DNA of 64,000 nt. It comes from Gammaproteobacteria bacterium. Lineage in GTDB: Bacteria > Pseudomonadota > Gammaproteobacteria > Eutrophobiales > Eutrophobiaceae. The translations under genes and the position numbers were made by a program. The notes under the pieces are model-generated. The model worked only from the letters and a program-made list of their open reading frames with translations, was not told the DNA's origin and did no database searches. Below are positions 1-64,000 of the stretch, one piece after another. Each line of letters opens with the position of its first letter. Within the stretch, counting starts at the first letter, position 1. The stretch is from positions 2,585,622 to 2,649,621 of the forward strand of contig OZ241853.1 in assembly GCA_965202685.1 (NCBI GenBank). The letters are read 5' to 3'.

Positions 1-81
1 GGTACGACGCCGAGCGCACGGCGGAATTGTTCTGCAACATCGTCAATCTCTGGCGTCCCCGGAAATGACCCGGAGCGGAGC

Positions 82-110
82 TTGCTTGCAGGCGGCGTTC
101 CGTGTACAAT
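82..110 (+). promoter_or_regulatory. candidate sigma70 promoter for the TonB-dependent receptor gene (TTGCTT-17 nt-TACAAT)
   Basis: Hexamers TTGCTT (82-87) and TACAAT (105-110) with a 17-nt spacer, about 60 nt upstream of the ATG at 171. An AT-rich stretch aatctaataacaatca (about 130-146) could be a Fur-box-like operator. Confidence 0.3.
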
Positions 111-170
111 GCCCCGCTGGTGAAAATCTAATAACAATCAAAACCACCCTGAGACTAAGGAGGAGAAACC

Positions 171-2675
171 ATGATTTTCAGGCAGTTCGTTGATTGGACA
201 GTGAAATTTTCTTTGACAGCGTTGCTGTTCGTCCCTGCGGCGCCGGTCCTGGCCCAGGGCGGCGCCCTGGAAGAGGTGATCGTCACAGCGCAGAAACGCG
301 AGGAATCCATACAGGATGTGGCCATCGCCATCACCGCTTTCTCCGGCGAGCAATTGGACGCCTTGCGGATCACCGAAAGCACCAACATCGCCGCCGTGAC
401 TCCTGGGGTTCACATCTCCGGCAACAACGCCGGCCACACCCAGCAGTTCACCATCCGCGGCGCCACTCAGAATGATTTCTTTGACCTGGCGGAAGCGCCT
501 AACGCCGTCTATGTGGACGAGGCTTATCAGGCCGCCGGCCAGGCCCAGCTGTTCTCGCAGTTCGACATGGAGCGGGTGGAGATCCTGAAGGGCCCCCAAG
601 GCACCCTGTTTGGCCGCAACGCCACCGGCGGCTTGGTGCATTATGTCACTCGGAAGCCCGGGGACAAGTTCGATGCCTACGGCGATGTCTCCTACGGGCG
701 CTATGACAGCGTGCGCTTTGAAGGCGCGGCCGGCGGCCCCCTGAGCGATGGCGTCAAGTTCCGCGTCGCTGGTTTCTATCGCCGCCACGACGCCATCCTG
801 AAAAACGTCTATACGCCGGAGGATCTGCCCGCCACCCCGGCTTATGTGGCCGCGCCCTTCACCCCCAATGGCGGCGCCCCCCGCGGCCCCCTGAACGGCT
901 CCCGAGACGGGCAGGCCGACATGTGGAACGATGACCAGTACGCCTTCCGGGGCCAGCTGTTGTTGGAGCCTAACGAGGATGTGGAGATCGAGCTGAAGGG
1001 GCAGTACGCGCATCGCAACGCCGCCTCAGGGCCTTATCAGAATGTGGCCACCATCAGCGAGGTCGACCCTCAGGGGCGCGTGGTCAACACCTTGTACTCC
1101 AATGCCCAGACCAATCCCAATTCCTGCGAGCAATTGGTGGTTGGCACCACCCAGTGCGGCTCCTCCTTCGGCCTAGGCCCCAATGGCTCGCCTTTGGACC
1201 TGGATTTTGACATGACCCGGCCGGCCCCGAACACGGACTATTTCGGCTACACGGACCCCGATGGCACCGATGGCCTGACTATCTCCACAGACCACGCCTT
1301 GTCCGACTACGACACCTACAAGGTGCATGCCTTCACCGGCAAGATCAGCTGGGACCTGGACTTCGCCACCCTGGTGGCGGTGTCCCACTATTCGGACCAG
1401 ACCAAGATCGCTTCCCTGGATGTGGATTCAGGGCCGGGGCCGCAGTTCATCGTGACCAACAACTCGAAAATTGACTGGTTCACCCAGGAGTTGCGTCTGG
1501 AAGGCGAGATGGACCGGATGCGCTGGATCGCCGGGCTCTATTATCTGACCATAGATGGCGGTTTCTCCCAGAATCTGTCAGACACCATAGGCGGCATCAA
1601 TGTGTTTGGCGCCAGCCCGCCGCCCAATGGCGCCGGCGTGTCCAACCTGTACCTGGACGGGTCGGTGGACGCCCTCATGGACACGGATTCCTACTCCATC
1701 TTCGGCCAGATCGATTACGACGCCACCGACCGGCTGATGGTTTCCCTGGGTCTGCGCGGCATACAGGAGGAAAAGGATTACGATTTTCAGAGCAACCTTT
1801 TCATCAACACCCGCGACGCCACGGTGGAAAGCCTGAGGAGCGGCGCCACGCCCATCGCCCCGTTTTTCCCTCCCCACAACGAGAAGCTGAGCGACTTTCT
1901 CTGGTCTGGCAAGGCGGGCTTGCAATTCACCCCCCACGACGAGCTGTTGCTCTACGCCACCTTCAACCGCGGCGTGAAGGCGGGCAGTTGCAACGCGCCC
2001 TTGCTGACCTTCCTGACGCCGGAAGAGTATTGCTACGACGAGGAAATCCTGTTGGCTTACGAGGTGGGGTTCAAGTCCACCCTCATGGAGGGCAAGGCCC
2101 GCATCAACGCCGCCGCCTACTACTATGATTATTCGGACTACCAGGTGTTCCAGTTCATCGGCACTTCGGGCGCGGTCTATAACGTCGATGCGGAGTACAA
2201 GGGGTTCGAGGTCGAGATGATCGCCACCCCGGTGGACAATTTGGAGGTGCTGTTAGGCATCGGCTACATCGACCCCAAGGTCAAGGATCTGGCGGTGGCG
2301 CAGGGCGTTTTGCGCAATGTGGAGCCCTCGTTCACCCCGGAAACGCAGTTCAGCGGCCTGGGCCGTTACACCTGGCCCAACAGCCTCATGGGCGGCGCCG
2401 TGACCCTGCAAGTCGATGGCAACTACGCCTCGTCGTCCTTCCACAACATCAACAATTTCGACACCCACAGGATGGGGAGCTATTGGCGCGGCAACGCCAG
2501 TCTGACCTGGGTCAGCGCCGATGAGCATTGGGAGATCACCGGGTTTGTGGACAACTTCTCGGACGCCCGCAACATGACCATTGGCTACGAGCTGGCCGCC
2601 GTCTGCGGTTGCGATGAGCAGTCCTTCGGCTATCCCCGCATGTACGGGGCCCGGTTGCGCTACAACTACTTCTAA
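171..2675 (+). CDS. TonB-dependent outer-membrane receptor
   Basis: N-terminal signal peptide, then the plug-domain motif EEVIVTAQKREESIQDV. Length 834 aa. C-terminal aromatic residue (…RYNYF) as expected for a beta-barrel terminus. Confidence 0.85.
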   Translation: MIFRQFVDWTVKFSLTALLFVPAAPVLAQGGALEEVIVTAQKREESIQDVAIAITAFSGEQLDALRITESTNIAAVTPGVHISGNNAGHTQQFTIRGATQNDFFDLAEAPNAVYVDEAYQAAGQAQLFSQFDMERVEILKGPQGTLFGRNATGGLVHYVTRKPGDKFDAYGDVSYGRYDSVRFEGAAGGPLSDGVKFRVAGFYRRHDAILKNVYTPEDLPATPAYVAAPFTPNGGAPRGPLNGSRDGQADMWNDDQYAFRGQLLLEPNEDVEIELKGQYAHRNAASGPYQNVATISEVDPQGRVVNTLYSNAQTNPNSCEQLVVGTTQCGSSFGLGPNGSPLDLDFDMTRPAPNTDYFGYTDPDGTDGLTISTDHALSDYDTYKVHAFTGKISWDLDFATLVAVSHYSDQTKIASLDVDSGPGPQFIVTNNSKIDWFTQELRLEGEMDRMRWIAGLYYLTIDGGFSQNLSDTIGGINVFGASPPPNGAGVSNLYLDGSVDALMDTDSYSIFGQIDYDATDRLMVSLGLRGIQEEKDYDFQSNLFINTRDATVESLRSGATPIAPFFPPHNEKLSDFLWSGKAGLQFTPHDELLLYATFNRGVKAGSCNAPLLTFLTPEEYCYDEEILLAYEVGFKSTLMEGKARINAAAYYYDYSDYQVFQFIGTSGAVYNVDAEYKGFEVEMIATPVDNLEVLLGIGYIDPKVKDLAVAQGVLRNVEPSFTPETQFSGLGRYTWPNSLMGGAVTLQVDGNYASSSFHNINNFDTHRMGSYWRGNASLTWVSADEHWEITGFVDNFSDARNMTIGYELAAVCGCDEQSFGYPRMYGARLRYNYF

Positions 2676-2785
2676 GGCGGCGGCGGAAGCGGCGGGGCCA
2701 AACCCCAGGCGGGTCTGGCCCCTTCTCTTCGCGGGCCTCAGGGACGGGGGGCTGCGCCTCCCTGGTTTTTCACGAGCCGCCAATG

Positions 2786-2814
2786 TTGACAAGCCTTTTT
2801 GACTTCGCTATTAT
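2786..2814 (+). promoter_or_regulatory. sigma70-type promoter upstream of the metZ leader (TTGACA-17 nt-TATTAT)
   Basis: Consensus -35 TTGACA (2786-2791), 17-nt spacer, -10 TATTAT (2809-2814), about 175 nt upstream of the metZ ATG. Confidence 0.5.
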
Positions 2815-2824
2815 CCTTGCCGAG

Positions 2825-2890
2825 AGCAAGGCGCCGATTTGATCATTCAGCTTGCGGGCGCGTTATAAATACGGCTAAAGAGAGCCAACC
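2825..2890 (+). promoter_or_regulatory. candidate SAM-II riboswitch in the metZ leader
   Basis: Leader reads GCGCCGAUUUGAUCAUUCAGCUUGCGGGCGCGUUAUAAAUACGGCUAAAGAGAG. This matches the SAM-II pattern I recall (GAUUU…GCUUGC…GCG…AUAAAU…GCUAAA.AG). It sits between the promoter and metZ, a typical SAM-II gene context (metX/metZ). Confidence 0.45.
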
Positions 2891-2987
2891 TGCTTTAGCC
2901 GTCGCGGACTGAAGCGGGTTTTTTTGCGCCCGCGCCGCCCGGTCGCCTTGCTCCAAACGACGACAAACGAGCAGGGGGACAGGCAAG

Positions 2988-4220
2988 ATGAGCGACATCG
3001 ATTCCAAGCAACGCGGGGCAAAGGCTCCCGACGCAGAAAATGGGCGCCGCGGGTGGAACACCCTGGCCGTGCGGGCCGGCCAGCGGCGCACCGAACACGG
3101 CGAGAACAGCGAGCCGTTGTTTCTGACTTCCAGCTTCGTGTTCAAGAACGCGGCGCAGGCGGCGGCCCGGTTCGCTGGCGACGAGCCGGGCAACATCTAT
3201 TCGCGCTTCACCAATCCCACGGTGCGCGTCTTCGAGGAGCGCTTGGCGGCCCTGGAGGGGGCGGAGCGGGGGATCGCCACTTCCTCGGGCATGAGCGCCA
3301 TCCTGAGCGTCTGCCTGGGGTTGTTGAAAACCGGCGACCATATCGTCTCCTCTCGCAGCATTTTCGGCACCACCGTGAACCTCTTTGGCGCCATTTTGGC
3401 CCGGTTCGGCGTCAAGACCAGCTTCGTTCCTCTCAGCGACTACGGGGCCTGGAAGGCGGCGCTCACCCGCAAGACGCGCCTGCTGTTCCTGGAGACGCCC
3501 TCCAATCCCCTGATGGAGGTCGCCGACATTCAGCGTCTGGCGGAGCTGGCCCGCAAACGCGGTTGCCTGTTGGTGGTGGATAACTGCTTTTGCACGCCGG
3601 CCCTGCAACGGCCCTTGGAATTCGGCGCCGATCTGGTCATCCATTCGGCGACCAAATACCTGGATGGCCAAGGGCGTTGCGTCGGCGGGGCCGTGTTGGG
3701 CAGCGAGGCCCTGTTGGGGGAGGATGTGTTCGCCGTTTTGAAGAACGCCGGCCCCTCCATGAGCCCGTTTAACGCCTGGGTCTTTCTCAAGGGGCTGGAG
3801 ACTCTGAGTCTGAGGATGCGGGCCCATAGCCGCAACGCCGCCGTGCTGGCGGACTGGTTAGTGGGTCAGCCCCAGGTGAAAAAGGTGCATTATCCCGGCT
3901 TGGCCGGGCATCCTCAGCGCGAACTGGCGGCGAGGCAGCAGGAGGACTTCGGCGGCATCGTCAGTTTCGTGGTCAAGGGCGGGCGGCAAGCGGCTTGGCG
4001 GCTTATAGACCGCGTGAGTCTGTTCTCTATCACCGCCAACCTGGGGGACAGCAAAAGCACCATCACCCACCCCGCCACCACGACCCACGGCAAGCTGACG
4101 GCGGCGGAGCGAAAGAGCGCCGGCATCGTTCCCGGCCTAGTGCGCATTTCCGCGGGACACGAGGATGTCGCCGATCTCAAGCAGGATCTGAAATGGGCCT
4201 TGACAGGGGCGTCGAGTTAG
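2988..4220 (+). CDS. metZ: O-succinylhomoserine sulfhydrylase (PLP-dependent Cys/Met-metabolism enzyme)
   Basis: 410 aa. Close to MetZ sequences along the whole length (…LAVRAGQRRT…NPTVR.FEER.AALEGAE…SSGMSAIL…LVVDNCFCTPALQ.PL..GAD.VIHSATKY.DGQGR…). Preceded by SD gggggacagg. Confidence 0.85.
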   Translation: MSDIDSKQRGAKAPDAENGRRGWNTLAVRAGQRRTEHGENSEPLFLTSSFVFKNAAQAAARFAGDEPGNIYSRFTNPTVRVFEERLAALEGAERGIATSSGMSAILSVCLGLLKTGDHIVSSRSIFGTTVNLFGAILARFGVKTSFVPLSDYGAWKAALTRKTRLLFLETPSNPLMEVADIQRLAELARKRGCLLVVDNCFCTPALQRPLEFGADLVIHSATKYLDGQGRCVGGAVLGSEALLGEDVFAVLKNAGPSMSPFNAWVFLKGLETLSLRMRAHSRNAAVLADWLVGQPQVKKVHYPGLAGHPQRELAARQQEDFGGIVSFVVKGGRQAAWRLIDRVSLFSITANLGDSKSTITHPATTTHGKLTAAERKSAGIVPGLVRISAGHEDVADLKQDLKWALTGASS

Positions 4221-4332
4221 CCTTACACTAATCATCTCGCGACTCATTCGCGGCGGGCTGATGAGGAAAGCCGCAGGCCCGCGTCCTGTTGAGGTCATGT
4301 CTTTTTGAGGGGGCAGCCCTAAGAATCCATGC

Positions 4333-4365
4333 GTCCCGGCTGAGATCCGGCCCGGGGCTTTTTTT
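4333..4365 (+). terminator. rho-independent terminator after metZ
   Basis: Stem gucccgg / ccggggc (7 bp, one G·U), 12-nt loop, then a run of 7 T (4359-4365). Confidence 0.55.
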
Positions 4366-4433
4366 GCTTTCCGATGCGAGCGTTTCAGGGATGGCGCCAT
4401 TCGGATTTTTTTGAAGTGATAGAGGAGATCGAC

Positions 4434-5612
4434 ATGCCAGGTCGAAACTTTTTACACATACCCGGCCCGACGATGGTGCCGCAACGCATTCGCAACGCCA
4501 TGGCCATCGAGCAGGAGGACATGCGGGCGGCGGATTTTCCGGAGTTCACCCTGCCTCTGTTCGAGGATCTGAAAAAGATCTTCAAGACGGAGACGGGCAG
4601 GATTTTTCTGTTTCCCGCCTCCGGCACGGGGGGCTGGGAAGCGGGGATCACCAACACCCTCTCGCCGGGGGACAAGGTGCTGATGTCGCACTTCGGCCAT
4701 TTCAGTTGGCTCTGGGTGGATATGTGCCAGCGTCACGGACTGGATGTCAACGCCTTGGAGGTGGACTGGGGGGAGGGCGTCCCGGTGGAGCGCTACGCTG
4801 AGATCCTGCGGGCCGACGTCGGCCACGAGATCAAGGGCGTGTTCGTCACCCACAACGAGACGGCGACGGGCGTGGTCAGCGATGTGGCGGCGGCGCGCCG
4901 GGCCCTGGACGACGCCGGGCATCCGGCCCTATTGTTCGTCGATGCCGTCAGTTCCCTGGCCAGCATAGACTTTCGCATGGACCAGTGGGGCGTGGATGTG
5001 TGCGTCGGGGGCTCGCAAAAAGGCTTCATGCTGCCCACCGGGCTGGCCATACTCGGCGTCAGCGAGAAGGCCCTGGAGGCCCGTAAAAGCGCGACCCTGC
5101 CCCGCGTTTTTTTCTCCTTCGACGACATGATGGCGGTCAACGACAACGGCTTTTTTCCCTACACCCCCAACACGATCTACCTGCGCGGGTTGCGGGAGTC
5201 CGTCAACATGCTCCTGGAGGAGGGACTGGATCAGGTCTTCGCCCGCCACGCCCGCCTGGGGGGCGCGGCGCGGGCGGCGGCCCAGGGCTGGGGCCTGTCC
5301 TTAGTGGCCAAGGAAGAGAAATGGCATTCCGACACGGTCACCGCCGTGCGGGTGCCGGAGGGGTTTGACGGCAACGAGGTGGCGCGCCACAGCTACAGGC
5401 GTTACAACGTGTCCCTGTCCATCAGCCTGGGCAAGATCGCCGGACAGGCTTTTCGCATCGGTCACCTGGGGGACCTGAATGAGATGATGATCATGACCCC
5501 CATCATCAGCGCCGAGATGTCCATGCGGGACCTGGGCCTGGACATCGCGCCCGGCAGCGGCGTGGTCGCGGCCCAGGAGTTCCTGCGCCAGTCCGCGCCG
5601 CCGGAGCGCTGA
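4434..5612 (+). CDS. sga: serine-glyoxylate aminotransferase (class V aminotransferase)
   Basis: ATG at 4434 preceded by SD agaggag. N-terminus MPGRNFLHIPGPT… and overall similarity to SgaA of serine-cycle methylotrophs. The ORF-track start at 4374 is probably too far upstream. Confidence 0.8.
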   Translation: MPGRNFLHIPGPTMVPQRIRNAMAIEQEDMRAADFPEFTLPLFEDLKKIFKTETGRIFLFPASGTGGWEAGITNTLSPGDKVLMSHFGHFSWLWVDMCQRHGLDVNALEVDWGEGVPVERYAEILRADVGHEIKGVFVTHNETATGVVSDVAAARRALDDAGHPALLFVDAVSSLASIDFRMDQWGVDVCVGGSQKGFMLPTGLAILGVSEKALEARKSATLPRVFFSFDDMMAVNDNGFFPYTPNTIYLRGLRESVNMLLEEGLDQVFARHARLGGAARAAAQGWGLSLVAKEEKWHSDTVTAVRVPEGFDGNEVARHSYRRYNVSLSISLGKIAGQAFRIGHLGDLNEMMIMTPIISAEMSMRDLGLDIAPGSGVVAAQEFLRQSAPPER

Positions 5613-5617
5613 GGGGC

Positions 5618-6571
5618 ATGAGCTTCACCCAGTTCGAAGCCGCGCCGGCGCGCCTGCAACGGAGCGAGTTGGCGGTGCCGGGTTCCAATCCCAGCTTGTT
5701 TGAGAAGGCCGCCGCGTCCGCCGCGGATGTCATCTTTCTGGACTGCGAGGACGCGGTGACCCCCGCTGACAAGCCCCAGGCTCGCAAGAACATCATAGCG
5801 GCGCTGAACGAGGTGGATTGGCGGGGCAAAACTCTGTCGGCGCGCATCAACGGCCTAGACACCCATTACATGTACCGCGATGTGGTGGACATCGTGGAGC
5901 AGGCCGGGGCCAAGCTGGACACCGTGCTGATTCCCAAGGTGGGCGCGGCGGCGGATGTCTATATGGTGGATTGTCTGTTGACGCAAATCGAGGCCGCCAC
6001 CGGCCTGCAACGGCGCATCGGCATAGAGTGCCTGATAGAGACCGCCCTGGGGGGCGCCAATGTCATGGCCATCGCGCAGTCTTCGCCGCGCCTGGAGGCT
6101 CTGCATTTCGGGGTGGCGGACTACGCCGCCAGCATGCGCGCCCGCACCGTGAACATCGGCGGCCTGAACCCCGATTACCAGTGCGACGGCGCCTTGGGGG
6201 ACCCGTGGCACGCCGCCTTGGTGAATGTCGCCACCGCTTGTCGCGCCTTCGGGTTGCGCCCCATAGACGGCCCCTACGGGGATTTCAACGATCCCGAGGG
6301 CTACCGCGCCGCGGCCCGCCGCGCCGCCGCCCTGGGCTACGAGGGCAAGTGGGCGATTCACCCTAATCAGATTGACTTGGCCAACGAGATCATGTCGCCG
6401 CCAGAGGCCGAGGTGACCCGGGCCCAGCGCGTGTTGGAGGCCCTGCGGGAGGCGGCGGAGCAGGGCCGGGGCGCGGCGCAACTGGAGGGCAAGATGATCG
6501 ATGCCGCCTCCGAGCGCATGGCCCGAAACATCGCGCGCCAGGCGGAACTCATCGCCGCGAAATCCCACTGA
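5618..6571 (+). CDS. mcl: malyl-CoA lyase (HpcH/HpaI aldolase / CitE-like)
   Basis: 317 aa. Near-colinear match to the Methylobacterium MclA sequence as I remember it (MSFT…[11 protein letters not shown]…DVIFLD.EDAV…WAIHP.QIDLANE…). Confidence 0.8.
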
Positions 6572-6585
6572 GAGGGCCAGCTGTC

Positions 6586-7758
6586 ATGGACATTCACGAG
6601 TACCAAGCCAAAGAAATCCTTGCCGACTTCGGCGTGCCGATCCCCCGTGGCGGTTTGGCCTACAGCCCGGAGCAGGCGGTTTATCGCTCCCATGAGATCG
6701 GGGGGAACGCCTGGGTGGTCAAGGCGCAAATTCATTCCGGCGCCCGCGGCCGGGCCGGGGGCATCAGGTTCTGCCGGGACGATGAGGAGCTGTGGGCCGC
6801 CGCCGACGAGTTGTTGGGCCGGCGGCTGACCACCATTCAGACGGGCGACGCGGGCAAGATCATCCACCGGCTGTATGTGGAGGCCGCCAGCGACATCGAA
6901 AAAGAATACTATGTGGGCTTTGTGTTGGACCGGCAGCAGGAAAGGATCTCCGTCGTCGCCGCGGCGGAGGGAGGCATGGAGATCGAGGAGATCGCCGCGC
7001 AGAAGCCGGACTCAATCATCCGCGTGGCCGTCGAACCGGCGGTGGGCATGCAACCCTTCCAGGCCCGGGAGATCGCCTTCAAACTCGGCATAGACAAGAC
7101 TCTGATTAGCCAAGCCATTACCGCGTTATTGGGTTGTTACCGCGCCTTTCGCGACTTGGACGCCACCATGGTGGAGATCAACCCGCTGGCGGTGACTCAC
7201 GACGGCCACCTGTTGGCCTTGGACGCCAAGATGGGGTTTGACGACAACGCCTTGTTTCGGCGCCCGAACATTTCCGAGTTGCGGGACAAGTCCCAGGAAG
7301 ATCCCCGCGAGATGAAGGCGGCAGACCGGGGGCTCAGCTATGTGGGGTTGCAAGGCCAAATAGGTTGCATCATCAACGGCGCCGGCTTGGCCATGGCCAC
7401 CATGGACATGATCAAGCACGCCGGCGGCGAACCGGCCAATTTCCTGGACATAGGCGGCGGGGCCTCGCCGGAGCGGGTTGCCAAGGCCATCAACCTGGTG
7501 CTGGGAGACAAGAATGTCAAGGCGCTGTTGGTCAACATCTTCGCCGGCATCAACCGTTGCGACTGGGTCGCGAAAGGCATCGTGCAGGCCCTGAGCAAGC
7601 TAGAGCTGGGCCTGCCCTGCGTGGTCAGGCTGTCCGGCACCAATGTGGATGAGGGGCGGCAAATCCTGGAGGACAGCGGTTTGCCCATCATCATGGCCGC
7701 CACCCTGCAAGAGGCCGCGGAAAAGGCGGTGGCGGCCTGGCAAGCCAACGCATCCTGA
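6586..7758 (+). CDS. mtkA: malate--CoA ligase (malate thiokinase) beta subunit, ATP-grasp SucC-like
   Basis: 390 aa SucC-like protein ([20 protein letters not shown]…). Called mtkA rather than sucC because of its position inside the sga-mcl-…-hprA-ppc module. Confidence 0.7.
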
Positions 7759-7789
7759 CAACGACCGCATTCACCGAGGACAACGAACA

Positions 7790-8695
7790 ATGTCCATATT
7801 GATAGATGAAAACTCGAAAGCCATAGTGCAGGGCTTCACTGGGCAGATAGGGAGCTTCCACTCCTCGGACATGCTCAGCTACGGCACCCGGATAGTCGGC
7901 GGCGTCACCCCAGGCAAGGGCGGCGCCACCCACCTGGACCAGCCCGTCTTCGATACGGTCAAGGAGGCCGTGGAGCGCACCGGGGCTGACAGCAGCATCA
8001 TTTTCATTCCTCCCCCGTTTGCCGCCGACGGCATCATGGAGGCGGCGGACGCCGGCATCAAATTCTGCGTCTGCATCACCGACGGCGTCCCCGCCCACGA
8101 CATGATCCGCGTCAAGCGCTACATGCGCCGCTACAAGGAAAAAGACAAGATGATCCTGACGGGCCCCAACTGCGCCGGCACCATCAGCCCCGGCAAGGCC
8201 ATGTTGGGCATTATGCCGGGGCATATCTACCAGCCGGGCAGGGTGGGCGTCATCAGCCGTTCTGGCACCCTGGGCTACGAGGCGGCCTCGCAGATGAAGG
8301 CGGCGGGCCTGGGGGTGTCCACCAGCGTCGGCATCGGCGGCGACCCCATCAACGGCAGTTCTTTCAAGGACCATTTGGCGCGTTTTGAGGAGGATCCGGA
8401 CACCGATGCCGTGGTCATGATCGGCGAAATAGGCGGCCCCCAAGAGGCGGAAGCCGCGGAGTTCTACCGCGACAACATGAAAAAGCCGGTGGTGGGCTAC
8501 ATTGCCGGCCTCACCGCGCCCAAGGGCAAGCGCATGGGGCACGCCGGCGCCATTATTTCCGCCTTCGGCGAGTCCGCCGCGGAAAAGGTGGAGATCTTGC
8601 AAGAATGCGGCGTCGCCGTGGTGCCTAGTCCCTCGGAGTTCGCTCGCGCTGTCCAAGGCGTCTTAACCGCGACCGGAAGGGGGAAACCGCAATGA
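7790..8695 (+). CDS. mtkB: malate--CoA ligase alpha subunit (SucD-like CoA-binding subunit)
   Basis: ATG at 7790 after SD gagga. [25 protein letters not shown]… is typical of SucD/MtkB. The 7643 start in the ORF track overlaps mtkA and is unlikely. Confidence 0.7.
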
Positions 8696-9663
8696 GCAAA
8701 CCCAAAATCATAGTCAGCCGCAGGTGGCCTGAGGCCGTTGAAGCGAAGCTCAAAACCCTTTTTGATGTTCAGTTGAACGAGACGGACGCCCCCATGAGCG
8801 CCGGGCAGATGCGCGCGGCGTTGCAGACCGCCGACGCCTTCTGTCCCACCGTCTCCGACGATGTGAACGCGCAGATACTGGGGGTTGAAAACCTTAAGGC
8901 CGGGATCATCGGCAGCTACGGCGTCGGGTTCAATCACATCGACCTCGAGGCCGCCAAGGCTCGGGGGCTGGTGGTGACCAACACGCCTGATGTGCTAACC
9001 GATTGCACGGCGGACCTGGCTATGACCCTGTTGTTGACGGTGGCCCGGCGCGTCGGAGAAGGGGAGCGGCAGTTGCGCGGCAAGGCCTGGTCCGGCTGGC
9101 GCCCCACTCACATGATGGGCGCGAAAGTGACGGGCAAGACCCTGGGCCTGGTGGGCATGGGCCGGATCGCCCGGGCGATGGCCCGCCGGGCCTACCACGG
9201 TTTTGGCATGAAGATCCTCTTCACCGACCCCTATCCGCCGCCGGAGGACCTGGTGAAGTCCCTGCGGGCCGAGGCCCGGGACTCCATAGAGGAGGTGTTG
9301 CGAGAGGCGGACTTTGTTTCCCTGCATTGCCCGGGCGGCAAGGAGAACTACCATTTGCTGAACCGGGAGCGTCTGGCGCTGATGGGCCCTCAGGCCTTTC
9401 TCATCAACAGCGCGCGGGGCGACGTGGTTGATCAGGAGGCCCTGATGGAGGCCCTGCGAAACGGCGCCATCGCCGGCGCCGGCCTGGATGTGTACGAGGG
9501 GGAGCCAGCGGTGCCTGAGGCCTTGCTGTCCATGGAGAATGTCGTGTTGTTGCCGCACCTGGGGAGCGCCTCCAAGGAGACCCGGGTGGCCATGGGTTTG
9601 CGGGTGGTGGAGAATCTGGAGGCCTTTTTCGCCGGCCAGCCTCCCCGCGACCGCGTGGCGTGA
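8692..9663 (+). CDS. hprA: hydroxypyruvate reductase / glycerate dehydrogenase (D-isomer-specific 2-hydroxyacid dehydrogenase)
   Basis: 323 aa. NAD-binding motif GLVGMGRIARAMARRA and catalytic region …LPHLGSAS…. ATGA start/stop overlap with mtkB (8692-8695) and with ppc (9660-9663). Confidence 0.75.
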   Translation: MSKPKIIVSRRWPEAVEAKLKTLFDVQLNETDAPMSAGQMRAALQTADAFCPTVSDDVNAQILGVENLKAGIIGSYGVGFNHIDLEAAKARGLVVTNTPDVLTDCTADLAMTLLLTVARRVGEGERQLRGKAWSGWRPTHMMGAKVTGKTLGLVGMGRIARAMARRAYHGFGMKILFTDPYPPPEDLVKSLRAEARDSIEEVLREADFVSLHCPGGKENYHLLNRERLALMGPQAFLINSARGDVVDQEALMEALRNGAIAGAGLDVYEGEPAVPEALLSMENVVLLPHLGSASKETRVAMGLRVVENLEAFFAGQPPRDRVA

Positions 9664-12413
9664 CCCGGTTCGCTTTCAGTTTTCCTGAGGAGACCTCTGT
9701 TGCCGGGCTGGATTCGGCGGCGGCGAGTTACGCCGGCGGCCTCATTGAGCTGTTGTCCGCCCGGTTGCAGGAAGTCATCGCCCTGAGAAAACCGGAAATC
9801 CTGCCCATATTCGCCGGCAAAGCGCCATTGCCCCGGGACGACGCCCAGCTGTTGTTGGCGGCCCTGGAGGCCTGGGGGATCTGGTTTCAGTTGCTCAACA
9901 TCGCCGAGGAAAACACCGCCATGCGCCGCCGCCGCGTGGCCGAAAAGGCCCGGGGCCTGGCGCGAGTGCCGGGCTCCTTCGCCAATGTCCTGGGGCAGGC
10001 CCGCAAGATGGGGGCGTCGCCGAAATCGTTGCAGGCCCTGCTGGACAACTTGGCGGTCGCGCCCACTCTTACCGCTCACCCCACCGAGGCGAAACGGGTG
10101 ACGGTGTTGCAGATCCACCGGCGCATCTACCTGCTTCTGCATGAGCTGGAATCGACGCGCTGGACCCAGCGGGAGCGGGTCGAGCTGGAGGCGCGGCTGC
10201 GGGATGAAATTGACCTGCTATGGCTCACTGGCGAACTGCGCCTGGAAAAGCCCACGGTCGTCCAGGAGGTGAACTGGGGGCTGCATTTCTTCGAGCAGAC
10301 TCTGTATGAACGGGTGCCGGAGACCCTGGCCCGGCTGGACCAGGCCCTGGCGGAACACTATCCTGGCGAGAGCTTCAGGGTGCCGCCGTTTTTCCGCTTC
10401 GGGTCCTGGATAGGCGGCGACCGGGACGGCAATCCCTTTGTGAGCAACGCCGCGACCCGCAAGGCCCTGTTGCTGAACCGGCGCGCCATCCTGCGACATT
10501 ATCAGCGCCGCTTGAAGGAGCTAGGGGCGCGCCTCAGCGTCTCGGCGCACGCGGTGCGCCATCCCGCCGGATTTCTCAAACGCCTGCAGGCCCTGCTGGA
10601 GGCCAGCGGCAGGAGCGAGGGCATAGCGAAGCGCAACCCCGGGGAGATCTTCCGGCAATTCGCCGTTTGCTTGTTGGAGCAGATGGAGAACACGGAAAAA
10701 CGGGCCGCGCCCGGTCGGGCGGGGCGCGCCGCCTTCAGGTGCGACAACGCCGACTCCTTCATTCAGGACCTGAAAACCCTTGAGCAGGGCCTGGAAGAGG
10801 CCGGTTGCCGACACTTGGCGCAATCCCTGGCCCGGCCCCTGCGCCGCCAGGCGGAGGCCTTCCGGTTTTGCACGGCGCGCCTGGATCTCAGGGAGAACTC
10901 TTTGGTCATCCGCGCCACCCTGAGGGCCTGCTGGCGGCAACGCCAGCAGGGAGCAGACGCCGCGCCGCCAGCGCCGGAGTCCAAAGCCTGGTTGGCGTGG
11001 ATACAGGCGGAATTGTCCAACCCCTTGGAGGCGTTGCCAAGCCTGGTCTTCGAGGAGCGGCAATGCGCCGCGACCTTCAATTTATTCCGCCTGGTGGCGG
11101 AGGCGCGCAGGACCCTGGACCGGGAGGCTTTAGGCGGGTTCGTGCTGAGCATGACCCGGTCGGTGGCGGACATCCTGGGCGTGTATCTGTTAGCCAAGTA
11201 CGCCGGCGCCTTTACCGACAGCCAGGGGGTGGAAAGCTCCGCCCTGCCGGTGGTGCCGCTGTTTGAAACCATAGAGGACCTGCGGGCCGCGCCGGGGATC
11301 ATGCGGGCCCTGTTGAAGACGCCGGTGGCGCGCCGTAGCGTCAGGGAGCAGGGGGGGACGCAGGAGGTCATGCTCGGCTACTCCGATTCCAACAAAGATG
11401 GCGGTTTCCTCACCGCCAATTATGAATTGAGCCGCGCCCAGGCCAAACTGGCCAAGGTCGGCGTGGAGTGCAAGATTCCCATCGTGTTTTTTCATGGCAG
11501 AGGGGGGTCGGTCAGCCGCGGCGGCGGCCCCACCGGGCGCGCCATCGCCGCGCAACCCGCTGGTTCCGTCAACGGCAAGTTGCGGCTCACGGAGCAGGGA
11601 GAGGTGGTGTCCTCCCGCTACGCCAACCACGGCACCGCCCAGTACCACATGGAGCTGTTGGCCGCCAGCGTGATGGAACACACCTTGAAGTCCATGACGG
11701 AGGAGGCCTTGAAGCCGGTGCCGGAGTTTGATCAGGCTATGGACGCCCTGTCCAGTCTGGCTTACACGGCCTACCGGCAACTGCTGGAAGAGCCGGGCCT
11801 GGTGGATTATTACAACGCGGCCAGCCCGGTGGAGGAATTGGGCAAGTTGCGCATAGGCTCGCGTCCGGACCGGCGTTTCGGCGCGCGTTCCCTGGAGGAC
11901 TTGCGCGCCATCCCCTGGGTGTTCGCCTGGACGCAGAACCGGCATTACATCCCGGCCTGGTACGGCCTGGGTAGCGCCGTGGACGGATTTGTCAGGGTGC
12001 GGGGGAAGGAAGGGGAAAAGCTGTTGAAGACGATGCACCGGCGCTGGCGCCTGTTCCGGCTGGTGATTGACGAGGTGGAGAAGTCCCTGGCCTTTGTGGA
12101 TGTGGAGGTCATGCGCGCCTACGCCGACCTGGTGAAAGATGAAGAGACGCGGGAGCGGATCTACGGGAAAGTCATGCGGGAATACGAGCTGTCCAGGCAA
12201 AGCCTCCTCAAGATCACGGGGACAGCCGCCTTGCGCGGGCGTTTCGCCCGCTTCACCCGCAAGCTGGGCCGCCGCGACGCCATCCTCAAGCAGACGGGCC
12301 TGGCTCAGGTGGAATTGGTTAAACGGTTTCGCGATCAGGGCCGGCAGGAGGACCTGATCGCCTTGTTGCTTTCCATCAACTGCGCCAGCGCGGGCCTAGG
12401 CTGGACCGGCTGA
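9660..12413 (+). CDS. ppc: phosphoenolpyruvate carboxylase
   Basis: 917 aa. Hallmark PEPC motifs: VPLFETIEDL, GYSDSNKDGGFLTANYEL, FHGRGGSVSRGGGP, and a C-terminal …NTG-type ending. Confidence 0.9.
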   Translation: MTRFAFSFPEETSVAGLDSAAASYAGGLIELLSARLQEVIALRKPEILPIFAGKAPLPRDDAQLLLAALEAWGIWFQLLNIAEENTAMRRRRVAEKARGLARVPGSFANVLGQARKMGASPKSLQALLDNLAVAPTLTAHPTEAKRVTVLQIHRRIYLLLHELESTRWTQRERVELEARLRDEIDLLWLTGELRLEKPTVVQEVNWGLHFFEQTLYERVPETLARLDQALAEHYPGESFRVPPFFRFGSWIGGDRDGNPFVSNAATRKALLLNRRAILRHYQRRLKELGARLSVSAHAVRHPAGFLKRLQALLEASGRSEGIAKRNPGEIFRQFAVCLLEQMENTEKRAAPGRAGRAAFRCDNADSFIQDLKTLEQGLEEAGCRHLAQSLARPLRRQAEAFRFCTARLDLRENSLVIRATLRACWRQRQQGADAAPPAPESKAWLAWIQAELSNPLEALPSLVFEERQCAATFNLFRLVAEARRTLDREALGGFVLSMTRSVADILGVYLLAKYAGAFTDSQGVESSALPVVPLFETIEDLRAAPGIMRALLKTPVARRSVREQGGTQEVMLGYSDSNKDGGFLTANYELSRAQAKLAKVGVECKIPIVFFHGRGGSVSRGGGPTGRAIAAQPAGSVNGKLRLTEQGEVVSSRYANHGTAQYHMELLAASVMEHTLKSMTEEALKPVPEFDQAMDALSSLAYTAYRQLLEEPGLVDYYNAASPVEELGKLRIGSRPDRRFGARSLEDLRAIPWVFAWTQNRHYIPAWYGLGSAVDGFVRVRGKEGEKLLKTMHRRWRLFRLVIDEVEKSLAFVDVEVMRAYADLVKDEETRERIYGKVMREYELSRQSLLKITGTAALRGRFARFTRKLGRRDAILKQTGLAQVELVKRFRDQGRQEDLIALLLSINCASAGLGWTG

Positions 12414-12524
12414 GCCGGCTCTCCCGCAGGGCCGGTTGCGATTTTTCCGCCACTTTGGGATTGCCTGTTTTTCGGGGAGTGCCCCCAGGCCAAAAGCGAG
12501 GCAACGGGTTGGGCCGATTTCTCT

Positions 12525-12553
12525 TTGACCGGTTCTGGCTGAAATGGTATATT
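12525..12553 (+). promoter_or_regulatory. candidate promoter of the island-1 R-M operon (TTGACC-17 nt-TATATT)
   Basis: -35 TTGACC (12525-12530), 17-nt spacer, -10 TATATT (12548-12553), immediately upstream of the AT-rich island. Confidence 0.45.
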
Positions 12554-12650
12554 TGCAACCGCTTTGCCCCGTCCGTCTGTTGGCGCGGGGTTGGCGTGGC
12601 AAGTTGTTGATGCTTTTTTCATCTTGATTTTTTTGACCAGACCCGGGGCA

Positions 12651-13820
12651 ATGGGAAAGTTGCAAGAGTGCAAGGAAATGACTGAAATAGAAACGCTGGA
12701 GACAGTGGATTGGGACTTTGCGGATGCTTTGACGGGCACCTCGACAAACACAATACATCCCTATCCAGCTAAATTCATCCCGCAGATTCCAAATCGTTTC
12801 ATAAGGCGGTTTTCAAATGAGGGGGAAACGGTGTATGAACCGTTTTTGGGCAGTGGCACGACTGCTGTAGAGGCCAACATACTCGGAAGAAATTCCATTG
12901 GCAACGACGTGAATGAGCTGGCGGTGCTTATTTCCAAAGTCAAAACAACTCCTATTGCGAACAGAAAACTCGCCTCTCTTGACGGCTTGCTGAATAAAAT
13001 CTACAACCGGATAGATCAGTTGCATTCCAGCAGGGAAGATAAAATTGCAAGACCCAACATCGTCAACCTTGATCGATGGTTTGAAGATTTTGTGATCAAA
13101 GAGCTGGCGCTCACCAAAGAAGAAATTATGAAACTTGGCGACCAGGATCTGATTGATTTTTGCCTTGTGGCGTTTTCGGGGATCATCATTGCCGTTTCGA
13201 GACAAGACAGCGACACCCGATATGTGCGAGTTCCCAAGAACATCAAGCCATTGGATACTTTCGACAAGTTTTCAAAACAGTTGCGCAAATTGAGAAAAAT
13301 TATGCGGGAGTCGAGAGAGCTGATTAGCAAGGGCAAATCTGTCTTTAAAGTCGCCGACACGAGAATGGAAGATGTTTTTGCTGAAGACTCGGCTGATTTG
13401 GCTGTTACATCCCCTCCTTACCCTAATGCTTATGATTACCACCTGTATCATAAATACCGTCTCTTTTGGTTGGGAATGGATCCAGCGCGTTTGCGGCAAA
13501 GTGAAATTGGGGCGCATGCTGACTACTCAAAGAAAAACGGGGCGGATGAATTTGACTTTTTGAAGGACATGAAAAAGTGTTTTTTGAACACGAGCAAAAT
13601 CCTCAAGCCTGGCGCTTGTTTTGCTCTTGTCATTGGCGATTCAATTTTGAAAGGCAGGAACATTCGGAATAACGAAGTTCTGAAGCAAGCCGCTCAGATG
13701 ACGCCTTTCAGTTATGTTGCGGAGTTCACAAGGAATCTGAAGTTAAACAAGAAATCATTTAACCCGAAGATCGGCAATATAAAGACGGAAAAGATTGTGG
13801 TTTTTGAGAATCGGAAATGA
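12651..13820 (+). CDS. DNA amino-methyltransferase (SPPY motif; probable N4-cytosine or N6-adenine), family paralog A
   Basis: Motif order is HPYPAKFIPQ (motif-X-like), then SNEGETVYEPFLGSGTTAVEA (motif I), about 190 aa, then VTSPPYPNAYDY (motif IV). The start could be ATG 12651 or ATG 12678; the ORF-track start at 12564 is unlikely. Confidence 0.7.
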   Translation: MGKLQECKEMTEIETLETVDWDFADALTGTSTNTIHPYPAKFIPQIPNRFIRRFSNEGETVYEPFLGSGTTAVEANILGRNSIGNDVNELAVLISKVKTTPIANRKLASLDGLLNKIYNRIDQLHSSREDKIARPNIVNLDRWFEDFVIKELALTKEEIMKLGDQDLIDFCLVAFSGIIIAVSRQDSDTRYVRVPKNIKPLDTFDKFSKQLRKLRKIMRESRELISKGKSVFKVADTRMEDVFAEDSADLAVTSPPYPNAYDYHLYHKYRLFWLGMDPARLRQSEIGAHADYSKKNGADEFDFLKDMKKCFLNTSKILKPGACFALVIGDSILKGRNIRNNEVLKQAAQMTPFSYVAEFTRNLKLNKKSFNPKIGNIKTEKIVVFENRK

Positions 13821-13823
13821 GCC

Positions 13824-15395
13824 ATGTATAGGTACCTGGCCAATTTTTCAAGATACAAGCTTCGGGATTACGAGAAGCAACTTGCGATAGGGGAATTCGA
13901 GAATCAATTTCCTTCCGTGAAGGAAAAATCAGTCACCGACCAGGGAATATCATTTACGACAAGCCGGCGTCTTAACGCCTCCAAACTTGAAAAGTTGGCT
14001 TTTTACAGCGAGATTCGTTTTCAAAATATGAGATCGGAACAATCAAGCATCCTGACAGACCAGGCGATTATCGAGAGTTTCCAAAAGTCTTCTCCTGATT
14101 TGTTTGAGTCCATTCATCCTGCTAAATCCCGGGAAATTCGCTATTTGACGCATTCGTTTCACGAGTATAAAGGCAGGTTTTATCCGCAACTTGCGAAAGC
14201 GTTTATGAATTACGCCGGTCTCAAAAGAGGCGACACTATTTTAGATCCGTTCTGCGGTAGCGGAACGACATTAGTTGAAAGCTTGCTGTTTGGCGCAAAC
14301 GCCATCGGCATTGACATAAACCCAATAGCTTATCTTTTGGCCAAGGCAAAGGTGCAAAGCCTTTTATTGAAAGAAAAAGAGCTGGGGGTTGTTCGAGAAA
14401 CTTTTGCAGACTCCAAGTTCGGTTCAGACTGGAAAAAGATTCGATTAGAGAGTTGCGACAGCGCTTTGGATGTGGAATACTTGAAAAACTGGTTTCCTGA
14501 AAAAAACCTGAAAAAAATCATTTTCATTCAACAGACCATAGGGCGTTTGCCGAATGAAACAACCCGACTCTTTGCAAAAGTGATTCTTAGCAACCTGTTG
14601 CGAAAGTTTTCCTATCAAGAGCCAAATCAGCTGAGAATGAGAAGGCGGCTGGATGCGCCGCCGCAGAATCTGATTGAAACATTTAAGAAAAATCTTGTTG
14701 ATCAGATTGAAAACCTGGAAAAATTTCGTTTGTTAAATCGTTTTGATCTTACTTCCCAAGTTGAGAATCATTTAGGTGATGTCAGAACATTGATGAAAAG
14801 CGCCGGGCTGAGAAGTCGCTCGGTTGATGCCGTCATTACTTCGCCGCCTTATGCGACCGCGTTGCCTTATGTCGATACTGACAGGCTTTCATTGTTTGTT
14901 TTCGGCTTCACCAGGAAGGGCAATTTCCGGGAATTGGAACGAACCTTAATTGGCAATCGCGAGATTGCCAAGTCAGAGAGGGTGCAACTGGATAAAGAAC
15001 TTGAGAGCAACTTCGCCCAGTCTGTCTTGCCTAAAAAAATCACTCGGCTACTGAGAAAAATTTACCTGCTCAATAAAAATTCAGATGTCGGCTTCAGGCG
15101 CAAGAACACGGCGGCATTGCTCTACAAGTACTTTTCGGACATGCAACTGAGCCTCAACCAGGTTTCCAAGATCCTGAAGCAAAACAAACTGGCTTTTTTT
15201 GTCGTGGGCAACAACAGAACCACAGCAGGCGGCGAAAATGTCCACATTCCGACGGGCGATTTTATCAGCTTGATTGCGCAAGAAAATGGTTTAAGGCTTG
15301 TTGAGAAAATCAACATGACCGTTCAACAGCCTTATATGATTCATTCTAAAAATTCCATTAGTAAGGAATCCATTTTGGTCTTGCAGAGGAAATGA
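13824..15395 (+). CDS. DNA amino-methyltransferase (SPPY motif), family paralog B
   Basis: HEYKGRFYPQL …ILDPFCGSGTTLVESLLFGANAIGIDIN… VITSPPYATALPY. Same architecture as the upstream gene. Start lies 4 bp after the stop of paralog A. Confidence 0.7.
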   Translation: MYRYLANFSRYKLRDYEKQLAIGEFENQFPSVKEKSVTDQGISFTTSRRLNASKLEKLAFYSEIRFQNMRSEQSSILTDQAIIESFQKSSPDLFESIHPAKSREIRYLTHSFHEYKGRFYPQLAKAFMNYAGLKRGDTILDPFCGSGTTLVESLLFGANAIGIDINPIAYLLAKAKVQSLLLKEKELGVVRETFADSKFGSDWKKIRLESCDSALDVEYLKNWFPEKNLKKIIFIQQTIGRLPNETTRLFAKVILSNLLRKFSYQEPNQLRMRRRLDAPPQNLIETFKKNLVDQIENLEKFRLLNRFDLTSQVENHLGDVRTLMKSAGLRSRSVDAVITSPPYATALPYVDTDRLSLFVFGFTRKGNFRELERTLIGNREIAKSERVQLDKELESNFAQSVLPKKITRLLRKIYLLNKNSDVGFRRKNTAALLYKYFSDMQLSLNQVSKILKQNKLAFFVVGNNRTTAGGENVHIPTGDFISLIAQENGLRLVEKINMTVQQPYMIHSKNSISKESILVLQRK

Positions 15396-15396
15396 C

Positions 15397-16488
15397 ATGA
15401 AACTCACACTTTTGACGCATGAAAATCCGGTAGGCGAAGAAATCGCTAAGGCTCTGAAAAACGGAAGGTATTCCAATTTCAAAGCGGCTGTCGCTTATGT
15501 GCGAAATTCGGGCCTAAGCAGGATCCACAGCGAACTGGCTGATTTTGCCGGGAACGGAGGCAAAGCATCCATAATCGCAGGCATAGATCAAGGCAATACT
15601 TCATATCAGGCTTTAGTCAATCTGAAAACTTTTGCCAAGGACAACTTGTTTATCCACCACGATAGAAATTTTGATATTACATTCCATCCCAAGATTTACC
15701 TGTTTGGCAACAGCCAGGTTGAAAAGGTGATACTGGGATCGTCCAATTTTACCGCTGGTGGTTTTTATTTGAATTACGAAGCAAATATCAGCGTTAAGCT
15801 TGGAAGTTCGGAAAAAGCAAAACGCTTTCGCCGGCAGATTTCGGATTATTGGAGCGATTTGCTGAATGACAAGAATACGAAAAGGTGCGCTCCGGCATTG
15901 CTCAACAAACTTTTGGAAAACGGTTCCATAGCCGATGAGCGCGCGCAAAAACCGTTCAAGGAAATCATTGAGAAAATGTCAACCGGTTCCCCTTTCAAAG
16001 CCAGGGAATTAAGGACAGCGCCGCCTGCTGTGGAGTTGCGAACGGAAGTTCCAGCGTTAAGAGGGAAATTTGCAATGACGCTTTCGAGCTTTGATGTAAG
16101 CGAGAGGAGCCTGGACCCTGTTCTGCTGATCCCTATTGCCGCGTTGAGGACGAGGCCGGGATTCTGGAATTTCCCTGCCTTTTACACTTATTCGGAAACA
16201 GGCTATCCTCAGCTGTATGCGGTTGCAGAAGTCCGGATGGATGGCAAGGCGCTGAAAGATCAACATATCCGGATGTATTACTACGAGAAAAAAAGCGAGT
16301 TCCGTTTGAAGTGCGAAGCCATTAAGCGGGCCGGTGATGAAGGGGACATCATTGTAATTAGAAAGTATCCCACCAGGCCCTTGGAGTTTGAAATTGAGCT
16401 TTTAAGGCGGAATTCCATAGAACATGAAGAGATTAGACCTCTTCTTGCTCAGAGAGCAAGTTCGCGGAAATTTTTCGCTTATTTGTGA
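15397..16488 (+). CDS. phospholipase-D-family nuclease with a single HKD motif; candidate BfiI/NgoFVII-type restriction endonuclease
   Basis: Single HxK…GSxN motif (HPKIYLFGNSQVEKVILGSSNFT) in the N-terminal half. C-terminal half of about 170 aa is plausibly a DNA-recognition domain. 363 aa, close to BfiI (358 aa) and similar to Nuc. Starts 2 bp after the stop of methyltransferase B. Confidence 0.6.
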   Translation: MKLTLLTHENPVGEEIAKALKNGRYSNFKAAVAYVRNSGLSRIHSELADFAGNGGKASIIAGIDQGNTSYQALVNLKTFAKDNLFIHHDRNFDITFHPKIYLFGNSQVEKVILGSSNFTAGGFYLNYEANISVKLGSSEKAKRFRRQISDYWSDLLNDKNTKRCAPALLNKLLENGSIADERAQKPFKEIIEKMSTGSPFKARELRTAPPAVELRTEVPALRGKFAMTLSSFDVSERSLDPVLLIPIAALRTRPGFWNFPAFYTYSETGYPQLYAVAEVRMDGKALKDQHIRMYYYEKKSEFRLKCEAIKRAGDEGDIIVIRKYPTRPLEFEIELLRRNSIEHEEIRPLLAQRASSRKFFAYL

Positions 16489-16497
16489 CAGTGGGTT

Positions 16498-17799
16498 ATG
16501 CAGACGATTGAAGCGTTGATTGAACCTGGCCGCGCGCACCGGGACCTCTATGTAAGCAAGGAGATTTTCGCCTTGGAGATGGAGCGGATCTGGGGACAGG
16601 CTTGGCTTTACGCGGGCCATGAGAGCCAGGTCAAAGCGCCGGGTGAGTACATCACGACTACCCTGGGGTTGACCCCTGTGGTCATGGTTCGGGATGTCGA
16701 TAGCGGCGGCGTGGCGGTGTTGTTGAACCGTTGCGGGCACCGGGGAGCCATGGTCTGCCAGGCCCGGGCCGGCGTGGCGGCCCGGGGCCTGTTCAGGTGC
16801 CCCTATCACGGCTGGACCTACAAGACGGATGGCTCTTTGCGGGCCCAGCCCAGCCCCGCCGGCTATGAGGGGGTGGGGTTCGACAAGAGCGACCCGTCCT
16901 TCGGCATGACTCCAGTCCCCAGGGCGCAAAGCTACCGGGGGTTTGTCTTCGCCTCCCTGGTCGCGACCGGGCCTGACCTGGAGACCTTTCTCGGGGAGGC
17001 CCGCGCCACCATAGACAACATGATTGACCGCTCGCCTGAGGGCGAGGTGGAAGTCACCGGCAAGACCTGCCATCGTTTCCGCCATCGCGCCAACTGGAAG
17101 CTGTTCACCGAAAACCTGCACGACGCCATGCATCCCATGGTGGCCCATGCCGGCACCACCACGGCGGTGCGGCGCTATCTGGAACAGTTGCCGCCAGGGG
17201 CCGAGCCGCCGCCGGAAGCGGAGGTGATCGCCCCCTTCGGCGGTTCCTACGATTTTTTCGACGACATGGGTTTCGTGGGGCTGCCCCGGGGCCATGGCTA
17301 CATGGGCGGGGAGACGAGCATCTTCAGCCACTACGAGGTGTACGCCGATTACCTTGAAAAAATGGAACGGGCCTACGGCAAGACCCGCGCCCAGGCCATC
17401 CTCGCGTTTAACCGGCACAACACCCTGGTCTATCCGTCCTGCGCGGTGCGGGACAATATCCAGTCCATCCGCGTCGTCGTGCCGGTGGCGGTGGACGAGA
17501 CCATCATCGAGTCTTGGACTTTCAGGCTCAAGGGCGCGCCCGCCGCCATGTTGGAGCGCACCTTGCGCTACTCCCGCCTGATCAATTCCCCCGCCTCCAT
17601 GGTCGGGGCGGACGATCTGAATTGCTATGAGCGCGTGCAACAGAGCGCCGCCACCGGCGCCGTGACCTGGATAGACCTGCGCCGGCACCTGGGGCGGGAA
17701 GTTCGGGACGGGGACCGGGTCACCGCCACAGGCACCAGCGACCTGGCCCTGCGCAACCAGCACGCCGCCTGGCTTGAGTACATGACCGCCGGCGCGTAA
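16498..17799 (+). CDS. Rieske [2Fe-2S] ring-hydroxylating dioxygenase, alpha (large) subunit
   Basis: Rieske motif CGHRG…(17 aa)…CPYHGW, then a catalytic-domain region with conserved His/Asp. 433 aa. Confidence 0.8.
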   Translation: MQTIEALIEPGRAHRDLYVSKEIFALEMERIWGQAWLYAGHESQVKAPGEYITTTLGLTPVVMVRDVDSGGVAVLLNRCGHRGAMVCQARAGVAARGLFRCPYHGWTYKTDGSLRAQPSPAGYEGVGFDKSDPSFGMTPVPRAQSYRGFVFASLVATGPDLETFLGEARATIDNMIDRSPEGEVEVTGKTCHRFRHRANWKLFTENLHDAMHPMVAHAGTTTAVRRYLEQLPPGAEPPPEAEVIAPFGGSYDFFDDMGFVGLPRGHGYMGGETSIFSHYEVYADYLEKMERAYGKTRAQAILAFNRHNTLVYPSCAVRDNIQSIRVVVPVAVDETIIESWTFRLKGAPAAMLERTLRYSRLINSPASMVGADDLNCYERVQQSAATGAVTWIDLRRHLGREVRDGDRVTATGTSDLALRNQHAAWLEYMTAGA

Positions 17800-17803
17800 G
17801 GCA

Positions 17804-18292
17804 ATGCCGCGAAAAACAGGAAAGGGCCTGCGCAAGGCCGTCAAGGCGCTTATCCGGGAGGAGACGCGCTGCCTCGATGAGGGAGATTTGGCTGCCTGGA
17901 GCGCCTTGTTCACGGAAGACGGCTATTACTGGATGCCCTTGGAACCGGCGCAAACAAATCCAGCGGAGCATGACTCCCTGATCTACGACAACCGCGCCTT
18001 GATGGAAATGCGCCGGCTCAACCTGGCCAACCCCCTGGCGCCTTCCCTGCAATGCGCGGCGCGTTCCGTGCGCGTCCTCTCGGCGTTGGACCTAGGGCCG
18101 GAAGAGCCTGCTGGCGAGCTCACTGTCAAGGCGCGGGTCATCGCCGTGATCCGGCACCGGCGGCAGGATTGTTTCGCCGGCGCCGTGACCTGGCGCCTGG
18201 TTCAAACAGAGGCGGGCCTCAGGATTAAATCCAAGCGCGTCGACTTGCTGAACGCGGATCTGCCCCTGGACAGCATCATGATGTATGTGTGA
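17804..18292 (+). CDS. ring-hydroxylating dioxygenase beta (small) subunit, NTF2/SnoaL-like fold
   Basis: 162 aa, immediately downstream of the alpha subunit. N-terminal …LIREETRCLDEGDLAAWSALFTEDGYYWMP… is typical of beta subunits. Confidence 0.65.
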   Translation: MPRKTGKGLRKAVKALIREETRCLDEGDLAAWSALFTEDGYYWMPLEPAQTNPAEHDSLIYDNRALMEMRRLNLANPLAPSLQCAARSVRVLSALDLGPEEPAGELTVKARVIAVIRHRRQDCFAGAVTWRLVQTEAGLRIKSKRVDLLNADLPLDSIMMYV

Positions 18293-18294
18293 TG

Positions 18295-18313
18295 AAGGCG
18301 GCCCGGCCCCGCC

Positions 18314-18315
<2 letters not shown>
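18295..18315. terminator. hairpin between the convergent dioxygenase-beta and gloB genes (possible bidirectional terminator)
   Basis: Stem aaggcgg / ccgcctt (7 bp) with loop cccggcc. Overlaps the gloB stop codon. The downstream T-rich tract is weak. Confidence 0.35.
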
Positions 18316-21150
<2,835 letters not shown>

Positions 21151-21156
21151 GGCCCC

Positions 21157-23790
21157 TTGGCAATGGCTGATTTCGACCCACTCATCGCCGCCGCGCCGGA
21201 CCCCGAGCTCGCGGCCCTGCGGTTTGAACGGATGCGCGAGGACGCGGCCTTGCGCGCTGAGCTGGACACCCTGGCGGAGAACGAGAACATTGCCGCCGAC
21301 TTCGTCGCCATTGCCGGCTATTCCACCTTCCTGTTCAACTATCTCTGCCGCAATCCCCAGGCCTTGCGCCTGTTGGGCGAACCCTGCGAGTTTGACCCGG
21401 AAGATCTGGACGGGGCCCAGGACCACGAGGCCCTGCGCCATTACAAATACGAGCAACTGTTGAAAATCACTTGGATGGATGTCTCTGGCGCCTACCCCTA
21501 CGAGGTGGTGCTGAACCGTTTGAGCCAGTTGGCGGATGTCATCGTGGCCAAGGCCTTGCGCCTTTCCTTTGCCGCCGACCAGCAGGGAGACCTGGCTGAC
21601 TTCATCAGCGTTTTCGGCCTGGGCAAGCTGGGGGCCAGCGAACTGAATTACAGCTCCGATGTGGATCTGATACTCGTCGGCAGCAACTACGACGAGGCCG
21701 GCATGGACGCCCACGAACTGCAAGCGCGGCTGGTGAAGAACATCAGGCGCTTCACCCGCAGTCTGGAAGAGATCACCTACACCGGCTTCTTGTACCGGGT
21801 TGACCTCAAGTTGCGCCCTTGGGGCAAGAGCGGCCCGCTGTTCCTGTCCGTGGACGAGACTGAAAACTACTACGAGGCCAGCACCGAGGCTTGGGAGCGC
21901 ATGGCCTGGTTGCGGGCCCGTTGCGTGGCGGGTGCCGAGACCATGGGGAAGGAGTTCCTGGAGCGCATGCGTCCATTCACCTTCCGGCGCTCTTTGAGCC
22001 TCTCCGATCTGGAGCGGTTTGTTTCCATCAAGGAAGAGATGGCCAAAGTCAGGGAGACCAGCGGCCAGTGGCATGTCAAGTTAGGCACCGGCGGCATCCG
22101 GGACATCGAGTTTTTCATACAGATCCTCCAGTTGCTGAACGCCGGCAAGCATCCCGTTCTGCAAAAGACGAACACCTTGACGGTGTTGGGGGAGTTGCGG
22201 GAACTGGACTTCGTGAGCCCTGAGGAGGAGCAGGAGATCAAGAAGGCCTATCTGTTCCTGCGGCGCCTGGAGAACAGGTTGCAAATGGCGGACGAGAAGC
22301 AGGTTCACGCGTTGCCGGACGACGAGGATGGCCGGATCAGGGTGGCCCGCTCCCTGTCCGTGCCGGGCGCTTCCGACGCCGAGATCCTGGCGAATTTCGA
22401 TAGCTTGCTTAGCGCCAATCGCGCCATCGCCGGGCGGTACTTTGAAAAAGTCCTGGCGGGCGCGGGGCGGGAAGCGGAGGCGGCCAAAAAGCCCCCGGTC
22501 ACTTTCGCCGCGGCCTGGAACAAGACGCAGGCGGAGACCAGCTTCGCCCGCTGGGTGGAGTTGTGCGAGAAGGAGAAATGGGGCGACCGGCCGGAGAACA
22601 AGAATCTGTTGATCAACATCTTTGGCGCCAGTTGGTATTTCACTCGCTACATTTTCTTTCGCGGCTATGAAATCACGGAGCTGATCGACCACTACTCAGA
22701 GCGCGTCATCAACGCGCAGAGCATCTCGGACAGCCTGTATGTGGATGCGGACGAAGATGACCTTGAGCATAGCCTGTATGTGCTTTCTTCGGTCAAGAAT
22801 CAATGGATGCTGTGCATACTCATCCAGTTTTTGCAGGGGGAGACCACCCTGCCGGAGCTGGAAGAGAACCTGACGACCTTGGCGGAATGCGTTTTCGTCG
22901 CCGTAATCAGGGAGCTGGTCAAGATAAACGAGTCGGTGTTCAGGAACATGGCGGTGTTGGGCATGGGCCGGATGGCGGGGAGCGAGATGATCTTTGGCTC
23001 CGACCTGGATTTGATATTCCTCTACAAATCCAAGACCGGGGATGACACGACTCAGATCTCAAAGCAAGTTCAGGGGCTGTTGCGCCATCTGTCCACGGTG
23101 TCCCCCGCCGGTTTGCTCTACGAGGTCGATACGCGCCTCAGGCCCCACGGCAACTCAGGTTCGTTAGTCACCTCGGTGGACTCCTTTACGGAATACCACT
23201 GTTCGGACCGGGCGGTGTGGGAAAGGCAGATGATGACGCGTTGCCGCCCCATCTACGATCCGGACAAGATCGGCGCCGAGGCCCTGCAAGTCGTCTCCGG
23301 CGCCATTTACGCCGCCCATGAAGTGGAGGAATTGCGAGACGAGATCGCCAAGATGCGCCACCTGATCGAGGAAACTCTGGGGCAACCCCACAGGAAACAC
23401 GAGATAAAAAGGGGCCGCGGCGGACTCATGGACATCGATTTTCTCACCCACTTCATGCAACTGAGCCGCGGGCGGGAGCGCCCCGAACTGCAAACCGCCA
23501 GCACGCGGACAGCGTTGCGGCGCCTGGCCGAGGCGAATTGCCTGAGCGCGGAGACGGCCCAAGCCCTGCTGGCGGATTATGATTTTCTCAAGCGCATGGA
23601 GGCCTGCATCCGTTTGATTGACCTGAAGGCCGCCAGCGCCATTCCCAAGGACGCCGGGCAGAACGTCGTGCTGTCCCGGGGCATGGGCTATGAAGACGGC
23701 GCTGAGGAGGCGTTCATGGCTGACTTCATGGCGGCCACGGGCCGGATCCGGGCCGAGTTCAACCGGCACCTGCCGCCGGTGGAGGACTGA
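21157..23790 (+). CDS. glnE: bifunctional glutamine-synthetase adenylyltransferase / adenylyl-removing enzyme
   Basis: 877 aa with two nucleotidyltransferase modules: GLGKLGASELNYSSDVDLILV and a second MAVLGMGRMAGSEMIFGSDLDLIFLY. Confidence 0.85.
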   Translation: MAMADFDPLIAAAPDPELAALRFERMREDAALRAELDTLAENENIAADFVAIAGYSTFLFNYLCRNPQALRLLGEPCEFDPEDLDGAQDHEALRHYKYEQLLKITWMDVSGAYPYEVVLNRLSQLADVIVAKALRLSFAADQQGDLADFISVFGLGKLGASELNYSSDVDLILVGSNYDEAGMDAHELQARLVKNIRRFTRSLEEITYTGFLYRVDLKLRPWGKSGPLFLSVDETENYYEASTEAWERMAWLRARCVAGAETMGKEFLERMRPFTFRRSLSLSDLERFVSIKEEMAKVRETSGQWHVKLGTGGIRDIEFFIQILQLLNAGKHPVLQKTNTLTVLGELRELDFVSPEEEQEIKKAYLFLRRLENRLQMADEKQVHALPDDEDGRIRVARSLSVPGASDAEILANFDSLLSANRAIAGRYFEKVLAGAGREAEAAKKPPVTFAAAWNKTQAETSFARWVELCEKEKWGDRPENKNLLINIFGASWYFTRYIFFRGYEITELIDHYSERVINAQSISDSLYVDADEDDLEHSLYVLSSVKNQWMLCILIQFLQGETTLPELEENLTTLAECVFVAVIRELVKINESVFRNMAVLGMGRMAGSEMIFGSDLDLIFLYKSKTGDDTTQISKQVQGLLRHLSTVSPAGLLYEVDTRLRPHGNSGSLVTSVDSFTEYHCSDRAVWERQMMTRCRPIYDPDKIGAEALQVVSGAIYAAHEVEELRDEIAKMRHLIEETLGQPHRKHEIKRGRGGLMDIDFLTHFMQLSRGRERPELQTASTRTALRRLAEANCLSAETAQALLADYDFLKRMEACIRLIDLKAASAIPKDAGQNVVLSRGMGYEDGAEEAFMADFMAATGRIRAEFNRHLPPVED

Positions 23791-24571
23791 CCCCGTCCGA
23801 GTCGGGCGCCGGGCGCGCCAGGGCCTGGTTCCCTCCTGAGAGTTTGGCTTGGTACAAGGCGGCGTCCGCTTGCGCGATCAAGACCCTTGGCGCCAGGGTT
23901 CGGGGCGGCGCCATGGCGGCGACGCCTACGCTCGCGGTGACGATGCCTTTTGCGCCAGCGGCCTCGTGCCGGATGGCTAATTGCTCTATGGCTCGCCGCA
24001 TCCGGTCCGCCAGCTGGAGCGCGTTCCTCAGGTTCGTGTCCGGCAGGATGAGCGCGAACTCATCGCCTCCGTAGCGCGCCGCCAGGTCGCCCCCGCGTTT
24101 CGCGTGGTCGTCGATCACTCGGGCGACGCGGCGCAGGCAGTCGTCTCCCTGCTGGTGTCCGTAGCGGTCGTTGAAGGGTTTGAAGCCGTCTATGTCGCAC
24201 AGGATCAGGGCGACGGCGCCGCCGGCCCGGGCCGAGCGCCGCCATTCCTTATCCAAAAACTCGTCGAAGCGGCGGCGGTTCGCGATCTCCGTCAGGCTGT
24301 CTTGCGTCGACAAGGCCAAGAGTTTCGCCGCCAGGCCCTGGGCCTCGTCTTTTTCCCGCTGCAGTCTTTCCTGGGTTTTTTTGGCCGCGGCAAGTTCGCG
24401 CTCCAGCTCCGCCACCCGCCGGTCCCGCCGCCACCAGCGCCTCAGTTTTCCCAGGAGTCCGCTTGGGTCAAGACGCCCTCTTTGCGGCGGTCCCTCGGGT
24501 CGGCTCAAGGGATCTCCTCGCAAGGGAAAAATTTGTCTTCCGGGATGTAGGACAGCAAGGCGTCCCGGCAA
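23759..24571 (-). CDS. diguanylate cyclase (GGDEF domain) with an N-terminal coiled coil
   Basis: RYGGDEFALIL active-site motif. N-terminal ELERELAAAKKTQERLQREKDEAQ coiled coil. Start codon uncertain: the ORF overlaps the SplB-like gene's 3' end by 67 bp and glnE's 3' end by 32 bp. Confidence 0.7.
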   Translation of the reverse strand: MPGRLAVLHPGRQIFPLRGDPLSRPEGPPQRGRLDPSGLLGKLRRWWRRDRRVAELERELAAAKKTQERLQREKDEAQGLAAKLLALSTQDSLTEIANRRRFDEFLDKEWRRSARAGGAVALILCDIDGFKPFNDRYGHQQGDDCLRRVARVIDDHAKRGGDLAARYGGDEFALILPDTNLRNALQLADRMRRAIEQLAIRHEAAGAKGIVTASVGVAAMAPPRTLAPRVLIAQADAALYQAKLSGGNQALARPAPDSDGVSPPPAAGAG

Positions 24572-25506
24572 AAAGACAGCAACTCATCGCGCAAAGGCTT
24601 CCGGTAGGTCATCACTCCCTTGTCGGTCTCCTCCAGGGGGGAAGCGAACAGCGCCTCTTCCGGGTGTAGCCGCGACAGGGGTTTGTAATAGGGCTTGGGC
24701 AGACGGAAGCTTCCCAGACTCACCGAGTGCAGCGTTGCGGCGTCGATGCGCGCGAACACCTGGGCGAACAGGGCCTGGTATTGCGAGCGCGCCCCTTCTT
24801 GATGGATGAGCGGGTCGAAACGCAAGCCCACCGGCCAGCCGCGGGCCTGAAGTCGTTGCAGAGCCGCTATCCGCTTAGCGACCGGGGGCGCCTTGCGCTC
24901 CAGGGCCGAGGCGATTTCGGCGGGCGTGAAACTATAGGCGACGACGCAGTTCGGCAACGGCTCGCGCGCCAACAGGGAACGGATTTGCGCGCTCTTGGTG
25001 CGCAACTCCAACAGGGCGCGGGGGCGCCCCTCGAACACCGGCAGAAACTCCCGGACGAAGTGGGTCACCGGCTCCAAGGCCAGGCTGTCGCAGTCATACC
25101 CGGAAAAGAAATGCGCGGTCTGCCGCCCCGCCGCCTTGATCTTCTCCTCGATGGCGGCGATGAAATCCTCGTAATTGACGAAAACCACATAGTGCGCCGA
25201 CCGGTGCATGCCTTGCAGGAAGCAATAACGGCAGTCGTAGAGGCAATTCAACATGTGGGAGAAATAATAGTTTCGCTCGCCCCCGATGGCGTATTCCGGC
25301 GGGGAAGGAAGCAGGTGGTTTTTAAATTTTCGCGCCAAAATCAACGCCGGTTTGCGCTTCTGCAAACGGAAATTTTGCGCCTTGCGGTTGAATATCTCGG
25401 TGTAGCGGTCGCATTCGGCGACGGCGGCGGCAGGGAAACGCTCCCTGATGGCCCGGGCCCGGGGGTGGTCCGCCACAGCCGCTTCAAGGTAAATCTGCTC
25501 GATCAT
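24505..25506 (-). CDS. radical-SAM protein of the spore-photoproduct-lyase (SplB-like) family
   Basis: CLYDCRYC (CX3CX2C) radical-SAM cluster motif. About 334 aa when started at MIEQIY (25506). The ORF-track start at 25914 overlaps the upstream gene and is unlikely. Confidence 0.65.
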   Translation of the reverse strand: MIEQIYLEAAVADHPRARAIRERFPAAAVAECDRYTEIFNRKAQNFRLQKRKPALILARKFKNHLLPSPPEYAIGGERNYYFSHMLNCLYDCRYCFLQGMHRSAHYVVFVNYEDFIAAIEEKIKAAGRQTAHFFSGYDCDSLALEPVTHFVREFLPVFEGRPRALLELRTKSAQIRSLLAREPLPNCVVAYSFTPAEIASALERKAPPVAKRIAALQRLQARGWPVGLRFDPLIHQEGARSQYQALFAQVFARIDAATLHSVSLGSFRLPKPYYKPLSRLHPEEALFASPLEETDKGVMTYRKPLRDELLSFCRDALLSYIPEDKFFPCEEIP

Positions 25507-26348
25507 GCCGGCTCTTGAGGGGTCAGGCGGATGGGCGCGTTCTCGACCTCGACGCGCAACCGTTCTATGATTTGGGCGGCGTTGGCGGGGCCGGTTGCTC
25601 CTTGGATCAAAAGTTCGGCGGCCCCCCGTCCTCCCGGACGCAACGCCTGCCATTTCCTGAGTAGCGTTTTCAGTTGCTCGCGCTGGGTGGCGGTGAAGCG
25701 CCGCCCCCGCACCAGCGCCTCGTAATCGTCGCCGGGATGAAGGCGTCGCCGCTCCTCCTCGGCAAGCGACAGCAGTTGCCGCGCCAGCGCGTCTATGACG
25801 GCGAGATTGTCTTCCAGCAAGCGGCTGACGCGGGTCGAGGTGAGATCCTCCGGCGGGTGTTCGGCGTTGTCCGAGACCACCTTGACCGTCTGCGCCAGCT
25901 CTGTGGTCGCGCAACCCGAGACGGCGCTGAAAAACCCCGCGCCTTCCATATCAAACAAGACCTCCTGGTGGTCCGCGCAAGGCTCCTCTATGGTAAGCAG
26001 TTCGCAGACAGGAAGGGCCGCGCTGAAGACGGGGGAGGGAAACCAGGTCTGCCCGGAGGCGGCGTCCGTGATCTTTGCGACTAAAGCGGCCTGGCCCAGA
26101 GGCAGGGAGGCGTGTCCCGCCACCCCTATGTTGAGCCAGGCGTGGGATTTGTCCGCTTTGAACAAGGCGCGGGTCAACTCCGTCGCGGCCGCGGCGGCGG
26201 CTTTGCCCGGCCCGGAACGGGTGAGCGTGATGTCCCCGTTCCGATTTTGATAGACGGGAAAGGCTCTGCTCCCCGGCAGTGGCCGCAGGTCGAAATGCTC
26301 CAACAGGGGTCGGGCCTCGGGCTTGAGGGCGGTGATGAGGTGAATCAT
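25503..26348 (-). CDS. PNP/UDP-phosphorylase-family protein (MTA/SAH-nucleosidase-like) with a C-terminal extension
   Basis: MIHLITALKPEARPL…, GPGKAAAAAAT…, FDMEGAGFF and VVSDNAE resemble the Pfs/MtnN motif positions. Extra C-terminal segment of about 80 aa. ATGA overlaps with both neighbours. Confidence 0.45.
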   Translation of the reverse strand: MIHLITALKPEARPLLEHFDLRPLPGSRAFPVYQNRNGDITLTRSGPGKAAAAAATELTRALFKADKSHAWLNIGVAGHASLPLGQAALVAKITDAASGQTWFPSPVFSAALPVCELLTIEEPCADHQEVLFDMEGAGFFSAVSGCATTELAQTVKVVSDNAEHPPEDLTSTRVSRLLEDNLAVIDALARQLLSLAEEERRRLHPGDDYEALVRGRRFTATQREQLKTLLRKWQALRPGGRGAAELLIQGATGPANAAQIIERLRVEVENAPIRLTPQEPA

Positions 26349-27187
26349 GACAGGGCGCGCCGGGCCAACACCCGTTCACACTCGTCCACGAAGACCGGGT
26401 TGCCGTGTTTTTTCGCGCCGCGCAAGTAGATGCGAGCTTTTTCAACCAACATGGCCAGGGCCGCTTGGCGGTCGGGCGCCGCTAAGGCCTCGTCGTTGAG
26501 GATCTTGTCCAGGGCCCTGATGCGAAACCGGTCCATGCCCCAGTGCCTTTTTGACAGCTGGTCCTCGTGGCCGCCGTATTTCACGACCAAGGGCTCATCG
26601 ATGAATGACACGGGCATGCGCGCGCAGATCCGCAACCATAGATCGTAGTCTTCGCAGACCGGCAGGGTCTCATCGAACAGGCCCACTTGGGCAAAGACGC
26701 GCCGGTGGAGCATCACGGATGACGGGGAAATGACGCATAGAGGCAGGCAACGCTGGAATATGAACCCGCCGCGTTTTTTGTGCTTGCGTTTCTGATTGAC
26801 GCGGACGCCATTGCGGATCCACACCTCGTTGGTGTGGAGCGCCTGCTGTTCTGGATCTTTTTCAATTGCTTGGCATTGTCGCTCCAGCTTGGCGGGAAGC
26901 CAGGCGTCGTCCGAGTCCAAAAACGCCAGCCAGTCGCCGCGGGCCGCGCGCACCCCGGCGTTCCGGGCGGCGCTGACCCCCCGGTTGGGTTGGGCCATCA
27001 GCCTGATGTCGGGGTAGCGCTCCGCGACTAACGCGGCGGTGCCATCGGTGGAGCCGTCATCGACGACGATGATCTCATCCGGGGGCCGGGTCTGCGCCAG
27101 GACCGAGTCCAGACAACGCGGCAAAAGACGGGCCCGATTATGGCTGGGAATGATGACGCTGAGGGATTTCATGGGATTGATTAACAA
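26345..27187 (-). CDS. family-2 glycosyltransferase
   Basis: LSVIIPSHNRARLLPRCLDSVLAQT…IIVVDDGSTDGT, the classic GT2 N-terminal DxD-containing domain. 280 aa. Confidence 0.75.
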   Translation of the reverse strand: MLINPMKSLSVIIPSHNRARLLPRCLDSVLAQTRPPDEIIVVDDGSTDGTAALVAERYPDIRLMAQPNRGVSAARNAGVRAARGDWLAFLDSDDAWLPAKLERQCQAIEKDPEQQALHTNEVWIRNGVRVNQKRKHKKRGGFIFQRCLPLCVISPSSVMLHRRVFAQVGLFDETLPVCEDYDLWLRICARMPVSFIDEPLVVKYGGHEDQLSKRHWGMDRFRIRALDKILNDEALAAPDRQAALAMLVEKARIYLRGAKKHGNPVFVDECERVLARRALS

Positions 27188-27204
27188 TGCGGAACTAACG
27201 CTTT

Positions 27205-27999
27205 TTAGCCACTCTTCTTTCTCTCAATAACGCTTCTTATCCTCTTTTTAGCGAAGGTTGCGTACTTCTTGTCTTTCTCAATGCCTAACCACTTTCTGTT
27301 TAATGTTTCGGCAACGACGGCGGTTGTTCCGCTTCCTAAAAATGGATCAAGAACAATGTCGCCTTCGTTTGAACTTGTCAAAATAATTCTTTTGAGTATT
27401 TCTTCTGGTTTTTGCGTGGGGTGCAATGCGCGTCCACTTTTGTTGCGCAGTCTCTCTTTTCCTTGAACAAGTGGCAATTCCCAAAGATCGCGCATTTGTT
27501 TTGGACTCCCATCCTTCTTTCTATGGGGATTTATTTCTTTTGTTTTTTCATAATTGAAAATCCAGCCGCTTCCTTTTACCGCCCAAACAACAAACTCAGT
27601 TGAGTGTGTATAAACTCGTTTTGTCATATTAGGCATTGCGTTTGTTTTATACCAAGTGATAACATTGTTAATTTTGAAACTGAACTGTTTTAATGTTACC
27701 AGCACTTCGCCGATGTTGTGATAGCTGCATGAAATGTAAATTGCTCCACCATTTTTCAACACCCTGAAGCAAGAGCCGATCCATTCTTTTGTAAATTCCA
27801 TGTATTCTGAGGAGGTCATTTTATCCCAGGCCTCGTCTATCATGTGCCAGTCGCCTCCAGTTTTATTTCCCTCCCATTTTAAGTGATTTCCGGACAGATT
27901 GTAGGGCGGATCAGCAAAAATCAAAGCAACAGTTTCTTCATCGAACTGTTTGTTCAGTATTGAAATGCAGTCACCATTGTAAATAACATTTGTTTTCAT
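27205..27999 (-). CDS. beta-class DNA N6-adenine (or N4-cytosine) methyltransferase
   Basis: Motif order is DPPY (ALIFADPPYNL), then HPTQKP, then DPFLGSGTTAV, the beta-class permutation. Start taken at MKTNVIYNGDC (27999). Confidence 0.8.
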   Translation of the reverse strand: MKTNVIYNGDCISILNKQFDEETVALIFADPPYNLSGNHLKWEGNKTGGDWHMIDEAWDKMTSSEYMEFTKEWIGSCFRVLKNGGAIYISCSYHNIGEVLVTLKQFSFKINNVITWYKTNAMPNMTKRVYTHSTEFVVWAVKGSGWIFNYEKTKEINPHRKKDGSPKQMRDLWELPLVQGKERLRNKSGRALHPTQKPEEILKRIILTSSNEGDIVLDPFLGSGTTAVVAETLNRKWLGIEKDKKYATFAKKRIRSVIERKKSG

Positions 28000-28007
28000 G
28001 TTTATAC

Positions 28008-29825
28008 TCAGGAAAGGATGCTTTCCCGCCATGAAGAAATAGTTTCCGGAATGCTTTGCAGCCATTCAATGGAGTTGTTGAAAGAATTGGTGGCATTCAA
28101 TATTTTGTCGTACAAAAGCGAGAGTTGCGTGTGTCTTAAGAACCGCAGTTCTGCTTTCATCTGAAGAAGAGTTTCCAAAATCAATATGAAATGGCTAATT
28201 GATAACGGGATGATTTTCTGAGGACTCCCCTCAAATTCGTATTTTATCGCCGCCCAAAAAGTGTTTACGGTATCCCTGTGCAGTGATGGGGCAATGAATA
28301 GACAATATGATGGCTTGCTGGGATGCTTTTTTTCAAAATCTCTTAAATGCCTCATCACTGGTTGTCCTTCGTTGTACCACTGCTCGCGGTTTCTGAGCAT
28401 TGTAACTTCGCAAATTGCATTGAAGCTATCATAAAAGCACTCAATATCTGGAGTGTTTGCAGGAGCGGTGAAAGTTGGTTCATTATCATCGCCGACAGGA
28501 TAACTGGGTTGTATTCTAAGCGCATCGTTAAGCGCTTGCAAACTCAGTGCAGACAATTTTTCAAGCAATATAGAACGGTCATCATGCTCAAAGATAGTTT
28601 TAAGCTTATGAATGCAGTTTTCAATTTGCTCTTTTGTTTGGGAACTCTCGTAATCCAGATCATTTTGTAGCGACCTCCTGTATTCTCGCAATTCAGCGAT
28701 ATAGATTCTTAACTCGTCATTTTGCATTTTTCGGTAGTTTTCCAGGGCAATGTTCTCTTTCCTCAAAGAAGCTTCATGTTCGCGCACTTCTTGAACAAGC
28801 CGTTCTATAATTTCAATGTGCTTTTCTGAGGTTTCCCAAGGAAGATAAGGCTGGGAAATGTCTGACACATATTCAAGATAAGCTTTTTTTGAGACAAAGG
28901 ATTTAGCTTTTGCACTGTCATAAGCTAATAGAGCATTGATTTCAATTGACCTGCTTGGTTCTAAATCAATATAAAAGCCACCGCCACGGATGCGTATATA
29001 TCGAGTCAAGCGAAAATAACGAATTGCGTTATCGCCGTAGTCTTGCAAATTGTTCAGGAGGCTGCTTATCTTGTTTTTGTCATTAGATTCTAAAAACCCA
29101 ATGGCAAATTGCCATTTGTAATTTTCAAAGCATTCCCTTCGTTCCTTCTGTGGCTTGCTTATTAGTTCTTCTCTTAAAGCGATAATTCTCTCCGCATAAT
29201 CATTTATGTTTTTATGATGAATCAAAGTGGGAACGAAAAGGGAAAATTCCTGTTTGCTAATGCCTTTAGGTTTGTTGCCGCGAGAAATGTCTTTTTGATT
29301 CACCTTATTGATCAGATGAAGTGCGCCAATGAAGGGCTTAATATCGTAATTTCCGTCTTCAGGATAATCACGGCTATCGGGGTTTGGTATTTGCCATTTC
29401 AAGAAACTTCTGAAAAACACTTCTCCAATATCAAAGTCATCTTTCATAAAAAGCTTCCCTAGGTCAGTGATGAATATCCTATTGTTTTTGATAGCGACGA
29501 GCCCTATTTTTTTGAGGGGGTTTATTGACTGTCTTCCGCGCATTGGCGGATCTTCATAATTTTTGATGTTGAAAATCTCTTCCGCTTGAGCAAAAGATAT
29601 TTCTCTTGATAGATCATCAATCAAGCTAACTGATTCTCGGGGAAGCCCATTATAGAACTGGGGACTTCCATATCCATATTTTCTATTTTGGATAAGTAAA
29701 GTTTGAAAAGCTTTTTGGCTTTCTGAATTCCATTCCGAATTTTCGAGTTGACGAAGGATTATCAAAAAATCCCTCAGCCTTTCAGGATTTCGCAACGTTG
29801 TGGTGATTGACCAAGGTTTTTTCAT
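28008..29825 (-). CDS. candidate type IIS restriction (or nicking) endonuclease, AlwI/N.BstNBI/PleI/MlyI-like family
   Basis: 605 aa. Recalled segments of N.BstNBI line up: FLKWQIPNP…YPE…IKPF…LHLINKV, IRYFRLTRYIR.RG, and YCLFIAPSL…IIPLSISHF. N-terminal W…RNPERL…L…E..W pattern. Flanked by two methyltransferases. Identification is from memory, not from alignment. Confidence 0.5.
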   Translation of the reverse strand: MKKPWSITTTLRNPERLRDFLIILRQLENSEWNSESQKAFQTLLIQNRKYGYGSPQFYNGLPRESVSLIDDLSREISFAQAEEIFNIKNYEDPPMRGRQSINPLKKIGLVAIKNNRIFITDLGKLFMKDDFDIGEVFFRSFLKWQIPNPDSRDYPEDGNYDIKPFIGALHLINKVNQKDISRGNKPKGISKQEFSLFVPTLIHHKNINDYAERIIALREELISKPQKERRECFENYKWQFAIGFLESNDKNKISSLLNNLQDYGDNAIRYFRLTRYIRIRGGGFYIDLEPSRSIEINALLAYDSAKAKSFVSKKAYLEYVSDISQPYLPWETSEKHIEIIERLVQEVREHEASLRKENIALENYRKMQNDELRIYIAELREYRRSLQNDLDYESSQTKEQIENCIHKLKTIFEHDDRSILLEKLSALSLQALNDALRIQPSYPVGDDNEPTFTAPANTPDIECFYDSFNAICEVTMLRNREQWYNEGQPVMRHLRDFEKKHPSKPSYCLFIAPSLHRDTVNTFWAAIKYEFEGSPQKIIPLSISHFILILETLLQMKAELRFLRHTQLSLLYDKILNATNSFNNSIEWLQSIPETISSWRESILS

Positions 29826-30976
29826 GGCCGTTCAACATGGCAATAGAAAATCCGTTCCGCATTGCTCTCGCTGGCGCTTTTTCCTGTTGTAAAGGCCTTG
29901 TAATTTTTTTCAAATATCTCAACGTTGCCTCTGCCACTCAGAATTCGCACGATTTCGTTATCGCTTATTCTTGCGTTTGAGCGCCCGTCTTTTGAATTGC
30001 CTGTGTTGTTGTAAGAAAGTAAAATATGCCTGCATTGCGCGTTTCCAATCAAGTCTGAAAGCGCGCGTTTTGCGCTTTTGAGACAATAATTGCTTTTTAT
30101 ATGCGAGCGGTTCATTTTTTTGCCTACGCCGACTACTTCGGGTTTTTTCCATTCTGCGACATTTTCCAGAAGATGATACGCATCTGAGTACTGGCGCGAG
30201 TTGTAGGGCGGGTCAATGTATAGAACATCACAAGAGATTCTTTTGATTAGCGCGTTTGCGTCTTCTTTGTGGATTTCATTGTTTTCGTTATTCGCGTAGT
30301 CAATAGCGGGAATTAAAAGCCGGACAGGTTGGATCGTGTCTAATTTCCTCCGAAAAGCATCGTAATGGCCAACGGTATTGGCAACCTTGTCCGTTGCGTA
30401 AAGCAAGGAACAAATCAGGATGTTCTTTTCATCTTCGCCATTTGCAATTTCGTTAATCTCCTCGCGCATTGCCCCGATCTTTTTTGCATTCGCTTCTGTG
30501 AAATAGGTCCCGCCAAAGTGTTCTGAGAAATAATTTTCTTGACTGCTCTCCAAAGCATTGAGATAGCCGATTTTTTGAATTAAGCTTTTTTGCAGGTCGC
30601 GACGAACCCCTAAAAAGGCTTTCAGGCAGGCGTAATTCGCAAAAAGCAAATCATTGGAGATGATTTTAATGGCTTGGTTGTTAAACCTTTCTCCGACAAC
30701 GCCAGTTCCAGCAAAGATGTCGCAAAAGGAATTTATGGGGCCGCACTTTTCTGACACCACATCCTCGATGAAACCTAGCAATTTGCGCTTGTTGCCCAGG
30801 TACCGTCTGTTATGGAGGCGAAAGCGCCCACTACTTAGGCATTCTTGTGGCGGGAAGCGATGCCCGTTGATTCTCTGCGCGCTGATTTCAGGCCCGGATT
30901 CTTCTCCGTATAAATCGAGCTGAGTCGTATGCAGGTTGTTTTCCACGCGGTCAGAGTTTTGGTTCTGTTCTGTCAT
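29822..30976 (-). CDS. D12-class (Dam-like, alpha) DNA N6-adenine methyltransferase
   Basis: RYLGNKRKLL (the Dam WAGGK-type motif), FCDIFAGTGVVG (motif I), VLYIDPPYN (motif IV), and HILLSYNN (the Dam SNSD-type motif). Stop overlaps the endonuclease start. Confidence 0.75.
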   Translation of the reverse strand: MTEQNQNSDRVENNLHTTQLDLYGEESGPEISAQRINGHRFPPQECLSSGRFRLHNRRYLGNKRKLLGFIEDVVSEKCGPINSFCDIFAGTGVVGERFNNQAIKIISNDLLFANYACLKAFLGVRRDLQKSLIQKIGYLNALESSQENYFSEHFGGTYFTEANAKKIGAMREEINEIANGEDEKNILICSLLYATDKVANTVGHYDAFRRKLDTIQPVRLLIPAIDYANNENNEIHKEDANALIKRISCDVLYIDPPYNSRQYSDAYHLLENVAEWKKPEVVGVGKKMNRSHIKSNYCLKSAKRALSDLIGNAQCRHILLSYNNTGNSKDGRSNARISDNEIVRILSGRGNVEIFEKNYKAFTTGKSASESNAERIFYCHVERP

Positions 30977-31045
30977 TTTCCCGTTGGTCTTTGTTCCACT
31001 GCCCAGAAGTTAATGATACTACAAAATGCGCGTGTTACATACCCT

Positions 31046-31352
31046 TCCGGCGGCCCGGCGGCGGTTGAGGCGGACCTGGCGGGAGGTGGAGAGTGAGGCT
31101 GGAGAACCGGGCTCGCAACGCAGGGCAGGTCCGGCGGCGGTTGAGGCGGACCTGGCGGGAGGCGGGGAGTGAGGCTGGAGAACCGGGCTCGCAGCGCAGA
31201 GCAGGTCCGGCGGCGGTTGAGGCGGACCTAGCAGGAGGCGGGGAGTGAGGCTGGAGAACCGGTGCCCGCGGCGCGGGGCGGGCCCGACGGCAGTTGAGGC
31301 GGCCCGGCGGGAGATGGGGCGTGAGGCTGGAGAACCGGGCCCGCGGCGCGGG
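31046..31352. repeat. tandem direct repeat, about 76 bp x 4 (GC-rich, each unit with an internal hairpin)
   Basis: GTTGAGG anchors recur at 31064, 31140, 31216 and 31293 (period 76, 76, 77). Units 2 and 3 contain the inverted repeat caggtccg…cggacctg. Units differ by a few substitutions and the fourth is more diverged. Confidence 0.8.
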
Positions 31353-31562
31353 GCAACCCCGGCGACGGGCGCACCGGTGGCGGCGGGGTAGTCGGGCCGG
31401 AAAAATAACACAGGCCCCCCGATTTTTCTCACTTTTGCCCAATATGTTGTAAAATAGACCATGGTAAACGCCGTTGGTTGTGGTTTCCCGCGCCCGGAAG
31501 CGGGGGGAGGCCCCCGAAATCTCGAATCGTTGCTCCCGGCTGAATTTTTGAGTGAAAAACCC

Positions 31563-31590
31563 TTGACAAGGGGATTTTAGCGCGTAATAA
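31563..31590 (+). promoter_or_regulatory. candidate promoter of the tRNA-tuf operon (TTGACA-16 nt-TAATAA)
   Basis: Consensus -35 TTGACA (31563-31568) and AT-rich -10 TAATAAT (31585-31591), about 20 nt upstream of tRNA-Tyr. Confidence 0.45.
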
Positions 31591-31608
31591 TGGCCTGCTT
31601 ACCCACTC

Positions 31609-31693
31609 GGAGGGGTACCCAAGCGGTCAACGGGGGCAGACTGTAAATCTGCTGGCAATGCCTTCGTAGGTTCGAATCCTACCCCCTCCACCA
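31609..31693 (+). tRNA. tRNA-Tyr (anticodon GUA)
   Basis: 85 nt with a long variable arm. Acceptor stem GGAGGGG / CCCCUCC, discriminator A, CCA. Anticodon loop cuGUAaa. Close to E. coli tRNA-Tyr. Confidence 0.9.
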
Positions 31694-31745
31694 TGGCGCG
31701 GGGGCGGAATGCGGCGGCGCGGGGCAGGTGGCGAAATGCGAGGCG

Positions 31746-31819
31746 GCGGGTGTAGTTCAATGGTAGAATCTCAGCCTTCCAAGCTGATGGCGTGGGTTCG
31801 ATTCCCATCACCCGCTCCA
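31746..31819 (+). tRNA. tRNA-Gly (anticodon UCC)
   Basis: 74 nt. Acceptor stem GCGGGUG / CACCCGC, TΨC arm GGTTCGATTCC, anticodon loop cuUCCaa, 3' CCA. Confidence 0.85.
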
Positions 31820-31854
31820 GATGGCGGGCCGGGCCGCCGGGAGTGATGACCAGC

Positions 31855-31930
31855 GCCCATATAGCTCAGTCGGTAGAGCGCTTTCTTGGTAAGGAAGAGG
31901 TCACCGGTTCAAATCCGGTTATGGGCTCCA
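31855..31930 (+). tRNA. tRNA-Thr (anticodon GGU)
   Basis: 76 nt. Acceptor stem GCCCAUA / UAUGGGC. Anticodon stem cuuuc / ggaag with loop uuGGUaa. 3' CCA. Confidence 0.85.
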
Positions 31931-31990
31931 GTGGCGTAGATAGAGTTTTTTGAGAAACCGATTGTAACCAACACTTGAGGAGAATATCTC

Positions 31991-33181
<1,191 letters not shown>

Positions 33182-33208
33182 TCATTTCCGATTGACGAGT
33201 TTATTTCA

Positions 33209-33284
33209 AGGCCAGTAGCTCAATTGGCAGAGCGGCGGTCTCCAAAACCGCAGGTTGGGGGTTCGATTCCCTCCTGGCCTGCCA
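33209..33284 (+). tRNA. tRNA-Trp (anticodon CCA)
   Basis: 76 nt. Acceptor stem AGGCCAG / CUGGCCU, discriminator G, CCA. Anticodon loop cuCCAaa. The tuf / tRNA-Trp / secE order is the conserved one. Confidence 0.85.
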
Positions 33285-33297
33285 AATAACAGACTAA

Positions 33298-33678
33298 GTG
33301 ATGAATTCAGACACAAAGACGGCAATCGTCAGGCTTGACCTGATCAAAATGGTTGTCGCGGCGCTTATCGTGGCGGCGGCCGTGGTGGGCTTCTACATCT
33401 ACGCCGACCAATCGACTCCGTTGCGGGTCGCCGGGCTGTTGGCCGCCGTGGGCGTGGCCGCGTGGATAGGCTTGCAGACGGAGCCGGGCCGGACCTTGTG
33501 GAACTTCATCCTTGAGGCGCAAATCGAAGTCCGCAAGGTTGTCTGGCCGACGCGGCAAGAAACAGTGCAAACCACCTTGTTGGTGATAGGGGTGGTCATT
33601 TTGGCCGCTTTGATCCTCTGGGGACTGGATTCGGTCCTGGGTTGGGCCGTCAAAAAGCTGATAGGCGGGGGGAGCTGA
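33298..33678 (+). CDS. secE: preprotein translocase subunit SecE
   Basis: 126 aa, three predicted TM segments, in the conserved position between tRNA-Trp and nusG. Confidence 0.8.
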
Positions 33679-33683
33679 GGCTA

Positions 33684-34304
33684 ATGGATCTTAAGGCCGC
33701 CGATGCTTCCGCGATGCCGGAAGAGTCTGTGGACGCCGCAACGCTTGCGGAGGACAAGGCCGCTCTGGATCCCAACAAGAAGTGGTATGTGGTGCAAGCC
33801 TATTCCGGCTATGAGCAGAGCGTGATGAGGAGCCTGCGGGATCGAGTCGAGCAGAGCCATCTCAAAGACCAGTTTGGCGAGATCCTCGTGCCTACCGAAA
33901 AAGTGGTGGAGATGCGCGAGGGCAAGAAGCGCAACAGCGACCGCAAGTTCTTTCCCGGCTATGTGTTGGTGCAGATGGAAATGAATGACGACACCTGGCA
34001 CCTGGTCAAGGACTTGCCTCGAGTGTTAGGTTTCATCGGCGGCACCATGGACAAGCCAGTGCCGATTTCCGACGCGGAGGCCGATTCCATCTTGCAACGC
34101 ATAGCGGACGGGGAGGATGCGGCCAAGCCTAAGGTGCTGTTTGAACCCGGCGAGGTGGTGCGGGTCACAGACGGGCCCTTCACGGATTTCAACGGCGTGG
34201 TTGAGGAAGTGAATTATGACAAAAACCGGTTGCAGGTTTCCGTGTTGATTTTCGGGCGTTCCACGCCAGTGGAGCTGGAGTTCACGCAGGTGGAAAAAGA
34301 GTGA
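33684..34304 (+). CDS. nusG: transcription termination/antitermination factor NusG
   Basis: [12 protein letters not shown] (the NGN domain start) and a C-terminal KOW domain (…[21 protein letters not shown]…). Start taken at ATG 33684. Confidence 0.85.
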
Positions 34305-34323
34305 CGGCAAGCGGAGCGAGCAA

Positions 34324-34767
34324 GTGGCCAAAAAAGCGATAAAAAGAATTCTAACGACCATCAAGTTGCAAATCCCGGCGGGGCAGGCCAGCCCCAGCCC
34401 TCCTGTCGGACCGGCTCTCGGGCAACACGGCCTGAACATCATGGAGTTTTGCAAGTCCTTCAATGCGCAAACCCAGGGGCAGGAAGAGGGCCTGCCGGTG
34501 CCGGTGGTGATCACCGTCTATGCCGACAAGAGTTTCACCTTTGTCACCAAGACGACCCCCGCCTCTTATCTGCTGAAAAAGGCCGCCAATATCGACAAGG
34601 GCAGCGGCGCGCCCAATATGGACAAGAAGGGACGGGTCAGCCAGGCGCAACTGGAGGATATCGCCCGCGCCAAGGACCCCGATTTGACCGCGGCGGACCT
34701 GGCGGCCGCCGCGCGCACCATAGCCGGAACAGCCCGCAGCATGGGCATCGAGACGGAGGAAGCCTGA
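34324..34767 (+). CDS. rplK: 50S ribosomal protein L11
   Basis: Conserved …[31 protein letters not shown]… L11 signature. 147 aa. Confidence 0.9.
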
Positions 34768-34769
34768 GC

Positions 34770-35459
34770 ATGGCCGGCCTGTCCAAGCGCGCCCGCGCCT
34801 TCAAGGAAAAGATCGAGCCGCAAAAGCGTTACGATTTGATGGAGGCCCTGGGACTGCTCAAGGAGTGCGCCACGACAAAGTTTGACGAGACGGTCGAGGC
34901 GGCCATCAACCTGGGGGTGGATCCGAGAAAATCCGACCAGATAGTGCGGGGTTCAACAGTCCTGCCCAAAGGCTCTGGCAAGACCGTCAAGGTGGCGGTT
35001 TTCGCCCAAGGCGCTCAGGCCGACGAGGCCCGGGCCGCCAACGCCGAATATGTGGGCATGGCGGACCTGGCGGAGCAGATCCAGGGTGGTTTGATGGACT
35101 TCGACGTGGTGATAGCCGCTCCGGACGCGATGTCCGCAGTCGGCAAGTTGGGCAAACTGCTGGGCCCCCGGGGCCTCATGCCCAACCCCAAGGTCGGCAC
35201 TGTGACCCAGGACATCGCCCAGGCGGTGCGGAACGCGAAGGCTGGCCAGGTGCGCTACCGCACCGATAAAAACGGCATCATTCATTGCGGCATAGGCAAG
35301 GCCTCGTTCTCCCCGGAAGATCTGAAAGAAAACCTGAACAGCTTGTTGGGGGACTTGAACAAGGCGAAACCCAGTTCCGCCAAGGGGGTCTATTTGAAGA
35401 AGATCAGCCTGTCCACCACTATGGGGCCGGGCCTGATCGTTGACCAGGGCACCCTTTGA
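34770..35459 (+). CDS. rplA: 50S ribosomal protein L1
   Basis: Starts [17 protein letters not shown]… at ATG 34770, 3 bp after the rplK stop. The ORF-track entry 34449..35459 runs upstream in the same frame. 229 aa. Confidence 0.9.
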
Positions 35460-35704
35460 ATGGCGGCGATCCCGGCAATGACAGAACTTTGGGCCGCGAC
35501 AAGGAGCGCCGGCCGTCAAAGACCGCAGGTGCGGCGCGCTGTGAGCAACATGCCGCTTAATGCGCTTGAACAGCGATTCAGGCCGCCTGCACAGACGGTG
35601 ATGCCCGCGCCAGGCTTGCCTGGCGCGGGGGCCGCCGTGATCTTGACGAGACACGCCCGGACGGATGCCGGGCCGTGTTTTCACGGCAACAGGAGGACAC
35701 GCTT
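35460..35704 (+). promoter_or_regulatory. rplJL leader region (probable L10(L12)4 autoregulatory leader and internal promoter)
   Basis: 245-nt GC-rich untranslated region between rplA and rplJ, the position of the L10 leader in proteobacteria. Structure not verified. Confidence 0.35.
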
Positions 35705-36247
35705 GTGAGTCTTACCATGGAGCAAAAGCAAGCCATTGTGGCGAAAGTGGCGGAGGTGGCGGCCGGCGCGCCGGCCGCCATCGCCGCGGAATACGCCGGC
35801 TTGAATGTCGCTGAGATGACCGTGTTGAGAAACTCGGCCCGCGAGGCTGGCATCTATCTCAAGGTGGTGCGCAACACCCTGGCCCGGCGCGCTTTGGAAG
35901 GGACGGAGTTCGAGTGCATGAAGGAGGGTCTCACCGGCCCTCTGTTGCTCGCTTTTTCCAACGAGGAGCCGGGCTCCGCCGCGCGGGTCATCCGCGATTT
36001 TGCTCGCGCCCACGACGACAGGTTGGCGGTCAGGCTGATTGCGGTCGACGGCCGCTTGCTGGAGCCCGCCGCCCTGGAGCGCATGGCCAACTTGCCATCG
36101 TTGGACCAGGCGCGTTCCATGTTGTTAGGCGCGCTGCAGGCCCCACTGGGCAAACTCCTTCGCGTTCTTTCAGAGCCGGAGGCCAAGTTTGCCCGGGTTC
36201 TCAGCGCTAGCCGCGACCAACGGCAAGCCACTGGGGAGTCTTCCTGA
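35705..36247 (+). CDS. rplJ: 50S ribosomal protein L10
   Basis: GTG start gives N-terminus (M)SLTMEQKQAIVAKV…, matching the E. coli MALNLQDKQAIV pattern. An ATG at 35717 is the alternative start. Confidence 0.85.
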   Translation: MSLTMEQKQAIVAKVAEVAAGAPAAIAAEYAGLNVAEMTVLRNSAREAGIYLKVVRNTLARRALEGTEFECMKEGLTGPLLLAFSNEEPGSAARVIRDFARAHDDRLAVRLIAVDGRLLEPAALERMANLPSLDQARSMLLGALQAPLGKLLRVLSEPEAKFARVLSASRDQRQATGESS

Positions 36248-36317
36248 AACGAAACCCGGGGGCGTCTTTGCCGCTCCCGGATGTTCCATCAACGAGATTT
36301 GAACGAGGAGATGAAAA

Positions 36318-36698
36318 ATGGCTGTTTCCAAAGATGAACTAAAAGAAGCGTTGAACAAGATGCCGGTCATGGAACTGGTTGAGTTGATTTCGGAGCTGGA
36401 AGAGCAATGGGGCGTTTCCGCCGCCGCGCCCGTGGCGGCCGTCGCTGCCCCTGCCGCCGCTGACGGCGCCCCTGCCGGCGAGGAGCAGACCGAGTTTGAT
36501 GTGGTGCTGAGCAGTTTCGGCGAGACCAAGGTGTCTGTGATCAAGGTGGTGCGCGCCATTACGAGCCTGGGGCTTAAAGAGGCCAAAGAGCTGGTTGAAG
36601 GGGTCCCCTCCACCATCAAGGAGGCCTTGGGCAAGGATGAGGCCGAAGAAATGAAAAAGAAACTTGAAGAAGCCGGCGCCACGGTTGAAATCAAGTAG
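36318..36698 (+). CDS. rplL: 50S ribosomal protein L7/L12
   Basis: 126 aa. Ala/Pro-rich hinge and conserved C-terminal domain …[25 protein letters not shown]…. Confidence 0.9.
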
Positions 36699-36742
36699 CT
36701 CCGGCCTGTTGTTTGCCTCCAGCGCCGTAGCGGCAAGCCTTG

Positions 36743-36764
36743 CCCCCGCCCTTGTGGGCGGGGG
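36743..36764 (+). terminator. rplL-rpoB intergenic attenuator hairpin
   Basis: 9-bp GC stem cccccgccc / gggcggggg with loop uugu, followed by an A/T-rich tract. This is the position of the classical partial terminator between rplL and rpoB. Confidence 0.4.
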
Positions 36765-36805
36765 AAAACTTTCATCGATTGAGACAGCGACCGCGGGGAT
36801 GTGCA

Positions 36806-39800
36806 ATGACCTACTCCTACACTGAAAAGAAGCGCATACGCAAAAACTTCGGCAAGAGGCAAAGCATCCTGGATGTGCCTTATCTTCTGGCGACCCAGGT
36901 GAACTCTTACGAGGAGTTTTTGCAATCCCAGCGCGCCCCGAAAGACCGGGAGCGCATTGGCCTGGAGGGCGCCTTCCACTCCGTGTTCCCGGTGAAGAGC
37001 TATTCCGGCAAGGCTGTTCTGGAATACGACAGCTACAGCCTGGGGACGCCGATATTCGATGTGAAGGAGTGCCGTTTGCGGGGCCTGACCTATTCAGCGC
37101 CATTGCATGTCAAGATGCGCCTTACGATCCTCTCTAGTGACAAGGAGGTCGAGGAGATCCGGGAGCAGGAGGTCTATATGGGGGAACTGCCGTTGATGAC
37201 CGACACCGGCACTTTCGTCATCAACGGAACGGAACGGGTGATCGTCTTTCAGTTGCACCGCTCCCCCGGCGTGTTTTTCGAAAGCGACAAAGGCAAGACT
37301 CATTCCTCAGGCAAGGCGCTGTACTCGGCCCGGGTCATCCCCTACCGCGGTTCCTGGCTGGATTTCGAATTTGACCACAAGGACCTGTTGCATTGCCGGA
37401 TCGACCGGCGCCGGAAAATCACGGCGACCACCTTGTTGCGAGCCTTGGGCTACGACACCGAGGAGATATTGGGCTTGTTCTTTGAAAACAACCGCTTCAA
37501 GGTCAAGAGAAACCGCCGCTTCTTCTTGGCGTTGATCCCCGAGCGCCTGCGCGGCGAAACGCTGTCCTTCGATGTCAAGGACAAGCAAGGGAATGTGTTG
37601 GTGAAAAAGGAGCAACGCATCACCGCCCGGCACATTCGCGAGCTTGAGAAGGCCAAATTGAAAGAGCTGGAAGTGCCCGAAGACTACCTGCACGGAAAGG
37701 TGATCGCCCGCGATCTCATAGACAAAGAGACCGGCGAGGTATTGGCGTCAGCTAACGACCAGCTGGAGGCCCCCGGCGGCGGGTCGGAGCCGGCCGAGAC
37801 CAACGCTGAAGAGGAAGGCAGCCTGATTAAGAAGCTTGCCGCGTTGCCGGGCCTGGGGTTTGAGACCCTGTACACCAACGATCTGGATCGGGGCCCCTAC
37901 ATTTCCGACACCTTGCGCATCGACGCCGCCGCCACCCAGTTGGAGGCGCAGATTGAAATTTACCGCATGATGCGCCCCGGCGAGCCGCCCACGAAAGAAG
38001 CGGCGGAAAATCTGTTCAGAAATCTGTTTTTCACGCCGGAAAGATATGACTTGTCCGCCGTCGGACGCATGAAATTCAACCGGCGGGTGAACCGGGAGGA
38101 GACCACGGGCCTGGGGGTGTTGTACGACAGCAAGTACTTCAGCGGACGCAACGATGAGGCGTCCAAACGGGCCTGCGCCGAGCGGGGCGATTCCTCAGAC
38201 CTGCTGGATGTGATGAGAACGCTGTTAGACATACGCAACGGCAAGGGCGTCGTTGACGACATCGACCATCTTGGCAACCGTCGGGTGAGAAGCGTCGGCG
38301 AGATGGTGGAGAATCAATTCCGGATCGGATTGGTCAGGTTGGAGCGGGCCGTCAAGGAGCGGCTGGGTTTGGCGGGGTCCGAGGGCTTGATGCCCCAGGA
38401 GATCATCAACGCCAAGCTCGTCTCGGCGGTGATCAAGGAGTTTTTCGGCTCAAGCCAGCTGTCCCAGTTCATGGATCAGAACAACCCCCTGTCAGAAGTC
38501 ACGCACAAACGCAGAATTTCCGCGCTGGGGCCGGGGGGGCTGACGCGGGAGCGGGCCGGTTTCGAGGTGCGGGATGTTCATCCCACGCACTACGGCAGGG
38601 TCTGCCCCATTGAGACGCCAGAAGGGCCCAACATCGGCTTGATCAGCTCCTTGGCTGTTTACGCGCGCACCAATGAATACGGGTTCCTGGAGACCCCCTA
38701 CCGCAAGGTGATAGACGGCAAGGCGACCGCTGACATAGAGTATCTTTCAGCGATTGAGGAAGCCGATTTCGTCATCGCCCAAGCCAATTCCAACTTGGAT
38801 GAGCAGGAGCGGCTGGTTGACGAACTCGTCTCGTGCCGCACCCAGAATGAATCCACCATGGCCGCGCCGGAGCGGGTGGAGTACATGGATGTGTCGCCGC
38901 GGCAGATCGTGTCGGTGGCCGCCGCGCTGATCCCCTTTCTAGAGCATGACGATGCCAACAGGGCCTTGATGGGCTCCAACATGCAACGCCAGGCCGTGCC
39001 TGTGATACAGACCGAGAAGCCTCTGGTGGGCACCGGCATAGAACGCACCGTGGCCAAGGATTCCGGCGTCACGGTGGTCTCCAGGCGAGGCGGCGTTGTC
39101 GACTCCGTCGATGCGAGCCGCCTCGTGGTCCGGGTCGACGACGAGGAGGTGTCCCCCGGAGAGCCAGGGGTGGACATCTACAACCTGATCAAATACACGC
39201 GGTCGAATCAGAACACCTGCATCAATCAACAGCCCCTGGTCAAGCCCGGCGACAAGGTCGCCAAGGAAGACATCCTGGCCGACGGGCCGGCCACGGACCT
39301 GGGGGAACTGGCCTTGGGGCAGAACCTCATGGTGGCCTTCATGCCTTGGAACGGGCACAACTTCGAGGATTCCATACTCATCTCCGAGCGCTTAGTGCAG
39401 GAATCCCGCTACACCAGCATTCATATCGAGGAGCTCAACTGCGTGGCCCGGGACATCAAGCTGGGGCCCGAGGAGATCTCGGCGGACATCCCCAATGTCA
39501 GCGAAAACGCGCTCAACAAGCTGGATGCTTCCGGCATCGTTTATATCGGCGCGGAAGTGAACGCGGGAGACATCCTGGTGGGAAAGGTCACCCCCAAGGG
39601 GGAGACCCAGCTCACTCCGGAAGAAAAGTTGCTGCGCGCCATTTTCGGGGAGAAGGCCTCGGATGTGAAAGACACCTCCTTGCGGGTGCCGACGGGGATG
39701 AACGGCACAGTCATAGATGTGCAGGTTTTCACCCGCGACGGGGTGGAAAAAGACACCCGGGCCATGGAGATCGAAGAAACCGAAATGAACCGGGTGAGAA

Positions 39801-40978
39801 AGGATTTGAATGACCAGTTGCGCATCATGGAAGACGGGGTTTATCAAAGATTGAAGCGGAAATTGCTCGACAAGACCGCCGCCGGCGGCCCCGGCGACCT
39901 GACTTCTGGCGCCAAGGTCACCGAGGACTATCTGGCTTCCGTCCCGCAGGAGAAATGGCTAGAGATACGGTTTCGCAGCAAAGAGGCCACCCGGGCCTTG
40001 AAAGAGACCGGCGACCAGCTGAAGCAGCTGAAGGAAGAATTCGATCAGCAGTTCGAGGAAAAGCGCAAGAAGCTGACTTCTGGCGACGACCTGGCCCCCG
40101 GCGTGCTGAAAATGGTGAAGGTCTATCTGGCTGTCAAACGGCACATCCAGCCAGGCGACAAGATGGCGGGGAGGCACGGCAACAAGGGCGTTATTTCCAC
40201 CATCATTCCCGTTGAAGACATGCCCTATTTGGAAGATGGCACGGCGGTTGACATGGTGCTGAATCCATTGGGCGTGCCGTCGCGGATGAATGTGGGGCAG
40301 GTGCTGGAGACCCACTTGGGCTGGGCGGCCAAGGGGCTGGGACGCGCCATCGGCGCGTTGCTTGCCGCCGGGAAAACGCCGCCGTTGCGGGAGTTTTTGG
40401 ATAAGGTCTATAACCTCAGCGGCAGCGGGGAAGATTTGGAGTCCCTGAACGATGAGGAGATCCGAGAACTTGCCGGCAATCTCGAACAAGGCGTGCCTAT
40501 GGCCACCCCGGTTTTTGACGGCGCCAGCGAAGAGGAGATCAAGTCCATGCTGGAGCTGGCCGGACTGCAGCGAGATGGCCAAAGCGTTTTGTACGATGGC
40601 AGAACCGGGGATGCCTTTGATCGCCGGGTCACCGTGGGCCACATGTACATGATGAAATTGAACCATTTGGCCGACGACAAAATGCATGCTCGCGCCACCG
40701 GCCCCTACAGTCTGGTCACCCAGCAGCCCCTGGGGGGCAAGGCGCAAGACGGCGGGCAGCGTTTCGGCGAGATGGAGGTCTGGGCCCTGGAGTCTTACGG
40801 GGCGGCCTACACGCTGCAAGAAATGTTGACGGTCAAGTCCGACGATGTGGACGGCCGCACCAAGATGTACAAGAACATCGTCTATGGCAACTATCACATG
40901 GAAGCGGGCATACCGGAATCCTTCAATGTCCTGCTCAAGGAGATCAGGTCCATGGGCATCAACATAGAGCTGGAATAG
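36806..40978 (+). CDS. rpoB: DNA-directed RNA polymerase beta subunit
   Basis: Starts [17 protein letters not shown] (ATG 36806). About 1390 aa with all conserved beta-subunit regions. Confidence 0.95.
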
Positions 40979-41009
40979 CAACGCCATCTTGCGCGGGAGG
41001 TAGCGAATC

Positions 41010-44000
41010 TTGAAAGACTTATTGAAACTGCTTAAGCAACAGGACCAGGTTGGCGAATTTGACAACATCTCCATCGGGCTGGTGTCTCCCGAGAAGATTC
41101 GCGCTTGGTCCATGGGCGAGGTCAAGAAGCCGGAAACCATCAACTACCGCACTTTCAAGCCGGAGCGGGACGGCCTGTTTTGCGCGAAGATTTTCGGCCC
41201 CACCAAGGATTACGAGTGCCTGTGCGGCAAGTACAAGCGTCTGAAGCACCGCGGGGTCAAATGCGAAAAATGCGGGGTGGAAGTCACCCTGTCCAAAGAA
41301 CGCCGCAAGCGCATGGGTCATATCGAGTTGGCCAGCCCGGTGGCGCACATCTGGTATCTGAAATCGCTCCCGTCGCGCATGGGCCTGCTGTTGGACATGA
41401 CCTTGCGCGAGATAGAGCGGGTGCTGTATTTCGAGGCCTATGTGGTGATCGACCCTGGCATGACCGATCTGAAACCCATGCAGTTGCTGACGGAGAAAGA
41501 GTACAACGAGCACCGGGAACAGTATTTGGACGAGTTTGAGGCGCAGATGGGCGCCGAGGCCATCCATAAGCTGCTCAGCGGCATAGACCTCAAGCAGGCG
41601 CTTGAAGAGTTGGAGGAGGAGACTCCCAAGACCCGCTCTAAGGCGAAGCGGGAGAAGCTTGCCAAGCGCAAAAAGTTGTTGAAGGCCCTTAAACGCTCCG
41701 GCAACAAGCCTGAATGGATGGTGATGAAGGCCTTGCCTGTGTTGCCTCCGGATTTGCGCCCCTTGGTGCCGCTGGATGGAGGTCGGTTCGCCACCTCGGA
41801 CCTGAACGACCTGTACCGCCGGGTGATCAACCGAAACAACCGCCTGAAACGCCTGTTGGACCTGAGCGCGCCGGAGATCATCGTCCGCAACGAGAAGCGC
41901 ATGTTGCAAGAGGCGGTGGATGCGCTATTGGACAACGGGCGCCGCGGCCGGGCCATCACCGGGAGCAACAAGTTGCCGCTGAAATCGTTGGCGGACATCA
42001 TCAAGGGCAAGCAAGGCCGTTTTCGCCAGAACCTGCTCGGCAAGCGAGTGGACTATTCCGGGCGTTCCGTCATTGTGGTGGGGCCGACCCTGAAGTTGCA
42101 CCAGTGCGGGTTGCCCAAGAAGATGGCGCTGGAACTGTTCAAACCCTTCATTTTCAGCAAACTGGAGCGGCGCGGGTTGTCAACCTCCATCAAGGCCTCG
42201 AGGAAACTCGTGGAGCGGGAAGGGCCGGAGGTGTGGGACATCCTGGAAGAGGTGATCCGGGAACACCCGGTGTTGCTGAACCGGGCGCCCACGCTGCACC
42301 GCCTGGGCATACAAGCCTTCGAGCCGGTGTTGGTTGAAGGCAAGGCCATACAGTTGCACCCCTTGGTTTGCACGGCGTTTAACGCGGACTTCGACGGCGA
42401 CCAGATGGCGGTCCATGTGCCGCTTTCCATAGAGGCCCAACTAGAGGCCCGCACCTTGATGATGTCCACCAACAACATTCTGTCGCCCGCCAATGGCGAA
42501 CCTATCATCGTGCCTACCCAGGATGTGGTCCTGGGCCTGTATTACCTGACGCGCGAATCGGCGGCGGCGAAGGGCGCCGGCAAGGCGTTTGCGGACCTGG
42601 ACGAAGTCCACCGCGCTTATGAGTGCGGCGCCGTTGACTTGCATGCGCGCATCAGCGTGCGCATCAGGCAGGAGCCGCAAGCTGGCGATGACGCCGGGGA
42701 GGCGACTCTGCAACGGGTCAAAACGACGGTGGGGCGGGCCTTGTTGTCCCGCATCCTGCCCGAGGGCATGCCGTTTTCCTTGGTCAACCAGCCCTTGAAT
42801 AAAAAATCCATCTCCCGCCTGGTCAACGACTGCTATCGGCGCCTGGGTTTGAAAACCACGGTCATTTTTTCGGACCGGCTGATGTACGCGGGGTTTCACT
42901 ATTCCACCCGCGCCGGCGTGTCTTTCGGCGTGGAAGACATGGTGGTGCCGGAGGTGAAAAGCGAGATTAACGAGCAGACCGAAGCCCAGGTGAAGCACTT
43001 TGAGCAACAATACACCTCGGGGCTGATCACCGACGGCGAGCGTTACAACAAGGTGATCGATATCTGGTCCCACGCCAATGAGCAGGTGGCCAAGGCCATG
43101 ATGGAGAAGCTAGGGGTCGAAACGGTTGCCGATGCGCAGGTTGCTTATGACCAAGTGCAGGCCCGGATGAAGACGCTGGGGCTCGACGAAGCCGCCCCGG
43201 AGGACGATGCCTTGTTCCTGGTCAACCCGGACGCCTACCGCCAGCAGGCGGGGGAGGCGCAGGGTGAAAAAGTGGAGCAACCCTCCTTCAATTCCGTCTT
43301 TATGATGGCCGATTCCGGCGCCCGCGGCTCCGCGGCGCAGATCAGGCAACTGGCTGGGATGCGCGGCTTGATGGCCAAGCCGGATGGTTCCATCATCGAG
43401 ACGCCCATCACGGCGAACTTCCGCGAAGGGCTGGATGTGGCTCAGTACTTCATTTCCACCCACGGCGCCCGCAAGGGTCTGGCCGACACGGCCTTGAAGA
43501 CCGCCAACTCCGGCTACCTGACCCGGCGCCTGGTGGATGTGGCCCAGGATGTGGTCGTGACGGAAGAGGATTGCGGCGTTGCGAAAGAGGAGCAGGAAGA
43601 CGATAAGAAAGGCATCAGGTTGACTTCGCTCATCGAGGGCGGCGACATCGTGGAAGCCCTGCGTGAAAGGGTGTTGGGACGGGTGCTGGCGCAAGACGCG
43701 GTCAAGCCGGGCACTGAGAAGATAATTATCGAGGCTGGCGCCTTGTTGGACGAGGCTTCTGTGCAAAAGATGGATGACAACGGCATCGACGAGGTGTGGG
43801 TGCGCTCCGCCATCACCTGCAAGGCCCGCCACGGGATCTGCGCCCAATGCTACGGCAGGGACCTGGGGCGCGGGGATCTTGTCAACATCGGCGAGGCCGT
43901 CGGCGTGGTGGCCGCCCAGTCCATCGGCGAGCCTGGCACCCAGCTGACCATGCGCACCTTTCACATCGGCGGCGCCGCTTCCCGGGAAGCGGCCGTGAGC

Positions 44001-45503
44001 AGCATCGAAGTGAAATACGGCGGCGCTGTGAAGACGGAAGGCGTCAACTGGTTGCCGCAGGAAAGCGGCAACAAGGTGGTGGTTTCCCGTTCCGGCGAAG
44101 TGTCCCTGCTTGATGAAGTGGGACGGGAGCGGGAGCGTTACAAGATCCCTTATGGCGCGATTTTAACAGTCGACGAAGGCGACAAGGTTGAACCAGGCGC
44201 CCGGATCGCCAGCTGGGACCCCCATGCGCACCCTATGATATCCGAGGTGACGGGCCGCGTTCAGCTTGTGGATGTGGTGGAAGGCGCGACGGTGAACAAG
44301 CGGGTGGACGAGATAACCGGCTTGATCAACATCGAGATCATGGACCCGAAGACGCGAAGCGGCAACGCCAAGGAAATGCGCCCCGTGATCAAGCTGGTGA
44401 ACGACAGCGGGGAGGAGTTGAAGATACCGGGAACGGACATCCCGGCCCATTACCCGTTGCCCTCCAAGGCGGTCATCACCGTCAACGACGGCGCCGAGGT
44501 GAAAGTGGGAGACATCATCGCCAAATTGCCCCAGGAATCGCTGAAGACCCGCGACATCACTGGCGGTTTGCCCCGGGTGGCGGACTTGTTCGAGGCGAGA
44601 AAGCCCAAGGAGCCGGCGGTGCTGGCGGAAAAGAGCGGCATCGTGAGTTTTGGCAAGGAGACCAAGGGCAAGCAACGCCTGGTGATTGCCGACTCGAACG
44701 GGGAAACCCACGAACAGCTCATACCCAAATGGCGCCATGTGACCGTGTTCGAGGGGGAGCATGTGAGGGAAGGCGAGGTTGTGGCCGAGGGCGCCCCCGC
44801 GCCCCATGACATTCTCAGGTTGATGGGGGTGCATGAGCTGGCTAATTACATCGTGAACGAGATCCAGGAAGTGTACCGGTTGCAAGGAGTCAAGATAAAC
44901 GACAAGCACATCGAGGTCATCGTCCGGCAAATGTTGCGGAAAGTGGAGATCACGGAACCGGGCGACTCCGGTTTTACCCTGAACGAGCAAGTGGAGCGGG
45001 CTTTGGCGGTGGAGAAAAACAAGGAGCTGGAAAAGGAAAACAAAGCGCCGGCGCAGTTCAAAGATGTGTTGTTAGGCATCACCAAGGCCTCCCTGTCCAC
45101 CGAGTCCTTCATCTCCGCCGCCTCCTTCCAGGAAACCACGCGGGTGCTGACCGAGGCCAGCGTCAACGGCAAGAGCGATGAACTGCGGGGGCTGAAGGAG
45201 AATGTCATTGTGGGGCGGCTGATACCCGCCGGCACTGGCTTGGCCTACCATATCGAGCGCCGGGACAAATCGGAAGGCGAGGATTTGGCGGAAGAGGCGG
45301 TTTCGAAACAGGAGGCCCTGCAACAGGAAATTTTTGAAGAACACGCCTTTGCGAACGCCCCGGTTGAGGCCGGTTTGGACGAGGAGGCCATGGAGGACGA
45401 AGAGCTCTTGGAGGACGAAAAGCCCATTCAGGAAGGCGGCGCGGAACGGGAGTCGGAAGGCGAAGCCGCCATCATGGCCCCCGCCGCCCGCGCCTCTGAC
45501 TAA
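41010..45503 (+). CDS. rpoC: DNA-directed RNA polymerase beta' subunit (with an acidic C-terminal extension)
   Basis: TTG start. [11 protein letters not shown]…, zinc-binding [21 protein letters not shown], and [12 protein letters not shown] catalytic loop. 1497 aa with a Glu/Asp-rich tail of about 80 aa. Confidence 0.95.
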
Positions 45504-45526
45504 CCGCAATCTGCTTGCGCCCCACG

Positions 45527-45568
45527 CCCCGGCCCTCGCGGCCGGGGCGCCGGGGGCTGCCCCGGTTT
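45527..45568 (+). terminator. two tandem GC-rich hairpins after rpoC (putative terminator)
   Basis: Hairpin 1: ccccggcc / ggccgggg (8 bp, loop cucgc). Hairpin 2: ccgggg / ccccgg (6 bp, loop gcug), followed by a short uuucc. Confidence 0.4.
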
Positions 45569-45614
45569 CCTGTGCTATCATTTCGCCGAGACAATCTGAG
45601 CGGGGTCATCTGAC

Positions 45615-46403
45615 ATGAATGACATGAAGCGCCGTGTTGCGCAAATTCTGCCGGGCCTGCTGGCCGGGTGCTTGCTGACAAGCCTGGCAACGGTTGTGAG
45701 CGCCCAAGGCGCGGCGGGGGACGGGCGGTTTTACCTAGGCGCGGGGGTGAGCGCGGATTTTCAGGATCTCCGCTACGACAAAAGCGTTTATCGGGGGGAG
45801 GATTATCCTGGGGGGCCGGGGTTTGACGATTCCGGCGCCAGCGACAAGACCGGCTATGGCGCGGCCCTGTTGGCGGGCTATCGTTGGTCTTTGCCCGGCC
45901 AGGGGTTTTACCTGAGCGGCGAACTGGATGTGGCTTATCACGGCGGGGTGTTGCGGGGCGCGTTGGCGGGCACCGGGCAGCGCCAAGGGGATGTGTGGCC
46001 TGAGAATTGGAGCCTGGACCGGAATTACAGTTACGGACTGACCGCGAGGTTAGGCAGGGGGCCGGGTCCCGGGGGGGTGGGGTGGCACCTGTTGGCGGGC
46101 GTCCGGGGCGTCGACACGGACTTCACCATCACGGAAATCGGTTGCCCTGACCCCTTTGTCTGTCCGCCTGATCCCTTGGTCTCCGGCACCGTGAAGCGCG
46201 ACCGGACCCTGACCGCGTGGACCATTGGCGCGGGTTTGGAACGGGCCGTGGGAGCGAATGTCGCGTTGCAACTGGAGGCCCGTTACACCGATTACCTGCG
46301 CAAGAGCTGGAACAGGCTGTGGAACGAGGGAGAAGTGGTCATCCCCTCGGCCCTGGAGGGCGATGAAGTCACAGTGGCGGTGCGCCTGCTCCGCTATTTC
46401 TGA
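45615..46403 (+). CDS. outer-membrane beta-barrel protein (OmpA/OmpW-like porin family), copy 1
   Basis: Signal peptide MNDMKRRVAQILPGLLAGCLLTSLATVVSA. Alternating amphipathic strands. C-terminal …LRYF. Confidence 0.55.
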   Translation: MNDMKRRVAQILPGLLAGCLLTSLATVVSAQGAAGDGRFYLGAGVSADFQDLRYDKSVYRGEDYPGGPGFDDSGASDKTGYGAALLAGYRWSLPGQGFYLSGELDVAYHGGVLRGALAGTGQRQGDVWPENWSLDRNYSYGLTARLGRGPGPGGVGWHLLAGVRGVDTDFTITEIGCPDPFVCPPDPLVSGTVKRDRTLTAWTIGAGLERAVGANVALQLEARYTDYLRKSWNRLWNEGEVVIPSALEGDEVTVAVRLLRYF

Positions 46404-46543
46404 GGGCGCGCCCGGCAACGCCAGGGGCAGCATGAGCCACAGGCCAGCCCCGAGCCGCGCTGTCCAGGGTGCCGGGGGCAACCCCGGCGTCCTGTGCTAC
46501 TATTCCGCCGCGGCAATCTGAGATCTGAGCGGGGTCATCTGAC

Positions 46544-47338
46544 ATGAATGACATGAAGCGCCGTGTTGCGCAAATTCTGCCAGGTCTGCTGGTCGGGTGT
46601 TTGCTGACAAGCCTGACAACGGTTGTGAGCGCCCAAGGCGCGGCGGGGGACGGGCGGTTTTACCTAGGCGCGGGGGTGAGCGCGGATTTTCAGAACCTCC
46701 GCTACGACAAAAGCGTTTATCGGGCAGAGAATTATCCCGAAGGACCGGGGTTTGACGATTCCGACGCCAGCGACAAGACCGGCTATGGCGCGGCCCTGTT
46801 GGCGGGCTATCGTTGGTCTTTGCCCGGCCGGGAGTTTTACCTGAGCGGCGAGCTGGATGTGGCTTATCACGGCGGGGTGGCGCGGGGCGCGTTGGCGGGC
46901 ACCGGGCAACGCCAAGAGGATGTGTGGCCTACGAATTGGAGCATAGACCGGAATTACAGTTACGGACTGACCGCGAGGTTAGGCAGGGCTCCAGGTCCCG
47001 GGGGAGTGGGGTGGCACTTGTTGGCGGGCGTCCGGGGCGTCGACACGGACTTCACCGTCACGGAAACCGGTTGTCCTGACCCCTTTGTCTGTCCGCCTGA
47101 TCCCTTGTTCTCCGGCACCGTGGCGAGCGACCGGACCCTGACCGCGTGGACCATTGGCGCGGGTTTGGAACGGGCCGTGGGGGCGAATCTCGCGTTGCAA
47201 CTGGAGGCCCGTTACACCGATTACCTGCGCAAGAGCTGGAACAGGCTGTGGAGCGGGGGGGAGGGGGAAGTGGTCATCCCCTCGGCCCTGGAAGGCGATG
47301 AGGTCACAGTGGCGGCGCGCCTGATCCGCTACTTCTGA
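46544..47338 (+). CDS. outer-membrane beta-barrel protein, copy 2 (tandem paralog)
   Basis: 264 aa. Near-identical to copy 1, with scattered substitutions and a 2-aa insertion near the C-terminus. Confidence 0.55.
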   Translation: MNDMKRRVAQILPGLLVGCLLTSLTTVVSAQGAAGDGRFYLGAGVSADFQNLRYDKSVYRAENYPEGPGFDDSDASDKTGYGAALLAGYRWSLPGREFYLSGELDVAYHGGVARGALAGTGQRQEDVWPTNWSIDRNYSYGLTARLGRAPGPGGVGWHLLAGVRGVDTDFTVTETGCPDPFVCPPDPLFSGTVASDRTLTAWTIGAGLERAVGANLALQLEARYTDYLRKSWNRLWSGGEGEVVIPSALEGDEVTVAARLIRYF

Positions 47339-47355
47339 GGGCGCGCCAGGCCCGG

Positions 47356-48666
47356 CTATTCGGAGGACGCGGCTCGCTTCGCCAAGTCGTTGCGGTAGGT
47401 CTTGCCGCCTTTCATCACGAACAGGATCTGGCGCAAGGCCTTGATGTCCTCGGCAGGGTTGCCGCCCACGGCGACAATGTCGGCGTACTTGCCCGGTTCC
47501 AGAGAGCCAATGTCCTGTTCCGCGCCTAACAATCGAGCGGTTTCCGTGGTGGCGGAGCGCAACGCCTGCAACGGCGTCATGCCGGCTTCCACATAGTATT
47601 GCGCCTCGCGGGCGGTGGCCGTCGTCCCGTCATTGGGTTCCGCCGGGTGCTGGTCTGTGCCTAAGGCGATGTTGACCCCTTCCTCTATGGCCATTTCCAG
47701 GGCCCGCCAGTGCGCCTTGCCGGCGGACTCGCGGCGCTTCAGATACCAGGGCGGCGAACCGATCCTTTCGAAGAAGGGTTGCGTCGCCGGCTGACTCACG
47801 ACAATGGTGGGCACTAACCAAGTCCCGCTTTCCTTCATTTTTTGCAGGGTTTCCCGGTCGAGGAAATAGCCATGCTCGATGCAGTCTATCCCGGCCTCTA
47901 TGGCGACCTGAGTCGCTGTCGGCGAACCGGAGTGGGCCGTCACCTTCGCCCCGAACCGGTGGGCGGCGTCGATCACCGCGCTGATTTCTTCAGGCGTCAT
48001 CAAGGCGGCGGCCAAGCCGCCCCCGTCGGTGGCTATGCCCCCCGAGATGAGGATCTTGATCCAGGAGGCGCCGGCGCTGATTTGCGTCCGCGCCGCCTTG
48101 ACCAGTTCGTAGGGGCCGTCATAGTTGATCTTGCCCGGTTTCTTCGAGCCATGCCCGCCGGTGATGGTCAGCGTCTCTCCGGCGCTGAAGATGCGCGGGC
48201 CGTCGGCTTGTCCCTTGTTGATGGCCCTCATCAGGGCCAGGTCGGCATGCCGCGAGTCGCCAGTCAGACGGATGGTGGTCACGCCGGCTTGCAGGCTTTC
48301 CCGCGCCACCACCGCCATGCGCAGGGCCAGGGCCGCCTCGCTTTCATTTGCCAGTTCCGCCATCATCTTGCCCGGCAAGATCAGCCCCAGGTGGACATGC
48401 ATGTTCATCAGGCCGGGGATCAGCCAGGCGCCTCCAGCGTCTATGATGTCCGCGTCTTCAGGCACCGCCACGCTGCCGGCCTTGCCTATGGCGACAATGC
48501 GCTCGTCCTCCACGAGGATCACGGCGCCCTTCAGCGGGGCCTTGCCTTCAAGGTTCACCACCGCGCCGCCGACAATGGCGGTGGTCCCTGCCGCCGCCGC
48601 GCCCGGCAACGCCAGGCACAGCGCAAGCCACAGGCCAGCCCTGAGTCGCGCCAGCGCGCTATTCAT
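47356..48666 (-). CDS. secreted amidohydrolase-family metallo-hydrolase
   Basis: Signal peptide. HVHLG near the N-terminus (metal-binding HxH), …HGYF…, and …GTDQHP…. 436 aa. Confidence 0.7.
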   Translation of the reverse strand: MNSALARLRAGLWLALCLALPGAAAAGTTAIVGGAVVNLEGKAPLKGAVILVEDERIVAIGKAGSVAVPEDADIIDAGGAWLIPGLMNMHVHLGLILPGKMMAELANESEAALALRMAVVARESLQAGVTTIRLTGDSRHADLALMRAINKGQADGPRIFSAGETLTITGGHGSKKPGKINYDGPYELVKAARTQISAGASWIKILISGGIATDGGGLAAALMTPEEISAVIDAAHRFGAKVTAHSGSPTATQVAIEAGIDCIEHGYFLDRETLQKMKESGTWLVPTIVVSQPATQPFFERIGSPPWYLKRRESAGKAHWRALEMAIEEGVNIALGTDQHPAEPNDGTTATAREAQYYVEAGMTPLQALRSATTETARLLGAEQDIGSLEPGKYADIVAVGGNPAEDIKALRQILFVMKGGKTYRNDLAKRAASSE

Positions 48667-48668
48667 GG

Positions 48669-50996
48669 CTATTCACCATACTTGTACTGCACGCGAACGC
48701 CGTAGGTGCGGAACGACGGCTCCAAGGCGACGCCGCCGGCCCAGGCCTTGACATAGGCGTTGGCGTAATAGTTGCTGTTAAACAGGTTCTCGGCGTAAGC
48801 CACAACGGAAAAGTCTTTGTGCCGAACGCCGGCCCGCAGGTTGAAGAAATCGTAACTGGGCACCTTCCAGGGAAAACCCTTCTCCTGTATCAGACCTTCC
48901 ACCAGGGTCGTCTCCACCGTGTCCCGGAAAGTCCACTCCAGCCGCCCAAACCCCTCGTAATTGGCGCGGATGGGGAAAGCGTATTCGGCGTCCGCCGACA
49001 GGGTCCACTTGGGGGACAGAGGCGTGGTCTTGCCATCCAACACATGGTTGCACTCGGTGGAAGGAGGCCTGTGGTTGCAGACATTGTTGCGGATGAAGAT
49101 AGTGGCCTCGTCAAGTTTCGCCCGCAGATAGCCGACATTGAAATTCACCCTGAGATTGTCCACAGGCAGGGCGGAGAGAGACAGCTCCACGCCTTTCGAA
49201 GAGGCGGATTCCGCGTTGCTGATGATGCTGCCGCCGGCTGTTCCTTCCAGTTGCGGCACTAAAAATTCCACCTGCATATCGGTCCAGTCCATGTAGAACA
49301 GCGCCCCATTGATTCTCAACCTGTTGTCGAAAAAATCCGCCTTCACGCCCAGCTCGTAGTTCCACAGGACCTCCGGATCGAAAGGCACGCCCACCTCGCC
49401 GAACCGGGTCACGCCGCCTGACTTGAAGCCTTTTGAAATGGTGCCGTAGAGGTTGACGCCATCGCTGAGCGCGTAGTTCGCCGCGAACCGGGGGGAGAAA
49501 CTGGTGAATTTTTCCTTCACCGAAACCGCTATCACATCGCCGCCCACCGAGGTAAAGTTCTCCGACACCGTCCGGGTTTCCTCGCTGTAGCGTCCGCCTA
49601 AGGAGAGGGTCAACTGCTTTGTGAAGTCCGCGTCGAACTGGCCAAACAGGGCCCAGCCTTCGATGCCGTCCCGGTCGTCGCCGCCGCCGATGCGAAGCCA
49701 GGCTGGCAAACCGAAGCCATTGTCGGGGCCGGAGTAAGTGTCGCTCAGAAAATGCCCGTTGTCATCGGCGTACAGGCCGCCGAGGCTCCAGCGAAAGCGG
49801 GCCGTCTCGACGGTGTTCTGCACGCGAAACTCCTGGCTAAAGCTGTCGCGCTCGATGTTCCGAAACTCATTCCAGGCATCGAGGCTGGAACCATCCACAT
49901 CGCCGCTAAGGTAAAAATCGGATTCTATGTAGCCCGTGATGCTGGTGAACAACAAGTCGGCGACTTCGTAATCCACCCGGCCGGTTATCATCCGATAATT
50001 GGTGCCTACCTTTTGGGGGAAATCGAAGTTGACCCGGTTCGTGTTGTCCGGCCAGAAACCGATGCCATCCGGGGTCGGCTCGGTCAAGCCGTTGCCATCG
50101 GCGTCCGGGAAGCGCCGGAAGTCTCTGCCATAGAGCCGTTCCGCGAAGAAGGAAAACGCGCCTGAAGGCACGCCTTCCCGCATGCCCGCCTTCTCGGAGG
50201 CAAGAGTGCCGATCACATCCACCGTCAGGCCGTCGGTGGGGGTGAAGCGAATCGCCGCCTTGGCGTACTTGTATTTCGAGTCGTTGCCGCCGCCGACGGG
50301 GTGGACGTTTTTGATGTTGCCGTCTGAGTCCGCGTACTTGATGTTGCCGCGCAGGGCCAACAGGTCCTTGACCACCGGCAGGTTCACAACGGCTTCCACA
50401 TCCTTGGTGTCGAAGCGGGAATAATCCACCATGATGGACCCCGCCAGGTCGTTATGGGGTTTTTTCGTGGTCAGGCTGATGCCGCCGCCCAAGGCGTTTC
50501 TGCCGAAATAGGTGGCTTGGGGGCCGCGCAACACCTCGATGCGCTCAATATCCATGATGGGAGGGTTGCCGGTGCTGCCGTTGACGCTGAAATCATCCAC
50601 ATAAAACGCGAAAGTGGAAGACCTGAGGGTGGAGTTGACATTCAGGAAGTTGGTGGTTCCCCGGATGCTCAGCTCCCGGCGGGACCTGGAGCCCGTGGAC
50701 GCCCAGCTGGCGTTCGGGGTGCGGATGATGTAATCGCTCACATCCTGAAACATGAAGGCTTCGACCGACTCGGCGTTGAACGCGGAGATGCTGATAGGCA
50801 CATCTTGCAGGTTCTGCTCGCGCCGCTGGGCGGTCACCACCACTTCTTCGATGCCGGCGCCGTCCTGCGCCGCGACAGCGCCAGGCAATCCGGCCCCAAG
50901 GGCCAAGAAACCGGCGCTTAGCATTCCCGCAAGCCTTTTCGGCGCGCCAAAACCGCTCTGCGCGCCGCCGTAGTTAGCCATGTTGCTGTCTTTCAT
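48669..50996 (-). CDS. TonB-dependent outer-membrane receptor
   Basis: Signal peptide, plug motif EEVVVTAQRREQNLQDVPISISAF, 775 aa. Confidence 0.8.
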   Translation of the reverse strand: MKDSNMANYGGAQSGFGAPKRLAGMLSAGFLALGAGLPGAVAAQDGAGIEEVVVTAQRREQNLQDVPISISAFNAESVEAFMFQDVSDYIIRTPNASWASTGSRSRRELSIRGTTNFLNVNSTLRSSTFAFYVDDFSVNGSTGNPPIMDIERIEVLRGPQATYFGRNALGGGISLTTKKPHNDLAGSIMVDYSRFDTKDVEAVVNLPVVKDLLALRGNIKYADSDGNIKNVHPVGGGNDSKYKYAKAAIRFTPTDGLTVDVIGTLASEKAGMREGVPSGAFSFFAERLYGRDFRRFPDADGNGLTEPTPDGIGFWPDNTNRVNFDFPQKVGTNYRMITGRVDYEVADLLFTSITGYIESDFYLSGDVDGSSLDAWNEFRNIERDSFSQEFRVQNTVETARFRWSLGGLYADDNGHFLSDTYSGPDNGFGLPAWLRIGGGDDRDGIEGWALFGQFDADFTKQLTLSLGGRYSEETRTVSENFTSVGGDVIAVSVKEKFTSFSPRFAANYALSDGVNLYGTISKGFKSGGVTRFGEVGVPFDPEVLWNYELGVKADFFDNRLRINGALFYMDWTDMQVEFLVPQLEGTAGGSIISNAESASSKGVELSLSALPVDNLRVNFNVGYLRAKLDEATIFIRNNVCNHRPPSTECNHVLDGKTTPLSPKWTLSADAEYAFPIRANYEGFGRLEWTFRDTVETTLVEGLIQEKGFPWKVPSYDFFNLRAGVRHKDFSVVAYAENLFNSNYYANAYVKAWAGGVALEPSFRTYGVRVQYKYGE

Positions 50997-51457
50997 TTTT
51001 CCCCCTCTTGTTGATGGCTCAGAAAGTTGATCAGTGAAATTTTTCCCCCTTCCACAACAGCGTAACCCATGACCTGGGAGAGCCGGTCCGCGCCCTCGGC
51101 GCGGGCGCGGATAAGGTGGTGGGTGAAGATGCGGTCGCCGCTTGCAAAGCCCTCCTCGAAGGGCAGGACGATCTCGACGGATTCGGTGTTCTTCTGGATG
51201 CGCCTGAAATGCTCCACCATGGGCTCGATCCCGCGGGCCCGTTCGTCGCCATTGATGAAAATGGCGGCGTCCTCGGTGTAATAGCGGCGAAAAGCTCGCC
51301 CGGTGAACCCGTCGGGGTCTTTATACGCGCCATTCCACCAGGCGAACATGCGCTCCAACACATTGGCGTCCGTCCCGCGCTCGTCCGCCAAGGCCGCTGG
51401 GCTAAACTGGCATGCAATGGCCACCAGCAGGATCTTCAGAAGTCGTTTCATTGTCAT
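50993..51457 (-). CDS. small secreted protein, NTF2/SnoaL-like (function unknown)
   Basis: Signal peptide MTMKRLLKILLVAIACQFSPAALA. 154 aa. Start overlaps the receptor stop, so the two are co-transcribed. Confidence 0.35.
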   Translation of the reverse strand: MTMKRLLKILLVAIACQFSPAALADERGTDANVLERMFAWWNGAYKDPDGFTGRAFRRYYTEDAAIFINGDERARGIEPMVEHFRRIQKNTESVEIVLPFEEGFASGDRIFTHHLIRARAEGADRLSQVMGYAVVEGGKISLINFLSHQQEGEK

Positions 51458-51649
51458 TCCGTCCTCAATTTCCCGTAGAATGCCCTATAACGGCGCGCCT
51501 GTCAACCCATTTGGCCACAGGCTTTTTGCCGCAAGGGGCTGGGCCTGGCAACAAGCCGGGGGTCCGCCCCCGCGGGTGGCGTTTCAGCGCCGTCAATGCT
51601 ATCATAGCCAAAGTTGCTTGTCAGACTTGATCGTTTTAGGAGGCTTTCC

Positions 51650-53029
51650 ATGAAAAAGGCGCTTATCTGGTTCACGCTGTTGCTGCCCCTCTGGATGACA
51701 GGTTGCTCCCGTCCGGGACTGCCTGAGTCCGATGTGTTCTTCATTATGAATGTCACATTGATAGACGGCACCGGCGCCCCGCCTCGCCCCGGCGTCCACA
51801 TCCGCGTCTCCAAGGGGATCTTCACCCATATCAGCCCGAATCTGTTGCCCCCCGCTGGCGCGGAGATCATGGACGGCACCGGCAAATTCGCCATTCCGGG
51901 GTTGATCGACGCCCATGTCCACTTGGGCGCTCCCATGGCGTTTCAGCTCACCCCCGAGGAGAAGGCGGAGATCGTGGCGCACACCCCCAAGGCCTTTCTC
52001 TACAATGGCGTCACCACCATCCTGGATGTTTCCTCGGAAGCGGATTGGATCTTCGAGCAACGGCTCGCTGAGCGGAAGGGCAGCCTGATATCCCCGCGCA
52101 TTTACGCCACGGGCCGCTCCTTCACGCCGGAGGGCGGCTGGGGCAGTCGGCATGGCGGCGCGTTGGCGGACACCAACGCGGCCCTGGCGCGGGCCCGGGA
52201 TTATCTGAACCGTGGCGCAGACGGTTTCAAGGTGGTCATCGAGGACGGATTAGGCGCCTCCGGGACCTATGTCCGCATGGATGATGCAATGCAACAGGCC
52301 ATCGCTGAGTTCGCCCACGCAAACGGGGTTCCCATCTACACCCATGCCATCAACCTGGATGAATTTCACTCGGCGGTGGCCTTAGGTTCCAAGGCGATTG
52401 TCCATGGCTTGGAGGATCCCATCCCCCCGGGAGACACGCTGTTGCAGGACATGGTGGCTAAGGACGTCGCGTTGGTGCCTACCCAGAGCCTTTGGGAGGC
52501 CTTTTTGCGGCACGATGACGCGGCCGCCAACCTGAAAGACCGCGTCCTGCGCGCCAGCGTCCCCCGCTTCCTGCTGAAACACATGAGGGATCCGGACTAC
52601 CGGGCCGAAGAGACCCGGCGGTTTCAAGAAGTGGCCCGGATGCCGGTTTACCAATGGGTCGAGGAGAAGCTCCCGATTTTTCGGGAGAACATCCTGAAGG
52701 CGCATCAGGCTGGCGTTCTGCTGGCGACTGGCACGGACGCCGGCGGGCCGGTGGGCTACAATTTTCAGGGCTACAACACCCCCTGGGAAGTCAAGCTCCT
52801 CACGCAGGCGGGGTTGAGTCCCATGGAGGCCCTGGTGGCCGCCACCCGCAACGGCGCTCGGGTGATCGGCATTGAAGACCAGCTGGGGACGGTGGAAGAG
52901 GACAAATTAGCGGATCTCCTGCTCCTGGACGCGAATCCTTTGGAAGACATAGAAAACATCCGCCGGATACACATGATCATCCACAAGGGCAGGGTCTATC
53001 CGCGCAAATACTTCGCCTACCATCGCTGA
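51650..53029 (+). CDS. lipoprotein amidohydrolase-family metallo-hydrolase (paralog of 47356..48666)
   Basis: ATG 51650 after SD aggagg. Lipobox …LWMTGCS. GLIDAHVHLG motif. Confidence 0.7.
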   Translation: MKKALIWFTLLLPLWMTGCSRPGLPESDVFFIMNVTLIDGTGAPPRPGVHIRVSKGIFTHISPNLLPPAGAEIMDGTGKFAIPGLIDAHVHLGAPMAFQLTPEEKAEIVAHTPKAFLYNGVTTILDVSSEADWIFEQRLAERKGSLISPRIYATGRSFTPEGGWGSRHGGALADTNAALARARDYLNRGADGFKVVIEDGLGASGTYVRMDDAMQQAIAEFAHANGVPIYTHAINLDEFHSAVALGSKAIVHGLEDPIPPGDTLLQDMVAKDVALVPTQSLWEAFLRHDDAAANLKDRVLRASVPRFLLKHMRDPDYRAEETRRFQEVARMPVYQWVEEKLPIFRENILKAHQAGVLLATGTDAGGPVGYNFQGYNTPWEVKLLTQAGLSPMEALVAATRNGARVIGIEDQLGTVEEDKLADLLLLDANPLEDIENIRRIHMIIHKGRVYPRKYFAYHR

Positions 53030-53153
53030 GGGCGAGGGGAGGCGCGCTTCATGCTTCGCTCCATTGGGGAACGCCTGCGCCGCGGGGCGGCCTCGTTTCG
53101 CCAGGGCCGTTTTTTCAGGCTTGCGGCCCTTTGCCTGTGAGGAGGGCAAAACC

Positions 53154-54758
53154 ATGTTGAAGAGTCCCGTGGAAAGCGGCCTGTTTGGGTCGCTGTTTCG
53201 GCGCTCCCTGCCATTGCTGTTGGCGGCGGTTTGCGCCCAGTCATGGGCTTATGAACCCGACGCGCCTTTCGCCCAGGCGCTGAGCAAGAGCGGCGAGGCT
53301 TGGGCGCGGCAGGATCAAGCCATAGACCGGCGTTTGGCGGCCCTGGAGCAACGCTTTGGCAAACGGCCCAACATCGTGTTCGTGTTGGGCGATGATGTGG
53401 GCTGGGGAGAGTTGGGGTCCTATTTTGGGGGCAAGTTGCGCGGCACGCCGACGCCGAATTTGGACCGGCTGGCGGCGTCGGGCATCAAGTTTCTGTCCCA
53501 CTACTCCGAGCCGTCCTGCACGCCCACCCGTTTGGCTTTGCTGACGGGGCGATATCCGGTGCGCACGGGAGTGGATGTGGTGCTGTGGCCGGGGCAGACG
53601 CAAGGCCTGGCCCCGGAGGAGCTGACCATCGCCGAGGTGTTGTCCGCGGCCGGCTACCACACCGCCATGTTCGGCAAGTGGCATGTTGGCGAGCTGGAGC
53701 CGCACGCGCCGGAGAACCAGGGTTTTGACTACGCTTATTACGGTTTGTACAACGGCGCGATTTACTCCTGGGCGAACCAGGATGAGTTCTACCAGACGCA
53801 GACCCTGGACGGCCCTGGCTACTCTTACGATTTTCCCGGCTCCCTGGAGGATTACCGGCGAGAATACGGCATAGAGATTTTGGGGGCCTTGGAAGGCAAG
53901 AAGGGGCAGGGGCGCCGGGAGGTGGAGAAGATGCACAGCGAGTCCATGGTGGAAATGGAGGCGCAGTCCATTGCGAAGATCAAGGCGTTCATTCGAGACA
54001 AGGCCCAGGACCAGCGGCCGTTTTTCGTGTATTGGGCCAGTTACGCGCAACAAATGGCGGCCTCGCCGCGGGAATATCGGTTTGGCGAGGGGCTGGATTA
54101 CCGCAACAACCAGTCGGCGCAACTGGCGCAACATGATGATTACATTCAACAATTGCTGGACACGCTGAAGCAGGAGGGGATTGAGGAGAACACCCTGGTG
54201 GTGTGGGTGAGCGACAACGGGCCGATGTACACCTTCTGGCCCAGCGCCGGTTATTCCTGGTTGCGGGGGGCGAAGGGCCAGGTGTATGAAGGCGGGGTGC
54301 GCACGCCGGGGTTTGCCCGCTGGCCTGGGATGATTGAGCCGGGGCAAGCGGTGTTGGACAAGGTGTCGGTGACTGACTGGCTGGTCACGGTGGCGCGCGT
54401 GGCGGGCGTGGCGGAGACCCTGCCCTCGGATCGGGTGATAGATGGCATTGACCAGTTGCCGCTGTTGCTTGAGGGCGAGGGGCAGGGGCGCCGGGAATAT
54501 CTGTTTCATTACAGCGGCAACGACTTGAAGGCGGTGCGCATAGGGCCCCATAAACTGCACATCACCACTGGCTCTCAGGGGGGTCTCGCCAATTTCGAGT
54601 TCTACAACATCACCCGGGACCCGGGCGAGAAATTTGACGCCCGGATGAGCGGCCTGTGGGCCATCGCGCCGTTTCAACGGGTGGTCGCCTCGCACCAGCG
54701 TTTAATCCAGCGGCACCCGCACCGGAAGTTGCCATCGGGTTTGTTTTCCAAGCAGTGA
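53154..54758 (+). CDS. arylsulfatase-family sulfatase
   Basis: Signal peptide. Formylglycine motif CTPTRLALLTGRYP (C-x-P-x-R). LGDDVGWGE metal site and GKWHVG motif. Confidence 0.8.
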   Translation: MLKSPVESGLFGSLFRRSLPLLLAAVCAQSWAYEPDAPFAQALSKSGEAWARQDQAIDRRLAALEQRFGKRPNIVFVLGDDVGWGELGSYFGGKLRGTPTPNLDRLAASGIKFLSHYSEPSCTPTRLALLTGRYPVRTGVDVVLWPGQTQGLAPEELTIAEVLSAAGYHTAMFGKWHVGELEPHAPENQGFDYAYYGLYNGAIYSWANQDEFYQTQTLDGPGYSYDFPGSLEDYRREYGIEILGALEGKKGQGRREVEKMHSESMVEMEAQSIAKIKAFIRDKAQDQRPFFVYWASYAQQMAASPREYRFGEGLDYRNNQSAQLAQHDDYIQQLLDTLKQEGIEENTLVVWVSDNGPMYTFWPSAGYSWLRGAKGQVYEGGVRTPGFARWPGMIEPGQAVLDKVSVTDWLVTVARVAGVAETLPSDRVIDGIDQLPLLLEGEGQGRREYLFHYSGNDLKAVRIGPHKLHITTGSQGGLANFEFYNITRDPGEKFDARMSGLWAIAPFQRVVASHQRLIQRHPHRKLPSGLFSKQ

Positions 54759-54808
54759 GGGCGCGCCGCGGCTGGCCGCGGTGCCGCAACCGGTCGGCGC
54801 GGGGCCGG

Positions 54809-55738
54809 CTATTCTCTGCGGGACAGGTCAAAGGCGGCGACCACGGGCAGGTGGTCTGACAGCCCTTTCGCCCGCAGGTCAAAAAACGCTTGTTGCTCCA
54901 GGGCCGTTGCGTCCAGGGCCTGGTTATAGACGATATGGTCAATGGCGTAGGGGTATTTCTTCTTCTGGGGCCTAGGATGAGCCCGGCCCTGCAGGGCCTT
55001 TTCCAGGTCAACATAAGGCCGGGGCGGGGCGCCCGCCTCAAGGCGCCGCCATAGCGGGTCCCCCAGCTGGTCCAGTTGCCGATTGAAATCTCCTAACATG
55101 ACGAAATCCTGACCGGCCCGGGCGCCGACCCAGGCGGACAAGGCCCAGGCCTGCCTGTTGAGGGTTCGGCAAGGGTGAGTGTCGCTATCAAGGGGTTGGT
55201 AAGCGCATCCCGCCTTCAGATGAACGGCAAGCAGATGCAGGGGCCGCGCCGCGCCGGCCCTGGCTTTGGAGACGGGCGCCAGGATGAGATGGACGCCCCA
55301 GGGAAGCGTGTCCCGGGGGCCTCCCAGGGCCCTGAAATCTTGCTGGCGGAGGGCCTGCAACCCCAGGCGCCGGCCCAGATCCTTGCGCACCGCGAAACCC
55401 GCCCGTTGCATCAGTCCCCGGTTGTCGTTGCCGCGGCAGGACTTGAATTCCAGGGGCGGCCGGTTGGAGATGTGAATGTCATAGTCCGCCACTGGGAAGG
55501 CCCGGCGCGCCGCGGCGCGGTTTTCCACCTCCTGAAACGCCACCACATCGGCCCCCAATCGCTCCAGATAACGGCCAATGGCGGCGTACGCCGAGGAGTC
55601 CCGAGGTCGGCAACCCTGGTGGTCTTGCGCCGCTAAATGTTCAAGGTTCCAGGCAACGAGTTTGAGGATCTGCTCTGCCGCCGGCGCCAGGCTCGGCGTC
55701 CAGGCCAACAGGGCGGCGATGAGCAGGCGGCGGCGCAT
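54809..55738 (-). CDS. endonuclease/exonuclease/phosphatase (EEP)-family protein, secreted
   Basis: Signal peptide MRRRLLIAALLAWTPSLAPAA. LKLVAWNLEHL (EEP motif I) and …SDHLPV… (C-terminal His motif). Alternative upstream ATG at 55768. Confidence 0.5.
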   Translation of the reverse strand: MRRRLLIAALLAWTPSLAPAAEQILKLVAWNLEHLAAQDHQGCRPRDSSAYAAIGRYLERLGADVVAFQEVENRAAARRAFPVADYDIHISNRPPLEFKSCRGNDNRGLMQRAGFAVRKDLGRRLGLQALRQQDFRALGGPRDTLPWGVHLILAPVSKARAGAARPLHLLAVHLKAGCAYQPLDSDTHPCRTLNRQAWALSAWVGARAGQDFVMLGDFNRQLDQLGDPLWRRLEAGAPPRPYVDLEKALQGRAHPRPQKKKYPYAIDHIVYNQALDATALEQQAFFDLRAKGLSDHLPVVAAFDLSRRE

Positions 55739-55882
55739 TTTGTCAGGGTGAATGTTGTTTTTATGCAACTATCCCGGCTTCTGGCGCGCGTCGAGATGAG
55801 AAGGCGTCAAAACAGGGTCAGGCCTCCGTCCCCGGTTTTCCGCCTCCGGCTCCTCCCTTGCGAGGGGCATGCTTTTTTTCTG

Positions 55883-55912
55883 TTGACAAACCCACCGGCA
55901 AGCTCTTAAATA
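55883..55912 (+). promoter_or_regulatory. candidate promoter for the TonB-dependent receptor gene at 56004 (TTGACA-18 nt-TAAATA)
   Basis: Hexamers at 55883-55888 and 55907-55912. About 90 nt upstream of the ATG. Confidence 0.35.
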
Positions 55913-56003
55913 TGCACCGATGCTGAGTTCTATTGATTTTTTGCTGAAAAAACGCCGGCCGATTTTCTGGAGGCATGACACCCGCTGAGGAGGGGACAAT
56001 AAC

Positions 56004-58454
56004 ATGAATATGAAGACAGCGACATTTTTTCTGACAGCGACCTTGATTGCGACCATTGCTTTTCCCGCCTATCCGCAAGAGGTGTTGGAAGAAGTTGTTG
56101 TAACAGCGCAACGCCGGGAGCAAAACCTCCAGGATGTGCCTGTGAGCGTGACCGCCTTCACTGGCGCGGCAGTCGAACAGGGCAATATCCGGGCGGCCCG
56201 GGACTACCTTGCGTTGACGCCCAATGTGGCGTTCACCGATGACGGACAGGTGGGCAGCAAAGGCATAGGGGTGGCCATTCGCGGCGTCAGCAACATGGTC
56301 TCCGGCGCGGCGGAAAACACGGCGGTCAATTCCGTCGGCGTGTACATGGATGGTTTCAGCATCGCCTCCGTGCCTACGGGCGTGGTCAACCCCGCCTTGC
56401 CGGACATGCAGAGCCTGGAAGTCCTGCGGGGCCCCCAGGGGACTTTTTTCGGGCGCAACTCCGTAGGGGGGGCCTTGAACCTCAGAACCGCCGACCCCAC
56501 TGACGAATTCGGCTACAAGATCACCTTGGGCGGCGAGAGCTATGAAGACGCCAATGAGATGGGCAATGTCACCGCCGTTGTCAACGCGCCGGTGGCGGAG
56601 AACTTCGGCTTGCGCGGCGCGTTCATGTACGAGAACAGCGGCGGCCGGGTCAAGAACGCCTGCGCCACGGGCGCGACGGCGGCATCGTGTCCCGCGGCCT
56701 TTAACGAAAACAACTTCACCCCCAACGGGCGCAAGAACAGCGGCCACGACGAATTCTACGGACGCATCAAGGCGGTGTGGGATGTGTCGGACGACACCCG
56801 GGCCAGCGTTCACCTGAGTTATTCCGACATCGACCAGGGCCATGACGAGAATGTGCCTTCAGGCATCCTGGATGTGGACACGGTGGACACCTTAGGCATC
56901 AGCCAGGCCATAGACCCCGGGACGGGCTTCTGGCCCGCCAACCGCAGTTACCTCAGCCACGACTTGCAGGAATACAACAAGAACGAGGCCCTCATCGCCA
57001 TTGTCAGCATCGAGCATGATCTGAGGGACAACCTGAAGCTCACCTCCATCACCGGCGTGATCGATGCGGAAAACCGGCGCCTGTTCGACCAGGACCTGGT
57101 GGGCGGCGTGGACAGCATAGACCGCACCAACCGCTACGATGGCTTTTCCTGGAGCAGCGAGTTGCGCCTGGATTTTTCCGGCGACATGATGGACTGGACG
57201 GCGGGCCTGATGTATTCCAAGGATGACCAGGAGCAAAACAACAAGGTGGCCATCTCCACCAACCCGACCCATACCCTAGACGGAGTGGGCTGGTTGCCGC
57301 CTTTCCCGCAGGGCTTGGGCCTGGCGTTTAACACCAAAAACTATGAGGTGGAAGAGCAGGCGGTGTTTGGCGATTTGACCCTGCATCTGTCGGACACCCT
57401 GGATATAATCGCCGGCGGTCGTTTCACTCACAGCGATGTTGACCGCGGCTTGGCGGCCAACGGCATCCGGCCGGGGTCGCCGGAGCGCATTGCGGAGCTG
57501 GGCTTTTTCGGGAGCTGGGTCAATTTCGCGCGGCCTGTGGCGGAGGGCAGTTCGAGCTACACAGACTTTGCCCCGCGCTTCGGCGCTCGCTTCCAAGTCA
57601 CGGATGAGATGGGCCTGTACGCCATAGTGTCCAAGGGCTACAAGCCCGGGGGCAACAGCGTGGGCAACAACACCAATGTCGATGGCCATCCCGCGTTCAC
57701 TAGCGAATACGCCAAGGAGACCCTGTGGAATTATGAAATAGGGCTGAAGTCGGAGCTGTTCGACAACCGTCTGCGCCTGAACGCCGCGGCCTTTCACCTG
57801 GAATGGGAAAACCTGCAATTCGAATCCTTCTTTTTTCTCACCCCTGGCGAGCTCTCATCCAATGTTGACCAGATCATCAGCATAGAAGACGCCGAGGCCA
57901 GCGGCTTCGAGGTGGAATTTTTGGCGGTGGCGACGGAGGGGTTGACCCTCTCCGGCGGTTTCGGCTACCTGGACACTAAGGTCACCAGCGACACCACGGT
58001 GGAGTTGTCCGGCGGCTGGAAGCCGTCTCTCTTGGGTTTGGATCTGCCCAAGGCGCCAGAAGTGACCGCCAACTTGGCGGGCGAGTACCGCTGGGTCGTG
58101 GGTGCGAACGCCGAGGCCTGGGTGCGCTTGGAGTACATACACCGGGACGGGCAGTATGCCGACATCGAGGGCGTGGCTAACCGGCAACTAAACGGGCCGA
58201 CGCCGAACAACGCCATGCTTACCCACACTTCAGGCCCCAATGAGTTCCCGTACCGGACCCCGGACCATGACCTGCTGAATCTGCGGGCCGGAGTGGAGTG
58301 GGGGTCTTGGAGCGTGACCGGCTTCGTGCAGAACCTGACGGATGAGGAATACTACACCGGCACCCAGGAGAACTTCGGCGTTAGCGGCATCCGCTTGCGG
58401 CCCAATCCCCGCACCTTCGGCGGCGCCATCAGCTATAGCTACGGCGGGATCTAA
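56004..58454 (+). CDS. TonB-dependent outer-membrane receptor
   Basis: Signal peptide, plug motif EEVVVTAQRREQNLQDVPVSVTAF, 816 aa. Confidence 0.8.
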   Translation: MNMKTATFFLTATLIATIAFPAYPQEVLEEVVVTAQRREQNLQDVPVSVTAFTGAAVEQGNIRAARDYLALTPNVAFTDDGQVGSKGIGVAIRGVSNMVSGAAENTAVNSVGVYMDGFSIASVPTGVVNPALPDMQSLEVLRGPQGTFFGRNSVGGALNLRTADPTDEFGYKITLGGESYEDANEMGNVTAVVNAPVAENFGLRGAFMYENSGGRVKNACATGATAASCPAAFNENNFTPNGRKNSGHDEFYGRIKAVWDVSDDTRASVHLSYSDIDQGHDENVPSGILDVDTVDTLGISQAIDPGTGFWPANRSYLSHDLQEYNKNEALIAIVSIEHDLRDNLKLTSITGVIDAENRRLFDQDLVGGVDSIDRTNRYDGFSWSSELRLDFSGDMMDWTAGLMYSKDDQEQNNKVAISTNPTHTLDGVGWLPPFPQGLGLAFNTKNYEVEEQAVFGDLTLHLSDTLDIIAGGRFTHSDVDRGLAANGIRPGSPERIAELGFFGSWVNFARPVAEGSSSYTDFAPRFGARFQVTDEMGLYAIVSKGYKPGGNSVGNNTNVDGHPAFTSEYAKETLWNYEIGLKSELFDNRLRLNAAAFHLEWENLQFESFFFLTPGELSSNVDQIISIEDAEASGFEVEFLAVATEGLTLSGGFGYLDTKVTSDTTVELSGGWKPSLLGLDLPKAPEVTANLAGEYRWVVGANAEAWVRLEYIHRDGQYADIEGVANRQLNGPTPNNAMLTHTSGPNEFPYRTPDHDLLNLRAGVEWGSWSVTGFVQNLTDEEYYTGTQENFGVSGIRLRPNPRTFGGAISYSYGGI

Positions 58455-58544
58455 GGGGCGCCGTTCCGGGGTTCGCCCCGGTTTGCGCCTTTGGGCGGTT
58501 GCAACCGGTCCCTGTGAGTCAGAGACGCCGCGAGCGCGGCGTCT

Positions 58545-58901
58545 CTACTCGATCCAGAGATCCCGTTCCAGGTCTTTCCAGAACTCCACCCGCATCCGGC
58601 TGTGGATGAAGAGGCCCATGTAGTAAGGGTCGTTTTCCTTGTATTCCTTGTAGGGGCCTTCGTAGTCCTTGCGCCGGGTCTTGTAATTCTCGTAGTCGGT
58701 GAAGCTCTCGTACTCCCACATCAACATGCGCCGCCCGGAATCATCGCCCGCCGCGTGTTTGTCAAAGTAGCGCACGCTTTTCCATTCCGGGAACAGCTCT
58801 CGGTGGTCCTTCACCCACTGGAACCAACGGCGCATCGCCGCATCGTGTTCCTTGTTTTTGCCCTCCGCCACCAACCAGCTTTCCACCTCAAAAATAGCCA
58901 T
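58545..58901 (-). CDS. small alpha/beta-barrel protein (ABM/Dabb-like; function unknown)
   Basis: 118 aa. MAIFEVESWLV… ferredoxin-like start. No strong motif. Confidence 0.3.
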   Translation of the reverse strand: MAIFEVESWLVAEGKNKEHDAAMRRWFQWVKDHRELFPEWKSVRYFDKHAAGDDSGRRMLMWEYESFTDYENYKTRRKDYEGPYKEYKENDPYYMGLFIHSRMRVEFWKDLERDLWIE

Positions 58902-58922
58902 GGTTGTTTCCTCCCGTGATAG

Positions 58923-59141
58923 TCAGTCTGTTTGCCTGAGCGCGCCCAATTCGCTGCCGCAGGCCCGCAACACCGCCGCCGCTGGCTCTGTAGCCGCCTT
59001 GGGCCGCGCCATCGGGCCGGTTGCGCTCCCGGCCGCCGCGGCCGGCAGAGTCCCGGCGCCGGCGATCAGCGCGCCGCCGGTCGCCGCGTTTTTCAGAAAA
59101 GACCGCCGGCTGACCGCGGCGGGATGATTTTTCGCTGTCAT
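58923..59141 (-). CDS. small protein with a twin-arginine (Tat) signal peptide
   Basis: MTAKNHPAAVSRRSFLKNAATGGALIAGAG… (SRRxFLK Tat motif), preceded by SD aagggggg. Only about 35 residues follow the signal. Confidence 0.3.
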   Translation of the reverse strand: MTAKNHPAAVSRRSFLKNAATGGALIAGAGTLPAAAAGSATGPMARPKAATEPAAAVLRACGSELGALRQTD

Positions 59142-59229
59142 GTCGCCCCCCTTGGAGTGTGTGTTTGCCAAGGGGATTATGGCATGCCGCGAGCCAGTTT
59201 GCGCCCGCCTTCGGTTACAATGCCCGTCG

Positions 59230-60198
59230 ATGATTGACTGGCCCAAAGCCCCGCCCTTGCTCATCGCCGCCATAGGCGAGTGCCTGGTTGAGCAACGGGA
59301 CGACGACCCTCCCGCAGGTCATTCAGGGTTTTCGGGAGACACCTTGAATTTTGCCACCTATTTGGCGAGATTGTTGCCGGAGGCCCAGGTGTTTTACCTC
59401 ACCGCCCTAGGGGATGACGCCCTCAGCGAGCGGATGTTGGCGGCTTGGCGCGCGGAAAACATCCGCGTGGAGCTGGTGCGCCGCCGCCCAGGGAAAAGGC
59501 CCGGACGCTATGTGATCGCAACCGACCGCAACGGCGAACGGACCTTCAGCTACGACCGCGAGCAGTCGGCGGCCCGAGAGGTGTTGACGGGCGACTGCCT
59601 TGCCGCCTTGCGGGAGGCCCTGAAGGATTTTCATTTGTTCTATCTGTCCGGCATTTCCTTGGCCATACTGTCCCCCGCCGACCGGGAAAAGATGTTGGCG
59701 TTGTTGCGCTCGTTGCGCACGGCGGGGGTCATCGCCGTCTATGATTCCAATTACCGGCCGGCCCTGTGGGCCTCCGCGGAGGAAGCCCGGCGCTGGACCT
59801 GCCGGGTCTATGGCGAGGTTGACGCGGCTCTGACCGGTTTCGCCGATGAACAGGCCCTGTTTGGCGATGGCTCGCCGGCGGCGGCTTGCCGGCGCCTGGC
59901 GACCCTGGGCCCGCGGGAAATCGTCGTGAAGAATGGGTCGTCGCCCGCTGCGCTTCTGGCCGGTGGGCGCGTCTCCCGCCATCCCGTGGGCCGGCCGGCA
60001 TCAGCGGTGGACACCACGGCGGCCGGGGATTCCTTCAACGCCGGCTATTTGGCGGCGCGACTCTCTGGGCGGAGTGCGCCCGCGGCGGTGGCCGCCGGCC
60101 AGGCCCTGGCCCGTCGCGTCGTGCAATTCCCCGGCGCCATCATCCCCCGGGAAGAGCCCGCGCCGGCCCAGCCCGCAAGCCTGCTTGCGCCGGGGTAA
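59230..60198 (+). CDS. PfkB-family sugar kinase (2-dehydro-3-deoxygluconokinase-like)
   Basis: C-terminal VDTTAAGDSFNAGYLAARLSG (PfkB signature 2) and N-terminal LIAAIGECLVE. Start taken at MIDWPK (59230). Confidence 0.65.
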   Translation: MIDWPKAPPLLIAAIGECLVEQRDDDPPAGHSGFSGDTLNFATYLARLLPEAQVFYLTALGDDALSERMLAAWRAENIRVELVRRRPGKRPGRYVIATDRNGERTFSYDREQSAAREVLTGDCLAALREALKDFHLFYLSGISLAILSPADREKMLALLRSLRTAGVIAVYDSNYRPALWASAEEARRWTCRVYGEVDAALTGFADEQALFGDGSPAAACRRLATLGPREIVVKNGSSPAALLAGGRVSRHPVGRPASAVDTTAAGDSFNAGYLAARLSGRSAPAAVAAGQALARRVVQFPGAIIPREEPAPAQPASLLAPG

Positions 60199-61577
60199 TG
60201 TCCACCGGCCCGGCAAGCCCGCCCGTCAAAACCTGGTCCTCCAGGTTGGCGTTCCTGTGCGCCACCATTGGCGCCTCGGTGGGCCTGGGCAACCTGTGGC
60301 GGTTCCCCTATGTGGCGGGAGAAAACGGCGGCGGGGCCTTCGTTCTGGTCTATTTGGCGATCATCTTGTTGCTGTGCGTTCCCTTGGTCATGGCGGAACT
60401 GGCCCTGGGCCGGCGCGGAGGCAAAAGTCCGGTGGGGACGATGATCCGCCTCTGCAAGGAGGGCGGCCACGCCGGTTTTTGGAAGGCCATAGGCTGGCTG
60501 AGCGTCATCTCGCCCGTTTTCGCCCTGTGTTTTTACACGGTGGTCGCCGGTTGGTCCATGGATTACGCGATTCAGGCCCTGCGGGGTGCCTTTGTCTCCA
60601 TCACGCCGGGCGCGGCGACGGCGCAATTTGATGCTCTGTTGGCGTCGCCCGGCCGGCTGATCCTGTGGCACTCCCTATACATGGCGGCGACCGTTTTTGT
60701 GGTGGGTCTGGGCCTGCGGCGCGGCATCGAGAGGGTGACTTCGTTCATGTTGCCGGCCCTGTTCATCATGTTGCTCCTGTTGGCGGCGTACGGCCATTTG
60801 GAAGGGGCCCCAGGCGCGGCTTGGCGGTTCATGTTCAATCCCGATTTCTCCAGTCTGACCTGGAGGAGCCTGTTGTTGGCTCTGGGGCAGGCCCTGTTTT
60901 CCGTTACTGTCGGCACCGGGGCCTTGTTGACCTACGGCGCCTATCTGTCCCGGGACTCGCGCCTGCCGGGGTCTTCCTGGTTGATCGCCATCAGCGACAC
61001 CATGGCGGCCCTGCTGGCCGGACTGGCGATTTTCCCCATCGTGTTCGCCTCCGGATTAGACCCGGCGGGGGGAATGGGTTTGATGTTCGTCACCCTGCCG
61101 GTGGCCCTGGGCGCCATGCCGGGCGGACATTTCTTCAGCGTGGTGTTTTTCACTCTGGTGTTCTTCGCCGCCTTCACCTCCTCCTTAGCCATGTTGGAGC
61201 CGATAGTCTCATTTATGGAAGACCGGGGCCGCAAACGGTTCCGCACCGCCGCCATCGCTGGCGCGTTCATCTGGTTGGCGGGTTTTTCCTGCGTGTTGTC
61301 TTTCAACATCCTCAGCCAGTTCAAGCCCCTGTCCTTCATCCCCCTGTACCAGGGCCGGGACCTGTTCAGCATCATCGAGTTCACCGTGTCCAACATCATG
61401 TTGCCGCTGACCGCGCTGTTGGTGGCGTTGTTTGCCGGCTGGGTGATGTCCTCCGCCTTGCTGAGGGAGGAAATGGGCCTGAGGGGGGACCGCGTCTTCC
61501 AAACTTGGCGTTTTCTCGTTCGCTGGCTAGCGCCTGTCGGGGTGGGCAGCGTGTTGATCTTCGGCTTGGCGGCTTAG
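60198..61577 (+). CDS. sodium-dependent transporter of the neurotransmitter:sodium symporter (SNF) family
   Basis: GLGNLWRFPYVAGENGGGAFVLVYL signature. About 12 TM segments. ATG overlaps the kinase stop. Confidence 0.8.
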   Translation: MSTGPASPPVKTWSSRLAFLCATIGASVGLGNLWRFPYVAGENGGGAFVLVYLAIILLLCVPLVMAELALGRRGGKSPVGTMIRLCKEGGHAGFWKAIGWLSVISPVFALCFYTVVAGWSMDYAIQALRGAFVSITPGAATAQFDALLASPGRLILWHSLYMAATVFVVGLGLRRGIERVTSFMLPALFIMLLLLAAYGHLEGAPGAAWRFMFNPDFSSLTWRSLLLALGQALFSVTVGTGALLTYGAYLSRDSRLPGSSWLIAISDTMAALLAGLAIFPIVFASGLDPAGGMGLMFVTLPVALGAMPGGHFFSVVFFTLVFFAAFTSSLAMLEPIVSFMEDRGRKRFRTAAIAGAFIWLAGFSCVLSFNILSQFKPLSFIPLYQGRDLFSIIEFTVSNIMLPLTALLVALFAGWVMSSALLREEMGLRGDRVFQTWRFLVRWLAPVGVGSVLIFGLAA

Positions 61578-61647
61578 GGCCCTGTTGGTGCCTAAGCGCG
61601 TCTTGGAGACAGCGAGGAGCAATTAAAGCAGTTGGATTGCGTTTGGT

Positions 61648-62394
61648 ATGAAAAAGATAAACCGACAAGAAGTGCTAAAGTATGTTGAAGAAAACATCGC
61701 AACTTTTCATCAGCAACGCATTGATAGTCTTAATAACTTGAAGTTATTGGAAGTCATCGCAAGGAAGAATCCCTATCTTCTCAAAGCGAAATACTTGCTG
61801 ACTACTGGCGAGATTGTAAGCGGTTTAACAGATGCGCATATTTCTTCAAATGAAGAGACCATTTTTAACAACTGGCTGAAAGGTTTAGCTATTTTTGTCA
61901 ATAGTAAAGTTTATGGCGGGTATAAGTCGGGCATTACAGGCATTGATCTCGAATTTAACAAAGATGGAATAAGATACATTGTAACGATTAAATCAGGGCC
62001 CAATTGGGGCAACGCTTCACAAATAGCTAAAATGATTGAGGATTTTAAAACAGCTAAGCTAGCACTGAGAACAAGCAATTCAAAGCTAAACATAACTGCT
62101 ATCAATGGTTGCTGTTACGGGAGAAACAATAAAACGGACAAAGGGGAGTATTACAAGTATTGTGGTCAACGCTTTTGGGAATTCATATCCGGCGACAGCG
62201 AGTTATTTACTGAAATTATTGACCCACTTGGATATAAAGCCAAAGAAAAGAATGATGTCTTCATGGCATCGTATTCGCAGATGATAAATCGGTTCATCAA
62301 AGCGTTTGCAGACACATATTGCAAAGACAATGGAGAAATTGACTGGAAAAAACTGGTCATATTCAACTCTGCAATAGAAAGGCCCCCTAAGTAG
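61648..62394 (+). CDS. hypothetical protein; candidate type II restriction endonuclease partner of the adjacent methyltransferase
   Basis: 248 aa, AT-rich, convergent with the methyltransferase. Possible acidic/Lys cluster GIDLEFNKDG…VTIKSG, but no catalytic motif confidently recognised. Confidence 0.3.
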   Translation: MKKINRQEVLKYVEENIATFHQQRIDSLNNLKLLEVIARKNPYLLKAKYLLTTGEIVSGLTDAHISSNEETIFNNWLKGLAIFVNSKVYGGYKSGITGIDLEFNKDGIRYIVTIKSGPNWGNASQIAKMIEDFKTAKLALRTSNSKLNITAINGCCYGRNNKTDKGEYYKYCGQRFWEFISGDSELFTEIIDPLGYKAKEKNDVFMASYSQMINRFIKAFADTYCKDNGEIDWKKLVIFNSAIERPPK

Positions 62395-62407
62395 TTAAGC
62401 TATGCCG

Positions 62408-63988
62408 TTATTTTTCCTTTAGGTGGAAGATGGTTTCAGCATAGGCGTTGGATCTGTCCTTTTCAACCCGGTTCAGCACCGGGCGTTTGAAGCGGTTGAC
62501 AATCTCCATGCTGGCTAACTCGGCGATCTCGGGGTAAAGGTCGTATTTGTCATTCGCCACTAACAAGACATCGTAGTCTTCCCTGAGGCACCTTTTGCAG
62601 TTTTTCAAGACCTCCGCTATGCCCTGGGTGTAAGAATCTCGCGCTGTTTTTCCCTGGCCTTTGCACAAAGGCCCCACTTCCAATTCATCAGCCCGCGCTA
62701 AGCCAAACATCTCATAGGCGTAGGCATGTTGCTCGTGATAATCGATTAAACCCACATAGGGCGGGCTTGAAAAGATCCCTTTGATTTTTTGCCTTGTCAG
62801 CGTTTCCGGGAAACCGGCTTTTTTCGCCGCCTCAACAATATCGATACTCCTGCTGTCGCCTTGCAGGCAAATCTGAAAAGTCTCGGTTCGCAACTTCTTG
62901 AATTCGCCCAGCCGGTTCAGGGTGTCCACGGCGTATCTCTTCCACCAGCCGGCAATGGAAAACACTGGCCTGCACAGCTTGCCGTGCTTTTTGCAGTAGT
63001 AAGCGGAGGAGACAGGTTCCTTCAGGGTCCCTAAATCCGCATGCGTGGTCGCCCGGCAAGAGCGAGCCGTCCTGCTGAGAATAACGGCGAGCATCTTTCT
63101 GAGGCCTTGATCATCGAGCCGTTCGAATTCCTGAAGCATGAAGTCTATTTCTTCCCTGACAGGAGACAAAAACCATTTGTCTAAAAAGCTGTCATTTTTA
63201 TCCTGTCTGATCCTGATTTTGCATTGCTCCGCCAAGGCAAAATAAACAGGTAAAAACTCTGCTTCTTTCTCTTTTGCGTATTCCATTTCCTCGATGAGCC
63301 CCTGGTTGATCTTTCTCTTGTACTCAGGCGATGGAAAATGTTTGGCGTTAAATTCCGCCAATGCCGCCGAGAGGCGTTCCTCAAAGGTCCCATTGTTTCT
63401 GTCAGCCTGAAAAGCCTCCAACTTTATCGTCAATTCCCGAGCCGCCTCAGCGACTCGGTCGAGATCATGATCTTGAACCTTGACATTAGCGATCATGCTG
63501 TTGAACAGGGACACATCTACGCTAATGGCGTGGAGGCCTAGCTCGTTGGCCTGAACCAAGGTCGTCCCGCTGCCGCAAAATGGCTCTAAAACAACGTCGC
63601 CCTGCTGGAAGAACGCCTCTCGTTTGAATTCGTCCGTGCGCTGGTCCAAAAAGTACTCCGCCAGTTGCGGGATGAATTTCCCCTTGTAGGGGTGCAGCCT
63701 GTGTACATGTTTTGTTCTTTCCTTCTCCTGACACTCCGCAAAAGACAGACGCCAGTTAAGATCGTCGCCTAAGGTTTCCTTCCACTCTTTTTCCTTGTTG
63801 AAGGAATCGTAGTAGGACTGCAACTCTTCCCGGTCAACCAGGGCGTTGCCGCGCTTGCCGTGTTTCTTAAGCTTGCCGTATTGAAGAAGATAGGAAATGT
63901 TGGAAGAGGAGATGTTGCGCCTGGTGTGCCGGGAGGCCCACTCCGCCGCTTGCCTCAGGTCGATGAGCGAGCCTTTTTCCTCAAACAA
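62408..63988 (-). CDS. DNA amino-methyltransferase (SPPY motif), family paralog C
   Basis: HRLHPYKGKFIPQL …VVLEPFCGSGTTLVQANELGLHAISVDV… IFSSPPYVGLIDY. Same permuted architecture as the island-1 methyltransferases. 526 aa. Confidence 0.7.
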   Translation of the reverse strand: MFEEKGSLIDLRQAAEWASRHTRRNISSSNISYLLQYGKLKKHGKRGNALVDREELQSYYDSFNKEKEWKETLGDDLNWRLSFAECQEKERTKHVHRLHPYKGKFIPQLAEYFLDQRTDEFKREAFFQQGDVVLEPFCGSGTTLVQANELGLHAISVDVSLFNSMIANVKVQDHDLDRVAEAARELTIKLEAFQADRNNGTFEERLSAALAEFNAKHFPSPEYKRKINQGLIEEMEYAKEKEAEFLPVYFALAEQCKIRIRQDKNDSFLDKWFLSPVREEIDFMLQEFERLDDQGLRKMLAVILSRTARSCRATTHADLGTLKEPVSSAYYCKKHGKLCRPVFSIAGWWKRYAVDTLNRLGEFKKLRTETFQICLQGDSRSIDIVEAAKKAGFPETLTRQKIKGIFSSPPYVGLIDYHEQHAYAYEMFGLARADELEVGPLCKGQGKTARDSYTQGIAEVLKNCKRCLREDYDVLLVANDKYDLYPEIAELASMEIVNRFKRPVLNRVEKDRSNAYAETIFHLKEK

Positions 63989-64000
63989 GCTCTGCTGGAC

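Follow-up and report, generated by a model that had tools for sequence, protein, structure and literature searches.

A candidate BfiI-type restriction-modification cassette of foreign composition in a gammaproteobacterial genome

Within the window, by which we mean the whole 64-kb stretch of gammaproteobacterial DNA analyzed here, three tightly packed co-directional genes, flanked by ppc and a gene for a Rieske dioxygenase, encode two amino-methyltransferases (M1 and M2) and a nuclease (R). Taken together, the computational evidence makes it quite probable that this ∼4-kb cassette (∼12651–16488) is a self-contained, horizontally acquired restriction-modification (R-M) system of the BfiI type (type IIS-like). 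The initial annotation had proposed a BfiI-like R-M system, and that proposal is upheld by structural and two-domain profile matches of R to BfiI, an invariant catalytic tetrad, SPPY motifs in both methyltransferases (MTases), and a neighborhood without an ATPase partner. The cassette is an uncharacterized member of a known and genomically common kind of defense system and does not represent a new mechanistic category.

Genomic setting and composition

The description of three tightly coupled genes in a low-GC block held up well. Intergenic gaps in the open reading frame (ORF) listing are 3 nt between M1 and M2 and 1 nt between M2 and R, and GC content in 500-nt windows is 0.42–0.49 across positions 12750–16500 vs. 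0.62–0.68 on both sides, in a genome of ∼65% GC. The M1, M2, and R genes have GC contents of 0.44, 0.43, and 0.46, respectively, with GC3 of ∼0.50; the flanking ppc and dioxygenase genes are of native composition (GC 0.65, GC3 0.84). A terminator-like hairpin just past the ppc stop codon sets a putative upstream boundary to the transcription unit of the cassette, and a promoter-like site lies upstream of M1 (Table 1).

Searches of the flanks gave no convincing direct or inverted repeats bracketing the cassette, and neither the ORF list nor the gene neighborhood contained an integrase or transposase near it. An empty site, with ppc adjoining the dioxygenase gene, was sought in relatives and not found, so the exact insertion boundaries are not definable. 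The closest dioxygenase homologs outside the lineage (L088 and L089; ∼75% identity) are not syntenic, and a homolog at 98% (L090) again has R upstream. The host genome also carries a serine-cycle gene cluster.

Table 1. Coordinates (window numbering) of the cassette genes, domains, motifs, and flanking signals.
Feature	Coordinates	Strand	Details
Terminator-like hairpin	12413..12437	+	10-pair stem, 6 G-C pairs, then T-run
Promoter-like site (putative)	12525..12553	+	TTGACC-17-TATATT with extended TG; 10/12 consensus matches
Longer M1 ORF	12564..13820	+	418 aa from TTG
M1, amino-methyltransferase	12651..13820	+	389 aa; PF01555 1.3e-18; PADLOC MTase_II PDLC03364 2.8e-65, full length
M1 motif I, FLGSG	12843-12857
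M1 motif IV, SPPY	13410-13421
M2, amino-methyltransferase	13824..15395	+	523 aa; PF01555 6.5e-16; PADLOC MTase_II PDLC03377 5.1e-69, full length
M2 motif I, FCGSG	14250-14264
M2 motif IV, SPPY	14841-14852
R, nuclease	15397..16488	+	363 aa
R N-terminal PLD nuclease domain	15397..15870	+	Residues 1-158; catalytic residues H97, K99, N117, E128
Codons H97 and K99	15685-15693
Codon N117	15745-15747
Codon E128	15778-15780
R interdomain linker	15871..16062	+	Residues 159-222; lower model confidence, pLDDT 65-82 over residues 181-220
Codon E181	15937-15939
R C-terminal B3-like domain	16063..16488	+	∼140 aa

The nuclease and the methyltransferases

As described in the initial annotation, the nuclease has exactly one HxK...GSxN motif: the only H.K in the whole of R is HPK at residues 97–99, followed by GSSN at 114–117. 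The catalytic histidine and lysine are thus both present, and the tetrad H97/K99/N117/E128 is invariant among 71 relatives, with spacing (+2/+18/+11) identical to that of H105/K107/N125/E136 in BfiI. Comparison with profile models, which had been suggested as a check, gave a divided answer. R scored above the gathering threshold of Pfam PLDc_2 (PF13091; 36.1 bits, cut-off 27, E = 7e-9) but just under that of RE_NgoFVII (PF09565; 22.2 bits, cut-off 23.8), a model for which precomputed matches exist among some R homologs. No PADLOC REase_II model matched R significantly, its top PADLOC match was a type IV enzyme model that covers the PLD domain only, and no Pfam model detected its C-terminal domain.

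Structural comparison, in turn, agreed with the C-terminal DNA-binding barrel predicted at the outset. A Foldseek search with the single-chain AF2 model of R (pLDDT 90.3) placed full-length BfiI at rank 1 (E = 2.5e-17), with BfiI-C at 1.2e-7, and BfiI was also the best PDB sequence found with the R-family profile (E = 4.7e-14), with separate matches to the PLD and C-terminal domains. BfiI/BmrI (type IIS, ACTGGG 5/4; PDB 2C1L, 3ZI5) is close to R in size, at 358 aa for BfiI, and sequence identity between BfiI and R is just 14–18%. In EcoRII-N, UbaLAI-B3, and plant B3 proteins, the corresponding domain serves for recognition or as an effector and is joined to PD-(D/E)XK nucleases or transcription-factor domains and not to a PLD nuclease.

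In the C-terminal domain, the C-arm arginine clamp R292 of R corresponds to R272 of BfiI, E301–R303 to D282–R284, and the C-terminal K358 to K340; these equivalences, and the TGG prediction that follows, are provisional because the domain E-value of the BfiI alignment is modest here (0.015). The (D/E)xR motif (E301-x-R303 in R) is invariant in 71 relatives, and in BfiI and EcoRII this element reads TGG and hydrogen-bonds a cytosine N4 (BfiI residue roles from PMC3973309 and PMC4267654). By analogy, the recognition site of R plausibly contains TGG/CCA, where N4-methylation would block it. The BfiI base contacts E276, N279, and N280, in contrast, align with Y295, K298, and K299 of R, and R has a C-arm loop shorter by one residue; its full specificity is therefore probably not that of BfiI. 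E181 in the linker is invariant in alignment A1 (present in 59 of 71 loci) and aligns with BfiI E186. Unlike the acidic linker of BfiI (PMC4267654), that of R is net basic (13 basic vs. 8 acidic residues), and BfiI-style autoinhibition may therefore differ.

The two methyltransferases had been called paralogous, and the comparison bears this out: both belong to Pfam PF01555 (N6_N4_Mtase) and share 26% identity over 258 aa (E = 8e-20). The initial annotation had envisaged a distinct methyltransferase family, for which there is no clear sign: M1 and M2 are ordinary SPPY amino-methyltransferases with full-length matches to PADLOC type II MTase models. Motif I precedes motif IV in M1, and SPPY occurs in both MTases at 72 of 72 related loci. 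SPPY goes with m4C formation only as a rule of thumb. The motif suggests N4-cytosine methylation, as with BfiI, and M1 and M2 are probably N4-cytosine MTases, one per strand; the MTases of BfiI itself act on cytosine N4 (PMC3973309). Solved MTase structures align to M1 and M2 solely near the SAM-binding motif and are uninformative on specificity. The start of M1 needs revision, in that the ORF from TTG is indeed open but the ATG at 12651 is the more likely start, because M1 is called at 389 aa in three related contigs and because, compared with L001, an 8-bp indel at 12613 would throw the TTG extension out of frame.

Conservation of the trio and competing readings

The M1, M2, and R trio is kept in ∼70 loci/genomes from many phyla, co-directional as in the window in 23 loci and convergent in 46, with the MTases sometimes fused. 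At E ≤ 1e-30 the R family comprises 763 representative clusters (defined at 50% identity). The statement that PLD-family restriction enzymes are few therefore applies to the characterized ones, but not to genomes, where they are common; a 2014 review terms PLD restriction endonucleases "far from rare" (PMC4081073).

Purifying selection acts on all three genes, with dN/dS of 0.15 for M1, 0.15–0.16 for M2, and 0.16–0.24 for R, and in two related lineages that have the cassette at the same site its dS is equal to the dS of the housekeeping genes on either side. These values bear on the possibility that the cassette is a decaying remnant, in which the MTases still methylate and R has lost its endonuclease activity in the host. 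Loss of R does happen in the family, since only its N-terminal part is detectable beside both MTases at L026, L066, L070, and L075, and in the more distant comparison the dN/dS of R (0.24) exceeds those of M1 and M2. However, R keeps its full length both here and in three related contigs, its catalytic and DNA-clamp residues are all intact, and its dN/dS is comparable to the ppc and dioxygenase values, all of which make decay improbable in this host.

A somewhat smaller probability attaches to R being an NgoAVII/CglI-type subunit that cuts only with ATP and a separate DEAD-helicase-like ATPase, the partner being encoded elsewhere. [quoted passage not shown] Those systems, however, pair a single MTase (PMC4267653) with a DEAD-family N-protein encoded alongside, whereas our cassette encodes two amino-MTases and has, judged by gene neighborhood only, no ATPase or helicase gene in or beside it, its neighbors being ppc and the Rieske dioxygenase gene with their native composition. 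No helicase or ATPase gene is conserved beside the trio across ∼70 related loci. BfiI likewise has no ATPase partner, and it outscores NgoAVII in every comparison with R.

It is less probable again, and quite unlikely, that R is a modification-dependent (type IV/END-like) PLD nuclease directed against foreign modified DNA, with the MTases as functionally unrelated neighbors. Among PADLOC and PDB sequence matches, the best for R is the type IV PLD enzyme SauUSI, and PLD nucleases whose C-terminal sensor domains vary serve as type IV-like defenses (bioRxiv 10.1101/2025.03.31.646159). Yet R resembles SauUSI in the PLD domain only and, at 363 aa, lacks the helicase/ATPase fusion of SauUSI-like architectures. 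SauUSI and END enzymes have helicase or modification-sensor C-terminal regions, come without cognate MTases, and target modified DNA, whereas R ends in a BfiI/EcoRII-type sequence-reading B3 barrel and is tied to the same two MTases over ∼70 loci, in two gene orders and even where the MTases are fused. Such linkage is what marks a cognate R-M trio, and the 1-nt gap between M2 and R points to co-expression.

Scarcely credible, finally, is the view that R, instead of being a restriction enzyme, acts as a non-specific Nuc/NucT-like nuclease or as a lipid phospholipase D, as the public annotation "phospholipase D family protein" and structural matches of Nuc and NucT to the N-terminal domain of R might suggest, given that Nuc (Salmonella) and NucT (Helicobacter) are non-specific, single-domain proteins of ∼155 aa without a DNA-recognition domain or methyltransferases, that R has an extra 140-aa B3-like DNA-recognition domain and strict linkage to two DNA MTases, and that it carries a single HKD motif vs. 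two in lipid PLDs.

Predicted mechanism and wider significance

As a BfiI-type R-M system, the cassette would work with M1 and M2 each methylating one strand of an asymmetric site, probably at cytosine N4, and an unmethylated site would be read by the C-terminal B3-like pseudobarrel of R. Two N-terminal PLD domains would dimerize, as in the BfiI-type homodimer, which binds two sites, to form one HxK active site, to which each subunit would contribute H97, K99, N117, and E128, and both strands would be cut sequentially, without Mg2+ and at a fixed offset, via a covalent phospho-histidine intermediate, as PLD chemistry leads one to expect (PMC4081073). The M1-M2-R order, with its 3-nt and 1-nt gaps, may couple translation of R to the earlier translation of the MTases. 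We infer dimerization, metal independence, cleavage offset, the methylated base, and the recognition sequence, as well as the type IIS cleavage and new specificity that the initial annotation had also anticipated.

We give roughly even odds to a broader reading in which the cassette belongs to a large, wholly uncharacterized sister family of BfiI (at least 763 clusters, two layouts, >10 phyla) that has kept the TGG-reading (D/E)xR element and changed the other base contacts, and whose co-directional clade shares one new site. A single shared recognition sequence is suggested for that clade because the putative N-arm, LSxFDVSxxSxDP, is nearly invariant in it, R included. If this reading is true, the family would form a reservoir of type IIS specificities that are new and metal-independent. 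To our knowledge, well-studied restriction enzymes that cleave DNA with no metal ion are limited to BfiI and BmrI. The BfiI/BmrI cleavage domain has been used in chimeric nucleases (PMC2094064), and a distant, widespread family with the BfiI build and other DNA-contacting residues may offer new specificities and natural variants of PLD–B3 coupling.

The concern that R could be misfiled as a generic phospholipase proved justified, with its relatives publicly named "phospholipase D family protein" or "HKD family nuclease." R is not recognized as a restriction enzyme by Pfam, NCBIfam, or PADLOC, so that at loci of this kind orphan methyltransferases are listed next to a "phospholipase D," an annotation gap by which the R-M content of environmental genomes is understated. 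A second R-M cassette within the same window contains a relative of these MTases.

Layout, composition and surroundings of the cassette

M1, M2 and R, the genes for two DNA methyltransferases and a phospholipase D (PLD)-type nuclease, are co-directional and separated by only 3 nt (M1/M2) and 1 nt (M2/R). GC content is 0.42–0.49 across this stretch vs. 0.62–0.68 outside, the drop coinciding exactly with the three genes (GC 0.43–0.46, GC3 about 0.50), in line with the tightly packed, low-GC block recognized in the initial annotation; the cassette is of foreign origin. The M1 ORF was likewise recovered, although its start is most likely the ATG at 12651 rather than the upstream TTG, because M1 of related contigs is annotated with 389 aa and an 8-bp indel at 12613 relative to L001, a closely related metagenomic contig in which GGATAGGT is present, would break the frame of the TTG extension. 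This indel falls in the ppc–M1 intergenic region, the least conserved segment in the L001 comparison (93.6% vs. about 97%). Neither flanking repeats nor mobility genes were apparent around the cassette, and a search for a relative with an empty site found none.

Features of the three low-GC islands and their surroundings (window positions)
Feature	Position	Strand	Remarks
ppc	9660..12413		upstream flank; GC 0.65, GC3 0.84
Terminator-like hairpin of ppc	12413-12437		upstream of M1
Sigma-70-like promoter site	12525-12553		good match; upstream of M1
M1	12651..13820	+	ORF, 389 aa from ATG 12651; upstream TTG alternative 12564
M2	13824..15395	+	ORF
R	15397..16488	+	ORF
Rieske dioxygenase alpha gene	16498..17799		downstream flank; GC 0.65, GC3 0.84
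N6_N4_Mtase	27205..28065	minus	2.5e-59
AlwI-family type IIS endonuclease	28008..29825	minus	RE_AlwI 2.8e-81
Dam-like D12 methyltransferase	29822..30976	minus	1.3e-33
tuf	31991..33181
ORF, 328 aa	60665..61651		third island, upstream of EcoO109I-family endonuclease; no Pfam match
EcoO109I-family endonuclease	61648..62394		third island; 7.7e-86
SPPY amino-methyltransferase, 526 aa	62408..63988		third island, convergent; 25–35% identical to M2

The R stop codon and the start ATG of the native-GC dioxygenase gene lie only 9 nt apart (16489–16497), a spacing shared by the related loci L001, L090, and L091; intergenic regions of less close dioxygenase homologs are about 110 nt. Transcription from the cassette may therefore now run on into the dioxygenase operon. 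Upstream (window ~5400–12413; L001 1–7010) lies a serine-cycle-type cluster, which by Pfam contains an Aminotran_5 gene, an HpcH/malyl-CoA-lyase-like gene, two succinyl/malate-CoA ligase-like subunits, a 2-hydroxyacid dehydrogenase, and PEP carboxylase, and is consistent with a methylotrophic host.

Conservation and distribution of the trio

Close copies occupy the same site between ppc and the dioxygenase gene in metagenomic contigs L001 and L002 (97% nucleotide identity) and in L091 (R 90% identical at the amino acid level). Because cassette dS in the L001 comparison (0.088–0.107) matches that of the flanks (0.066–0.088), and dN/dS is 0.15–0.24 across M1, M2, and R, the cassette was acquired before these lineages split and is kept by selection. 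It could in principle be a decayed remnant, as R is detectable only in its N-terminal part in loci L026, L066, L070, and L075, where both methyltransferases are present (fragmentary in L075) and pseudogenization of R is suggested; the R gene of the window, by contrast, is intact and evolves under selection.

The M1-M2-R order recurs, with R 33–68% identical, in Nitrospirae, Bacteroidota, Planctomycetota (Kuenenia), Cloacimonadota, KSB1, Alpha- and Gammaproteobacteria, and others. In a larger clade comprising most relatives (among L027–L087, and e.g., L005, L092), R is 24–33% identical, about 400 aa long, and convergent with M2-M1. The two methyltransferases form a single 978-aa fusion protein in Rubritalea halochordaticola (L005) and are encoded by separate, overlapping genes on Rhizobium anhuiense plasmid pRA_T24_3. 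Mean GC was below that of the flanks by 0.10 in the 23 co-directional and by 0.06 in the 46 convergent cassettes scored, and no conserved helicase or ATPase gene was found beside either set. Two adjacent R-like matches in L052 (6001–7131 and 7326–8213) are possibly a tandem duplication.

The initial annotation considered known PLD restriction enzymes to be few. This holds for characterized examples of the already known BfiI type, BfiI and BmrI, but a 2014 review called such enzymes “far from rare,” with >40 putative members in REBASE (PMC4081073), and our exhaustive profile search returned 763 representative clusters at E ≤ 1e-30, almost all of them full length; the family is abundant. Relatives of R have no more specific public names than “phospholipase D family protein” or “HKD family nuclease,” the misannotation that had been anticipated; the cassette belongs to a large unexplored family and lays bare an annotation gap.

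Homology of R to BfiI

R contains a single HxK (HPK, residues 97–99) followed by GSSN at 114–117, as first annotated. In Pfam, PLDc_2 matched (7e-9) and RE_NgoFVII fell just below threshold; the C-terminal 140 residues had no Pfam match, and R had none in NCBIfam. Single-sequence search of the PDB returned SauUSI (7e-6), BfiI (0.043), and Nuc (0.39). With a profile of 37 R homologs, BfiI became the best PDB match (E 4.7e-14), with separate matches in the PLD (2.1e-8) and C-terminal (0.015) domains. A confident AlphaFold2 model built from the same alignment (mean pLDDT 90.3) retrieved full-length BfiI first in a Foldseek comparison with the PDB (E 2.5e-17), followed by SauUSI, R.NgoAVII, and the isolated BfiI C-terminal recognition domain; further B3-like barrels matched were EcoRII-N (9.3), UbaLAI-B3 (9.2), FUS3 (9.2), and NgoAVII-B3 (7.0), so the B3-like or EcoRII-N-like C-terminal barrel that had been suspected is predicted by the model. 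Both sequence and fold therefore reveal the homology to BfiI.

The BfiI active site consists of H105, K107, N125, and E136 (PMC4267654), and H97, K99, N117, and E128 of R have identical spacing and align with it in both single-sequence and profile comparisons, confirming the catalytic His/Lys. These residues, with G114 and S115, are invariant among the 37 homologs. The profile alignment also pairs BfiI R272, D282-F283-R284, and K340 with R292, E301-F302-R303, and K358 of R. In BfiI, the C-arm makes its essential contact to the “clamp” phosphate through R272, with K340 as the second clamp contact, and BfiI and EcoRII-N read TGG with the (D/E)xR motif, whose carboxylate hydrogen-bonds cytosine N4 (PMC3973309). 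Across 71 full-length relatives from the fetched loci, the H/K/G/S/N/E residues and the (D/E)xR arginine never vary, the acidic position of that motif is E in 28 loci and D in the other 43, and position 358 is K or R wherever aligned.

With Y295, K298, and K299 aligned to the other base-contacting BfiI residues E276, N279, and N280, and with a C-arm loop shorter by one residue, we expect, from this modest-scoring alignment, a recognition site that differs from ACTGGG of BfiI but may still contain TGG. The linker (residues 159–222) is net basic (8 acidic, 13 basic residues) whereas that of BfiI is acidic and a proposed DNA mimic (PMC4267654), so nuclease regulation may also differ.

An ATP-dependent enzyme like NgoAVII or CglI is unlikely, as the cassette has no N-protein gene and encodes two amino-methyltransferases instead of a single methyltransferase, and BfiI matches R better in every comparison. 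The top PADLOC match is a type IV model, reached through the PLD domain, and no PADLOC type II endonuclease model matched significantly; yet a type IV or END-like modification-dependent nuclease is also unlikely, given that similarity to SauUSI is confined to the PLD domain and methyltransferase linkage is kept in two gene layouts. Both the extra DNA-recognition domain and this linkage speak against a non-specific Nuc-like nuclease or lipid PLD. At 14–18% identity to BfiI, R makes the cassette a new, distant, uncharacterized member of the BfiI type.

Methyltransferases, proposed mechanism and other islands

M1 and M2 are PF01555 methyltransferases and, as annotated, paralogous (26% identity over 258 aa, E 8e-20). 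Motif I (FLGSG in M1, FCGSG in M2) precedes motif IV (SPPY), from which a long insert separates it, and this order is a permuted amino-methyltransferase layout. Both enzymes carry SPPY in each of the 72 scorable related loci; the motif is typical of N4-cytosine methyltransferases, though not absolutely. This hint parallels the BfiI methyltransferases, which act on cytosine N4 positions read by BfiI-C (PMC3973309). Full-length matches to PADLOC type II methyltransferase models (2.8e-65, 5.1e-69) and a 25–35% identical relative within another cassette of the window place both in an ordinary type II family; the “distinct methyltransferase family” is therefore without support as something special.

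We propose that the cassette is a BfiI-type restriction-modification (R-M) system. M1 and M2 would each protect a different strand of an asymmetric site, probably through m4C, and R would bind the unmethylated site via its B3-like domain. Dimerization through the PLD domains would create one HxK active site, which would cut one strand after the other at a fixed offset, independently of metal ions and through a phospho-histidine intermediate, as in the chemistry of BfiI (reviewed in PMC4081073). Its practical value would likely be a new metal-independent specificity.

A second low-GC island (27205–30976, minus strand, GC 0.39–0.45), about 1 kb from tuf, is an AlwI-type R-M cassette with two methyltransferases, and a third (60665–63988, GC 0.46–0.52) holds an EcoO109I-family endonuclease. 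Together with M1-M2-R, this makes three distinct small R-M cassettes inserted among housekeeping genes in the 64-kb stretch.

Follow-up and report, generated by a model that had tools for sequence, protein, structure and literature searches.

Three methyltransferases with beta-like AdoMet modules in a gammaproteobacterial genome are probable alpha-group enzymes of Type II restriction-modification systems

Within a 64,000-nucleotide stretch of a gammaproteobacterial genome (assembly GCA_965202685.1, contig OZ241853.1; hereafter the window), three predicted methyltransferases, A, B and C, have an AdoMet-binding module (motifs X and I) that resembles the module of beta-class enzymes and is placed N-terminal to a catalytic-type SPPY motif (motif IV). 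This order raises the question of whether the three proteins belong to a new permuted class of methyltransferase or to a known one. [quoted passage not shown] The alpha, beta and gamma motif orders are defined in PMC2890505, where alpha and beta are circular permutations by definition. With a probability of about 0.85, all three are exocyclic-amino DNA methyltransferases of the alpha group (class D) and carry out modification in two Type II restriction-modification systems that were acquired horizontally.

Methyltransferase A (12651..13820, + strand; 389 aa), assigned as an alpha-order amino-methyltransferase from its open reading frame, PF01555, PADLOC model PDLC03364 and an AlphaFold model, has HPYPAKFIPQ (motif X) at residue 36 (12756–12785), EPFLGSGT (motif I) at residue 63 (12837–12860) and SPPY at residue 254 (13410–13421). 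Translation of A could also begin at an in-frame TTG at 12564, although homologues of 380–389 aa favour 12651. Methyltransferase B (13824..15395, + strand; 523 aa), placed in the family of A from its open reading frame, PDLC03377 and an AlphaFold model, has HEYKGRFYPQ at residue 113 (14160–14189), DPFCGSGT at residue 141 (14244–14267) and SPPY at residue 340 (14841–14852), along with an extra N-terminal alpha/beta domain (residues 1–90, 13824–14093) and a long helical insert C-terminal of motif IV. Methyltransferase C (62408..64000, − strand; at least 526 aa; PDLC03249), of the same family, has HPYKGKFIPQ at residue 99 (63694–63665), EPFCGSGT at residue 135 (63586–63563) and SPPY at residue 408 (62767–62756). 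Its open reading frame was listed as 62408–63988, but the TTG start in that listing is an artefact, as the frame is still open from 63988 to the window end at 64000 and homologues are ~534 aa long; the 5′ end of the gene runs past the window edge.

The order common to A, B and C is H-x-Y-x3-(K/R)-(F/Y)-x-P-Q, then (D/E)PFxGSGT, then SPPY. The sequence-only reading of this DNA had given all three paralogs an HPYxxKFxPQ element, which holds for A and C, though B has HEY instead of HPY. The spacings it gave were borne out: motif X and motif I start 27, 28 and 36 aa apart in A, B and C, or 17–26 aa from end to start (claimed, about 20 aa), and motif I is followed by motif IV after 191, 199 and 273 aa (claimed, about 190–270 aa). 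Pairwise alignment shows homology well beyond chance that extends along the length of the three proteins (A and B, E = 8e-20, 26% identity in a 258-aa alignment that takes in motif X and SPPY; B and C, E = 1e-17 and 3e-8; A and C, E = 7e-15 and 7e-6). Residues invariant across the three subfamilies (A numbering) are H36, Y38, P44, Q45, P64, F65, G67, G69, T70, D86, K98, W143, F144, D236, R238, S254-P-P-Y257, Y263, G287 and E380. Across 143 diverse representatives, SPPY was present in every motif I-to-IV pair (175/175), with a motif I-to-IV spacing of 178–547 aa (median, 199).

As whole proteins, A (68.5 bits), B (59.4) and C (48.4) all pass the PF01555 (N6_N4_Mtase) gathering cut-off of 26.7 bits, and the match was not colinear: the N-terminal part of each protein aligned with profile positions ~100–218 of 221, with the C-terminal part of the profile falling on A residues 21–94. 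A beta-class methyltransferase from the second island in the window (27205..28065, − strand; 286 aa; assigned from PF01555 and motifs) served as a comparator. It matches the same profile in a single colinear stretch (1–221 of 221, E = 2.5e-59) and has DPPY at residue 52, HPTQKP at residue 215 and DPFLGSGT at residue 240, so that its motif IV precedes the target-recognition domain (TRD) and X-I, an order absent from A, B and C. The X-I module of the family and that of the comparator are 36% identical over 73 aa (E = 5e-10), and the motif-I segments of A and the comparator, described earlier as almost identical, share 16 of 21 residues. Aligned by hhalign, the family profile matched the comparator over the X-I module (21–102 to 195–279; 97% probability, E = 8e-11) and weakly over the SPPY region (224–257 to 20–55; E = 0.003–0.01).

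The same permuted correspondence was found with solved structures. Searched against the PDB, the family profile retrieved beta enzymes first (2zie, E = 2.7e-13, then 8s9n, 1boo and 1g60), and in sequence the beta-class TTHA0409 (2zie), M.PvuII (1boo), M.MboIIA (1g60) and the in-window enzyme are the closest to A, B and C. Residues 26–90 of A align to 207–268 of the 2zie chain, residues 223–259 to 15–52, with SPPY on SPPY in the N-terminal motif-IV region, and residues 301–338 to 70–107; the blocks in the SPPY half score weakly (3.3 and 2.4 bits). These matches place the X-I module and SPPY region of A, B and C in the PF01555 lineage, in agreement with the proposal that the AdoMet module is beta-like. 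The linear order is IV...TRD...X-I in beta enzymes and X-I...insert...IV in A, B and C, which are circular permutations relative to the beta enzymes. The permutation that had been suspected is real, but it is the known alpha/beta relationship. Since the catalytic half resembles beta enzymes only weakly in sequence, the main grounds for permutation are the strong match of X-I, the position of SPPY and the predicted fold.

The predicted fold is that of class D. According to Samokhina & Alexeevski (bioRxiv 10.1101/2023.12.13.571470; 2025 preprint), class D (alpha) enzymes have the topology 'Hd1-S5-Hd2-S6-Hd3-TRD-S7-...', have a SAM-to-catalytic motif spacing of >150 aa (<100 aa in class E) and often give two distinct beta-type hits in profile searches. 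The spacing in A, B and C is in the class D range throughout. In the AlphaFold models of A (pLDDT 90.6) and B (pLDDT 89.6), the elements follow as helix X, beta1, beta2, alphaB, helical insert, beta3, beta4-SPPY and beta5–7. The model of A has a strand (81–86), a helix (89–99), helices (104–225) and two further strands (230–234 and 248–253) ahead of SPPY, and that of B has a strand (159–164), a helix (167–179), helices (184–303) and two strands (313–317 and 334–339) in the same places. The helical insert, a putative TRD spanning residues ~100–225 in A (12948–13325, + strand), is predicted in both to lie between Hd3/alphaB and S7/beta3, where class D enzymes have theirs. Motif positions in all three proteins give the alpha order X, I, II, then TRD, then IV–VIII, as the earlier reading had it, and further points of likeness to the alpha group are the (D/S)PPY after beta4 and a single-chain Type II enzyme.

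The solved class D structures that the preprint lists (EcoDam, T4Dam, DpnM and M.CbeI) are D12/Dam-like with DPPY, whereas A, B and C resemble PF01555, have SPPY and score under the PF02086 gathering cut-off of 22 bits (21.0, 17.7 and 18.3). A precomputed PF02086 hit is present in some homologues. The alpha-class D12/Dam-like comparator in the window (29822..30976, − strand; 384 aa; assigned from PF02086 and motifs), with FAGTG at residue 88 and DPPY at residue 255, matches PF02086 colinearly (E = 1.3e-33) and showed no significant match with the A/B/C family. By sequence, the family is not Dam/D12-like; the outcome named beforehand as fatal to the proposal, an ordinary Dam/EcoRV-like family without a special tie to beta-class motifs X and I, is not what the PF02086 scores and the beta-like X-I module describe. 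Also comparable are M.MvaI and M.BcnIB, which are said to be alpha-order N4-cytosine methyltransferases with DPFxGSGT before TSPPY, as reportedly described by Klimasauskas et al. in 1989 and Vilkaitis et al. in 2002; by this description, they share both signature motifs with A, B and C, in the same order.

Curated, REBASE-derived Type II methyltransferase HMMs of PADLOC (MTase_II) match each protein colinearly over its full length: PDLC03364 for A (residues 14–385 on profile 14–377 of 380, E = 2e-65), PDLC03377 for B (6–522 on 5–503 of 504, E = 5e-69) and PDLC03249 for C (8–525 on 15–540 of 541, E = 1e-214). NCBIfam gave sub-threshold partial matches only on A, B and C. The family is a large one, with 3,331 cluster representatives (50% identity) at E ≤ 1e-30. 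Homologues of C (~534 aa, 65–74% identity) are spread across many phyla of bacteria and archaea, and thousands of homologues are already labelled DNA or N4-cytosine methyltransferases. These observations bear on the idea of an unrecognised permuted class apart from alpha, beta and gamma, which could draw on the want of a colinear Pfam model (PF01555 in two pieces, PF02086 below cut-off) and on the fact that no solved structure with the X-I-insert-IV order was matched by sequence. Such a class is extremely unlikely, as X-I-II-insert-III-IV is the exact alpha definition (PMC2890505) and the class D topology, split beta-profile hits are documented for class D (bioRxiv 10.1101/2023.12.13.571470), the Type II HMMs fit from end to end and the homologues already have names. 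The new class was rejected on topology, and the unusualness implied for the family at the outset does not stand: the X-I-insert-IV order of A, B and C is the long-known alpha arrangement and is not new.

Sequential Foldseek searches with the two models retrieved Trm11, generic Rossmann methyltransferases and E. coli Dam, with no beta-class DNA methyltransferase among the top 50 matches. Archaeal Trm11 was the top match of both (A, E = 5e-7; B, E = 6e-9, target-normalised TM-score 0.57), and the X-I module of B scored 52.7 bits on PF01170 (cut-off 22.3), with TIGR01177 at E = 1.9e-16. Together with the colinear X, I, IV order, and with source labels such as 'tRNA G10 N-methylase Trm11' or 'TRM11 family' on some homologues of B, this likeness could mean that B, and perhaps the whole family, is a Trm11/Trm14/RlmL (UPF0020) type RNA methyltransferase that makes m2G. 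This is very unlikely. The PF01170 and TIGR01177 matches span only ~50 residues of the X-I module (profile 9–64 of 197 for PF01170 in B, with A and C below cut-off), whereas the Type II methyltransferase model fits B over residues 6–522. To our knowledge, no large insert separates motif II from motif III in UPF0020 enzymes; their motif IV comes soon after I–III, whereas A, B and C have an insert of 170–270 aa (170 aa in B between motifs II and III). Trm11, Trm14 and RlmL also act on RNA and occur outside restriction-modification cassettes, whereas B sits in a low-GC island between A and a PLD nuclease in a conserved cassette, is fused to A elsewhere in either order and, like the rest of the family, always has SPPY as motif IV. 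A Trm11-like RNA methyltransferase was rejected on gene context, the fusions and the full-length Type II models.

A looser relation to Trm11 can also be imagined, in which Trm11-type RNA m2G methyltransferases and beta-class DNA methyltransferases are connected in evolution through the clade with SPPY and H-x-Y...P-Q. This reading draws on the retention of an ancestral colinear order with a beta-like AdoMet module, the N-terminal alpha/beta domain of B and whole-length Trm11 as the best fold match of B; we regard it as improbable. Natural tandem A-B and B-A fusions hold an internal 'IV–VIII, linker, X-I-II' segment. Were the reading true, this segment would represent the duplicated intermediate that could give rise to a beta-order enzyme by excision, and the family would show, in extant proteins, how circular permutation can arise by duplication and truncation.

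The surroundings of A, B and C are those expected of DNA-modifying enzymes in restriction-modification systems. The window holds three separate low-GC restriction-modification islands (43–46% GC, genome ~62%), and a restriction endonuclease gene adjoins both A+B and C. A PLD-family nuclease (15397..16488, + strand; 363 aa), putatively the restriction enzyme that goes with A and B, begins 2 bases past the end of B, matches PLDc_2 (E = 7e-9) and the N-terminal PLD domain of RE_NgoFVII (E = 1e-4), and carries H97-x-K99 (from 15685) and GSSN (15736–15747); its last ~190 aa lie beyond these assignments. The three-gene A-B-PLD cassette is kept in two other genomes (L001 and L003). Convergent with C is an EcoO109I-family Type II restriction endonuclease (61648..62394, + strand; 248 aa), which matches PF14511 RE_EcoO109I over nearly the whole profile (2–198 of 198, E = 7.7e-86). 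We infer that these neighbouring nucleases are cognate to A+B and to C, respectively. In the second island, an AlwI-family restriction endonuclease (28008..29825, − strand; PF09491 RE_AlwI, E = 2.8e-81) lies between the two comparator methyltransferases. Site avoidance in the 64-kb window gave no clear signal for GGNCC, RGGNCCY, GGWCC, GANTC, GGATC, GAGTC, ACTGGG, GCSGC and others (observed/expected 0.72–1.08), so no recognition site is proposed from these statistics.

The layout of the first cassette resembles that of BfiI, which reportedly pairs a PLD-family Type IIS nuclease with two N4-cytosine methyltransferases, one per strand, as Sapranauskas et al. are said to have found in 2000. Both have two methyltransferases and a ~360-aa nuclease with an N-terminal single-HKD PLD domain (for the BfiI nuclease architecture, see PMC4267654), and the fusion of A and B in either order elsewhere is as expected if each serves one strand. 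The nuclease matches BfiI (2c1l) weakly and in the PLD domain only (E = 0.043), and 'BfiI-like' is meant here by architecture alone.

Each protein follows the usual Rossmann methyltransferase order. The motif X helix comes first, then beta1 with its (D/E)PFxGSGT AdoMet loop, then beta2, which carries the acidic residue for ribose binding (D86 in A). The mostly helical insert of ~120–200 aa between alphaB and beta3, which contains the family-invariant W-F, is presumed to be the TRD and is followed by beta3, beta4 ending in the predicted catalytic SPPY loop and the remainder of the catalytic half. A working scheme can be proposed from these features. The target of A and B would be an asymmetric site, with one strand methylated by A and the other by B, which would shield it from the PLD-family nuclease next door, as in a Type IIS layout of the BfiI kind. 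C would guard the site that its EcoO109I-family neighbour cuts. We infer the TRD role of the insert, the division of strands between A and B and the recognition sites.

The modified base is probably the N4 of cytosine. EcoO109I-type sites are G/C-rich, which favours cytosine. The invariant SPPY suggests m4C, SPP(Y/F) being called a hallmark of N4-cytosine enzymes (PMC3425538), and the best profile matches are 2zie (itself with SPPY), two 'DNA cytosine-N4 methyltransferase' entries and M.PvuII; many homologues also carry a cytosine-N4-specific label from JGI. That A, B and C are alpha-class DNA methyltransferases making N6-methyladenine instead is unlikely, yet far from negligible: motif IV is an unreliable predictor of the base, as M.CbeI has DPPY and makes m4C (PMC3425538), some homologues are annotated 'DNA adenine methylase', and adenine enzymes (MboIIA, DpnA, RsrI and CcrM) make up several of the nearest matches by sequence among solved structures.

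Overall, the significance of the finding is mostly one of annotation, with the three genes read as alpha-order, PF01555-lineage Type II DNA methyltransferases that probably make m4C. A split, order-reversed PF01555 hit is to be read as the known alpha/beta permutation and not as a new fold. Labels on the homologues vary from 'DNA adenine methylase' to 'TRM11 family' to cytosine-N4-specific, and those naming an adenine methylase or Trm11 are unreliable. For genetic transformation of the host, the systems of A, B and C and their methylation motifs would be barriers.

The three methyltransferase open reading frames, A (12651..13820, plus strand, 389 aa), B (13824..15395, plus strand, 523 aa), and C (62408..64000, minus strand, at least 526 aa), were present as the sequence-only reading had them. 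The order claimed for them, an H-x-Y-x3-(K/R)-(F/Y)-x-P-Q element followed by a (D/E)PFxGSGT AdoMet loop and then SPPY, was borne out in each (motif X, motif I, and SPPY at residues 36, 63, and 254 in A; 113, 141, and 340 in B; and 99, 135, and 408 in C), though of the HPY element ascribed to all three only the A and C copies stand, as B reads HEY. In pairwise comparisons, homology spanned motif X to SPPY, beyond the motifs themselves (A vs B, E = 8e-20 across 258 aa; two significant segments for each of the pairs B–C and A–C), and an alignment of the three subfamilies contained 23 invariant columns, including the motif X residues, PFxGxGT, D86, a mid-region W-F pair, a DxR upstream of motif IV, and SPPY. 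No stop interrupts the frame of C across 63989–64000, up to the last base of the window, and homologues of C are ~534 aa long; C must therefore start outside the window rather than at the TTG at 63988. An alternative TTG start occurs upstream of A.

Judging from profile and pairwise alignments, A, B, and C are permuted relative to the beta-class enzymes. PF01555 was the sole Pfam family passed by all three (68.5, 59.4, and 48.4 bits, respectively; cut-off 26.7), with its positions ~100–218 of 221 landing on their N-terminal parts. Against TTHA0409 (2zie), a solved beta-class enzyme, segments of A aligned in reversed order, with residues 26–90 matching 207–268 of the 2zie chain, residues 223–259 matching 15–52 (SPPY in both), and residues 301–338 matching 70–107. 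A search of the PDB with the A-family profile placed beta enzymes on top, led by 2zie (E = 2.7e-13) and followed by two N4-cytosine methyltransferases, then M.PvuII and M.MboIIA. Two enzymes from a second island of the window served as controls: the beta enzyme (27205..28065, minus strand) was colinear with PF01555 (positions 1–221) and the D12 enzyme (29822..30976, minus strand) with PF02086. The beta control, which carries a motif-I segment near-identical to that of A (16/21) as previously noticed, matched the family profile over the X-I module (97% probability, E = 8e-11) and weakly at motif IV, in permuted position (E = 0.003). The D12 control gave nothing beyond a 7%-probability alignment to that profile, and A, B, and C all scored under the PF02086 cut-off. 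The permuted matches to PF01555, 2zie, and the beta control, and the lack of a significant match to PF02086 and the D12 control, bear out the sequence-only description of an alpha order made up of beta-like sequence.

AlphaFold models of A (pLDDT 90.6, pTM 0.90) and B (pLDDT 89.6, pTM 0.91), built on alignments of 53 and 55 homologues, were confident. The A model runs from a motif X helix (45–54) through beta1 with motif I (strand 60–63), a helix (70–77), beta2 (strand 81–86, ending before D86), a helix (89–99), an insert that is helical throughout (104–225), and beta3 (230–234) to beta4 (248–253), with SPPY (254–257) immediately after and the rest of the catalytic-half helices and strands beyond. 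SPPY lies at the expected motif IV position in the models, which supports a catalytic role. The B model matches this order and extends it at three places: an N-terminal alpha/beta domain is added, the insert is longer, and a helical segment is inserted past motif IV. The N-terminal domain (residues 1–90, window 13824–14093), without counterpart in A, is confidently predicted as beta-alpha-beta-beta-alpha-beta-beta-alpha and had no match to Pfam THUMP. Connectivity in both models is that of 'topology D' (Hd1-S5-Hd2-S6-Hd3-TRD-S7-...; Samokhina & Alexeevski, bioRxiv 10.1101/2023.12.13.571470). A sequential fold search with the two models retrieved Trm11, generic Rossmann methyltransferases, and E. 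coli Dam, with no beta-class DNA methyltransferase within the top 50; that the best matches by sequence are missing from the best matches by fold is as predicted by permutation.

The arrangement is ordinary, well populated, and already described. The DPF-GSGT/TSPPY motif pair was reportedly defined in 1989 from M.MvaI, M.Cfr9I, and M.PvuII, and M.MvaI has the alpha order. The alpha (X-I-II-III-TRD-IV-VIII), beta (IV-VIII-TRD-X-I-II-III), and gamma orders are textbook definitions (PMC2890505), and one profile group picks up classes B, D, and E, with (D/S/H)PP(Y/F) motifs, class D being alpha (bioRxiv 10.1101/2023.12.13.571470). The class D topology rules out a 'new permuted class' of methyltransferase. 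PADLOC Type II methyltransferase models matched A, B, and C colinearly and end to end (E = 2e-65, 5e-69, and 1e-214), a three-subfamily profile recovered, among representatives of 50%-identity clusters, 3,331 with E ≤ 1e-30 and 12,960 with E ≤ 1e-10, and relatives of C at 65–74% identity are spread over many bacterial and archaeal phyla. Source labels on homologues read 'site-specific DNA-methyltransferase (cytosine-N4-specific)' or 'DNA methyltransferase' and, less reliably, 'DNA adenine methylase' or 'Trm11'. The sequence-only reading was right in its observation and its architectural interpretation, by the motif positions, permuted alignments, and models; the unusualness it implied is not supported, given the prior description, thousands of relatives, and PADLOC matches.

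SPPY was the only motif IV seen (175/175 motif I-to-IV pairs) and N4-cytosine enzymes were among the top profile matches, which together make m4C the more likely product of A, B, and C, at roughly two in three. M.CbeI has DPPY yet produces m4C (PMC3425538), so motif IV is not decisive for the base. N6-methyladenine is a live alternative as the product.

In island 1 (~12.5–16.5 kb), A and B are followed by a nuclease of the PLD family (15397..16488, plus strand; 363 aa) in which the H-x-K...GSSN motif occurs once. The three-gene cassette recurs with identical gene lengths in Candidatus Spongiihabitans (L001) and in a second metagenome-assembled genome (L003). Two-domain proteins >700 aa made up 59 of the best 143 new representatives, and those checked were A-B or B-A fusions. 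Many relatives join an A-like domain to a B-like one within one polypeptide of 830–977 aa, and both orders occur (A-B in P0235, P0361, and P0362; B-A in P0378). Cassette and fusions fit a scheme known from Type IIS systems, in which each strand of an asymmetric site would have its own methyltransferase. They also speak, as do the full-length PADLOC models, against RNA methyltransferase activity, which could be read, above all for B, from its matches to PF01170 and TIGR01177 and from whole-length archaeal Trm11 as its best fold match (target-normalised TM-score 0.57); the two profile matches are limited to the shared X-I module. The layout of island 1 recalls the BfiI system, which comprises a PLD nuclease and two m4C methyltransferases. 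The architecture of the BfiI nuclease has been described (PMC4267654). In L003, the gene for a 157-aa HTH_3 helix-turn-helix protein (3531–4004), which may be a controller protein, runs into the start of the A homologue; the window has no HTH_3-type gene upstream of A.

Three low-GC islands (~12.5–16.5 kb, 27.2–31.0 kb, and 61.6 kb to the end; ~39–46% GC in the cores vs ~62% in the backbone) each encode a restriction-modification system, indicating that at least three such systems were gained by horizontal transfer. Island 2 (27205–30976, minus strand), with an AlwI-family endonuclease (28008..29825) between the canonical beta-class PF01555 (DPPY) and alpha-class D12 (DPPY) methyltransferases, is a Type IIS-style system with one enzyme per permutation class. 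Adjoining it is a 76-bp unit repeated four times in tandem (31055–31355, 89% matches), followed, in 31609–33284, by a tRNA cluster (Tyr, Gly, Thr, then Trp) and a stretch of very high GC skew (0.43 at 32–33 kb); this region may be the integration hot spot for island 2. In island 3, C is paired with an EcoO109I-family endonuclease (61648..62394, plus strand; E = 8e-86). On Atribacteria-type contigs (L004–L006, 4001–6380), a 67%-identical C homologue sits beside a PF09520-family endonuclease (tool label HinfI) that is not of the EcoO109I family; the same conserved methyltransferase is thus found with unrelated nucleases across genomes.

What the first reader, a model, noticed from the sequence alone, without database searches (positions are those of the whole stretch)
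27200..30990. Second foreign island: D12 methyltransferase, 605-aa AlwI/N.BstNBI/PleI-like endonuclease and beta-class methyltransferase as one translationally coupled operon
All three genes are AT-rich and co-directional. They show an ATGA stop/start overlap (29822-29825) and an 8-bp gap (28000-28007). The central 605-aa protein matches from memory several blocks of the nicking enzyme N.BstNBI and its relatives PleI and MlyI (LKWQ.P…YPE, YCLFIAP…IIPLS, RYFR.T). That family cuts or nicks next to asymmetric sites (GAGTC, GGATC) and needs two methyltransferase activities, consistent with the flanking D12 and beta-class enzymes. Whether this enzyme is a full endonuclease or a natural nicking enzyme cannot be read from the sequence and would be interesting in a methanotroph. 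The operon is co-directional with the downstream GT2 / PNP-like / SplB-like genes, so read-through into host genes is possible.
Basis: partly seen in the sequence, partly recalled or inferred. Interest (0 to 1): 0.65.

Follow-up and report, generated by a model that had tools for sequence, protein, structure and literature searches.

The report
Type IIS restriction-modification island, AlwI family
This is an ordinary but uncharacterised bacterial defence cassette: a DNA-cutting enzyme of the AlwI/N.BstNBI family flanked by two protective DNA methylases. It was acquired from a low-GC donor and sits directly in front of the first codon of a host operon.

Summary
Three co-directional minus-strand genes sit in a 38-44% GC block within a 60-65% GC genome: M1 (D12/alpha m6A methylase, 384 aa), R (605 aa) and M2 (beta-class methylase, 264 aa). 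The ATGA overlap and the 8-nt gap are as described. R is a full-length AlwI-family enzyme (PF09491, E 2.8e-81). Its AlphaFold model matches Nt.BspD6I end to end (TM 0.70-0.74), and all five catalytic-centre residues are invariant in 121 homologues.

Closely related genomes with an empty site show the insertion is 4,224 bp (27173-31396). It includes a 4 x 76-bp GC-rich repeat and lies 0-2 bp upstream of the host GT2 start codon. The M1-R-M2 cassette recurs as a unit in Patescibacteria and other phyla. In this host lineage it is under purifying selection (dN/dS 0.07-0.20).

No BspD6I-type small subunit exists in the window or in any related locus held (L001-L017). A homodimerising double-strand cutter is therefore more likely than a nickase, but this is not proven. 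The recognition site is unknown. R is only about 22-25% identical to the relatives compared (BspD6I and unnamed AlwI-family plasmid genes). M2 is 44% identical to CcrM but differs at key base-contact residues.

Verdict: a new member of a known kind, of modest interest.

The parts
29822..30976 (-). M1: D12/alpha-class N6-adenine DNA methyltransferase, 384 aa, first gene of the cassette. Motif I (FAGTG, aa 88) comes before motif IV (DPPY, aa 255).
   Evidence: PF02086 at E 1.3e-33. Motif order. It is 25% identical (E 8e-15) to the C-terminal D12 half of the fused methylase next to an AlwI-family enzyme on an A. lwoffii plasmid. It is 62-73% identical to the gene in the same position in L001-L005. 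dN/dS is 0.20 against L011.
28008..29825 (-). R: AlwI-family Type IIS-like restriction endonuclease, 605 aa. It has an N-terminal recognition region and a C-terminal PD-(D/E)XK cleavage domain (E422, D460, E473-V-T, E486, H493).
   Evidence: PF09491 at E 2.8e-81. N.BspD6I large subunit at E 4e-33; the small subunit matches aa 436-593 at 3.9e-8. AlphaFold model with pLDDT 88 matches 6qnz/2ewf at TM 0.70-0.74, E 6e-27. Catalytic-centre residues are invariant in 121 sequences. D456 and E418 of BspD6I are known to be essential (PMC6261011). dN/dS is 0.14.
27205..27999 (-). M2: beta-class N6-adenine DNA methyltransferase, 264 aa. DPPY (aa 30) comes before FLGSG (aa 220). CcrM-like catalytic domain without the CcrM C-terminal domain.
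   Evidence: PF01555 at 2e-59. NCBIfam CcrM model at 2.7e-73, below its cutoff. CcrM structure 6PBD at E 3.5e-56, 44% identity. Start codon supported by 107 of 116 homologues. dN/dS is 0.07.
27173..31396 (.). The whole inserted block (4,224 bp) relative to the empty site found in closely related genomes.
   Evidence: L014-L017 are 97-98.6% identical to the flanks. They join window 31397 to window 27172 with only TT in between.
31055..31355 (.). 4 x 76-bp GC-rich tandem repeat inside the insertion, upstream of M1. On the M1-sense strand it is C-rich and poorly structured. Origin and role unknown.
   Evidence: TRF: period 76, 4.0 copies, 89% matches. Absent from empty-site loci and from cassette loci in other phyla. 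RNA fold z-score is +2.6 against shuffles. A diverged array is present in L011.
30977..31054 (-). AT-richer leader directly upstream of the M1 ATG, between the repeat array and M1.
   Evidence: Sequence read. No consensus sigma-70 site was found here.
27173..27204 (-). 32-nt spacer between the M2 stop codon and the host GT2 ATG. It is the right-hand end of the insertion and contains no terminator-like hairpin.
   Evidence: Junction alignment. Terminator scan.
31397..31454 (-). Host segment that directly precedes the GT2 ATG in empty-site genomes. It is now separated from GT2 by the island and faces the repeat array and M1.
   Evidence: Alignment A2. The idea that it holds the GT2 promoter (GTGTTATTTT, an extended -10-like element 7 nt before the ATG in the empty site) is inference only.
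26345..27172 (-). Host GT2 glycosyltransferase, first gene of the GT2 / PNP_UDP-like / SPL-like / GGDEF operon. Its ATG (27172) abuts the insertion.
   Evidence: PF00535 at 3.6e-39. Gene order is conserved with and without the island.

Best explanation
A horizontally acquired, functional Type IIS-like restriction-modification cassette.

**Shown**
- The three gene families, an intact nuclease centre, full-length fold similarity to Nt.BspD6I, cassette conservation across phyla, purifying selection, and the insertion boundaries.

**Inferred mechanism**
- M1 (alpha/D12 class) and M2 (beta class) each put N6-methyl on the adenine of one strand of an asymmetric recognition sequence.
- R binds unmethylated copies of that sequence through its N-terminal domain. 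Its single C-terminal PD-(D/E)XK centre cuts a few bases to one side.
- No small catalytic subunit gene accompanies R anywhere. The second strand is therefore most likely cut after transient homodimerisation of cleavage domains, as in AlwI, MlyI and FokI (Class I of PMC3017599).
- Gene order M1-R-M2, with a 4-nt overlap and an 8-nt gap, couples translation so that methylase is made with or before nuclease.

**Insertion and spread**
- The block was inserted without integrase or target duplication 0-2 bp upstream of the host GT2 ATG.
- GT2-operon transcripts must therefore start in, or pass through, the island.
- The block then spread, or was lost, among related populations. Homologous recombination through the conserved flanks is the likeliest route.
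For: **Gene identities and nuclease integrity**
- Family HMMs and matches to solved structures.
- The AlphaFold model (pLDDT 88, pTM 0.81) matches Nt.BspD6I over its full length.
- E422, D460, E473, E486 and H493 correspond to BspD6I E418, D456, E469, E482 and H489. They are 100% conserved in 121 sequences. D456A and E418A inactivate BspD6I (PMC6261011).

**Cassette conservation**
- M1-R-M2 in the same order recurs in Parcubacteria, Patescibacteria, an uncultured-bacterium MAG (L003) and Poriferihabitaceae MAGs. A Peribacteria contig (L004) holds R-M2 at its end. R is 58-67% identical and M2 70-74%.
- Planctomycetia relatives keep M1 and R but use a second D12 methylase instead of M2. Two methylases thus look like a requirement of the clade.

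**No small subunit**
- No paralogue of the R C-terminal domain was found in the window or in L001-L017, searched at tblastn E < 1.

**Selection**
- dN/dS against the sister lineage is 0.20 (M1), 0.14 (R) and 0.07 (M2). Host neighbours give 0.10-0.39.

**Foreign origin and insertion**
- The GC step and the empty site in L014-L017.
- No terminator-like site between M2 and GT2.

**Literature**
- AlwI has two strand-specific methylase domains, and Class I enzymes dimerise to cut both strands (PMC4081073, PMC3526280, PMC3017599).
Against: - No biochemical or methylome data exist for this clade, so the recognition site and cut positions are unknown.
- The closest solved relative is a nickase subunit. 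Nothing in the sequence proves that R can homodimerise.
- M2's nearest characterised relative, CcrM, methylates both strands of a symmetric GANTC site. If M2 did the same, M1 would be redundant.
- The host DNA in the window shows no avoidance of GAGTC (66 observed, 78.5 expected) or GGATC (126 observed, 140.5 expected). That is uninformative rather than supportive.
- One gene caller started R at a different codon and called 585 aa, and the 605-aa product is not in the protein collection as an exact sequence. Even so, homologues cover all 605 residues.
Confidence: 0.8

Rival explanations
1. R is a natural stand-alone nicking endonuclease, comparable to the isolated large subunit Nt.BstNBI/Nt.BspD6I. 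It cuts only one strand next to its site, and the cassette restricts by nicking.
For: The only solved relative, and the best structural match, is the nickase subunit Nt.BspD6I. R is almost the same length (605 vs 604 aa) and has the same domain layout. No small subunit gene is present. The top-strand site of BstNBI is active without a partner (PMC4081073).
Against: Identity to BspD6I is only about 22%. In BspD6I/BstNBI the nickase is part of a heterodimeric double-strand cutter whose partner gene lies adjacent (PMC3017599). In this clade no partner was found in the window or in any of the related loci held. Yet the cassette is widespread, highly conserved and under purifying selection, which fits an effective double-strand restriction enzyme better. 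The homodimerising members AlwI and MlyI belong to the same Pfam family.
Confidence: 0.17
2. The system is a GAGTC (PleI/MlyI/BstNBI-type) isoschizomer. M2 is a GANTC/GASTC methylase that protects both strands, and M1 is an accessory or independent methylase.
For: M2 is 44% identical to the CcrM catalytic domain, about the level seen among CcrM orthologues. It keeps Y93, H94, I110, M122, P123, K118, E135, R179, T191 and K193. According to a review, GAGTC enzymes pair with one GASTC methylase (PMC4081073).
Against: CcrM residues that read the bases are changed: R44 to K, P45 to W, R129 to V. G39 and F63 are lost, and loop 2B carries a 4-aa insertion. These altered loops are nearly invariant in 116 M2 homologues, which indicates a fixed but different specificity. 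M1 is never missing from the cassette (L001-L003 and L005-L007; the L004 contig ends within R), is under purifying selection, and is homologous to one half of AlwI-type fused methylases. The N-terminal region of R aligns poorly with BspD6I; aa 1-95 are essentially unaligned.
Confidence: 0.2
3. The nuclease is inactive or decaying, and the block persists as a pair of orphan methylases.
For: In one related locus (L005) R is broken by three IS insertions while M1 and M2 stay intact. Window versus L009 shows 15 non-synonymous and 7 synonymous changes in R. A gene caller picked a shorter 585-aa start.
Against: In the window R is a full 605-codon ORF. All catalytic-centre residues are intact and it aligns end to end with homologues. 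dN/dS is 0.12-0.14 over the deeper comparisons, with 100-122 synonymous changes.
Confidence: 0.05

Closest known systems
R.BspD6I / BstNBI (GAGTC 4/6): large subunit Nt.BspD6I/Nt.BstNBI plus the 186-aa small subunit
   Same: Same Pfam family (PF09491), same length class (604 vs 605 aa) and the same overall fold (TM 0.70-0.74). The catalytic-centre residues E418/D456/E469/E482/H489 all have counterparts. The R C-terminal domain also resembles the small subunit.
   Different: Only about 22% identity, and the N-terminal 95 aa do not align. No adjacent or nearby small-subunit gene was found in the window or in L001-L017. Recognition of GAGTC cannot be assumed.
AlwI / EacI / GmeI-type systems (GGATC 4/5) with a fused two-domain methylase
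   Same: An AlwI-family nuclease plus two strand-specific m6A methylase activities (PMC4081073, PMC3526280). M1 is homologous (25% identity, E 8e-15) to the C-terminal D12 half of the fused methylase next to an AlwI-family gene on an A. lwoffii plasmid. There is no small subunit, and these enzymes act as homodimerising Class I enzymes (PMC3017599).
   Different: Here the two methylases are separate genes flanking R, and one of them is beta class (CcrM-like) rather than a second D12 domain. R is only about 23% identical to the A. lwoffii plasmid enzyme. The specificity is unknown.
MlyI / PleI (GAGTC), homodimerising Type IIS enzymes with a single GASTC methylase
   Same: Same nuclease family. 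The likely mode of action is the same: a monomer binds the site and dimerises transiently to cut the second strand (PMC3017599).
   Different: Those systems carry one methylase that acts on both strands (PMC4081073). This one carries two of different classes.
CcrM / M.HinfI-type beta-class GANTC methylases (for M2)
   Same: 44% identity over the catalytic domain. The DPPY pocket and many loop-3C, loop-45 and loop-6E residues are kept.
   Different: M2 lacks the CcrM C-terminal DNA-binding domain. The base-reading residues R44, P45 and R129 and the G39-G40 segment are altered. It is part of a restriction cassette, not an orphan cell-cycle methylase.

Membership tests
AlwI restriction endonuclease family (Pfam PF09491) | Full-length match to the family HMM above the gathering score | tested here: met
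   274.2 bits against a cutoff of 23.1, E 2.8e-81, profile positions 2-440 of 441.
AlwI restriction endonuclease family (Pfam PF09491) | C-terminal PD-(D/E)XK-type centre as in Nt.BspD6I (E418, D456, E469, E482, H489) | tested here: met
   The counterparts E422, D460, E473, E486 and H493 are present and invariant in 121 sequences. D456 and E418 are essential in BspD6I (PMC6261011).
AlwI restriction endonuclease family (Pfam PF09491) | Nt.BspD6I-like overall fold: recognition domain, linker and cleavage domain | tested here: met
   AlphaFold model (pLDDT 88) against 6qnz/2ewf: E 6e-27, TM 0.70-0.74 over about 640 aligned columns.
AlwI restriction endonuclease family (Pfam PF09491) | Sequence-specific cleavage at a fixed distance outside an asymmetric site (Type IIS behaviour) | not testable with these tools
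   Needs enzyme assays or methylome data.
BspD6I/BstNBI-type heterodimeric enzymes (Class III) | A small catalytic subunit gene next to the large-subunit gene | tested here: not met
   tblastn with R aa 431-605 finds only R itself in the window and in L001-L017. The insertion is filled by M1, R, M2 and the repeat array.
GAGTC group (MlyI/PleI/BstNBI) | One companion methylase that acts on both strands (GASTC) | tested here: not met
   Two methylases of different classes are conserved with R. The single-methylase rule is taken from PMC4081073.
GAGTC group (MlyI/PleI/BstNBI) | Recognition of GAGTC | not testable with these tools
   About 22% identity to BspD6I, with the N-terminus unaligned. Site counts in host DNA are uninformative.
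AlwI-type GGATC systems | A fused two-domain (D12-D12) methylase adjacent to R | tested here: not met
   Here there are separate D12 and beta-class genes. Fused 632-640-aa D12-D12 methylases are seen next to AlwI-family genes on A. lwoffii and Geobacillus plasmids. M1 is homologous to the C-terminal half only.
D12 / alpha-class m6A DNA methyltransferases (M1) | PF02086 match, with motif I (FxGxG) before motif IV (DPPY) | tested here: met
   E 1.3e-33. FAGTG at aa 88 and DPPY at aa 255. The Dam TIGR00571 model is far below its cutoff, so M1 is not a Dam orthologue.
Beta-class N6/N4 DNA methyltransferases (M2) | PF01555 match, with motif IV (DPPY) before motif I (FxGxG) | tested here: met
   E 2e-59. 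DPPY at aa 30 and FLGSG at aa 220.
CcrM orthologues (GANTC) (M2) | NCBIfam equivalog score above cutoff, a C-terminal DNA-binding domain, and the base-reading residues R44, P45 and R129 | tested here: not met
   246.9 bits against a cutoff of 830. M2 is 264 aa with no C-terminal domain. R44K, P45W and R129V.

The most novel reading that the evidence does not exclude
This 605-aa clade has at least 120 clusters at 60% identity or more, spread across Patescibacteria, Gammaproteobacteria and other phyla. It always travels with an M1-type D12 methylase and a second methylase. It may be an uncharacterised branch of the AlwI family with a recognition sequence not yet among known Type IIS specificities. 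It might also be a partner-less natural nicking enzyme. Either outcome would give a new reagent. In addition, its insertion between a host operon's upstream region and its start codon may have placed host glycosyltransferase genes under the control of a defence island.
Probability: 0.3. Interest if true: 0.55.

Novelty: new member of a known kind. Interest (0 to 1): 0.3.

Why it matters
- **Possible reagent.** AlwI-family enzymes are the source of commercial nicking enzymes. A conserved, partner-less clade with unknown specificity is a reasonable candidate for a new Type IIS or nicking reagent.
- **A clean example of R-M mobility.** The locus shows a restriction-modification cassette moving without any mobility gene. 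Filled and empty alleles coexist among populations 97-99% identical. The same cassette occurs in Patescibacteria. The insertion cuts a host operon off from its former upstream region.
- **Limits.** None of this overturns current understanding. It is a well-behaved example of a known kind of system.

Tried and rejected
1. **Site avoidance.** GAGTC/GACTC (66 observed, 78.5 expected) and GGATC/GATCC (126 observed, 140.5 expected) are not depleted in the host part of the window, so specificity cannot be inferred this way.
2. **Specificity from named relatives.** Searches with R and M2 in the 5.8-billion-protein collection returned no biochemically named enzyme. Plasmid and phage searches gave only relatives at 22-25% identity, or a partial hit.
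3. **Primary papers.** Those on N.BstNBI/MlyI/PleI, N.AlwI and MlyI dimerisation (PMC55753, PMC60812, PMC1084030) are not held. The dimerisation residues could therefore not be checked.
4. **Small-subunit search.** Nothing was found.
5. **Origin of the 76-bp repeat.**
   - No copy elsewhere in the window or in related loci.
   - No similarity to the target site.
   - No Rfam family.
   - The conserved 18-mer gave only single chance hits in metagenome contigs.
6. **Integrase-mediated insertion at the nearby tRNA genes.** Rejected. There is no integrase, no target duplication, and the junction lies about 210 bp from tRNA-Tyr, not inside it.
7. **Source genome.** The exact-protein look-up of R found nothing, and the genome-collection scan did not return the source genome. 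The host context was recovered through the neighbouring PNP-like protein instead.
8. **Promoter for M1.** No convincing sigma-70 promoter was found directly upstream. The scan hits inside the AT-rich genes are not interpreted.

Full report
**1. Observation**

Three co-directional minus-strand ORFs fill window 27205-30976:
- M1, 29822-30976, 384 aa
- R, 28008-29825, 605 aa
- M2, 27205-27999, 264 aa from ATG 27999 (the longest ORF would give 286 aa)

On the coding strand the M1 stop and the R start overlap as ATGA. R's TGA is followed by 8 nt and then the M2 ATG. ATG 27999 is the real M2 start. 107 of 116 M2 homologues begin at the equivalent residue, and a 264-aa M2 sequence from a 2.97-Mb NCBI/ENA contig is in the collection. 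GC falls to 0.37-0.44 across 27250-30750, against 0.59-0.68 on both sides.

**2. What the genes are**

*M1* matches the D12-class methyltransferase model (PF02086, E 1.3e-33). FAGTG (aa 88) lies before DPPY (aa 255), which is the alpha-class order. It is not a Dam orthologue: the TIGR00571 score is far below the cutoff, and it has no relative among solved structures at E < 0.001.

*M2* matches PF01555 (E 2e-59). DPPY (aa 30) lies before FLGSG (aa 220), which is the beta-class order. Its best solved relative is the CcrM catalytic domain (6PBD, E 3.5e-56, 44% identity).

*R* matches RE_AlwI over essentially the whole profile (PF09491, E 2.8e-81).
- It matches the large subunit of R.BspD6I (Nt.BspD6I) at E 4e-33.
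- Its C-terminal 160 residues also match the BspD6I small subunit at 3.9e-8.
- An AlphaFold2 model built on 38 homologues (pLDDT 88, pTM 0.81) superposes on Nt.BspD6I along its full length (Foldseek E 6e-27, TM 0.70-0.74, 22% identity).
- BspD6I residues E418, D456, E469, E482 and H489 correspond to R residues E422, D460, E473, E486 and H493. All five are invariant in 121 family members. D456A and E418A are known to abolish BspD6I catalysis (PMC6261011).

**3. The cassette is a unit**

A scan of representative genomes found relatives of R in seven loci.
- Three loci (a Parcubacteria, a Patescibacteria and an uncultured-bacterium MAG) show intact M1-R-M2 in the same order. A Peribacteria contig (L004) starts inside R and holds R-M2 only. 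Identities are 58-67% for R, 62-69% for M1 and 71-74% for M2.
- In a Poriferihabitaceae MAG (L005) the order is the same (M1 73%, M2 70%). There R is broken by IS3-type and IS256-type transposase insertions, while both methylases remain intact.
- In two Planctomycetia MAGs, a more distant R (45-47% identity) sits after M1 and a second D12 methylase, in place of the beta-class one.

Two methylases therefore look like a constant requirement of this clade, with the class of the second one interchangeable.

On A. lwoffii and Geobacillus plasmids, AlwI-family genes sit beside a fused D12-D12 methylase. Our M1 is 25% identical (E 8e-15) to its C-terminal half. The literature states two relevant facts:
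- M.AlwI-type fused methylases modify GGATC with one domain and GATCC with the other (PMC3526280, PMC4081073).
- GAGTC enzymes such as MlyI need only one GASTC methylase (PMC4081073).

The two-methylase layout here argues for a fully asymmetric site.

**4. Nickase or endonuclease**

BspD6I/BstNBI cut both strands only with a 186-aa partner encoded next to the large subunit. AlwI, MlyI and FokI dimerise transiently instead (PMC3017599, PMC4081073).

A tblastn search with R aa 431-605 finds nothing but R itself in the window and in L001-L017, even at E < 1. The insertion has no room for another gene. The clade is widespread: 2,600 hits, and the 120 best are all 60% identical or more and about 605 aa long. 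Recognition and cleavage regions are both highly conserved.

I therefore favour a Class I, homodimerising double-strand cutter at about 0.65. I keep a stand-alone nickase as a live rival at about 0.17. Sequence alone cannot settle this, and the papers that define the MlyI and AlwI dimerisation determinants were not available.

**5. Specificity**

The recognition site is unknown. R is about equally distant (22-25% identity) from BspD6I and from the plasmid-borne AlwI-family enzymes.

M2 keeps many CcrM residues: Y93, H94, I110, K118, M122, P123, E135, R179, T191 and K193. It differs at the residues that read the bases:
- R44 (which reads G1) is K.
- P45 is W.
- R129 (which reads T4) is V, with an R one position earlier.
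- The G39-G40 segment that accommodates the N position is shortened.
- Loop 2B carries a 4-aa insertion.

These altered loops are almost invariant across 116 M2 homologues, so the clade has one fixed specificity that need not be GANTC. Counts of GAGTC and GGATC in the host DNA are near expectation.

**6. The island and its history**

The neighbouring PNP-like protein led to contigs from the same host and, through its 90% cluster, to contigs from related hosts.
- L008 is identical to the window. L009 and L010 are 99% identical and carry the island.
- L011-L013 are a sister lineage (90-93% nucleotide identity) with the island at the same place.
- L014-L017 are closer relatives (97-98.6% identity in the flanks) and lack it.

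Junction alignments show what separates filled from empty sites:
- The empty site reads ...TTATTTTTCCGG-TT-ATGAAATCC.... The ATG is the GT2 start codon.
- The filled site has 4,224 bp (27173-31396) between CCGG and ATG.
- There is no target duplication, no terminal repeat and no mobility gene.

The insertion holds the three genes plus a 4 x 76-bp GC-rich tandem repeat (31055-31355). That repeat is absent from the empty sites, from the rest of the window and from the cassette loci in other phyla.

Against the sister lineage, the island genes show dS 0.23-0.34 and dN/dS 0.07-0.20. The flanking host genes show dS 0.14-0.21 and dN/dS 0.10-0.39. The cassette has therefore been kept under purifying selection for about as long as these lineages have diverged.

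The island is present in the more distant lineage and absent in the nearer one. Without repeats that would allow precise excision, this pattern is best explained by allele exchange through the conserved flanks. That is inference and was not tested.

**7. Consequence for the host operon**

Only 32 nt separate the M2 stop from the GT2 ATG, and no terminator-like hairpin lies there. The segment that precedes the GT2 ATG in empty-site genomes (window 31397-31454) now faces the repeat array and M1. Transcripts of the GT2 / PNP_UDP-like / SPL-like / GGDEF operon must therefore begin inside the island or cross it.

In the empty site, GTGTTATTTT lies 7 nt before the ATG. That would fit an extended -10 element giving a leaderless mRNA, but this is my reading of the sequence and nothing more.

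On the M1-sense strand the repeat array is C-rich and folds worse than shuffled controls (z = +2.6). That is reminiscent of Rho-loading sequences. This too is speculation.

**8. Comparison and verdict**

This is a bona fide member of the AlwI nuclease family: HMM, catalytic centre and fold were all tested and met. It fails three narrower tests:
- It is not a BspD6I-type heterodimer, because there is no small subunit.
- It does not have the single-methylase layout of the GAGTC group.
- It does not have the fused D12-D12 methylase of AlwI-type systems.

It is best described as an uncharacterised clade of the family, with split alpha-class and beta-class methylases. It most probably works as a Type IIS restriction-modification system.

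Novelty: a new member of a known kind. Interest is modest (0.3). The open points are practical ones (recognition site, nick versus cut), plus a tidy example of a mobility-gene-free insertion of a restriction-modification cassette at the head of a host operon.

Noticed in passing
window 12564-16488: Another AT-rich island (GC about 0.43) encodes two PF01555 methylases (418 and 523 aa) and a PLD-family nuclease-like protein (363 aa). This looks like a second, unrelated restriction-modification cassette. It is absent from L016 and present at least in part in L014 (the locus ends within it), so the two islands vary independently among related populations.
   Followed up: partly
window 61000-64000: A third low-GC stretch (0.46-0.52) holds a 526-aa PF01555 methylase-like ORF on the minus strand (62408-63988).
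   Followed up: no
window, host DNA outside 27173-31396: GCAGC/GCTGC (GCWGC) is the most under-represented 5-mer: 51 observed against 141.5 expected from a Markov model. This suggests long-term exposure to a GCWGC- or GCAGC-specific system.
   Followed up: no
window 31055-31355: A 4 x 76-bp GC-rich tandem repeat belongs to the insertion but has host-like composition. It is C-rich and poorly structured on the M1-sense strand. A diverged, longer array exists in sister lineage L011. Origin and function are unknown.
   Followed up: yes
window 31455-31530: An indel of about 70-76 bp with two GC-rich hairpins lies between the tRNA-Tyr promoter and the former GT2 upstream segment. It is present in the window lineage (and L009) but in neither the empty-site loci nor L011.
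   Followed up: partly
L005 3854-10349: In a Poriferihabitaceae MAG the orthologous nuclease gene is split into three pieces by two IS3-type elements and an IS256/Mutator-type transposase, while both methylase genes remain intact. This is a textbook case of nuclease inactivation.
   Followed up: yes
L006 3983-7764 and L007: Planctomycetia relatives of R (45-47% identity) are preceded by M1 and a second D12-class methylase (320 aa) instead of the beta-class M2.
   Followed up: yes
window 24505-27172: The host operon downstream of the island is GT2 glycosyltransferase / weak PNP_UDP-like (281 aa) / spore-photoproduct-lyase-like radical SAM / GGDEF. Adjacent genes overlap by 4 nt in related loci. 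The function of this conserved set is unknown.
   Followed up: no
window 2988-12413: A run of serine-cycle-type genes: aminotransferases, an HpcH/malyl-CoA-lyase-like gene, a malate-thiokinase-like ATP-grasp/CoA-ligase gene, a 2-hydroxyacid dehydrogenase and PEP carboxylase.
   Followed up: partly
window 31563-31930: A near-consensus sigma-70 promoter (TTGACA-17-AATAAT) precedes tRNA-Tyr/Gly/Thr-tuf on the plus strand. It lies 166 bp from the island edge and faces away from it.
   Followed up: no
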